Shown here: positions 1-64,000 of the stretch, in pieces | How positions within the stretch are numbered: position 1 is the stretch's first letter | How the letters are laid out: every line of letters starts with the position of its first letter | Source of the DNA: Amoebidium appalachense | Taxonomy: Eukaryota; Protista; Ichthyosporea | Assembly: GCA_963693365.1 (NCBI GenBank) | Contig: CAVNZM010000008.1 | Span: 10,672,123-10,736,122, forward strand | Length of the DNA stretch: 64,000 nucleotides | Direction of reading: 5' to 3' | Notes under the pieces: model-generated | The model's database searches: none | Seen by the model: only the letters and a program-made list of their open reading frames with translations | What the model was told of the DNA's origin: nothing | Translations under genes and position numbers: made by a program

Positions 1-1569
1 TGTGTGTGTGTGTGTGTGTGTGTGTTGAGAAGGAGAGGGGGCGTTGGCCACCACTGAGGGGACCGCCGGGGATGGGGGGGAGGGGGAGAGGGGGGGGGGG
101 GGGGGGAGGGGGCGGGGGAGTATGGGGAAGAGATAAATCTAGTTTTCGAATCCCCATCATCCGCAAGCTCCCCCGTTATAGCGGGCTAAGCTTAGGGCTC
201 TCATAATTTTCCTTCTTTCTTTTCTTGAATCCAAGTATGTGGTTGGCAAGGCGTCATGTCTGAGAGGTTGAAAGGGGGTAAGTTGTAGCTCCCAGAGTCC
301 CCCTACACCAAAGTGCTTATGACCAATACCCGGCATATTGAAATGTGACCAAATCATTCTTTCCCGATATGTTTTAACTTGTCAGTTGTTCAATGATGAT
401 GGGATAATAGAATGTGCACACGTTTAACATTTATTTAATGTGCTTTAAGGCTTCTAATATCTGTTTAAAAATTTGCCGGATACGTTACAGCTGCTTTACA
501 TGGCCAATCAACTCAGCTACAATAGTCAAAGGAGAATACAAAATTACACACAGTATATCTAACAAACCTCTTTTTTTGTACTGAGCTGCTGGTAGCAAGG
601 CAGCCAAAAATAATTAGAAACTATGGTTTAGATATGGCTAGCAAAAGATTTTAATTAGTAGTATAAAAAAATTCTACTGAATCTTGTGCTATCGCTAGCT
701 CTAGCCAGCAGATATCCAATCCCAAGATAGTGCTATATCACTGCTGAATTGTTGGAATATCTTGCTTTTCCGTGGCTCAGTGGCGCGAAGATAAAGGCAC
801 ACCTCACGCCCCTTCCGTGACACAGTCACTCGATTTTCTCGAGTTTTGACCTGTTCCTTCTACACTTTTTGCGTAAAGCAACGCTTAAACATTACCCAAG
901 GGGGGGTTTGTTGTTGCTATAACGTTGTTAGCAATCCATAAATATAACAGCTCAGATGAAGAGTGAGAGTTTCTTGGTTGCATATAGCTTTGAGTTAATC
1001 AAAACTAATCACCCATGTTTCGGTGAAGTCACAACAGATGCTGTTTTGGTGCTGGTTGTGAAGTGTTCACTGTGAAGAAAAGTCAGATTCATAGCGGCAA
1101 AAATATCCCCAGGAGCATTTAATAGTTTGTGAAGCGCCTATATTGTACGCATAGGTGCCATTTTATTAGCAATTCACAAAAACAACAGTGAGAATTACTT
1201 CCAGCCCTGCAGTGGGGTCCAGCTTTCCTGCAAAATAAGGATTTCTTGCGAAATATCGAACTGGGACACTAAGAACAAGGTAGGAAACAAGGATAAGGCG
1301 CGGATATGTGTTTTCCATACTTGTGGTTTTTACACTTTCCAACTTTTTTGTGTGTGTTTTGCACCTGCTTTTGCACGGGTGCATTGTCCGTTGAAGACTG
1401 TGTTTTTTGTTTGTTATTTGCACTTGCGTGTGTGTTGGTCGTGCTTTTCGTTTTTGTGACTGTCATTCCAACCACATAGGTGAAATGGGCGCCGGTTCAA
1501 TAACAAACTACTTGTGCTGACATTTGTGTTCGTTTGCTCTTATTGTCTGCACACATGTACTCGTGGATT

Positions 1570-1711
<142 letters not shown>

Positions 1712-2369
1712 GTGTGCGTGTGCTTAAAGTGTGTGTGTGTGTGTGCTTGTGTGCATACGTGTGCGTGTGCATGTGTGTGTGTGTGTGAAACACGTGTGTG
1801 TGCGTCGCCTGCGTAAACGCTTGTGCAAATGCCTGTTGTATGTCTGCGTGGTTATCTCTCTCTGTGTGTGTTTTTTGGTGTACGTGGTCCTTTTTGAGTT
1901 TATGTGCTTGACTATGTGTGCTATACCATGAAGGCATATTTGGGTACTTGTATGCTTGTGTGTGTGCCGTATCTAACTCACTGTTGTTTTCCTGCGTTTT
2001 AGTTATTTATTTGGTGGCTTGCTGGTTTTTTGAGCGCGCGTCTCTGACACACTCTACTTTTTTTTTATTCCGTGAGAGTATGCCAGTGTAGTCTATGTCG
2101 TGTGCAACCTTGGCTGGGCTACTGTGTGTGTTGCCCCCGAAACTCTTTTTATGCAATATTGTTTGCTTACCTGTGTGACTTGGTTTTTTCTAGCCATCTT
2201 TGTGCTAAGTAACGTCTAGTATTTGTGAATTTGGTTTGTGTGTGAATGTATGTAACGTAAATCTAGATGTTTCCCTCCCTATCCGAGTTTATGGTTTTCG
2301 ATGTTGCTGTCTCCCGCAGTGTGACATGGTGTGTTTTGTTGTGTTCCAAGAAAGGACGTTGAGGGGGAA

Positions 2370-2409
<40 letters not shown>

Positions 2410-2938
2410 GGGAGGGGGGACGTAAGTGACCTGTGGGCGGTAGTTGTATGTTCATGGCAGGGAGTAAGTTTCTGTTTGTCTGGGGGGTGGGCAAGGGGTG
2501 CAGGCGTGGGAATTGAAAGCGAGGCTGGTTGGGGGAGGGAATGGGGGATGGGAAGAGATGGTGTCTGTGTGTGCGTGTGTGTTTGTGTGTGTGTGGAGGG
2601 GGGGAGGGGGGGGGGGGGGGGGGGGGGGAGGGTTTAGGACACGTTCACGCACACACACAGCAAAACAAACACACATCGAGAGACAGAGTGGAGGGGGAGA
2701 GTGAGATGGGGTATCGTGTGACCCTTTTTTTCGTTTTTCCTTCCTAAGCTAAGGTTGTAAAGAGGATAAATGTGGCCGTGTTGTACATGTGCTCCCTTGT
2801 TGGGGTATTGCGGGGTTTTCTGAAGGCTGCCTGTGTTAGCCGAGTTGAAAGATTGAGGAAGGACAAGGAGTGAGACGGTGGGGTAGAGGAGACTAGTGAT
2901 CTCACACTTACTGTGGAAAGTTGGGGAAAGAAGGGGGG

Positions 2939-2972
<34 letters not shown>

Positions 2973-3091
2973 CTGGGGGGGGAATGGGGGGCTGGGGTTG
3001 TAATTTTGCATTCTGCTATGCCCGATGGATCAAAAATCTGACCTACCTTCCTCCCCATCTTCCCCCCCTCCCCCTCCCCTCGTCCGCCCTG

Positions 3092-3167
<76 letters not shown>

Positions 3168-4077
3168 CCCCCCCCCTCCCCCCCCCCCTTCCCCCCCCCC
3201 CCCCCCCCCCCCGCCGCCGCCGCCCTGCGTGCTCCCCTCCCTTATTTCTTATCCCTCCCACAATCTCGCACTTTTTCTCTAAACGGCATCAAACACATCT
3301 CCCCGCACCGAACATCACCCATATTCTTTCCGCGTCTGCAAAACCGCAGTGTCGTTTGTCAGGAGGGTCCGGTGCAGCCAGCATAAGTCTTTTCAAGGGG
3401 GAGGGGGCGATAGAAACGCCAGCACCCGAGTGTGACACGACATTGTTATTTGTGCTCTTGTGACGGGAACTCGAGAGCGTATTTTGCGTATTGATGCCGG
3501 AGGGAGGAAACCACATGGATTGAGAGTGGTGGTTCGGGGTATGTGTTGCTGATAGCATTGAGCGTGAGGGGACTCTTGAACATTTTGTTTCTTTTCTTTT
3601 CTTTTCTTTCCCGTTAAGAACAGAGCACAGAGGTGTAGCGACAGATTTGCACCTAACTGCTCGTAACTATCAGTGGAAACGGCGTTTTCTGACGACAGAG
3701 CGTAAATTGTTCGTGAACGACAGTGGTCTTCAGTTGGGAATTTTCCGTAGAAAAAGGAGTTAAATTTCCGTATTATTGAGGGCGGATGCGTGTTTGCATG
3801 ATGGCACCACCCCCGCAGGGTAGGCGGTCACGGTCAAACTCCTTTCGGGGGGAAAGTTATGCACGAAGAGATAAGGGGGGAATGTGAGGTTGTAGGGAGC
3901 ACGAGCGAGGGAACGGGGGATGCGAAAGCGGAGAATTGGGGGGAGGGAGGGGAGGCAAAGGGTGTGCGGGCGGTTGGACCACGGAGGAACCAACCGGAGA
4001 TATTGCAGAGAAGGGTAGGTTTTTGACATGGGTTGGGGAATAACCCCCCTGCCCCCCCCCCCCCCCACACACACATC

Positions 4078-4470
4078 TTTACTTCCATGCAACCGGGCAT
4101 GGTTGCTCTGTGTCGTGCATCTGTAAGCACATACGCGTTTTTCGCTGCACTGCATTAGTTTGCACACACATCTTCACCGTTCTGCTCACCTTGCTTGCAT
4201 AAGCAACCCTGCTCGTCTTTGATCAAGACGGGTTGACCCACCCAAGTTCAGTTGATGCTGCTGTCTGAGTTGGAGCGTCGTATATACGCGGGCTAAGGGG
4301 TCGAAACTCAGACGCAATTGATGACTTGGGCCCTCCCTGAGGATGGGCTCTGCTTATGACGCATACTGTGCGCATGGCTGATGTTGCACACTTGAATGTT
4401 TGCCTTTGCATGTGTCCTGCACCATGCTTCTCATCGTGTATGTGTACTTCGTACTGTGTTCCGCATTCAA
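4078..4470 (+). repeat. Dispersed structured-RNA repeat, subtype A, copy 1 (core 4198-4358)
   Basis: Near-identical to 5473-5805 and 43750-44130; core runs CATAAGCA...CTCGTCTTTGATCAAGACGGG...GGTCGAAACTCAGAC...CCTGAGGATGGG...TGCTTATG. Confidence 0.9.
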
Positions 4471-5472
4471 ACCCCCCCCCACACACACCACCACCACCAC
4501 CACCCTCACCCCCTTCCTCCACGCACACAAATACGCACAAACACACACGCACACACACGCACACACACACACACACACACGGAGATAGACACACATGCGT
4601 GCAAGGACACACACACACACAACACACGTATCCCACCCTCCCCCCTGTTTCTCGGGCTGTACACGGGAACGGTAACGGAGCTACATGCATTTTCACCCTC
4701 CACATGACACGCACGCGCACACACGCACACACACACGCACACACACACGCACATACACGATGACAAACAATGACACATGCACACGAATGGGCACCTGCTC
4801 ATCTACATCCTGGCACACACACGCACATGCCACAACAGCCCACACCGAACTAAATTCATTTCTTTACCTTTCTCTCATTCTCTTTATTTTTCTCATTTTT
4901 AGGCTTTGCTGCACTTTCTTTGTTTCTTTGTGGCTTCTGATCCTTGTAAACAACCCCCCTACGCACACGCACGCGTGAACACCACCCGCACATCCACCAC
5001 CCTCTACCCCCCCCCCCCCCCCCCCCTCCCTCCCTCCCACCCTCTCTCCCTCTCTCTCTCTCCCTCTCCCTCTCCCTCCCTCCATCCCTCCCTCCCTCTC
5101 TCTCTCTTTCTCTTTCGCTCGCTCGCTCGTTCTCTGTCTCCCTCTCTCTCCCCCCCTCTCTCCCTCTCCCCCTCCCTCCCCCTCTCTCCCCCCTCCCCCT
5201 CCCCTTCCCCCCTCTCTCCCCCCGCTCCCTTTCCCAAACAATTCCCCCGCTGTTCTTCTTTCTCAGCCGGCTAGGTTTTTGGGTTGCCTGGTAAGTTTTG
5301 AAATGGGGCTCTCGTCTCTGATCTGTCCACCACAGGGTTTCTTTCTTTTTTTTTTTTTTTTTTTTTTTTTATATTATAATTCTTCTCCCCCCCCCCCCCC
5401 CCCTTTCCCCCTCCCTCCCTCCCCTCCCTTCACCCTTCGCCCTTCCCCGGCCTACTCCCCCCCCCCCCCCCC

Positions 5473-5805
5473 TTCGCTGCACTGCATTAGTTTGCACACA
5501 CATCTGCACCGTTTTGCTCACCTTGCTTGCATAAGCAACCCTGCTCGTCTTTGATCAAGACGGGTTGACCCGCCCAAGTTCAGTTGATGCTGCTGTCTGA
5601 GTTGGAGCGTCGTATATACGCGGGCTAAGGGGTCGAAACTCAGACTCAATTGATGACTTGGGTCCTCCCTGAGGATGGGCTCTGCTTATGACGCATACTG
5701 TGCACATGGCTGATGTTGCATACTTGATTGTTTGCCTTTGCATGTGTCCTGCACCATGCTTCTCGTCGTGTATGCGTACTTCGTACCGTGTTCCGCATTC
5801 AAACC
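5473..5805 (+). repeat. Dispersed structured-RNA repeat, subtype A, copy 2 (core 5530-5690)
   Basis: Direct alignment by eye to 4140-4470. Confidence 0.9.
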
Positions 5806-5886
5806 CCCCCTCCCCCCCCCCCCCTTCCCCTCCTACCTTCTTTCCCCCCCCCCCCCCCCCCCCCCCTGGCCAAACCCTGTATACAC

Positions 5887-6618
5887 TCTTCTCATCAGCA
5901 GGTCTCTAACCCACTCTGCAGAACGTTTTACGCATTTCTCCCCTTGGAGAACTTGGTCGTTGGTGCGTTTTTGTCTGATATCTAACGCCTTTCCAGGGTC
6001 CCCTGAGACTACTGACACTCTAACATTCCCTCCCCTCTCTTAATCCCCCCCCCCCCCCCCCCCCCCCCTCCCCCCCCCCTCCTCCTTCCCCTCCCATTTT
6101 CCCTGCACACTCAACAGGCCTTAACCAGCTCTGCACATCGTTAGTCACAATCTTCTCTTATATATGAGAGAATGATCGTATTGGTACGATTTGTCTAATA
6201 TCTGACGATTCTGCAGCATCCCTAAGACCCCCCCCCCCCCCCCTCCCTCCCCCCCCCTTTTCTCTCTCTCTCTCTTTTTTTTTTTTTTTTTTTTTTTTGG
6301 CGCCTGTTGTTTTGCTTGTCATTTGTTGTTCTGGTTGATTACCTGTAACCTTCGCTTATTTATGTGTGTGTGTGTGTGTGTGTTGTGCGGGGTTGCACAC
6401 ACCGGTGTCTACTTTTCTTCCTACTTTTTTTCTCTCCACACACTTCATCTGTCCACTTCTGCATACCCCATTTCATAGCTATAGACACACTTCACACATT
6501 GCGTTACGCGCACGCATGCACACACCGCTCTGTTGGCGACAGCTCCCTTGGAACCCATGTGGCATGTTACCCGCCGGCGTAACATAACTCGGACTATCGA
6601 TTTGGCTTTTTTCAAGCC
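5887..6618 (+). repeat. Repeat C, copy 1 (duplicated at 7944-8820), truncated at ...TTCAAGCCC
   Basis: CTTCTCATCAGCAGGTCTCTAACC...GGACTATCG.TTTGGCTTTTTTCAAGCCC occurs twice, differing mainly in microsatellite lengths. Confidence 0.85.
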
Positions 6619-6678
6619 CCTCCCCTCCCCCCTCCCCCTCGTGTTTCCGAATCACTTTTGCCTTCTATCGTACCCCCA

Positions 6679-6864
6679 GTGAAACAGTATCTGAGTTGGG
6701 TTTCGTTAACGAGGGGAATAGGTCGAAACTCGGGTACTGTGGATGACGTGGGCCCCCCCTGAGGATGGGCTCTGCTTATTATGCATACTCTTTATGTATG
6801 GCTTGCATTCTGCATCGTGTTATCCGTTTGTTCTTGTGTACTTCGTACTTTTTGACGCATTCAA

Positions 6865-6866
<2 letters not shown>
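6679..6866 (+). repeat. Structured-RNA repeat, subtype B, 5'-truncated copy
   Basis: Matches the 3' part of 9129-9385 from AGTGAAACAGTATCTGAG onward. Confidence 0.85.
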
Positions 6867-6912
<46 letters not shown>

Positions 6913-7125
6913 ACCACCACCACCACTGTAGTGATACATACACACATCCGCCCGCACACACACACACACACGCACACACGTGCGCGCGCGCTTGCATACA
7001 AACACAAACACATGGCCTTGCACGCATGTGTGGGCACACACACACACATATGCGTGTGGGCGCGTACAGGCACAAGCACGATCACCCGCAGTCACGCACA
7101 TTCACACACAGTCGCACAACACGCG

Positions 7126-7176
<51 letters not shown>

Positions 7177-7635
7177 CACACACACACATGCGCGGGCATA
7201 CACACAAACACAAACACATGCCTTTGCACACATGTGTGTGCGCACACACACACACATATACGTGTGGGCGCGTACAGGCACAAGCACAATCACCGGCAGT
7301 CTCGTACAATCACACACACAGTCGCAAAACACACACACACACACACACAAATACACCCGGCAGAAGACACACATACGGGTACACGGCACATCATGCATTG
7401 CCCAAAACAAGCACGTGCATACACGCATAGCACATATCCCCCCCTCCCTCCCCCCTCCCCCTCCCCCCCACACAAACACACACACACCCATTTTGCTCTT
7501 TCCTCTCCACCCGGGCGTACCCACTAACCATTTTCCTGTCCCCGCAGTTATCCTGTCGACCACAATTGGGACGGTACAAATCCACACTGACCATACGCCA
7601 AACCATAGAAAAGAAGTTGGAGGAAATGTATGGAG

Positions 7636-7675
<40 letters not shown>

Positions 7676-7930
7676 ACTGCCCGTGCCTGCATAAGCAACC
7701 CTGCTCGTCTCTGATCAAGACGGGTGACCTACCCATGTTCAAGTGAAACAGTATCTGAGTTGGGTTTCGTTAACGAGGGGAATAGGTCGAAACTCGGGTA
7801 CTGTGGATGACGTGGGCCCCCCCTAAGGATGGGCTCTGCTTATTATGCATACTCTTTATGTATGGCTTGCATTCTGCATCGTGTTATCCGTTTGTTCTTG
7901 TGTACTTCGTACTTTTTGATGCATTCAACA
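7676..7930 (+). repeat. Structured-RNA repeat, subtype B (core 7690-7843; CTGAGGA mutated to CTAAGGA)
   Basis: Near-identical to 9129-9385. Confidence 0.9.
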
Positions 7931-7943
7931 CCCCCCCCCCCCC

Positions 7944-8359
7944 TTCTCATCAGCAGGTCTCTAACCCACTCTGCAGAACGTTTTACGCATTTCTCCCCTC
8001 GGAGAACTTGGTCGTTGGTGCGTTTTTGTCTGACATCTAACGACTCTGCAGGGTCCCCTGAGACTACTGACACTCTAACATTCCCTCCCCTCTCTTACTT
8101 CCCCCCCCCCCCCCTCCCCCTTTCCCTCCTCCTTCCCCTCCCATTTTCTCTGCACACCCAACAGGTCTTAACCAGATCTGCACATCGTTAGTCACAATCT
8201 TCTCACATATATGAGAGAATGATCGTATTGGTACGATTTGTCTAATATCTGACGATTCTGCAGCATCCCTAAGACCCCCCTCCCCCTCCCCTCCCCCTCC
8301 CCCCCCCCCCCCCCCCCACCTTCTCTCTCTCTCTCTCTCCCTCTCTCCCTCTCTCTCTC

Positions 8360-8448
<89 letters not shown>

Positions 8449-8453
8449 TTCCT

Positions 8454-8488
<35 letters not shown>

Positions 8489-8549
8489 GCGCCTGTTGTT
8501 TTGCTTGTCATTTGTTGTTCTGGTTGATTACCTGTAATCTTCGCTTATT

Positions 8550-8584
<35 letters not shown>

Positions 8585-9385
8585 TGTGCGGGGTTGCACA
8601 TACCGGTGTCTACTTTTCTTCTTACTGTTTTTCTCTCCACACACTTCATCTGTCCACTTCTGCATACCCCCTTTCATAGCTATAGACACACTTCACACAT
8701 TGCGTTACGCGCACGCATGCACACACCGCTCTGTTGGCGACAGCTCCCTTGGAACCCATGCGGCATGTTACCCGCCGGCGTAACATAACTCGGACTATCG
8801 GTTTGGCTTTTTTCAAGCCCAAAGCAATGGGTGATACCATATTTCCGGCTGACGTCCGGGGGCATAGCTTTCCGTTCGAAGACGATAAAGTTCCGCCCTA
8901 GTAAGCGTGTTACTACCCTGCGGCGTGGGTCAAATCTCATATTTTCCCCTCTGATTACGAATTCTGTGGCCTTCGGGACTTAATTCTTTTCAGCTGGTGT
9001 AGTATGTTAGCCAGGGAAGTATCGACTTAGGTATCGACGGGGGAGCTTCCTAGAAGCCCCGTCTCCTGAGTTCCTATCTATATTTTTCTTGCTTCTGCTT
9101 ACTGCTGCAACTTTAACCCCCGGCCTTTCCCACTGCCCTTGCCTGCATAAGCAACCCTGCTCGTCTCTGATCAAGACGGGTGACCTACTCATGTTCAAGT
9201 GAAACAGTATCTGAGTTGGGTTTCGTTAACGAGGGGAATAGGTCGAAACTCGGGTACTGTGGATGACGTGGGCCCCCCCTGAGGATGGGCTCTGCTTATT
9301 ATGCATACTCTTTATGTATGGCTTGCATTCTGCATCGTGTTATCCGTTTGTTCTTGTGTACTTCGTACTTTTTGACGCATTCAAA
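7944..9385 (+). mobile_element. Probable 3' remnant of a retroelement (Penelope-like?): repeat C, a short reading-frame end at 8743-8901, a 3' UTR and a subtype B core at 9146-9299
   Basis: 8743-8901 translates as APLEPMRHVTRRRNITRTIGLAFFKPKAMGDTIFPADVRGHSFPFEDDKVPP*. IGLAFFKPKAMGDTIF loosely resembles the post-thumb IAYxRPKNLGDLL motif of PLE RTs. A hammerhead-like core follows. Confidence 0.35.
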
Positions 9386-10101
9386 CCCCCCCCCCCCCCC
9401 CCCCCCCCTCTCCCCATCCCTCCCTCCCTCCCACCCATGTGTCCTTGTGAAGCTTCATGCACGTACTATTACCCCCCTCCCCCTCCCCCCTCCTCTTGAG
9501 GATGGGCTTTACTTTTGGTGTGGGTGCTGTGTCTCCTTTATTGCACATGGGCATTAATTTGCTCGTTGTGAGTTTGTACTTCATTCTGTCCTCCGGGTTG
9601 CGCTTCAACACGTACACATACACGATGGCTTCTCAGTTCTGCATTACAGTTTGGTTTTGACCCTCTCAATACACTCATACCCCTCTTCCCCCCTCCCCTC
9701 CCGCCCCCACCTCGGGCGCTTCTGCCCGCTCCCCTCACTCTCTCTCCCCTTTCACCTCTCTCACTCGTTCAATTGCAACACTCACATGCTCATGCACCCC
9801 GTTCACACTCGTGCTTACACTTCTTACACTCGCACTCGTGCGCATTCAAAGACACAGGCGCGCGCTTGCACACACCTTCATGCACATGCCGACCACCTGT
9901 TGCCTTATGACCACCCCCCCACACAAGGTATGTGTTCGTTCACTGCAAATAGATGGCTTTTGGTGATGGGTGCTAAGCATCGTCACGGGAAGGGGGACCC
10001 CCCCCCCCCCTCCCCCCCCCCCCCCCACTACACACACAACGGTTTCTAGGCTCACCTTATGAAATAGTTGCTTTTCCGTTTCTGACCCGTTGTGCCCACA
10101 G

Positions 10102-10427
10102 AAAGCAGCGCGAAGACCTTGCACAGCTGGGCTTTGTGCCAAGGTGTGTGCACGTGTGTGTGTGTGTGTGTGTGTCTTTGGGGAAGGGGAGGAAAGTGGG
10201 GGGGGGGGGGGGGGGGGGGGGGGATCAGATTGGTGTTTTATGCGTGCCCGTGTGCGTGGGTGTGTGCGTGTGTGTTTGTGTGTGTGTGTGTGTACCTGCG
10301 CGTGCGTGTGCATCCGTGTGTCCATGCGTCCGTGCGTCCGTGAATGATTCTGGCCTGGATGTTTGGTTGGTGTGGGTGTGAGCATTAGTGCACGTTATGT
10401 CCATGGGGCCTGTCTATGGCGGGGGCC

Positions 10428-10475
<48 letters not shown>

Positions 10476-10637
10476 TGATTTTGCAGTTTTTTTGCTGGAC
10501 GTTTTCTAACTTTCCCTCCGTTCCGTCTCCTTGCCCAATCCCCCCCCCCCCCCCTTCCCCCCCCCCCTCTCCTGCCCCCGCCCTCCTACCCCCCATCCCC
10601 CCTATCACACACACACGCGCGCGTGCGCGCACACACG

Positions 10638-10684
<47 letters not shown>

Positions 10685-10896
10685 AGCAAGACCACGGGGG
10701 GGCTAGTGAGTCGGCGGCCCAGCAACGGGGAGCTTGAGGAGTTCAAGCTGCTGGTGCATAAGTTGGACTGTGTGGACCCTAAGGCATTCGACAAATTTCG
10801 GTACTTGGACCCCACTCTCCCCCCCCCCCAAAAAAAGAGAGAGAGAGAAGGAGAGAAAGAGAGAGAGAGGAAGAAAGAAACACACACACATACCTT

Positions 10897-10927
<31 letters not shown>

Positions 10928-11029
10928 GCAAATACAGACCCGCCTGGCGATTGGTTCTGTTCAAATGTCCTCTGTCTGCGCGTTTTCCCCCTTCTTCTCC
11001 TTCTTCTTTTGCTTCCTTTTTTTTTTTTT

Positions 11030-11071
<42 letters not shown>

Positions 11072-12146
11072 ACATGTCGAATGCAAGGTCGAGCAAAACG
11101 GAAAGATTTGGGGTTTGTGAAGGAGAGAGATTGGCGTGAATTTGTAAGGGATTTGGGTTCCGAGGGTGGATGGTGGTGTATGTGTTTGGTGGTGGTTAAG
11201 GTGGTGGTGTGGGGATGGGTGGGAGTTTTGTGGGGGTGATGGGGGTGATGGGGGGGGGATGGATAAAAGAGGAAAGGGTTGTGGGTGGAGGAATTGGCAG
11301 AGCAAGTGTTAAAAGGAACACATCAAGTATACCCGTGCTTACTCTTATACACTTGGTCCCATTATTCGGCACTTCCCTGTTCTATCCTGACTAACACACA
11401 CACGTACACATCCTTATCCACACAACAGGAGCACGGCACACCCAGAAGACATCCAAATGCTCGAACGCATGGCCATGCGTCTCTTTGTCTATTTCGAAGG
11501 CAAGGAGAAGGACCACGCACGACTCACCACCGCCGATTTTGAGCTGAAAAGCACAGTCGATGACGTCATAGTACGCCTTTTCGGGTCGGAGGCCCCGGCG
11601 GAAACGGAGCAACTACCCCCGGGAGCGCCAAATACGCCCGCTCCGCCAACACAAATTTCGCAAATTTCGCAAATTTCGCATATTTCGCAGGGTTCGGGTG
11701 GTGAGGGTGTGGGGGGTTGGAGCCCAACGAGCCAACCACAATCGCTACAGCCTGATACCCCTGTGCCGGTGTTGTCGGTTGCGCAGAGCTCGTGTGTGGC
11801 GAGTAGTGACGCGACACCAACGAAAACGCTTTCGCAGACTAGAAGAGACGCAAAGGGGGAGGATTATGGCGGGGAAGAACCCCCCCATGAAAATACGCAT
11901 CCGCTTCCTGGACCCCCCGAAGTTGACTATCATAAGATGAAATTGTTTGGGCATAGATCACCGATTGAAGCGCCGAATTCGCCGCCTGTTCGGGTGGCGA
12001 GATATGCGGGGACGGATGACGGGGGGTCTGGGGGTGTTGGGGAGGTTGGCGATGTAGGAGGGAGGGGTCTGACTGCGAGAGAGAAGAGGGAGTGTACGGT
12101 AAGGCGGAAACTAGAGTTGAAGGTTGACCCGGAGAGTGAAGACTAG
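10102..12146 (+). CDS. 3' part of a spliced orphan gene (exons 10102-10143 tentative, 10687-10800, 11429-12146); 5' end not resolved
   Basis: GT-AG joins keep frame (...DPKAFDKFR/STAHPEDIQMLERMAMRLFVYF...); canonical CTGACTAAC branch site at ~11387; stop TAG at 12144-12146. Confidence 0.65.
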
Positions 12147-12149
12147 AGG

Positions 12150-12186
<37 letters not shown>

Positions 12187-14170
12187 GGCTATGTTGCTTT
12201 GTGATTAGAAGCGTAGTGTTTCTGGGGTTGTTTTAGATGTGGCTAGACGCAGGATTTAACGCTTAGTGTGAAGCAACTGTGTTTTTTGTTGTTGTTGTGG
12301 TTGGGGGAGGGGGGGATGGTGCTATGCTTACATGATGGGTGTGTGTTCATATTCAAGAGAGCAAGGGAGGGGTTTGCTCTGATGAACTGCTGAAGGTGAA
12401 CGTTCAAAATAGTGGATATCTTATTATATAGTGGCTGGATAGTCTATTGGTCCACACGTGTGCGCAGGTTTTAGATAACCAGTACTGTGATAGTCGATAT
12501 GTGAATAAGCAATTCCACTGCAATGGTTAGCGATATGATCATTTTAAAAAGGGGCACGTGATCGTTATTATATATGGACATTTTTGTTTCTAATATTAGT
12601 GTATCTAGCACTGCTGTTGTGGGGCAATGTTTAAAGCGTCGTATATCTCTCTATGTTTCCTGATCCGAATATTTTCTTTTCTTAGCGTCTAAATTACTGT
12701 TAGATATCTGTTACCGTTTATGCATAAGTTGGGATGTGCACGTGCACACGGGATTTCTATCCATCTTCTGATGCTGGCTGCCAGACTCTTGAGACCGCTT
12801 CAATTATGATAAATGAGATATATCTGCTTTAATTTTTGCTTGGTGTCAAGGCCCGGAACGAATATATCCCCCCTCCCCCTCCCCCCCCTTCCCTACCCCC
12901 GAGGGCCCCCCTGTATCAAGGCAGCACGATCATAGGGCCAGATGTGTAGTATTGGCAGCTAGGAACTGTTTATGTTATTAAGGTGACCTTAAGGCGCATG
13001 CGTCATGCAGGCACGAGGTTTGATCCATCCGAAGAGGCCAGATCCATCGTGGCATATATAATACGTGTGCAATGCCGTGTGACACAATTTGGCCACCCGC
13101 ATGCGTTAGCGCGACCAGAAATTAATGGATGTCAAGCTTTCAGTGATGTAAGAAGGGGGGGGGGGGGGAAGGGATTCGCAGCATATTTACATGTCTACTG
13201 TAACAGTATACTATTAGAGCTTGTAGGACTAGCTGATTGGGCCGGGTCGCGAAAAGACTCGGCATTACCAACACTTCGAAGCTGGGAAACCGTTCAACTT
13301 CAGATACTCTTGAGCTAGAAATGGGACACTGTGCTCTAGGGCTTTAAGGGCGTTGTGGGGTCACAAGACATGACATTTTGGGGTTTTTGCTCATTTTTTC
13401 GTATTTTTCTACATGTACCAGTTCGCAGTCTGGTATTTCAGCTGCACAGAATAATGCAGTACAAATACAGGCACCGCCCCCACACAAGCTCACCGTGTTC
13501 CGGTTTACATATGTATCATCTAAGGTACCTCAAAACTCAACCTAAAAAAAATCACGTTAATTTACAGATCAGTATTCCCCCCCCCCCCCCCCCCCCCCCC
13601 CTTTTTGGAAAAGGGGGACCAGAGACCAGAAAGATAAGGGTGAAGGAAAAAAAGTGAAAAAAAAAAGGATGGCGTGTGTGTTTAACCTCTCCCATACATA
13701 ATTTATGCATCCGCCCATCCCTCGCGCGTGTATTTGTATGCACACCCATAATGCATAATCATTCGTCATTTCAAATTACACGCGCCAGCTCTTCACTGCA
13801 GCGAGCAAGGTGGAGAACAACACAACAAAAACTTATTCCAAAAACCAAATATCTTTCCCCCGGGAGTGGTGACCTCTAGCTTAGTATCAGGATGGAGAAA
13901 AACCAGAGGGAGCGAATTATTTCATTGTCATTGTCCCTGTGCTGTAACATATCAAACTTGGGGGAAACAAAACCACCTTTTACGGTGAAAAAAAATCGTC
14001 TCAGATCGAGATTTCATATTCTCATGAATGCCAACTTATCAGAGTGGAAGAAAAAACCCCACTCAAACCTGTTTTTTCAAGTCGAGTATTCTTAGACTCA
14101 AAAGCTGTAACATATCAGAGTGGCAGGAAAAAAACACCCACCCAAACTTGCTCTTTTTCAAATTGAAATT

Positions 14171-19937
<5,767 letters not shown>

Positions 19938-21654
19938 GTTGGCACAACTAGGATAAGCCCAAAACCAATTCCCGGAAACCAGACTATATATTACGGCGCC
20001 TTCATGCAGGTAACTGATGGTTTATTAACGTATTTACCCGGGGAAGAAAAGCCCAAAGTAGGTGAGTGCTTTTTGTAGGATGTGATGGCGTATACTTCCC
20101 AAACAGTTGTCGCAGAGCAATACCCGACCACAACATTAACGTCAATGCCTGGAGCTAGACGGTGTACATGCTTTCACTAGGTGCACCGGGTGACAGTCAA
20201 GATGGTAAACAGCCCGGAAACCTATAAGTTTATAAAATTCTCAGTAACTATATTGTTCTTGATTCGAGAGCGTTTCGAAGGCTTTGTAAGTTATACACGG
20301 AAAACAAATCAAAGAGAGAGAGTGTGTTTGCAAGCGAGGAGAGAGCTGCGCAAATGAAGTTGAATTTGACCCTTCCGAAAAAGCGATGGCTCTTCGCGTT
20401 CTACTCAGTATCTACAATATGAAGATTTAACATTACTGCCATACACCAAGTGGCAGAGTACGAGTCTATACACGCAAAATGTCAATATTCCTACATATAT
20501 AAATCCGACAAAAACATCTCATTTCCAAACCACAACAGTTTTCTTTTTGACATGCAGCCTGCCGTGTGCGTGTTTTCTTGGGACCACCGCAAAGCTCCGC
20601 CCTACCAGTGCTTTAATCTACTTTTCTGATATGGTGCGTATTTCGGATATATTATTGGTGTTCAATTTTCAACAGAATGTTATGATTGGCTGACAACTCA
20701 GCGGCTCACTGCAAGAATTCCCGATAGTTGAATGCTTGGACCTGAAGAATTCAAATTTTGCTAACATCCCGAATTATCTGATGCTGTATACCTCTTTTCT
20801 TCTTCTTTTGGCATCGAGCGTGCGCTTTAAAGGCAAAACACCAAGAATCTCCACGATTTAGCCAGCAATAAGGTGCTGGAAAATGACATACATACTGTAT
20901 TCTGGCAGCAAGCATAATATATATCTTTCAAAGCGATTTCAAATTTGTTAATTGGCCGGCTTATAAGGCTAATTTATTATGGCATACTCACAATAGATCA
21001 TTTATTCGAATAGATTTTATAATCTTTAAGGATTGGGTGCAAAGTATTTTTAGTAGCACATGTAAAACTGTGGCCTGAACTGAGGGCAACGCGGCGTTTA
21101 GTATTTATCTACTTCAACATGTTTTAAAGGGGAGCGCTCGAGCTCAGCTTTTGGGGTTCCGTTTTTTAAAAAAGCCTGTCACCAACAGAAGCACAGGAAT
21201 TCGATAGTCGATCATGGGTATAGGGTGAGCATACTTCGATGATTAATTCAGTACTATGACGTCACAAAGTGTCTTATTTTCGAGGGAAGCTTGTGTTCTG
21301 ATACTCCTTACAATCATTGAATTCCCCCTCAAAAAGCTAATCACAACTAGTTCAGTGTACTACAGCTGAAAATATAATACGAAGGTGAAATTTCTGCCGT
21401 TGTTCCGTAGATGCAACCCTAACAAAACTTTTTTGTTGATCAGCCTGTTCAAAACGCTGAGATTCCCCGGAAATGTCGTTTCCTCCTTTGTAGTGCTGTC
21501 AGTCCCCTCGCATTTGTCACTTTCATCGCACCAGATCCTGTGTGCGTGATCACCCAAACGCACGCGCACACACAGGCTCCCACACACAAAACGAAAACAA
21601 AAAAAAAAACCTTTGAATAACACAGGAGTGGCACCCAGGACACAATTGCAGAAA

Positions 21655-21759
21655 ATAACAAAAACACCAGGGAGACAAGAAGCATGCCTAACGCACACCA
21701 CACACACACGCACAAAATTACAAAAACACCAGGGAGACAAGAAGCATGCCTAACGCACA

Positions 21760-21780
<21 letters not shown>
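21655..21780. repeat. Tandem duplication of ~62 bp (ACAAAAACACCAGGGAGACAAGAAGCATGCCTAACGCACACC...)
   Basis: Two adjacent copies visible. Confidence 0.8.
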
Positions 21781-21796
<16 letters not shown>

Positions 21797-22398
21797 GACA
21801 CAAGTGCAGCCACACAGACACGCGCACGCGCGCACAAACACTGCCAGTCACACAGACACACCAAACTTCGATAAAACAATAAGTAGCACGAGGAAGACTG
21901 GCTGCGAAATAGCGGAAGAGCCATACAATTTATAGCCCAAACACCCACTCTAATTAACACGACAAAGGATGCCACCGGGTAAATAACAATCTACTGTAAC
22001 ACCGGCATGGACTTGGAATATTCAAACTCCTAGAGTTTGTCTCTAAGAAATAATAACCACATATCGAGTGTGTGGTTCGGAATAATATACACACCAGTAC
22101 AAGACTATATTACATAGCACTTGTGGGTTTGACTGAGGCGAGCATGCCGCATGGTCAACGAAGCAAAGTAGGAGAAACAAGAAATAAAGAGAGCAAGAGA
22201 TATTATCGAAGCACAAGATATTTATGCACTCAAACCCTCGGTCACCAATATAGCGGCGTCCCCATTTCCACTGCATATAGTACATCGATTTTCAGCAATC
22301 GACAATCGAAAAACACCCTCTAATATTAAAGATTATACTAAAATATCCACACACACCACAAACACACACACAACTTTTTCTTCCCCCATACCCATTTC

Positions 22399-23131
22399 TT
22401 ACTCAGTCACCACAAATGCAACACTGTCCTTCCCAGCACCGATCGACAGGACCTTCCCCCCCAACCCATCCACATGTGTGGGCGTGGCCTGGGTGCCCGA
22501 TGCGCCAGTCCCCAGTTTCGACGCATCCCCCCAACCGTAAACGGATGCCTCATTGGTCAGCGCAAAGCACGTGTTCGCCCCAACGGCCAATCCCTTAATG
22601 CCTTTTCCGGCAAGGGCCGTGACTTCCACCCAATGGTTGCCTTCCTCTATTTCCGTGTCGGTCTCGTTGCCAGTTCCGAGAACGCCACCGGCACCCTGTT
22701 TATGTGTTTTGTGTTAGAGGAGGTATGCAGTTGGAGTGGGTTTGTTGTTGTGAGGAAAATGTGAAGAGGTGCACCTTTTTGTATTTGTGTGTATGAACAT
22801 GTATACGCATGTGTGCATGAGCATGGGCATACGACTGCGTGTACGTGTGCCCATGTGTGAGGGTGTGAATATGAGTGCACGGGGTGACGGATAGGGGCGC
22901 CGGGAGGGGAGGGGGGGGGGGGGGGGGTTTAAATGTGTCACAGCGAATGTAGAACAGAATCACGACGGACAACACATTTCTGCATGTACAGCACACAAGA
23001 GTATGCATAATTAGGGGATGGGGGGGGGGGGGGGGGGGGGGGGGGTTGAATGCATCATAAAGCACGAAGTACACAAAAACAACGGACAACACGATGCAAA
23101 GTGCAAACCACAGCTGTAGGGGGGAGAGGTC

Positions 23132-23170
<39 letters not shown>

Positions 23171-23358
23171 AAAGGCACCATGCATGTATGATTCAACGCG
23201 CTTCTGGCATTACTTGCATGCATGCTGATGGTGGCATGTTGCCTGTTCTCCCCCCCCCTCCCTCCCTCCCCCCTTCTCTTCCATCCTCCCACTCTCATTT
23301 CTATTTTCTTGCATAATTCTTTTCTTGGGGGCAGGGGGCAGGGGGCAGGGGGCAGGAA

Positions 23359-23397
<39 letters not shown>

Positions 23398-24935
23398 AGC
23401 TGATACATACCTTGCCACGTGCCCACACGTGCCCCTCCGCATCCACCGCCACCACAAATTCCTGGCCAGCCGCCACCCCCACCACCTTCTTCCCCTCCAA
23501 CAGCGTCACCTGCACGGGCACATGTTGATCCTCCTCATCTTCCACCCCAACCTCCCCCCCAGCACCAAACGCAAACATAACCCCATCTCCCATAACGACA
23601 AAAGTGCTCGCGGGCCCGCAGAAAACATCAACGGCTTTCGCGTCGTTTCCTTTAACCCCACGGCGCCGTGGAATGCGCGCTTCGCTTGGGGTCAGGAGGA
23701 TATCATCGTGCTGGCGGGTGGTGCGGGGGCCTAAACGGCCCAGCCTGCCGTGCTCGCCGCACCCGAAAGTGAGCACCTTTCCATGTTGGGTTAACAGGAC
23801 CGCATGCTGGGAGCCACTGACAACCTTGATGCATGGGTCACGTTGGTTGGTGTAGATCTCGGTGGGTGTTGTGTGCTCACTGCCAATCAACTCATCCTTG
23901 CCGTTCTGGAAAAGACCAGAAGCGTCAATATGCGGGAAAAGCTGAAAATAAGTCGTGGTATGCTAACCAACTGCAACACAGGGGAACATGTGATTGTGTT
24001 ACCCGGGAGAAGGGGGGAGGGGGGAGGGGGAAGGGGGAGGTATGTGTTAGAATGCGTAAGAGAGCACCAGTCACACATTCATGACGGACAACACAAGGAT
24101 GAGTGCAAAGCACACATAAAGGGTATGCGGGAAGGGGAAAGGAAGGAGAGGGGGGAGGGGGGGGGGGGGGGGGGGGGAGGGGGAAGGGGATGGGATGCAT
24201 CGATTGAAAAGTGAAAAGCATGGAAGCAATAAAAGAACACCTGGTGCAGATCGAAGCAATAAAGGAACACCTGGTGCAGAGCCATCACCAGGGGCGGTTC
24301 CCATGCCTGAACAAAAAGAACCATTTCCCGGCAACGGCAGCGGGGGGGGGGGGGGGGGGAAGGGGGGAGGGGAAGGGGGAGGGGGAGGAGGGGGGAAGGG
24401 GGCGGGGGGGGGGGGGGGGGGGGGGTAATGAAACGTATACTCTACAGAGACTAACACCGTTTCCCTCGGCATTTTTTCTCACCTACCCAAGCCCCCCTCC
24501 CCGTCCCCCACACCACGTTCATGCACAAGCAAGCACACAAAACGGTACACACACACACACACACACACACCTTGAACGCGCCCAGCAGGTAGGCAGATCC
24601 GTCTGCAGCCAGCACCAGGGTGTGACTGCCCCCACAGGCGACTTGCACTCCCTCCTTGCCCGATAGATTAAGTGCTCCAATTGCGCCGCTGCCCCACGTG
24701 TGCACCTGATAAGAACACGGTGAGTGTTAACTTTTCACAGGTAAGTATGTGTGTCTTTGTGTTTGTGTGTGTGTGTGTCTCTGTGTTTGTGTTTGTGTTT
24801 CTGTGTGTCTGTGCGCGCGCGTGTGCGCGCGCGCGTGTGTGTGTGGAAACTGCAGATGACGACTGATTTGTGCAGAAGTCAGGCCAGCAGAGGGAAGAGC
24901 AGGTGGGAAAGAAACGAGGTTGGAGTGGTGGTGGT

Positions 24936-24984
<49 letters not shown>

Positions 24985-25204
24985 GGGGAACAATGCTGAA
25001 CGGGGTACGAAGGGGAAGGAGATATAGAGAGTGTGTTGGTAGACAGAGCCTCAGAGTACAAAAATGAGCTTATGCAGGGAGAGCAAGAGAGACGAGAGAA
25101 GAAGTAAGAGAGCGAGAGACTGGCTGGTGACCAGAGGGGGTGGGGCAGACAATAATCATAATGTCCCCTCTGCATAGACCATGACATGACATCCCAACCT
25201 AACC

Positions 25205-25239
<35 letters not shown>

Positions 25240-25799
25240 CTCTCTTCGATTCTACCAATCATTCACAAACATGCAACTCCACCACCCATGCACCACACAT
25301 CCACGTACGTACATACACACACACACACACCATTACACAAACATACAGCTTTCCCTGCCCAGGCACCCAAAAAACAGGTACATGTGCACACATACCCACC
25401 ACCCACCTACTCACCCCCCCCCCCCCCCCCCCCCCCTCCCCCCCCCCCCCCCCCCCCCCCCCCGAAACCGCAAACCCCCAAAAAAAGAACACCCACCCAC
25501 CCACCTTGCCCTCCTTATCCACGGCTGCCCCATGTGCATCCCCACAGGCCACCTGCCGCACCTCAATCTCCTTGAGAGCATCAAACAGCGCCACCTTCTG
25601 GCCCGACCCGGCCAACCACACCCGGCCCGACCCGGCCACCTGGTGGCTCGGGTGCTGGCCCTGAATGGAGACTGCTGGTTTCTCTGTGGTGTGTTTCGTC
25701 AGGACTGAGGCTATGGTGCTCCACACGAACAAAAGAAATGGCCAGAATACTGCAAATCAAGCATCCCCCCCCCCCCCCCCCCCCCCCCCCATCCAACCA

Positions 25800-25831
<32 letters not shown>

Positions 25832-25901
25832 GGAAACTCAAACGTCTGAATCATTGTCAATGTCCATTCCCTTGTCACTAGTCTCCAATACCCCCCCTCC
25901 C

Positions 25902-25932
<31 letters not shown>

Positions 25933-26171
25933 ACCCCACCCCACACACACACACAAAAAAAAAACTGCTCGGCCTCCCTCTGTCTGCCCCAGTTGGTTCC
26001 AGAGCCCTCTCTACAGATGCAGCGTCAAGAGGCAAGGGGAAACACCCGGTACGAGTTTAGGATCTGATAGCTATCATAGCGGGTAGTGGTGGAGGAAGGG
26101 GTGGGGAGCGGAGTAGGCTACAAACATATAGGGTGGTCCAAAGAATGAGATGCCCCCCCCCCCCCCCCCCC

Positions 26172-26209
<38 letters not shown>

Positions 26210-26575
26210 CATTAACAAAAAAATCAGTGTGTATATGCACTTGATGGGATGGCATGCAAGTATCAATCAACCAGGGAGTAGGCACCATATACCGAACATC
26301 GCGGGAGGTGGGAAAACAAAAGCAGTTGCCATAAAAACCGGATAATTTTTTCCTTTTGGGTTAAGGAGGGAAGAAAAGGGGGGGGGGGGGGGGGGGAGGG
26401 GGGGGAGATGCGATTTGATTGGCCACGGCCAACCCAATGCAGATATCCAAAAAAGGACAATAAGCCAAAAACGAACACATGCAGTATGCAACATAAGCAG
26501 GGCCGGGGGAAGGGGGGGTAGGGAAGTGGGGAGGTGGGGTGGTGTGTGTGTGTGTGTGTTTGTATGTGTGTGTGT

Positions 26576-26615
<40 letters not shown>

Positions 26616-27906
26616 GGGGGGGGAAGAGTGTGGCACATAACACGAAGCATACCTCACAACGATTATTAAAATCATGCACACACACAAGTATGCAATGTGA
26701 GCAGAGGCTATCCTGCATGGACGTTCTATGCCTGCGGGGGAAGAGATGGGGGAGGGGGCGAAGGGGGGGGGAGGGGGGGGGGGGGGGGGACGGGGGTTTA
26801 TACCAATGCGTCCCCTCTTTACAGCCGGTTTCTCTTCCGGTTCCTGGGCCGGACGCTTGACCTGCTTTGGTTCCTTCTTCGATGGCCGGCCACTACCCTT
26901 ACGCCCAGACTGCTCTTTCTCTTCTTCCTCTTCCTTCTCTTCTTCCTCTTTCTCCTCTTTCTCTTCGTCTTTCGTTTCTTTCACTTCCTCTTTCTTTTCC
27001 TCAGCCTCTTTCATTTCAACGTCCTCACTTTCAGCTGCCTTGTGCGGCTCAGCCTTCTCCTCCTCCTTTTTCTCTTCCTCCTCCTTTTCCTCCTCCTTTT
27101 CCTCTTCCTCCTTCTTTTCATCCTCCTTCTTCTTTTCCTCCTTCTTTTCTTCCTCATTCTCCTTGACATCCAAATCCATGCTTTCTGGTTTTTCTTCAGC
27201 AGGCACAGGCACCACGTCCTCTTTCTGAACAGCCACCACCTCTTCACCCGGAACTGGCACAATATCCTCCCTCGAAACAGGCACAATTTCCTTACTCGGA
27301 ACAGCCACAACTTCCTCACTAGGAGCAACGACAACAGCTTCGGTTTCCACTGGGGGGGCTGCAGTTGCTTCCCCCGTCTGTTTCTCTGTGCTTTCCTCGG
27401 TTTTTGCCTCGGCAGCAGGAGCGTTTGTCTCTACAGAGGTGGCTGGTGCCTCCTTGGCAGGCTCCTTCGCTGGCTGTGAATGTTGAAAATGGTCAGCGAT
27501 CGGTTCAAAAAAGCATTGTTTTTTCGGCTCAGAACAACATTAAAGTGTCTATGGCTAAGAGTTTTGCGAGCATGGCGGATGGAGGGGGTGGGCTGATGGG
27601 GAAAGGGAGAAACACTGAGAAAGTGCACTTCTCGGTCTAAGAAGTTCATGTCACACCTCGTTTCACACAAAGAAACGACTTCCCAACACAAGGCCAAGAC
27701 TACAAGGCTTTCACACAGCCAACACCATTTCCCAGAATGTCAAGCAAGTAGCCGTGCACGTTTGCCGTCTTCCACGCTTAGAAAGCAAACAAACAAATGC
27801 AAATGATTTGCCAACTGCGATGACTTTGCATTTATGAGGGAGCGTAAGAACGCCTCGATCGACTATTTGTGCAACAAGTACCACAGGGACATGGAGTTAG
27901 GTTAAC

Positions 27907-27949
<43 letters not shown>

Positions 27950-28321
27950 CCCCAGTCCCCCCTCCCCCCTCCCAGGTGGCACTTCGAAATTCAACCTAAA
28001 AGCGTCACAATTAGGGCCACTACCCCCCCTCCCCCCTACATTCATTCGACTCGTGTTTTTTGAGAATCAACTCAGAGCTGTCACTACGTATGCCATAAGA
28101 TGACGACGTATCGAGTGCGGACCTACAGGTCTGGCTATCAGCATGTAAAGATTGCCTGTTGGTCTCTGTGCGAATTACGCACGAAAGCGATAACTAGTAG
28201 AAGAAAATCCCGCATCCAGGCTGAATTCTCTATAAAAGAAACATATAGTGGCATCTACCTGCTCAGCAGAAGGGGGCGCAGGCACGGCATCTGCAGTGGC
28301 ATGGACATCACCGTTTTCCAT
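22399..28321 (-). CDS. RCC1-repeat (beta-propeller) protein with long acidic/Lys-rich N-terminal tail; exons 28321-28259, 27473-26804, 25710-25505, 24705-24571, 23905-23411, 22695-22399
   Basis: Repeated RCC1 motifs (VACGDAH, VACGGSHTLVL, VVSGSQHAVLL...FGCGEHGRLGR, VAAGQEF, LAVGANTCFAL...VYGWG); all junctions GT-AG and in phase. Confidence 0.9.
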
Positions 28322-29114
28322 GTTGATGTTTTGTACCAAGAGAACTCTATTATGAGCGTTAGCGTTGACTCACTTGAAGATGCTACCTTCTCAAGCACAA
28401 AATAATTTGAAGAAATACGTGACACAGCTATATTGTGTATGCTTATTCTCTACCTGTTACAACAGCTTTTCACTTCAGGTAAACCTACAAAGAAAGACGT
28501 TTCAAGCTTCACCGTGACCGCGCTTTTTTTTTGTACCGGCGACGCGACCGGACTTTTCCTGTCCAATTAAATTTTTGGACATCAAATCCTGTTGAATCCA
28601 CGTGATTGGTTGTATAAATCCTGGGCGGGAGCCGCATGCAGGCACTGTGATGTGCAAATGTACTGTTCATGAAATTGAACATTGAAAATCAAAAGACACC
28701 AGCAACATAGAAAAATATTACATAGCATACCTCTAATATATTTTTTAATATGTTATCTATACTTGGTGGTGCTCTTAGTTAGCATCAGGTGTCCAGACAG
28801 AAAGGCATTGTTTTTACCGCGCTCCCGGTGTGATACCTGTGTAATTACCCCAGCCTCTTAGTAGTTACGCAATTGTTTGGTCACCACCGGCAAATGGCTC
28901 CTGATAAAAGCACTTTTGACGTATGTACAATGTAGACCACTCGGACTCAGCCAAAACGTTACGCTGCCGTAGGCTACATGGCCGGCCGGTGTGCGCCGCA
29001 ATCCACCGGCGCCCGCCAATATGGCATATACCTTGTGGTGACGACCTCGGCATTTTTTTATATGGCTATGCCAGAAGCAAAAATCATTCCTGAAAAAAAT
29101 AACTGGGGTTTTAC

Positions 29115-32060
29115 ATGTACACAATAAACCCAGCTCAGACACCTTATGATTCCATGGCCGGAAAATCTGGCAGCCGTTCGCCTCACTACGTCACGCAGGC
29201 AATGACGTCATCTTTGCCGCGATCAGATGGAGTATGTCCAAAGTCACACTTTGCGGTTCCCTCAAATATCCCATGCCCACAACACCGACTGGGGAGTGGC
29301 CTTTTGGCCATCAACCATGTCAAAACGGGGGTTTACGCTGTTTACTCGAGGCAAAGAGAACCAGTCTCAGGTATGGGGGGGGGGGGTTTTGCTCGGAATA
29401 TCCCCTCAGCGGTATATCATGATCACGTACATAGATGTCGGGTGGTGACTATATTCTCTCTCCCTCCTAACCTCTCTAGGTCATCTGACCACTCTCCTAT
29501 CCTTTTCCTACCTAAGATCTCCCTTGATCTGCTCCCCCCTCCCCCTCCCACCTTTCGCCTCCGTCTATCCCAGCTTAAGTCACAGTGGGGTAGAGTTGAT
29601 GTATGTGTATGCTATGCTACGAAACACCCTATATATATGCGCCTATTAGAATCTGCACAAGCCAGGCCAGATTCACATCTCGTACTAGATACATGCACTA
29701 ACTTTATTGTTGATGATTTGATAGATCTCGGTGATTATGCTGGCGGTGGTAGGAAGGAATATCCCGATGCTCTCTTGTTACCAAACACCACTCCCGCTAG
29801 ACTAGGTGAACCCCTGTCTCAAAAGGAAAGCTTGCGCCGGCTTGCTAGTATGAATCGATTTGGCCCCCCTGCTCGTATTATTGGTGATACCACTGGAGAC
29901 CCCCTCATAGACTCTGATAAGTATTTCTCGGAACTGTTTAAAGATAGGACCCCCGCTCAGAAACCTATTGTGTGGCCTGTAGACCCATCTATCCCCATAG
30001 AATCGATCCTCCCCTTTTTCAGTCCCGATGCCATATGGTCTGTGATATCTAGTTATAGCTCTAGTAAGTCTTGTGGACCTGATGGACTCCCTGCTGGGTT
30101 TCTTAAAATCCTTGTTCCCTCCTACCCACAAAAGGAAAGTGATCGTGCTATTAAACCTGATCTTACTATCATGTTAAGCTCTCTCTTTTCTTGGTGTGTT
30201 AAATGTGGACATGTCCCGTCATCTTGGTTAGATACCTTAGTGATCCCCATAGTTAAGAAGGACTCTGAGGGCCCCATATCATCCTTTCGCCCCATTACAC
30301 TAACCCAGGTTGTTCGTAGATTCTTTGAAGCTTGCTTACTTAGGTTATTTGCACATCACCCTAGGTTTCAATCTATTCTTCACATACACCCATGCCAATC
30401 CGCTTTTCGTAAAAACAATTCATGTTATGTTCAAATAATGGCACTGCACGATTCTATGCAAGTTGGTGCACAATATGTTGGCTTTATTGATTGGAAAACT
30501 GCTTACGATTCTGTCTCCCCTGGTCTCCTATGGGAAAAGCTTGCTGCACGGGGTGTACCACACTGCATTGGTGTTCTGTTAGAAGCACTCTTGTCTCAAA
30601 CCTATGGTAGAGCTGTGGTTAATGGGCATCTTTCATATGGTTTTGCTCGTACTAGAGGTCTCTTGCAGGGTTCATTGCTTAGCCCCTTTTTGTTTAACCT
30701 ATTTATAGATGATTTGGCTGTCAAGATTTACGCCGAAAACGATGACCCTATTAATAACTTTCCGCCTGCACTTCTCTATGCTGATGATCTGTCCCTCCTT
30801 GCCCGTACCCCTAGACGCCTGCAAAGATTATTCGATGTAGTGTCAGAGTGGTGCAAGGCAAACCTTATGATCCTTAACATAGACAAATGTGGTGTTCTTG
30901 TACCTGATATAGCTAACAATTTACACACATTTACATTATCATCTAAACCTGTACCTATAGTTCCAGAATACAAATATCTTGGTGTTCCGGTTGATTCTGT
31001 TGGTGTTATGTTTCCCCATATGGTCGAAAAGAGGGTAGAGTTGGCTCGTAAGCGGTTAGCTTTCTTCTCGGCTAATATTTTTAAAGACACCCCCCTCCAT
31101 CCTTCTATTAGACTTACATTTATTCGCACTTTTGTCTTCCCGGCATGTGAATATGGTTTACCCCTTCTCGCCGCTTGGATCAAGAAAGAGAGAACTAGAG
31201 CGCTTAAACCCTTGGCAAATTTCCTTGAAGCAGAAGTTGCCTCCTTTCTATCTAACAACTGTTGTAAACCTGGGCCTGTAACGCTCTCGATATATGGTCT
31301 GGTCCCAATAGCTGCTAGAGTATCCTATCTCGCGCTGAAATTCAATAAGCACATAAGCCGCTTAAAGAAGTATTTGCCCTCCCACCCTCTCTTCTCTATC
31401 CGACCTGTCCCCTCCTCACCTCTCCCCTCTTTCCTCCCCTCTCTCTCCCCTTCTCCCCTGGGCACAAATACAAATAAACCCCGCAATAGTGTGTGTGTGA
31501 CTTTGGACTGCCACCTACTTATTAAACATGTACACAATCACAAGATAATCACGCAATATAACAAATGGAAAAAGATACCACACGACACTAGACCCGATGA
31601 AAGCATACACCTTGAAAAACTAAGCCTTATGTCTCGTTTTATATATACTGACCGCCTCAACCATATTGCCAAATATGGCACTCGCAAGTGTATAACACCT
31701 AAATACATATTACCTTCCTGTAGAACTGGTCTTTCTCTAGCTGATGGTATTATTGATCAATTACCACGCTTTTACTGTACACGTGCTATACAGTGGAGAT
31801 CTAATAAGTATAAGGTGGCATCATTTGCATGCCCAAACAACACACACACACACCAGTTTAACCGGTCATGTATCGCCAAATGTAGTTTGATAGACCACAT
31901 AATACCGCAACACACACACGTCACATTCACAACAGACACCCAGAAAGATAGCCTACCTGTAAATTACAACATCCTTGATTTTATACTAAACACGCGTAAC
32001 TACGACCTGTTTATTAGATGTATTGATTGGCTTGAGAAACACATCACTACAAAATTATAG
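29115..32060 (+). CDS. Non-LTR reverse transcriptase ORF (981 aa as open frame; LINE-derived part starts ~29455; internal ATG at 29637)
   Basis: RT motifs KSCGPDGLP, FRPITL, QSAFR, FIDWKTAYDSV, GLLQGSLLSPFLFNLFIDDL, LLYADD, YKYLGV; C-terminal Cys/His cluster CPNNTHTHQFNRSCIAKC. Confidence 0.93.
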   Translation: MYTINPAQTPYDSMAGKSGSRSPHYVTQAMTSSLPRSDGVCPKSHFAVPSNIPCPQHRLGSGLLAINHVKTGVYAVYSRQREPVSGMGGGGFARNIPSAVYHDHVHRCRVVTIFSLPPNLSRSSDHSPILFLPKISLDLLPPPPPTFRLRLSQLKSQWGRVDVCVCYATKHPIYMRLLESAQARPDSHLVLDTCTNFIVDDLIDLGDYAGGGRKEYPDALLLPNTTPARLGEPLSQKESLRRLASMNRFGPPARIIGDTTGDPLIDSDKYFSELFKDRTPAQKPIVWPVDPSIPIESILPFFSPDAIWSVISSYSSSKSCGPDGLPAGFLKILVPSYPQKESDRAIKPDLTIMLSSLFSWCVKCGHVPSSWLDTLVIPIVKKDSEGPISSFRPITLTQVVRRFFEACLLRLFAHHPRFQSILHIHPCQSAFRKNNSCYVQIMALHDSMQVGAQYVGFIDWKTAYDSVSPGLLWEKLAARGVPHCIGVLLEALLSQTYGRAVVNGHLSYGFARTRGLLQGSLLSPFLFNLFIDDLAVKIYAENDDPINNFPPALLYADDLSLLARTPRRLQRLFDVVSEWCKANLMILNIDKCGVLVPDIANNLHTFTLSSKPVPIVPEYKYLGVPVDSVGVMFPHMVEKRVELARKRLAFFSANIFKDTPLHPSIRLTFIRTFVFPACEYGLPLLAAWIKKERTRALKPLANFLEAEVASFLSNNCCKPGPVTLSIYGLVPIAARVSYLALKFNKHISRLKKYLPSHPLFSIRPVPSSPLPSFLPSLSPSPLGTNTNKPRNSVCVTLDCHLLIKHVHNHKIITQYNKWKKIPHDTRPDESIHLEKLSLMSRFIYTDRLNHIAKYGTRKCITPKYILPSCRTGLSLADGIIDQLPRFYCTRAIQWRSNKYKVASFACPNNTHTHQFNRSCIAKCSLIDHIIPQHTHVTFTTDTQKDSLPVNYNILDFILNTRNYDLFIRCIDWLEKHITTKL
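29328..29454 (+). repeat. Left arm of 127/128-bp inverted repeat (MITE/foldback-like TIR)
   Basis: Reverse complement of 32275-32402 (2 mismatches near the outer end, G-run 12 vs 13). Confidence 0.92.
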
Positions 32061-32081
32061 CGCACGCGCACACACACACAC

Positions 32082-32130
<49 letters not shown>

Positions 32131-32162
32131 CCAGCTGATACCGAGTGTCCCGAGGGGAGCCC

Positions 32163-32204
<42 letters not shown>
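29455..32204 (+). mobile_element. 5'-truncated non-LTR retrotransposon (APE-type LINE) with (CA)n 3' UTR and poly(A) tail
   Basis: Begins just before an SDHSPI motif (end of an APE endonuclease), continues through an intact RT, and ends in poly(A) at ~32167-32204. Confidence 0.88.
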
Positions 32205-32205
<1 letters not shown>

Positions 32206-32274
32206 GGGGAACCCCAACTAATTGATTTCTCCTTGTAGTCTTTATGGTGTCTCGTAGAGAAAGTAAACCCTGAT

Positions 32275-32402
32275 ATATAGTCACCACCCGACATCTATGT
32301 ACGTGATCATGATATACCGCTGAGGGGATATTCCGAGCAAAACCCCCCCCCCCCCATACCTGAGACTGGTTCTCTTTGCCTCGAGTAAACACCCTAAACC
32401 CC
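32275..32402 (-). repeat. Right arm of 127/128-bp inverted repeat
   Basis: Reverse complement of 29328-29454. Confidence 0.92.
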
Positions 32403-33000
32403 AGATGGCTTAGGGGATATTGCTCCTACCAAAATGTAAGGGTGCTACTTAAAATAGAAAGATAAAAATAGAATTTTCGAGACAGCCGCGCTTTTGGCGC
32501 CCGTTGGCGGGCCGGCTGTCCGGATGTGACCGTTTGACATCTTCCGTTTTCCGACTTTGAGAGTTCGCAGCTGGGGAACTAGAAAACGGGCAGGGTTTAG
32601 GGATTACAGTAATTGGAAATAAAAGGAGGTTAAACCTTAACTTAAGGGCGAAATTTTTTCTAGCAGGAAGGCTTGAATTAGCATATATATAGGACTCTCT
32701 TAGGCTCAGTGTGTTGTTTCATGTTTCAGGTTTGGGCTCGACATGAGCAAGTGAACTGGTGGTAAGATCACACACGCACGGCGCTGGTTTCTTTGACACG
32801 AATCTGGTATATTGCAATTAATCTGGACAATACGAGTCACGCAGAGCAAAACGACATTAGCTTTATAGATACCGGGACCACATGAGCACAACTTCCACAG
32901 ACACTTACGGCTGCTTTCACTCCCTTTCAGACGGCATGCAACCTACAAGTCATTACATTACAAGGCAGGCACACATAGCAGTGTGCTAAATACATAAGGG

Positions 33001-41382
<8,382 letters not shown>

Positions 41383-42592
41383 TCGGATTCGATTTGCTGT
41401 AATTTCGTTTATGATATAAGGAATACGGTCGATAGCCGTAAACTTTGTGGACGTGCATGGGTGTTTATAACGAATTACAATGCTGATATAACTGACTACA
41501 TAGAACGAGCAAGTCTTCTTGAATGTTTTTTATGCACCAGGTTTTTTTGATTGCATATTCTTAATCACCTAGCCTACCCAGTAACTGCTACATATGAAAG
41601 CGGCAAGGTTGCATACAAGTTTTAGTTTGTTGTAGGTAGTACAGGTGAATACGATGTCTGATCATGAGATGTGATAAGAGTAGATCGTTTTCTTTCTTTT
41701 TTTCTTTTATAGTATTTCTTTTTCTTTCTTGTGGCCGGAATTAAATGGATATACTTGGCGCAAATTAACAAAGTGTAAAATCTACAGTAGCCGCTAGAAT
41801 AACAAGTAGATTTACTGTTGCGCATATTAGGTAGATTAGGCGGCGTGAAATGACCCTGGCGGTGCCACCAGCAGTTGCTTTTCTTAGAGCAATTATTGCA
41901 TACACCATATTGTGAATATCAGATAGCCGTCGAGCCATATAGTTCAACTTGGCATAAGTTCCCCCCCTTCGAATTTCCCCCCCGCCCCACCTGTCCGGCA
42001 CGCCTGTCTACCAAAAGGGGAAAATGCACTACCAAAAGGGAAAATTGCACTACGGCAGATGTGTTGACACTAAAATAGTTCATAAATCCTGAAGAAGGAA
42101 GAGGAAGCCAATTTTTCAACACCCCCCTCTCCCCCCCCCCCCCCCCCCCCCCCCTCTACACACACACACACACGCGCGCGCGCGCGCGCGCCAACGTACC
42201 TGGTCCACCACCACCAACTACCACCCACCCACCCGGGGCCCTCAGGGCTCAGGTGTCAGGCTTTCCGGTCGCACGTGCGTATGCAAGCAGGGACCATGCG
42301 ATCAGTGGCCAAGAAACATCTCATTCGAACCCTGCGATTGTTCCGACTGAGATCGCAATTTTGATGGGTTTTGTGGTGTGCGGCCAGCCGCGGCTCAGAA
42401 AAAGACTTCCCTGATGCATATATATGCCTGATGCGGCGAAAGCAAGCAAAGCCTAGGAAAAACGCTGTTCCTTTGCAATTGCCTCATAGATTGTACATGT
42501 TACAGCACCCCAATCTCAGGCGCCTGAATTCTGAAAGACCCTTTGGCAAGGTTATAATTAGGGGCTGAGTAGGTTGTAAGCCAGCTTCCAGG

Positions 42593-46668
<4,076 letters not shown>

Positions 46669-47171
46669 GGTTTTTTAAAGTAGGTGTATGAAAATTTAAA
46701 ATCTCTTGTGCATTCAGTGATGTCTGTACCAGACCAAGTTGTGTATGGTCAGAGCTTCAAACAGTGAAAGGAAACATGTTTGGCGCACAAAGGCACATGT
46801 GCACATTCTTGCCTAAACGTGTTGGCGCGGACACACGTATAAATGCGCACGTGCACAGAATCACACCGTTGTAAGCGACTCTCCGGTGCACGTTGGTAGA
46901 TGTGCATGCATGTGCACCAATGGAATGGTTAGTTTTATTAGGCCTGCGTCATGCGTATGAAGTACATCCCATAGGTGCCTCATGCTTTGTAGTTTGGGAA
47001 TTCGTAGTGAAAGTTACTGGATTTGGGTATATTCCTGGCATTTTAGCGGGTTTCAGGCGAATGATATAATATGCAAGCACACACAGCCTCTGTGGGGCTT
47101 TGGTGTTACCTCACAAATATATTTGACGAATTTTCGATTACCAACATTCGATTCACGAGTGCACGTGCTAG

Positions 47172-47202
<31 letters not shown>

Positions 47203-48124
47203 TTTCCCTTCGATCTTCGGATCACTTCTGATGAAGCCTTGATGTGCATACACACGTGCACAACGACTCACACAGTCATCTGTATATGCACACCCGTGTA
47301 AAAATAGTCTTTTGGATGCACGCACACCACAGGGTCGTGCACACACAACTGCACAGTATCACACATCACCGTCCCACCGTTAACACCCAGGCACACACCC
47401 ACACATATGACAGTACACAGATATCTCCCCCCCCGCCAACCACCACCACGTGACCACACATACACACATGCACGCACACACGCACACGTCCCACCCCACG
47501 ACCACCACCACACACACACACACACATGTACACACACATTTGCACACGAACCCTTTTATTTTTTTAAAAAAATAAAAATAAAAAAAGAAAGATAAAAAAA
47601 GAAAAATAAGAGAGAGAGAGAAAGAGAGCCTCGGAGAAAAAGAGACAGATTCATAGAAAGACCATGTGCACCGTGGTGTATGCATATAGCGTGAACACAC
47701 TCTGTACCATCTGAACCTCCCACCACACATGGCCACAAGATAAAACAACTCGTCACAGTGACACATGAATTCAACTTTTTATTGTGGCCTGTGTTCGTAC
47801 ATCTGGCCATACGTTCACCAGATTGCACAGAAGCATGTACTCACACAGAATTCCACCAATTTGCATTACAGCTTACAACCAATAACCTTCGAAATGGCCA
47901 GTCAAATGATTGTAATACAGGTGTACGAATCCGGCTTTAGCAAGCATACTTACATGATACGTCTCATCTAACTGTATGTTTAGCTTGAACCAGTACAGTT
48001 GTATTCGGTTTATATTAATCTAACTTTATGGAATTGCGTGACTTTGTACCAGTAAAGTACTTCTAAAATCCGATACTTATGATAATGACATAGAACTACA
48101 TAACGTGCATCACCATACAAGAAA

Positions 48125-52814
<4,690 letters not shown>

Positions 52815-53589
52815 CTGCAACTCCCCACCACAGTTCAGTCTCTTCATCTCTGTGTGGGTCACAAGAACCCCTAAGGGCCTAAACTCCCTCCCCGCCCCCC
52901 CCCGGGGGGGGGGGGGGGGACCACCATTCCGCTAAAACAAAAGCATGACTTATTCCTGCAGCATGCTGAAACAAAAAAAACCATGTGCAACGGAAAGGCA
53001 TTCTTGACGCTCTTCTGAGCCCATGATGCCTCAGCAAAAACTAACAACAGAAATCTCTCTTGCCTTTGCACAAACTAAGCTCCCAGCAGATGACGTGGCA
53101 TTCTGGCCTCACTCGAAAACTCAAATGTCAGCAGAAAGCCTCAACTTAGAGTAAACTGAGGCTCAATTGCTTTCAAAATACCTCCATAAGCGGACAAGAA
53201 CCCTGACAAATGCAAAGCTAAAATTTGCCTCAAATAAAACATGCATATACAAGAGTCCAACCAACCCGCCTACCTTTGGTTCTCGTAAACCTCCACCCAG
53301 CTGGCCACGGGCAGCCCTTCCATTTATACCAGACAACTGGACACAGCCAATCAGACTCGGGCTTTCGAAGTTCACGTGTTTCTTTTCTCTTTCCTTTAAT
53401 CTTTCTTCCCTAAATGGCTATGTCTAATAGCTGTGTGCACATAACGAAAGGCCTTTCTTCAAGTTTCAAGTTTTTGATCAATCCTTGTGCGCCAAGGGAA
53501 GGGTTTTATATAGGCTCTTGGCTGATGAGCCGAGATAAGCGATGACCTCAGCAAATCAACAACCAATCAGATTCCGAAAAACTGAAAAG

Positions 53590-53973
53590 TTGGGATATTC
53601 GGGTTGGTTGTAAGGTTTTCCGGGTCGGGCCGAAGGCCCTAACGGGCCGCAGGCCCGCCTATTGGGCCGCCAGGCCCTAGGCCTCGGGCCCGGGGCCCCG
53701 GGGACCGGGGGGCCCGACCCGGCCCGCGAGCCACCCCCCGGCCCGGCCCGGCCCCCCGGGGCCCGCGGGGGGGTTAGCAGCCGCTGCTAACCCCCCCGCG
53801 GGCCCCGGGGGGCCGGGCCGGGCCGGGGGTGGCTCGCGGGCCGGGTCGGGCCCCCCGGTCCCCGGGGCCCCGGGCCCCAGGCCTAGGGCCTGGCGGCCCA
53901 ATAGGCGGGCCTGCGGCCCGTTAGGGCCTTCGGCCCGACCCGGAAAACCTTACAACCAACCCGAATATCCCAA
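53590..53973. repeat. 384-bp GC-rich near-perfect palindrome with 1-nt centre (53782)
   Basis: TTGGGATATTCGGGTTGG...GGTTAGCAGC-C-GCTGCTAACC...CCAACCCGAATATCCCAA; one mismatch and one run-length difference seen. Confidence 0.95.
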
Positions 53974-54685
53974 TATTGCTTCATTCTGATTGGTTGTCAC
54001 ACCACGGGGTTTCCCGATTGTTCTTCGAATGACATTTGCTATCACTATCAGACAGTTCTCCAATATCAGAACAGAAAACGGTCTCTACCCAGATGGCCAG
54101 ATGGCCAGGTCAAATTCAGTGTGTGGAAAAAGGTGGATAAAACGGGATAAAACGGTGAGCAAAATGATCTGGCCATCTGGCCATGTGGCCATGGAATCTC
54201 TATATCTAAAAATAGCTGCCACTGCGCCGGGGCGTGGTTCCGGGAGGCAGGGGAGGCAGGGGGGCAGGGGGGCAGGGGAGCAGGGGAGCACTCACTGGCA
54301 CTGCGCCGGGGCGTGGTTCCGGGAGGCAGGGGAGGCACACGTGCAGGGGAGGCAGGGGGGTCGGGGGAGGCACACGTGCACAGGAGGCTGGGGAGAGTGG
54401 GGGAACCATGGTTGTGTGATACTATCTATCCCCCATGTATGGCTGAGTTAAGACCATTTGTTCATGTAGCACGATCTTCTAGCATGCACGTGTTGGAATG
54501 CCACCACTGGGGGGCCTGGTTCCGGCAGGCAGGGGGGCAGGGGGGCACACGTGTGTGGGTGTGCATGTGGCAGGGGAGCAGGGGGGCAGGGGAGCAGGGG
54601 AGCAGGGGGGCTGGCATGCCACTCACGGGGAGGATAGTGTATGTTGGCACGTGTGGGTGTGTGGGTGATAAAGGCAGAAGCCACA

Positions 54686-55005
54686 ACACGTGTGGTGTCT
54701 AAACAGCCTATAGGCATGCTCCGTGTGCAGGCACCAATTTCTACCCTCTTCTGGTTGGTGCCAAGAGGCAGCGCCCTACACGTGTGGTGTCTAAACAGCC
54801 TATAGGCATGCTCCGTGTGCAGGCACCAATTTCTACCCTCTTCTGGTTGGTGCCAAGAGGCAGCGCCCTACACGTGTGGTGTCTAAACAGCCTATAGGCA
54901 TGCTCCGTGTGCAGGCACCAATTTGTTGTGCCTTCCTTTTTTGGTTAGATCTATACCCGGCCAATGGTTAGCAGCCACGGGTTTGTTTTCATCAAGCTTA
55001 GACGT
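54686..55005 (+). repeat. Left inverted-repeat arm: 92-bp unit x ~2.6 plus an 83-bp tail
   Basis: Units start at 54686, 54778 and 54870; 54706-55005 is the reverse complement of 59734-60036. Confidence 0.92.
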
Positions 55006-55115
55006 GATACTTTGCCAACCATCAAGGCCGTTTGAGTGACAATGACCGTTGATTGGAGAGATCTATCCCATTGAGCCTTGGCACCATTGCTGGTAAGCTG
55101 CTTTGTACCGTGGCA

Positions 55116-55124
55116 TATAAAAGC
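55116..55124 (+). promoter_or_regulatory. TATA box (TATAAAAGC) of ORF 55219
   Basis: ~100 bp upstream of the ATG; same 9-mer precedes two other ORFs of the element. Confidence 0.6.
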
Positions 55125-55218
55125 AGCACACACGGTCACATTCACTCATTTCAACACTGACACTCAATAGTAAAAGGCGACACACAACAAACTTGTTTTT
55201 CAAACACTCACACGAAAC

Positions 55219-56439
55219 ATGGATTCTTGGAAAGAGGAGCTTCAACAGCTGCAGAAGCGCTTTGATTTTCTGTACACGGACCATTCGTCTCGCGTAACGG
55301 CCCTGCACACCGACGTCACCAGCCTCCGCACCGACCTCACCAGCCTCCGCAGTCAAGTGACCAATGAGAATGCTGCGCGTACCCCCCGACCCCCCCAACC
55401 CCAGCCCTCTGATGTAGAGGCACGACTGAGGGCAGCCGAAGAGCAGATCAAGACCCTGCAGGCCGAGCTTGCCAGCCTGCAACGGGCTGCAGCACCCCGT
55501 CGGGATGGCCAGGTGGCCTATGAAAACTACATTTTCAGTGGCCCTCGCAAGACTACCATTGCCGCCAACACCACCACTGTGACTGCTGACCCCACCCCTG
55601 TCGCAAAGACCGCCCCTGTGACTGCCCCCACCCCTGCCGCAAAGACCACCCCTGTGACTGCCCCCACCCCTGCCGCAAAGACCACCCCTGTGACTGCCCC
55701 CACCCCTGTCGCAAAGACCGCCCCTGTGACTGCCCCCACCCCTGCCGCCAAGACCACTCCTGTGACTGCCCCCACCCCTGCCGCCAAGACCACTCCTGCC
55801 AAGACCACCCCTACCACCAAGACCACTCCTGCCAAGACCACCCCTACCACCAAGACCACTCCTGCCAAGACCACCCCTACCACCAAGACCACTCCTGCCA
55901 AGACCACCCCTGCCGCTAAGCCCAGGCCCAAGCACACCAAAACACCTGAGACTTCGTTGCATGACCATACGATGGACCTCGATGCACAGCTAACTAGTGT
56001 GAGGGGGGAGCTCCAGAATGCTCGAGAGCGTGTCAAAGAGGCAAAGGCGGCTGAAGATGAAATGGCGGAGGGCCTGGCCATTGCTGCTGTGTGTGCAGCC
56101 CAAAACACCATAAAAAGCATCCGAAGGAAGATTCTGCGACGGGAGAAGAACTTGAAGGCATACACAGGTGGTAATGAGTCTGTCTCTTCACCTGCCTCAC
56201 CCGCCAAACGCGTCCATGATCAATGCGATTGGGACTCAGATGAAGCATTCAACCCCAAGCGGCTCAAACGACGGGCAAATCAGGTACTCGATGATATGAC
56301 AGATGACGAATCTGCGTCTGATCGTGAGTCGGTCGTGTATGACCGCAAAACTGAACCCAAACATAAACAAACTGAAGAAATTCCCCTCATTGATCTTGAC
56401 CAGGAAGAGTTTGACCAGTATGAGCATGAGATGTACTGA
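55219..56439 (+). CDS. Hypothetical 406-aa protein: coiled coil, Thr/Pro/Ala/Lys repeat stalk, coiled coil, acidic C-terminus
   Basis: Intronless ATG ORF with upstream TATA and AT-rich 3' flank; 33-bp and 30-bp in-frame repeats. Confidence 0.85.
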   Translation: MDSWKEELQQLQKRFDFLYTDHSSRVTALHTDVTSLRTDLTSLRSQVTNENAARTPRPPQPQPSDVEARLRAAEEQIKTLQAELASLQRAAAPRRDGQVAYENYIFSGPRKTTIAANTTTVTADPTPVAKTAPVTAPTPAAKTTPVTAPTPAAKTTPVTAPTPVAKTAPVTAPTPAAKTTPVTAPTPAAKTTPAKTTPTTKTTPAKTTPTTKTTPAKTTPTTKTTPAKTTPAAKPRPKHTKTPETSLHDHTMDLDAQLTSVRGELQNARERVKEAKAAEDEMAEGLAIAAVCAAQNTIKSIRRKILRREKNLKAYTGGNESVSSPASPAKRVHDQCDWDSDEAFNPKRLKRRANQVLDDMTDDESASDRESVVYDRKTEPKHKQTEEIPLIDLDQEEFDQYEHEMY

Positions 56440-56842
56440 TTTGATTGGTCGACTAAGTGGCATTCTCTTTTGATTTGTATTTGAATTGGTCGGTCTTGAT
56501 TTATTTGTTTCTTTTCTCTTTTAGTTTGTATTTGAATATACTCGGTCCAAGTTGATTTGTTCTTTGTAATCTGACTAGACTATCATGTACGTACGTACTC
56601 TTTTTCTATACAATCACTTGTGTTCATATCAAAGGATTCTGTGTACGTGGACCACGGAAACATACACCATTTTTTGCAGTGCTTCATGCTATAAAATAAC
56701 CATGAGAGACACAAACAAATACACTAAGTGTGTACACGTCTACCCATAGGCCCAAGTGTTGACATGTCTGCCCACAGTTCCCTAAGGCTTAAAGCACACA
56801 TCTGCCTGTATGCCATAAACTTTACTTTCACCACAAGACACC

Positions 56843-57592
56843 CACCTAAGTACACTCTGCACCACCCTAAGTACACTGTGGTGCACAGCCCCACCCTAAG
56901 TACACGTCTGCACCACCCTAAGTACACTGTGGTGCACAGCCCCACCCTAAGTACACGTCTGCACCACCCTAAGTACACTGTGGTGCACAGCCCCACCCTA
57001 AGTACACGTCTGCACCACCCTAAGTACACTCTGCACAGCCCCACCCTAAGTACACGTCTGCACCACCCTAAGTACACGTCTGCACCACCCTAAGTACACG
57101 TCTGCACCACCCTAAGTACACGTCTGCACCACCCTAAGTACACTCTGCACAGCCCCACCCTAAGTACACGTCTGCACCACCCTAAGTACACTCTGCACAG
57201 CCCCACCCTAAGTACACTCTGCACCACCCTAAGTACACGTCTGCACCACCCTAAGTACACCTCTGCACAGCCCCACCCTAAGTACACTCTGCACCACCCT
57301 AAGTACACTCTGCACCACCCTAAGTACCTCTACACCATCCTAAGTACACGTCTGCACAGCCCCACCCTTTAAGTACACTCTGCACCACCCTAAGTACACT
57401 CTGCACCACCCTAAGTACCTCTACACCATCCTAAGTACACGTCTGCACAGCCCCACCCTTTAAGTACACGTCTGCACAGCCCCACCCTTTAAGTACACGT
57501 CTGCACCATCCTAAGTACACGTCTGCACAGCCCCACCCTTTAAGTACACGTCTGCACAGCCCCACCCTAAGTACACTCAATGTTAAGTACAC
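56843..57592. repeat. Tandem array of ~32 units (21-29 bp) with core (CCC)TAAGTACAC
   Basis: Counted by eye; linkers drawn from a few variants (TCTGCACCA, GTCTGCACCA, TCTGCACAGCCCCA, TGTGGTGCACAGCCCCA). Confidence 0.95.
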
Positions 57593-57655
57593 CTGCACAC
57601 AAGCACTAGAATAGCCTGAGGCTACTCTCTAATAGCGGCCCCTTTTTTCACCGTG

Positions 57656-58360
57656 TCAAGGCCAGTTGATATCTCCGTCTGAAGACTCGGAAGACGCCCC
57701 AGAGCTGCTGGCTTCACTGGCTCGTGCCCTTTTCTGCTGTCCCCGTGTCAAGGTCTTGGACTCGGAAGACGAGTGCTCCTCAGAAGACGAGTACTCCTCA
57801 GGTCCCCATAGCAAGGTCTTGAACCAAGGAGGCACTTCCTCCTGTACCTCCGACCCAGAGCTTTTGACTTCCTCTCGTGTCCTCTTCTGCTGTCTTCGTG
57901 GTTTCTCCCGTGTCTTGGACCCCTGTGTGAAGGTCTTCCAGTTGAACCAAGGAGGCACTGGAGAATGGTGCTCCTCCTCCGACCCAGAGCTTCTGACTTC
58001 CTCTCGTGTCCTCTTCTGCTGTCTTCGTGGTTTCTCCCGTGTCTTGGACCCCTGTGTGATGTGCAAACGTGAGCGCTGCAGGGGCTGGGGGGCCAAGTCC
58101 ACGGGATAGGAGCTGCCATGCTCGCCAGCACGAAGTGCAGGTGCCGCTGCCAGGACAGGGGGTGCCACGGTCAGCGCTGGGGGTGCCACGGTTGCTGCTG
58201 TAGTGGTGCGCGAAGCCATGCGGGTGTGCCTAGCAAGGGCGCGCGCGAAACGGGCCTGGGTGTCCCGCAGGGCCTTTGCATCCTCCTCCAAAGTCTTGAG
58301 TCTTGTCTCTATTTTTTCAGCGCGCCTTCCTAGATCTTTGATGTCATCTTTAGAACTCAT
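57656..58360 (-). CDS. Hypothetical 234-aa protein: N-terminal coiled coil, duplicated basic ~40-aa module, Ser/acidic tail
   Basis: ATG at 58360 (MSSKDDIKDL); TATAAAAGC at 58452-58444; repeat TQGSKTREKPRRQQKRTREEV x2. Confidence 0.8.
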   Translation of the reverse strand: MSSKDDIKDLGRRAEKIETRLKTLEEDAKALRDTQARFARALARHTRMASRTTTAATVAPPALTVAPPVLAAAPALRAGEHGSSYPVDLAPQPLQRSRLHITQGSKTREKPRRQQKRTREEVRSSGSEEEHHSPVPPWFNWKTFTQGSKTREKPRRQQKRTREEVKSSGSEVQEEVPPWFKTLLWGPEEYSSSEEHSSSESKTLTRGQQKRARASEASSSGASSESSDGDINWP

Positions 58361-58443
58361 TTTCGGGACAGTTGGATGTACGTTGTGTGCCAAGGGAGAA
58401 GCTAGCTAACATGGAAAAGGTGTGTGGATTGAAGAGAGTATGG

Positions 58444-58660
58444 GCTTTTATATGTATATGCCGTGCCCGGCTTTGGCATCAGATGCTTTATTGCATTAGA
58501 TTGGTTGGATATACCCCAGCCGCGACGCTTGATTGGATCTAGAGATCGCGTGAACATCTGATTGGCTAATTGTCATTTGGGCATCTTGGTGTATCCGATA
58601 AGTTGGGGCTCAACCAAATCTGCTGACTGATTGATGAATTCTGATTGGATCAACAAGAGC
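58444..58660 (-). promoter_or_regulatory. TATA box plus cluster of CCAAT boxes upstream of ORF 58360
   Basis: GCTTTTATA at 58444-58452; several GATTGG between 58499 and 58650. Confidence 0.55.
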
Positions 58661-59320
58661 ATGTTTTGACTTGAGAATTGTCATTTTGACAGATTGGATT
58701 GTAATCCGATCTTTGCAACTTGGCCGTCAGTGTTTGAACACAATGTATTTTGATGTAGCAACTCCTAAAAAAACACGAATATGCTTCCCAACAATTACGA
58801 GCATTATTCTGTCTATCAGGGATACAAAAATTGGTCAGGAAAAGTACACAATCACATGGTGCTGACAGATTGCGCACGATGTCAACTGATAGCGAATCGG
58901 TGCACTGCCTGCTGGGAACCACATGTCACTTTTTGAGCAGCACTTGGGAAACTCGCGCTCACGTGGATCCAATACTTATACACCAATCAGAAGTGTGCGC
59001 ACAAAAAGGGGTCCGCGCTGGATACAAATGGCTTGGTGTGTGTGTGTGTGTGTGTTTTATTTTGCATTGTGTAAGGGGCGCTTTTTTTTGTTCACACTGC
59101 TTTACTTCGTGTAAATAATCAGTGGCGAGTTTTTTTAGTTCACGGTGTGTTTGCGCATCATAGGATTTTGCTTTATTTTGCACTGTGTAAGAGGGACGGT
59201 TTTTTTGGGTCACACTTTTGCTTCGTAAAAATAAGAGGGACGTTTTTTTTTGTTCACACTGCTTTTCTTCGTGGATAGAAAAACTAAACACCTCCTGCCC
59301 AACCGGCTGCAAACGACACA

Positions 59321-59665
59321 ATGGATGAAACAGATACACAGCGCCAAGATGCACACACCAAGCAGCTGCAAGAGACCAACAAGATGCTGAAGGAGGCCAA
59401 CGAGGGGCTGCACGGGCTGATCCAGCAGCTGAGGGAGTTGAACAACGACATGGACAAGGACAACGACGCGCTGCGCACAATTAACAAGAACCAGCGGGAG
59501 GTGATCAAGGGCCTGCAAGAGGAGCGCAACAAGGTGTGCGAAGAGAACAAGAATTTGGTGGTGGAGAACCAAGAGCTGCAGCTGGAAAACGACAAGCTGA
59601 AGAAGCAAAAGGACTTTCTACGGGCCTGTCTCATACGGCTGGGCCAGTCCGCTAAGACTCCATGA
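59321..59665 (+). CDS. Hypothetical 114-aa coiled-coil (leucine-zipper-like) protein
   Basis: ATG ORF with strong GC3 codon bias and heptad Leu/Asn periodicity. Confidence 0.85.
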   Translation: MDETDTQRQDAHTKQLQETNKMLKEANEGLHGLIQQLRELNNDMDKDNDALRTINKNQREVIKGLQEERNKVCEENKNLVVENQELQLENDKLKKQKDFLRACLIRLGQSAKTP

Positions 59666-59733
59666 AACGGATTGATACAATCATGAGGGATAACACTTGC
59701 GAGTGATTTCATTCTGTTACTTAGTATGTATTA

Positions 59734-60036
59734 ACGTCTAAGCTTGATGAAAACAAACCCGTGGCTGCTAACCATTGGCCGGGTATAGATCTAACCAAAA
59801 AAGGAAGGCACAACAAATTAGTGCCCTGGACACGGAGCATGCCTATAGGCTGTTTAGACACCACACGTGTAGAGCACTGCCTCTTGGCACCAACCAGAAG
59901 AGGGTAGAAATCAGTGCCCTGCACACAGAGCATGCCTATAGGCTGTTTAGACACCACACGTGTAGGGCACTGCCTCTTGGCACCAACCAGAAGAGGGTAG
60001 AAATCAGTGCCCTGCACACGGGGCATGCCTATAGGC
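59734..60036 (-). repeat. Right inverted-repeat arm: 83-bp tail plus 93-bp unit x ~2.4
   Basis: GCCTATAGGC at 59841, 59934 and 60027 (period 93); reverse complement of 54706-55005. Confidence 0.92.
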
Positions 60037-60575
60037 AGTGATGGGGTGAGTAGGATGAGTAGCTTGAGTACCTTACTCATCTGGTCTCCCCCCGGGTGTT
60101 CCAATTTCCTTTTGGATTGAGATTTAGGTATACCCGTAGCCCACAGTAGATGAGTACGTACTCATCCTACTCATCCTACTCACTATATGACAATTGCATA
60201 TTTTTATACCCAAAAAGGAAACCTTTACCATATTTGGGTGAGTAACATCTAGTGGGGGAAACTTGTCTGTGTTACTCAGAATCAGTACCTTGAGTAAGAT
60301 AATTATTGTTACTCAGTGCAACAAGTTTCAGGTGACGTGTATCTGCTTATACTTATATATATATATATCCTGAGTGTAGGGCTGGCTCCCTAATGGACAC
60401 TCCAAACCCACATATTTGTAACAATATTATCGACCATAATCCCAACGCACACCAGACATGTGCTCCGATGACTCCCTGGCTGTGGGCCTCCTTATATTCA
60501 CATGCTGCGCCATCCAGGGCACAGTTGCACCTTCACCGGCAGTCGCACACACACACGCACTGCGTGATACCTGCA

Positions 60576-61094
60576 TTATTCTCTACACTGCCGCCTATTT
60601 TTCTGTACTGATTCATATAACTGCAGCGACAGAATGTCGCACCCCATGTCATGCCAAAGGAAGTCCTTCAAAAAGTCGATTCGCAGAAGGGTTGTTCGTT
60701 TTCTCTTTGCCTCCATGGGGACAGCTCGTCCCTCGCTCATGCCCTCCTCCTCCGTCGGATCCCTCGGTGGCAGCAGCGACAGCGTGGTGTCCCAGCGCTC
60801 CCAGGTCAGCCGAAACGACTTGCCCCAATCCAGGTCGATGGTCACCGCATCCCCGGCCCCCTCCAGTGGACACGTCGAAAACACCAGGTGGTTGAGTCCA
60901 GTCCTGTTCGACGTTTCCACCGACTGCAGCGGCAGCATCGTGTCCGACAGCATCGTGTCGCCCTTGCCGAGTCTTGCGTGGAGCTGTGGCGGCCGGCTTG
61001 CCACCCTCCCGGCGCCGTTCGAGTCGAACGTCATGTTGGATACAAGCAGCGACAGCCGATTGACAAATAGCTTCAGGTCCTGCTCAAAAGCCAT
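60576..61094 (-). CDS. Hypothetical 172-aa protein (MAFEQDLKLF...)
   Basis: ATG at 61094; TATAAAAGC at 61153-61145; protein-like composition. Confidence 0.7.
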   Translation of the reverse strand: MAFEQDLKLFVNRLSLLVSNMTFDSNGAGRVASRPPQLHARLGKGDTMLSDTMLPLQSVETSNRTGLNHLVFSTCPLEGAGDAVTIDLDWGKSFRLTWERWDTTLSLLPPRDPTEEEGMSEGRAVPMEAKRKRTTLLRIDFLKDFLWHDMGCDILSLQLYESVQKNRRQCRE

Positions 61095-61470
61095 GGTCGG
61101 TTCTGGTGCAGATTCAGACTGGCAGCTCCCCGTGTCAGACACACGCTTTTATACCCTCCAGAGTCCCCGCCTGCGTCGGCGCACACTCATTCGCAAGGTG
61201 CCAGTTCTCGAGGCGCTGCATGACCACGAGTGCGCGCTTGCGTGTTTCGGTGTGTGTGTACGTGGGCCCGAATCGGAGTGTGAGGTGCTGAGCGTGCGCT
61301 GTTGCACAAGCATGTGGACCGCAGGTGTGCGACCGGGAGACATTGTGTTGGCGTGCGAGATCAAGCGCGCAGAGCCCGGGTGGCGCAAGGTGTCCCTCGA
61401 GCTCGAGGAGGGTGCGTGGACCAGCAACCTGTGCGCGGCAGGGTGTAAGAGGAGGAAATGGTTTCACTAG
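61093..61470 (+). CDS. Hypothetical 125-aa Cys-rich protein with PDZ-like AGVRPGDIVLA motif
   Basis: In-frame ATG at 61093 within track ORF 60634-61470; GC3-rich codons in the 3' part; start uncertain. Confidence 0.45.
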   Translation: MVGSGADSDWQLPVSDTRFYTLQSPRLRRRTLIRKVPVLEALHDHECALACFGVCVRGPESECEVLSVRCCTSMWTAGVRPGDIVLACEIKRAEPGWRKVSLELEEGAWTSNLCAAGCKRRKWFH

Positions 61471-61640
61471 GAGAGGTCGCCCACAATTTTTGGGTGAACG
61501 TCATGTCAAAACGAAGAGGTCGGTCCAAAAAGAGGGGTCACAGACGTGCAAGGAAGTACGTGTATGCAGACGAGTTCATGCCAAAATACCGGAGACTGGT
61601 GCTCCGACAGAGTGTGCGAGTAAAGCGCCAAGCACATTGA
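61458..61640 (+). CDS. Small basic 60-aa protein (KRRGRSKKRGHRRARK)
   Basis: ATG ORF followed by AT-rich terminator-like sequence. Confidence 0.5.
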   Translation: MVSLGEVAHNFWVNVMSKRRGRSKKRGHRRARKYVYADEFMPKYRRLVLRQSVRVKRQAH

Positions 61641-61704
61641 TATTTTTATTTCTGTTGTTGGATTTACATTGTATATTCACCCCGAAACTGTTTAAGATTT
61701 TTTG

Positions 61705-62076
61705 CTATAAGGCATGCCCCACGTTGCCCGCGTTGCTCCAGGGGGTCCCCTCGTTCCACTCATCAAGGTCCGCACCCACCCCCTCGAACTCCTGGTTGCG
61801 GTTGCGCCCGTAGGCTCTGTCAAAGACACCCTCGCGCAGCGGCAGCCCTGCTGCCTCCACCACGTGGCCGACCTCTTTGAAAAAATAGTCAAGCCAGCGC
61901 TCACCCCAATCTTCAAGTGCTGTGCTCAGGTCCTCGGTGGTTGCGCCGCCCGGGGCCATGGTGGTGAACCACCATGTTCCTTCCGGATCCTCACCCGAGC
62001 ACACCCTGTCCATGTACCTCGTCAGTGCGTCCTCCGTCTTGGCGCGCCCTACGTCCCAGCGGTTTTTAGGTTCCAT
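61705..62076 (-). CDS. Hypothetical ~123-aa acidic, Trp-rich protein (MEPKNRWDVG...)
   Basis: Intronless ORF with GC3 bias; AATAAA downstream on the minus strand (~61650). Confidence 0.7.
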   Translation of the reverse strand: MEPKNRWDVGRAKTEDALTRYMDRVCSGEDPEGTWWFTTMAPGGATTEDLSTALEDWGERWLDYFFKEVGHVVEAAGLPLREGVFDRAYGRNRNQEFEGVGADLDEWNEGTPWSNAGNVGHAL

Positions 62077-62093
62077 TAGCACTGCGATGCATA

Positions 62094-62411
62094 ATGTCTG
62101 TGTGTGCTCCCCGAGTTGCTGGGGAGGGGGCGCTCCAAACTATCTCTTCGGAAGGTATGACTTCTCCGAACATTGCAAACCTGAGATTTGACAACCCGAG
62201 TAACTCGAGAGTGCGCAGGGATGACATTGCCGCCGACCCGCACGAGTACCACCTGACCATCGACAACAACACGCGCTTCATGCTCTACATGGGCACTTCA
62301 TTGGACGACCATGATGCACAGCTCAAGAGCGCTTCGATGTGGAGGGGCATAGCGCTTGCATGCATGGTGCTGCTCGTGCTGCTTGCTGGCGTGCTGGCGT
62401 ACAGGTGGTAG
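62094..62411 (+). CDS. Hypothetical small membrane protein with C-terminal TM helix
   Basis: C-terminal GIALACMVLLVLLAGVLAY; start may be the ATG at 62157. Confidence 0.65.
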   Translation: MSVCAPRVAGEGALQTISSEGMTSPNIANLRFDNPSNSRVRRDDIAADPHEYHLTIDNNTRFMLYMGTSLDDHDAQLKSASMWRGIALACMVLLVLLAGVLAYRW

Positions 62412-62475
62412 GGGGGGGGGGTGGGGGGGGGGGTTAAGTTTGTAATTTTTATTCCTGGGCCGCACCAGGCGGACT

Positions 62476-63054
62476 TCACACGAGTTGGTTGCCCGGTTGA
62501 TCTTGTTGTTTGTGTTTATGCACCTCCTTTCGATGTCGCCACAGCCCACTACGCCATGAGAAGGCCTTTGAGCACCCTTCCTCAGCGCATATGTAGGAGC
62601 GCTGACCTGTATGGATGCGGTTATGAAATTTAAGCGCGTTGGAGTTCTTGAGAATCGCCCCGCATCCAGTGACACCACATACCACCTGTTGTCTTGAATC
62701 GTGCACCTTTAAGTGCCTAAGAAGCGCACCCCTGTATGAAAAGCGAGCGCCACACTCATCGTGGTTGCATGCATATGGGCGCTCACCCGTGTGCCTTCGT
62801 GTGTGTCGTAAAAGCCGTCCAGATTGTGGAGACCTGTAGTTGCACCCTTCGTAACTGCACTCGTATTTCTTTATTCCGGTGTGTATGGTCATATGTGCAT
62901 CCAGACCAACTTGTTGCGTACACCTTACCGTACAACCAGGCCATGTACATGGATATGGTTTTTCACCGGTGTGAAATTTTGCATGACGTTGTAGGTTCTG
63001 CTTTGTTGCAAAAGTTTTATTACATGTTGTACATCTATGATCTGTCATATTCAT
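62476..63054 (-). CDS. Intronless C2H2 zinc-finger protein (6 fingers, 192 aa)
   Basis: CxxC/CxxxxC...HxxxH fingers with canonical linkers HTGEKPY and HTGERPY. Confidence 0.93.
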   Translation of the reverse strand: MNMTDHRCTTCNKTFATKQNLQRHAKFHTGEKPYPCTWPGCTVRCTQQVGLDAHMTIHTGIKKYECSYEGCNYRSPQSGRLLRHTRRHTGERPYACNHDECGARFSYRGALLRHLKVHDSRQQVVCGVTGCGAILKNSNALKFHNRIHTGQRSYICAEEGCSKAFSWRSGLWRHRKEVHKHKQQDQPGNQLV

Positions 63055-63281
63055 TTATTGCACCAAAAAAAAGAGAGATTGGCTACTGGGTAGTCAGGTA
63101 GTTGGGTTGTAGGTGCTTTTACACTGGAAATATTTTTGTCCTTTTTATTTTTTTCGAAAAGTAAGTTACCACCTCCCAACCTGACTACCACTAAGTAAAC
63201 CAACAGCCCAAGCAAGTAATTTATAATAAAAACCCATTTTGGTGTGTGTTTGGGTTGCTACTTGTTGTAAGATCCCCGTGG

Positions 63282-63998
63282 CTATGCAAGTGAACCGAGA
63301 AGGTCTTGCTCCATAGCCTGACAAACATCTTTCGACAAACCAATCTGCTCAAACGACAAAACATAACAGTACCGTGCCGCTGAATTGACCTTCGTTCCCA
63401 CTGGTTTCCCCAAAATGGCACGAAGCGCACTACCAAACAGCTTTTGGCTTGGTTTCTGACTGCGCCCTGTCGCGTTCCGCTCGTGCCACAAACGAAAGTA
63501 GTCGAACAGGTCGCTGTTGGTGAAGCGTTGGCCATCGACTGGTCGGGGCCACTCCTCGCATCCGTTGTCGCCCGTCACAAGGTCGCGCAGAAACTGCAGT
63601 TCATCTGGCCGCCCGAGATCTGTCAACCGTGAACGAAGCTCGGTTGTTGGGGGGGTTGGCATCCGTTGGGGGACATCCACTTCAGCCATCAGTTCGTCCA
63701 AAATCGCCTGGAGAACAGATGGATTGGAGTGTCGTTCCTTGAATTCGGCGAAGTATGCAAACTGCCCCTTTCTATCTGCTGAAGACTCAAAACAGGCCCA
63801 TCGTCGGTCTCCCTCCTCTAGGTTTAGCGGGTGCGACTCGTTGCTGAGAATCACATAGCGCTCACAACTCTCCACGGTAATGATGTCACAGCCCTTCTTT
63901 TCCATGAGGCCCGTGGTTTCCGTAACACGGGCCTTCATTTGGTTGATGATGTCCACATTACCATGCCAAAACACCTCGTCACACACAATAAGCAGCCG
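63282..63998 (-). CDS. C-terminal part of an SF3 primase-helicase (DUF5906 / NrS-1 / D5-like); 5' end beyond the window
   Basis: Walker B RLLIVCDE, K..VTE....EKKG, motif C VILSNE, arginine finger GDRRW, C-terminal winged-helix-like segment (SDLFDYFRLW...SQKLFGSALR). Confidence 0.85.
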   Translation of the reverse strand, partial: RLLIVCDEVFWHGNVDIINQMKARVTETTGLMEKKGCDIITVESCERYVILSNESHPLNLEEGDRRWACFESSADRKGQFAYFAEFKERHSNPSVLQAILDELMAEVDVPQRMPTPPTTELRSRLTDLGRPDELQFLRDLVTGDNGCEEWPRPVDGQRFTNSDLFDYFRLWHERNATGRSQKPSQKLFGSALRAILGKPVGTKVNSAARYCYVLSFEQIGLSKDVCQAMEQDLLGSLA

Positions 63999-64000
63999 GT

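Follow-up and report, generated by a model that had tools for sequence, protein, structure and literature searches.

The closest described relatives of the RNA considered here are the type-SGC hammerhead ribozymes (HRIMA-1 and the SGC variants), a type defined by its 5'-S-G-C block order together with an I-II helix (Eckert et al. 2023, PMC10085705). According to the sections of that report covered here, these ribozymes cleave at 0.007-0.19 per minute, and compensatory mutants indicate that all four of their helices are necessary. The same sections state that insertions between A9 and G10.1 do not exceed 1-2 nt in any known hammerhead, and block C is assumed there to be uninterruptible.

The Penelope-like elements provide a second point of comparison. 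In the portions of Craig et al. (2021, PMC8557442) covered here, Naiad elements are described as having no canonical hammerheads, with features flagged as 'HHR_core/half_core' and half-cores lying 35-50 nt apart. Chlamys elements, found in algae and slime molds, are described in these portions as 5'-truncated and targeted to (C)n and (CA)n, and they include non-autonomous members such as MRC1 (PMC8557442).

Here we describe a repeat found in a 64,000-nt stretch of the genome of Amoebidium appalachense (hereafter the window, with positions counted from its first letter). Amoebidium is an ichthyosporean. We consider it reasonably probable that this dispersed, high-copy, non-coding repeat specifies an RNA that would fold as a double-pseudoknot hammerhead of SGC order, with a core that is interrupted between A9 and G10.1, where two extra helices span the gap, that it likely self-cleaves at GUU^G, and that it is likely copied by a Penelope-like reverse transcriptase (RT) of the Naiad/Chlamys clade.

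Results

An initial annotation of the window had called five full cores of ~160 nt together with fragments. All of these are present, with closing stems that start one base after the positions originally given: 4199, 5531 and 43872 in subtype A, and 7691 and 9147 in subtype B. The cores are 154-159 nt in length and lie in genomic DNA. Fragments were located at 6678-6866, 15609-15484(-), 23111-23044(-), 23008-22927(-), 24129-24046(-), ~18750-18618(-), ~9495 and 26693(-), and we detected a decayed third subtype (44867-44982, +; E 3.5e-7), which is 5'-truncated, adjoins (CA)n, and has AAAA in place of GAAA as well as CUGAGAA. A structure descriptor combining the cleavage site, GAAA and CUGAnGA with their stems identified five loci in the window (the 4199, 5531, 6678, 9147 and 43872 copies) compared with 0 in each of 40 shuffles; the 7691 copy was missed owing to its CUAAGGA. 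Only three of the five full cores are intact, as the 7691 core carries G5A and the 43872 core has a C.A mismatch in stem II. The 9147 core has CUCAUGU (U.G) instead of CCCAUGU.

The full-length subtype A element (4078-4471, +) spans 394 nt and consists of a 5' leader, the ribozyme core and a 3' tail ending in CATTCAAA before a C run. A second full-length copy (43751-44128, +), the one with the C.A mismatch in stem II, has the identical 5' start base in different flanks, and is bordered by an exact 14-nt target duplication, CCCCCCTGGCCCGC (43737-43750 and 44129-44142), that starts with six C. In the remaining subtype A copy (5473-5803, +) the leader is 5'-truncated and the core (5531-5689) is intact. 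Among the subtype B copies, that at 9122-9385 (+) has an intact core (9147-9299) with cleavage predicted at 9217/9218, that at 7675-7930 (+) bears the G5A core change (CUAAGGA, 7823-7829) and is predicted to be inactive, and that at 6678-6866 (+) is 5'-truncated, without the 5' strand of P1, P2 or the stem II strand; a further 5'-truncated B fragment (15484-15609, -) lies between two C runs. Many element copies are shortened at the 5' end and keep a fixed 3' end. The tail (4358-4471, +) is common, more loosely, to several related repeat families in the window, and all of its matches (10/10) end in a C run. Members of the element make up about 3.6% of the window.

Variant contig pieces matching the element in one public run (X1) numbered 8,923 on subtype A and 5,084 on subtype B, totals that give no copy number. 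The thousands of such pieces in public runs show that the repeat family is large. Two metatranscriptome runs (X17 and X15) yielded 0 and only 3 matching pieces, respectively, and provide no evidence on habitat. Additional GCGCC and ACGCC subtypes hinted at by loose-end consensi were set aside as mixtures, with an agreement of only 0.57-0.63.

Repeats at 18750-18618(-), 24293(-), 9495(+) and 26693(-) carry decayed CUGAUGA or CUGAGGA-UGG and similar tails, with different sequence after the core; these related families form a superfamily of C-run-targeting elements. We also observed that a spacer of ~0.8 kb is duplicated (5888-6619 and 7943-8820) ahead of B copies, with CTGATGA on the minus strand at 5898 and 7953. 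A 143-nt stretch of the spacer contains 5 differing sites, and the B copies behind it are identical over 188 nt. The B copies at 7675 and 9122 flank the duplicated spacer, an arrangement that fits either a partial tandem or a segmental duplication; spacer and B copies together are possibly a longer mobile unit or a pseudo-LTR arrangement.

In the first half of the core, reading 5' to 3', closing stem P1 is followed by hairpin P2, a stem II strand, the I-II helix, stem III with the GUU site, and stem I; the second half contains a palindromic linker, the stem II partner, GAAA, stem III, the I-II helix partner, the stem I partner, CUGAGGA-U and P1. In the 4199 copy the 5' strand of P1 (4199-4205, +) pairs with the 3' strand (4351-4357, +) with a pair probability of 0.89-1.0, and an inner extension of P1 (CCC 4207-4209 with GGG 4345-4347, +) has a pair probability of about 0.3. 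Hairpin P2 (4212-4232, +), which has a palindromic UGAUCA loop, lies directly 5' of the displaced stem II strand GACCC (4235-4239, +; G10.1 = 4235), whose pseudoknot partner is GGGUC at 4298-4302; the subtype B equivalent is GACCUA/UAGGUC. One variable base separates the stem II strand from the upstream strand of the 7-bp I-II helix (4241-4247, +). Block S (4263-4271, +) is made up of the stem III strand GUCUGAGU, which pairs with 4306-4313, and H17 (U4271), and cleavage is predicted between 4271 and 4272 (GUU^G). The stem I strand GGAG (4272-4275, +) is the pseudoknot partner of CUCC at 4333-4336 (GGG/CCC in B), and the linker that follows (4276-4290, +) contains a 10-nt palindrome, which is CGUAUAUACG in subtype A and UCGUUAACGA in subtype B (9223-9232). 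Block G (GGGUC-GAAA-CUCAGAC; 4298-4313, +; G12 = 4303) precedes a truncated block C (CUCC-CUGAGGA-U; 4333-4344, +; C3 = 4337, G8 = 4342, A9 = 4343) that has no stem II strand after it.

The stem II strand (GACCY) thus sits about 100 nt upstream of CUGAGGA, and the closing stem and hairpin tie it back. The hammerhead core residues C3-A9 (CUGAnGA), G12-A14, A15.1-U16.1 and an H17 other than G are complete in four of the five full cores, with U at H17. Stems I, II and III, with G10.1-C11.1, comprise 3-4, 5-6 and 8-13 bp, respectively; stem I is thus short, and stem II is available only via the upstream strand.

Every helix that the initial annotation listed does pair, in 200 of 201 cells of a five-copy alignment, compared with 27-49% when partners are slid out of register by 1-3 columns. 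Of the pairings proposed to covary between subtypes A and B, only three helices show double-sided changes (stem II, the I-II helix, with one such change in its 7 bp, and stem III), and P1 and the CUCGUCU/AGACGGG hairpin are invariant; subtype B does have GGG/CCC in stem I, but this call depends on how an indel is aligned. Three double-sided pairs were reached by 160 of 500 shuffles, and pair-type shuffles were not significant. Covariation within the window derives from two lineages, and two subtypes alone give weak covariation statistics.

Fold energies distinguish the displaced stem II, at -9.0 to -11.0 kcal/mol, from a contiguous alternative with a G.G mismatch, at -4.2 to -7.2 kcal/mol. Contiguous pairing directly after the core ends after 2 bp at the G.G, whereas the upstream strand pairs over 5-6 bp, and the I-II helix has its partner only in the displaced form (-9.9/-6.7 versus -1.0/-3.1). 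Minimum-energy folds, which cannot show pseudoknots, lie moderately below those of shuffles (z -1.6 to -2.9). In addition, U4234/U4233 could pair with and block G12/A13. A viroid-like rod fold was rejected, as the circular fold is not rod-like (z -0.6, +0.3).

The hammerhead-like core went unrecognized by Rfam, which gave 0 gathering matches in the window; the 20 matches at E<=10 within 4000-9500 included no ribozyme, none lay on a core, and they represent microsatellite-driven noise. The core has neither the circular block order of hammerhead types I, II and III nor a match to their Rfam models. Like type SGC, it has the S-G-C order, two pseudoknots and the I-II helix, and, as in HRIMA-1, a single nucleotide separates the I-II helix from stem II (as judged from the parts of PMC10085705 covered). 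Block C, on the other hand, is unbroken in all 85 unique SGC rows covered (52 + 33, counted by eye) and broken in Amoebidium. SGC motifs are also no longer than 104 nt and come from metatranscriptomes rather than the genomes of known organisms, unlike the 154-159 nt genomic Amoebidium core. Relative to type SGC as depicted there, the stem II strand has moved 5', and the molecule is closed at the free ends of SGC and opened instead within P1. The core would work like SGC, yet we do not class it as a member because block C, a defining feature of the type, is interrupted. The permuted order that the initial annotation offered as a candidate novel architecture is already known as type SGC (PMC10085705). 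What we did not find in print, in the parts of the literature covered, is the break at A9/G10.1 bridged by two extra helices, and the presence of such a core in eukaryotic genomic DNA.

Three near-identical rows among the 85 from Eckert et al. share the 7-bp I-II helix (ACUUGGG/CCCAAGU), CUGAGGAU and GACC/GGUC with subtype A. This match (4241-4344) is of a single lineage and was noticed post hoc, and it may reflect chance or common origin.

The pseudoknot (PK) hammerhead (PDB 8YDC, PMC11300833, covered in part) resembles the Amoebidium core in having an added helix (IV there), a pseudoknot at helix II and the G12/G8 chemistry, but its A9 runs directly into G10.1. Non-LTR retrozymes and the minimal hammerheads of Penelope elements, as presented in the covered parts of PMC4209133 and bioRxiv 10.64898/2026.07.22.740005, are of type I and arranged in tandem, whereas the Amoebidium copies are dispersed, are associated with target duplications and have a non-circular order. 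A non-LTR retrozyme was rejected on the grounds that the copies are dispersed, that no tail-to-start joint occurs among the joints listed, and that the fold is not rod-like.

None of the loci returned by pattern scans (72 metagenome, 4 viral and 49 GTDB) combined a stem I of >=3 with a stem III of >=5. The helix-core word had 6 viral matches, none with an upstream GAAA, and a core profile search gave nothing below E 0.08 in 227 loci. The 96 viral GAAA...CUGAnGAUGACC loci comprised 85 ordinary type II hammerheads, 0 SGC and 11 that were neither; several contigs carry 2-4 of the type II loci each. Neither this layout nor a self-cleaving ribozyme of Amoebidium turned up in the openly accessible literature covered, and a word search of the main text of PMC11244446 showed that 'Penelope' is absent from it.

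By eye, the split layout can be recognized near the 3' end of at least seven of 54 Naiad consensi, from four animal lineages, in the part of the Craig et al. 2021 material (PMC8557442) covered. These are Naiad_Bfor (ctenophore), three Acropora entries, two Octopus entries (Obim/Ovul) and one further entry, with names assigned by file order. In this comparison by eye, their helix sequences all differ from those of Amoebidium yet pair with few exceptions: a single Acropora entry of the three is mismatched once in stem I and once in stem II, stem I of Naiad_Bfor is 2 bp, and the octopus entries are without a clear closing stem. In three Naiad lineages the closing stem begins directly or two bases after CUGAUGA, and G10.1 is preceded by a hairpin. 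The Acropora closing stem, of 8 bp, directly follows CUGAUGA, and the hairpin plus a U come before G10.1. The base after the core in these three lineages (coral, ctenophore and the third) is A, C or U, and because it cannot pair with C11.1, G10.1 must come from upstream. As read from these consensi, the A9/G10.1 break is real in all three. The junction words UG-CUC...GGG-U-G are common to Amoebidium and to the coral and ctenophore Naiads, and one spider entry (before Naiad_Lpol) contains an intact type CSG, with the same cyclic order opened elsewhere. The initial annotation's idea of a retroelement-borne hammerhead with pseudoknots and an expanded junction is supported, and the pairings it listed are borne out by these independent Naiad sequences.

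As in Naiads, the Amoebidium element combines the split layout with 5' truncation and microsatellite targets. Unlike the Naiads described in these portions, which are animal, ORF-bearing and (TA)n-targeting, it is non-coding, ichthyosporean and (C)n/(CA)n-targeting. It resembles Chlamys in ending in AA plus a C run, as two (C)n-targeting consensi do; the split core was not found in two complete Chlamys 3' ends or in the other Chlamys passages of PMC8557442 examined. No Penelope RT, GIY-YIG or autonomous partner was found among the 130 window ORFs scanned. The carrier is most likely a non-autonomous element of the Naiad/Chlamys clade. A related fragment (~22970, -) shares a 13-nt tail word with the Acropora Naiads of this material, in which the word lies immediately 5' of the ribozyme; this may be chance.

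Variation in public runs bears on individual pairs. In subtype B, 9186 T>C accounted for 3.7, 3.3 and 12.7% of depth and the paired 9240 A>G for 3.1, 3.7 and 6.3%. The two variants, which would convert U-A to C-G in stem II, match in depth in all three runs with cover and are unphased. A further change, 9252 G>A, converts G.U to A-U, and 9272 G>C breaks a terminal pair; this table of subtype B variants is not exhaustive, as the A/B difference at 9167 is absent from it. In the subtype A core, four of five variant sites fall outside the 107 constrained of 159 positions (P = 0.04), and the remaining site carries the B-type change in stem I. The density of variants in core and flank did not differ significantly (5/159 versus 16/232, P = 0.12; Fisher test excluding flank sites 4182 and 4389, where the window copy is the outlier). 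Changes at C3/U4 reached 1.3-2.3% in run X1 and 0.2% or less in X2. Contigs from a putative RNA run span the predicted cleavage site intact; DNA may be present in this run, and ends cannot be read from contigs.

Discussion

We propose that a long arm, composed of the I-II helix and stem III, would hold the cleavage strand and, in its loop, GAAA. The loop would bend back and pair with the strands that flank the base of the arm, forming stem II (with GACCC) and stem I (with CUCC). P1 and P2 would place A9 beside G10.1, at the point where natural (Penelope) hammerheads carry a bulged nucleotide, and G12 (4303) would then act as general base and the 2'-OH of G8 (4342) as general acid at the scissile bond, as in solved hammerheads. 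Cleavage could serve to release units from read-through or tandem transcripts, a role that the sources covered propose for other hammerheads of Penelope elements. Target-primed reverse transcription would insert the element at (C)n/(CA)n. Since the two products would stay joined by more than 20 bp, a cleaved RNA could be ligated again, or copying could proceed past the nick, and this may be why full-length copies keep the site. Given that the site is kept in those copies and is spanned by the putative-RNA contigs, any cleavage would be partial, reversible or bypassed.

A more far-reaching form of this proposal, toward which we lean only slightly, is that the core represents a seventh, non-circular permutation: an active ribozyme whose strand is cut at A9/G10.1 and rejoined by a conserved two-helix arm, a possible on/off switch, and which would have been a hidden ribozyme of the Naiad/Chlamys clade since before animals. 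If correct, the published rule of an uninterruptible CUGAnGA block, as worded in the covered sections of PMC10085705, would be overturned, and non-circularly permuted ribozymes, so far environmental apart from one weak bacterial case, would be present in eukaryotic genomes at high copy. The layout is common to the repeat of a single-celled animal relative and to animal Naiads reported, in the portions covered, to be without canonical hammerheads, and it would explain the apparent absence of hammerheads from a very successful retroelement clade. The layout may be undercounted because Rfam misses it, and many more such ribozymes may be uncounted. Tolerance of a helix-sized insertion at A9/G10.1 would also offer a new attachment point for engineered switches.

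Retention of the cleavage site in full-length copies, and its being spanned by contigs of the RNA run, would also suit a conserved non-catalytic scaffold, derived from a hammerhead, that would serve the reverse transcriptase for recognition or packaging and do no cutting. Minimal Penelope hammerheads are described in the covered sources as poor cleavers in vitro, and the A9/G10.1 break violates the published block rule (PMC10085705, sections covered). A mere scaffold, however, would need none of the core residues, and from Amoebidium to the ctenophore, coral and octopus consensi covered, CUGAnGA, GAAA, UH and G10.1-C11.1 persist while every helix sequence changes. We regard this explanation as fairly unlikely.

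We also consider unlikely a switched or dimeric ribozyme, in which the monomer would be locked off by the P1 extension on GGG and by U.G12. The switched variant would be active only if the GG after CUGAGGAU supplied G10.1, in a nicked or contiguous SGC stem II. UGG does follow the core in subtypes A and B, in three related fragments and in the octopus Naiads covered, and this GG can pair with UC, but the contiguous stem II has a G.G at its third pair and comes without the I-II helix, and the coral, ctenophore and third-lineage Naiads of the same material have no G after the core. In the dimeric variant two copies would dock loop to base via their palindromes. Subtypes A and B each keep a different 10-nt palindrome, with a self-duplex energy of -15.2 versus -1.3/-1.4 kcal/mol for the hairpin, and the cofold lies about 11-12 kcal/mol below two monomers, so that the linker is a possible dimerization site. 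The linker between stems I and II in the coral, ctenophore and third-lineage Naiads covered is short and non-palindromic. A dimer, which the initial annotation had raised, is thus possible in that palindromic loops allow it, and it is not needed.

It is very unlikely that the repeat is a SINE-like sequence mobilized by a LINE, with a captured viroid-like SGC ribozyme and a convergent likeness to Naiads: the target duplications are clean, the 5' start is fixed, a LINE-type RT is present in the window and three of the 85 Eckert rows (one lineage, post hoc) share the I-II helix, CUGAGGAU and GACC/GGUC with subtype A, but the window RT ends in (CA)n and poly-A with no shared tail, block C is whole in 85/85 of the Eckert rows covered, and the UG-CUC...GGG-U-G junction words are common to the coral and ctenophore Naiads covered. 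A SINE derived from tRNA, 7SL or 5S RNA was rejected, as Rfam gave no match that would indicate a head derived from a Pol III RNA. The preferred reading remains that of an interrupted SGC-order hammerhead on a Penelope-like element.

Other features of the window

The window RT (29103-32060, +) is a 985-codon LINE-type frame in which no endonuclease domain was detected, and a named Amoebidium parasiticum protein matches it at 98% identity across 75% of the region searched. The window RT was rejected as the partner of the element because its tail is different and AP endonuclease domains occur in its relatives. A segment of 127 nt within the RT frame (29328-29454) recurs inverted at 32275-32402, beyond the (CA)n and poly-A tail.

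Host exons encode RCC1 repeats (23213-23962, -) and a Sybindin-like protein (45543-45908, +). RCC1-like segments of the same strand lie to either side of the repeat fragments at 22927-23111, which are likely in an intron. At the end of the window, a DUF5906 frame (63285-63998, -), which we take to be primase/helicase-like, runs off the edge and adjoins an intronless C2H2 zinc-finger ORF (62479-63054, -); this region is possibly an endogenous viral or Polinton-like insert. Finally, the window contains a degenerate tandem array of ~90-nt units at 56839-57578 and an inverted pair of ~300-nt repeats at 54686-55005 and 59734-60039.

Follow-up and report, generated by a model that had tools for sequence, protein, structure and literature searches.

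Terminal palindromes beside target-site duplications (TSDs) have been described in the endogenous virophages of Halocafeteria seosinensis (subtypes 1, 2, 5 and 6) as well as PLV subtype 4, mainly in company with replication that does not use pPolB, and hairpin priming was proposed for them (10.64898/2026.07.28.741278). The example shown in that report has a 52-nt palindrome in terminal inverted repeats (TIRs) beside TSDs, together with capsid genes and an RVE integrase. Among mavirus-related elements in protists and fungi, some of which lack capsid genes, the partner domain found most often is DUF5906 (PMC13215967); the main text of that paper contains neither "hairpin" nor "palindrom", and transpovirons appear in it with a fusion of pPolB to an SF1 helicase. 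Within the intron-rich genome of Amoebidium, the adintoviruses, GEVEs and Plavaka giant repeats are intron-poor, gene-dense and multi-copy (PMC11244446). Mriyaviruses and Zoravirus (VC102) PLVs are mid-sized dsDNA viruses with an HUH endonuclease beside the replication module (10.64898/2026.06.19.733378).

The window considered here, 64,000 nt of DNA from Amoebidium appalachense, ends in 10.4 kb (53590–64000) that resembles each of these systems in part. Like the virophages and PLV subtype 4 described for H. seosinensis, the element is probably integrated, has a palindrome at its extremity, and carries a replication gene other than pPolB. Its palindrome may be regarded as a variant of the short ones already reported, but it is far longer than the example shown, and some 9 kb of orphan ORFs and repeats lie beyond it. 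A DUF5906 SF3 helicase is held in common with group 1 of the mavirus-related elements, although PMC13215967 defines that group by pPolB and TIRs and the comparison here is through the helicase end only. Like the Amoebidium elements, this one is intron-poor, gene-dense and multi-copy, but none of the markers named in PMC11244446 (VLTF3, Dam, MCP/mCP, PolB, A32 ATPase, D5 primase, Plavaka transposase and tyrosine recombinase) was found in the window. Nothing is visible of the capsid module, the Mriya48/VLTF genes or the proposed rolling-circle replication that 10.64898/2026.06.19.733378 gives for mriyaviruses and Zoravirus.

I take the DNA from the palindrome to the end of the window to be one end of a multi-copy integrated element of Polinton-like or virophage grade, the palindrome being the unfolded form of a terminal hairpin that primes replication, with a probability a little above one half (roughly 0.55). 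The reading draws on the palindrome itself, a break in composition, compact intron-free ORFs, a helicase from a clade without a detected primase, and many variants at high depth. The first-pass annotation had proposed an endogenous virus-like element with unusual terminal architecture, of a class that could not be assigned from the window alone; the present results support a mobile virus-like element whose unusual end is real, and agree as to the class. As that annotation had stated, capsid, pPolB, integrase and packaging ATPase genes are missing from the window: no structural gene was found in the 10.4 kb by Pfam (11 ORFs) or PHROGs (10 ORFs). Polinton-like viruses and virophages are recognized by a replication module (pPolB or an SF1/SF3 helicase), represented here by the DUF5906 SF3 helicase. 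Of the Maverick/Polinton (adintovirus) genes, neither pPolB nor RVE integrase nor cysteine protease occurs in the 10.4 kb seen, and the window has none of the Nucleocytoviricota core genes MCP, PolB, VLTF3 and RNA polymerase. The pPolB-SF1 fusion of transpovirons is not seen either, the one helicase visible being SF3/DUF5906 (a second may lie downstream). The gene content seen therefore warrants the term virus-like and not virus; capsid or integrase genes, if any, would lie beyond the window.

The palindrome had been placed at the edge of the element, and its presence is confirmed (Table 1), its arms (53590–53781, 192 nt, and 53783–53973, 191 nt) differing by one mismatch and one single-base indel within a run of C. 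The inner 299 nt are 85% GC, and the predicted DNA fold has an energy of −309.8 kcal/mol (z −42.5; 0 of 100 shuffles as good). By that prediction it could form a hairpin, as the terminal palindromes of rolling-hairpin replicons do. No direct repeat was seen by eye at its edges, and hence no target-site duplication around the inverted repeat of the kind that marks foldback elements and MITEs; this speaks against the palindrome being a cut-and-paste foldback element in its own right. The geminivirus origin nonamer is matched at 7 of 9 positions at 53971, across the inner edge of the palindrome; with matches of this quality turning up 1.9 times per kb, this one carries almost no weight.

The palindrome is also where compact, intron-free DNA begins, in contrast to the intron-rich host side. 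Homopolymers and dinucleotide repeats cover 0.4% of 53590–64000 as against 12.2% of 1–53589, confirming the near loss of microsatellites and homopolymers that was noted at first pass along with packed, intronless ORFs. The two longest stretches of the window without repeats are 52920–59035 and 59056–62410, and a 13-nt motif is mirrored immediately outside each arm of the palindrome. Since the repeat-free DNA starts at 52920 and the motif is mirrored, the element could in fact begin as much as 670 nt to the left of 53590. The motif CCAATCAG is found in this flank at 53347 and 53563 and again inside the element. Between 52930–53589 and the remainder of the element, taken from 53001 onward, blastn found no match. 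The element had been placed directly upstream of a host gene. The flank is host-like in its repeats and in the Sybindin, RCC1 and RING exons farther left, but the adjoining exon-like ORFs (50829–51368 and 51839–52375) have no Pfam match, and both the joint (53589/53590) and the palindrome are known from assembled sequence. A search with an RCC1 exon gave two weak matches, bacterial or without a name, and trinucleotide CpG depletion was uninformative as to the host.

Table 1. Features of the element and its flank, with positions in the window.
Feature	Position	Strand	Basis or remark
Repeat-free flank, 44% GC, two CCAATCAG motifs	52920..53589		Either a host promoter or the element's outer part in degraded form
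Near-perfect palindrome, 384 bp, centre 53782; predicted unfolded terminal hairpin	53590..53973		Sequence and DNA folding
G-rich subterminal short direct repeats	~54216..54628	+	Repeat families D11, D18
Inverted repeat, left arm, tandem 92-nt units	54672..55005	+	Repeat comparison
Orphan ORF, 406 aa, coiled-coil-like ends, Thr/Pro/Ala/Lys repeat; TATAAAAG at 55116	55219..56439	+	ORF scan
Tandem array, 32 units, mostly 21–29 nt, TAAGTAC in common	56841..57578	+	Repeat scan
Orphan ORF, 234 aa, internal 84-nt duplication; TATAAAAG at 58445	57656..58360	-	ORF scan
Intergenic motif cluster of CCAAT type, followed by three T-rich direct repeats	58490..59280		Motif scan
Orphan ORF, 114 aa, coiled-coil-like, GC3 0.78	59321..59665	+	ORF scan
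Inverted repeat, right arm, 93-nt units	59734..60039	-	Repeat comparison
Orphan ORF, 172 aa; TATAAAAG at 61146	60576..61094	-	ORF scan
Orphan ORF, 123 aa, first-codon-position G 0.47, GC3 0.75	61705..62076	-	ORF scan
Orphan ORF, 105 aa, C-terminus hydrophobic (by eye)	62094..62411	+	ORF scan
C2H2 zinc-finger gene, intron-free, 6 fingers, 4 HTG linkers	62476..63054	-	Pfam, E 9.5e-24
DUF5906 / NrS-1-type SF3 helicase, C-terminal 238 aa; frame continues past window end	63282..63998	-	Pfam, E 2e-6

Only the C2H2 and DUF5906 proteins, 2 of the 11 element ORFs, pass the Pfam cut-off; the other nine have no match or matches below it, much as expected from the earlier remark that most ORFs were unrecognizable. 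An exact-match look-up found none of nine window proteins in the protein collection, and the ESM Atlas gave no usable match to ORF 60576. That ORF is overlapped antisense by another (60634–61470, plus strand), and either may be the coding one. Other copies of the family have in-frame deletions of 3 and 6 nt in ORF 57656–58360. Among the variants classed (22 listed of 159 in total), the orphan ORFs bear no sign of purifying selection, the non-synonymous share being 7/7 in 57656–58360, 2/2 in 59321–59665 and 4/5 in 62094–62411; two of the four helicase variants are synonymous.

Between the ORFs lie the G-rich subterminal repeats and the motif cluster of the earlier description, both found again, the latter with CCAAT-type motifs at about 58490–58990 and T-rich direct repeats at 59053–59280. 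The tandem array at 56841–57578 was absent from that description. An inverted-repeat-bounded cassette had also been proposed. The repeat pair is real (54703–55005 and 59734–60039; 303 bp, 95% identical, arms built of tandem units), but the cassette is not a fixed unit, for a common variant of the family lacks the right arm, with the joint 59731>60225 in all three DNA-like runs. TATAAAAG stands upstream of three element ORFs and occurs 3 times in the 10.4 kb of the element versus twice in the remaining 53.6 kb. Rfam gave no match over 56500–64000.

The helicase gene is represented in the window by its 3' half, and its homologues come from a full HMMER protein search. The best match (P0003, 503 aa) has an E-value of 1.8e-45 and 44% identity, and eight of the nine best are 410–503 aa long; a word-seeded protein search returned no match among 2434 candidates. 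In a tree of 28 rows (the C-terminal half of the window protein and 27 chosen relatives), the protein falls within a clade of 14 rows (support 100/99), with the AEP_C962R, Prim-Pol and PriCT_2 fusions lying outside it. A Pfam scan of the 14 clade proteins showed a primase domain in none of them. The designation "SF3 primase-helicase" is therefore supported as to an SF3 DUF5906 helicase and unsupported as to a primase, and the phylogeny recommended at first pass does resolve a clade, one without a detected primase and away from the AEP/PrimPol fusions. No named member turned up among the relatives looked up.

Three close members of the clade carry an N-terminal domain with the CRESS-Rep (HUH) fold, which the nearest relative, P0003, lacks; no HUH gene was recognized within the window. 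By sequence the Rep-like domain has only chance matches in the PDB. Where the catalytic Tyr would be expected, the fused relatives appear, by eye, to have a Trp. A literature search, with supplementary files outside its reach, found no description of a fusion of Rep fold and NrS-1 helicase, nor of the element itself. The mechanisms that invite comparison are those of parvovirus rolling-hairpin replicons, CRESS Rep, papillomavirus E1 and SV40 large T. The N-terminal domain of the three relatives is of the Rep/origin-binding fold. A GC-rich terminal palindrome with an SF3 helicase is also the parvovirus arrangement, but parvovirus-type genomes are about 4–6 kb, whereas the element is at least 10.4 kb, its helicase is of NrS-1/DUF5906 type, and its nearest relative has no Rep domain. 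The fusion in three sister proteins is what suggests a large, hairpin-ended, integrating family with terminal repeats of about 9 kb, replicating by a parvovirus-like rolling hairpin or by papillomavirus-like origin binding through a chimeric CRESS-Rep-fold/NrS-1-type initiator, a proposal that I consider unlikely.

The family is well represented in public data. Of the 22 runs listed, 19 contain 0.56–0.70 of the words of 58–64 kb, and contigs cover 30 of 30 bins of that region in three of four runs (the three DNA-like ones). No RNA run is listed among those containing these words, and the RNA-like run compared covers 7 of 30 bins; neither observation carries weight on expression. In one fully covering run, with 3 Mb of contigs in total, single contigs over 58–62.4 kb have depths of 67–127, these being public contig depths, un-normalized to host single-copy genes and not equivalent to copy number. 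Ratios of single-contig depth are steady (X1/X2, 16–25 at five sites; X10/X1, 3.5–4.5 at four sites), as are the proportions of variants across runs of 2011, 2020 and 2024, and the contigs contain the mosaic joints 59731>60225 and 62668>61412. The high depth and the many variants at similar proportions in three DNA-like runs point to a stably inherited, multi-copy, mosaic family, and contradict the single-copy host genes that were to have refuted the earlier reading. The outer contig (depth 1804 in X1, 7783 in X10) is about 2.2–2.4 times as deep as the summed helicase variants (539+297 and 1971+1337), and the depth of 62922–63255 is about 6 times below that of the outer part. The roughly 2-fold step is only a hint of terminal inverted repeats; deleted copies or inner variants less than 90% alike could equally explain a step between outer and inner parts.

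Relatives elsewhere are few. Viral contigs yielded no related loci with the helicase, alignments A1 and A3, ORF 60576 or P0153, and no match to DNA patterns drawn from the palindrome and the 92-nt unit. Alignment A1 found no locus in metagenome contigs or prokaryote genomes. The helicase found just four distant metagenome loci (30–31% identity), of which L003, a small contig that is dense in genes and encodes a helicase of 845 aa, was rejected as a close relative, its 31% identity extending over just 71 aa. Matches listed from phage records (10 of 246) are 22–28% identical.

On the hairpin-priming reading, the end of a free linear form would fold back as a stem of some 190 bp and prime synthesis from the 3' end of that stem, so that neither a primase nor a protein primer would be required. 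A nick near the base of the stem and copying through the hairpin would then produce a duplex end with the full palindrome, as it is joined to host DNA. The helicase would unwind on behalf of a polymerase, the host's or one separately encoded, and host RNA polymerase II would transcribe the genes, starting at TATA/CCAAT promoters. The C2H2 protein is a likely binder of the element's repeats or promoters, and the outer 9 kb or so may form a long terminal inverted repeat, of which each element would have two copies.

A modest chance must be granted to the same hairpin-primed replicon without particles, in the form of an integrated linear plasmid or of a giant repeat that copies itself without a capsid and spreads within the genome. 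No structural gene appears across 10.4 kb, the mosaic variants and their two joints resemble intragenomic turnover, capsid-less members are reported in the DUF5906-rich mavirus-related group (PMC13215967), and Amoebidium is described as having non-viral, intron-poor giant repeats (PMC11244446). Structural genes may nevertheless lie just beyond the window, and the end mechanism would be identical, so the data do not separate this possibility from the preferred one. It is quite improbable that the boundary lies farther left and that the palindrome is instead a foldback element of its own, a cruciform origin inside the element, or the point where two copies meet head to head. The repeat-free flank, the mirrored motif and the CCAATCAG copies on both sides speak for it; against it are the flank's lack of blastn similarity to the element and, as regards a foldback, the missing direct repeats, and CCAAT boxes are everyday promoter motifs.

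Poxvirus and asfarvirus genomes end in a hairpin, with orphan genes and tandem arrays inside a long inverted terminal repeat. The order of hairpin, arrays and ORFs here, with a possible terminal repeat of about 9 kb, recalls such an end, and a 474-aa iridovirus helicase ranks third among the structural neighbours that one clade member has in the viral library. An endogenized giant virus (Nucleocytoviricota) is all the same very improbable: the C-terminal half of the helicase groups away from AEP_C962R-fused helicases (100/99), the TATA/CCAAT motifs fit transcription by the host, no NCLDV marker lies in the window, and poxvirus hairpins are AT-rich and incompletely paired, unlike the fully paired, GC-rich core found here. 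An artefact of assembly, in which a host contig was fused to a linear, hairpin-ended DNA abundant outside the chromosomes, would account for the very high depth; palindromes are difficult to assemble, and the junction is known from the assembly. The odds of this are slim indeed, for variant proportions held steady from 2011 to 2024, unlike those of a fluctuating free virus, and a fold-back read would have mirrored all of the neighbouring sequence and not just 191 nt.

It is an open question how the linear ends are copied in those Polinton-like viruses and virophages that have no protein-primed polymerase, and hairpin priming was proposed for them, on short palindromes, only in 2026 (10.64898/2026.07.28.741278). 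If the preferred reading is true, a near-perfect 384-bp terminal palindrome together with a helicase of a clade without a detected primase, in a multi-copy family present in runs of several years, would make the hairpin model directly testable. If the proposal of a chimeric initiator is true, it would link the Reps of ssDNA viruses to dsDNA elements of Polinton grade.

The DNA from 53590 onward is a real, multi-copy, virus-like element, whose terminal palindrome is unusually long and clean and whose helicase belongs to an unnamed clade. The flank (1-53589) is intron-rich eukaryotic DNA with host-type exons (Sybindin, RCC1, RING), and G/C homopolymers and GT/CT repeats make up 12.2% of it; beyond it, such repeats make up 0.4%. 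The palindrome, repeats, C2H2 gene and helicase named in the first-pass annotation were all recovered, as were the ORFs, so its description of the parts was accurate.

Repeats and related features of the window
Feature	Coordinates
Host repeat family, ~145 nt	6740-6887, 7804-7943, 9260-9406, 15464-15609
Host repeat family, 350-430 nt	4044-4477, 5473-5830, 43720-44156
Unbroken frame with RVT_1 domain (+)	29103-32060
128-nt inverted repeat, RVT_1 region	29328-29454 / 32275-32402
Palindrome	53590-53973
G-rich repeats	~54216-54628
Inverted pair, 95% identical, built of 92-93-nt units	54703-55005 / 59734-60039
Tandem array, 32 units	56841-57578
Small intergenic inverted repeat, just beyond right arm of inverted pair	60046-60071 / 60158-60183
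Small intergenic inverted repeat, between helicase and C2H2 genes	63089-63111 / 63167-63189

The palindrome arms (192 and 191 nt) match each other except for a single mismatch and a single indel, and none of 100 shuffles equalled their folding. The element also has a CCAAT-type cluster and orphan ORFs, besides a C2H2 gene with six fingers; of its DUF5906 helicase, only the final 238 codons fall inside the window. The orphan ORFs gave no family match above the cut-off, and the few variants classed in them showed no bias towards synonymous change. The two small inverted repeats may act as terminators or recombination sites, or may mark the borders of modules. In the flank, the two dispersed repeat families (91-97% identical) are possibly small transposons, and the RVT_1 frame (985 codons, E 5e-28), within a repeat-free block, is likely a young retroelement.

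A HMMER search with the helicase against 1.84 billion representatives gave 1633 matches at E up to 0.001, led by P0003 (503 aa, 44%, E 1.8e-45); the ten relatives whose records were consulted are all unnamed entries of Logan or ENA. In a maximum-likelihood tree of the fragment and 27 chosen relatives, it falls inside a 14-row clade (support 100/99) and, within this, a 7-row group (96/90). The other six members of this group are three standalone proteins and three with N-terminal extensions, and the fragment's sister is the standalone P0003 (92/86, not starred). Fusions with AEP_C962R, Prim-Pol, PriCT_2 and DUF3854 fall outside the clade. None of the 14 clade proteins that were scanned showed a primase domain, which leaves the earlier label of primase-helicase unsupported. 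For clade member P0007, the closest match to its structure model is the C-terminal region of NrS-1 (E 2.8e-18). A metagenome contig (L003:1-10240) encodes a distantly related 845-aa helicase and, by eye, a 364-aa recombinase-like and a methyltransferase-like ORF.

Three unnamed relatives (P0007, P0155 and P0159; 668-700 aa) join an extra N-terminal domain to an NrS-1-type SF3 helicase, and this domain is, as modelled (pLDDT 84), an HUH/Rep fold of CRESS-Rep type. Its ESM Atlas matches are Viral_Rep, Rep_OBD, Gemini_AL1 and PPV_E1_DBD clusters (0.90-0.94), the named families standing on 10-39% of members (98% in the E1 cluster). The model aligns best with CRESS Rep endonuclease domains (Z 9.8, rmsd 3.2, 105 residues), closely trailed by SV40 large T and papillomavirus E1; 12 of 15 structural matches at Z >=8 are Reps or origin-binding domains, and the named rows of a viral-library search are all CRESS Reps. 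Inspected by eye, Rep motif II (HIH) is present in two of the three proteins and Trp apparently replaces the catalytic Tyr expected in motif III, so that the domain may serve to bind origins and not to nick them. It is a trait of relatives: P0003, nearest to the window helicase, is without it, and the window fragment is C-terminal only.

Nineteen of the 22 public runs listed for 58000-64000, under three organism labels, contain 0.56-0.70 of its words. Contigs of three DNA-like runs span 30 of 30 bins (633, 118 and 1755 records, with many alternative letters), and those of the single RNA-like run compared cover 7. Contig totals are only 3 Mb for run X2, 167 Mb for X1 and 205 Mb for X10. In X2 the outer part (palindrome side) is carried by single contigs whose depth is 67-127; should X2 be shallow genomic DNA, the element must be far above single-copy. 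Contig depth itself is not copy number. Depth ratios between runs are alike from site to site, a pattern more in keeping with inherited copies than with a free virus whose amount fluctuates. Two joints show mosaicism of the family: 59731>60225, seen in each of the three DNA-like runs, which leaves out the right arm of the inverted pair, and 62668>61412, a rearranged C2H2 region. Contig depth of the outer part, compared within the element alone, is ~2.2-2.4x that of the summed helicase variants; the step hints at a long terminal repeat or deleted copies. At several positions, 58086, 58329, 59360, 59482 and 61348 among them, the runs compared put their entire contig depth on a letter other than the window's, which may reflect changes private to this copy, a different strain or errors of assembly.

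The nearest description is of Halocafeteria: the available text of a 2026 preprint (10.64898/2026.07.28.741278) places palindromes inside TIRs, both in endogenous virophages and in a single PLV subtype, and links them to non-pPolB replication, hairpin priming being an untested proposal. As far as their accessible portions go, another source (10.64898/2026.10.13.758929) mentions palindromic repeats in a figure legend only, and a third (10.64898/2026.06.19.733378) treats HUH genes as a mark of Mriyaviruses and some PLVs. I favor an element that works like a hairpin-ended replicon of Polinton-like or virophage grade (probability about 0.55). A capsid-less version of it is a less probable reading: mavirus-related elements, of which DUF5906 is a typical feature, include some that lack capsids (PMC13215967, in excerpt). 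Capsid, ATPase, integrase and far end lie beyond view, so no family membership is claimed, and the earlier judgment that the class cannot be assigned from the window holds.

That the palindrome is internal rather than terminal is improbable. The switch in composition that had been taken as the element's edge stands near 53590, but its sharpness does not, since repeat-free DNA starts at 52920, left of the palindrome, and 13 nt are mirrored immediately outside each arm. The end of a giant virus is a shade less credible, and least probable is a mis-join in the assembly. Amoebidium has viral and non-viral, intron-poor giant repeats (PMC11244446, in the part available), but none of the markers given there was found in the 64-kb window.

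In parvovirus terminal resolution, a hairpin end is nicked near its base and then copied out. The palindrome here has the look of such a product: its host-side arm stops after ~190 bp, and beyond the opposite arm comes unique sequence. As a hairpin-ended replicon, the element would treat its palindrome likewise, and the 3' end of the hairpin would prime without any primase, which fits a helicase lineage in which none was found. TATAAAAG lies upstream of three element ORFs and CCAAT motifs are also present, which suggests that host polymerase II would transcribe the element's genes.
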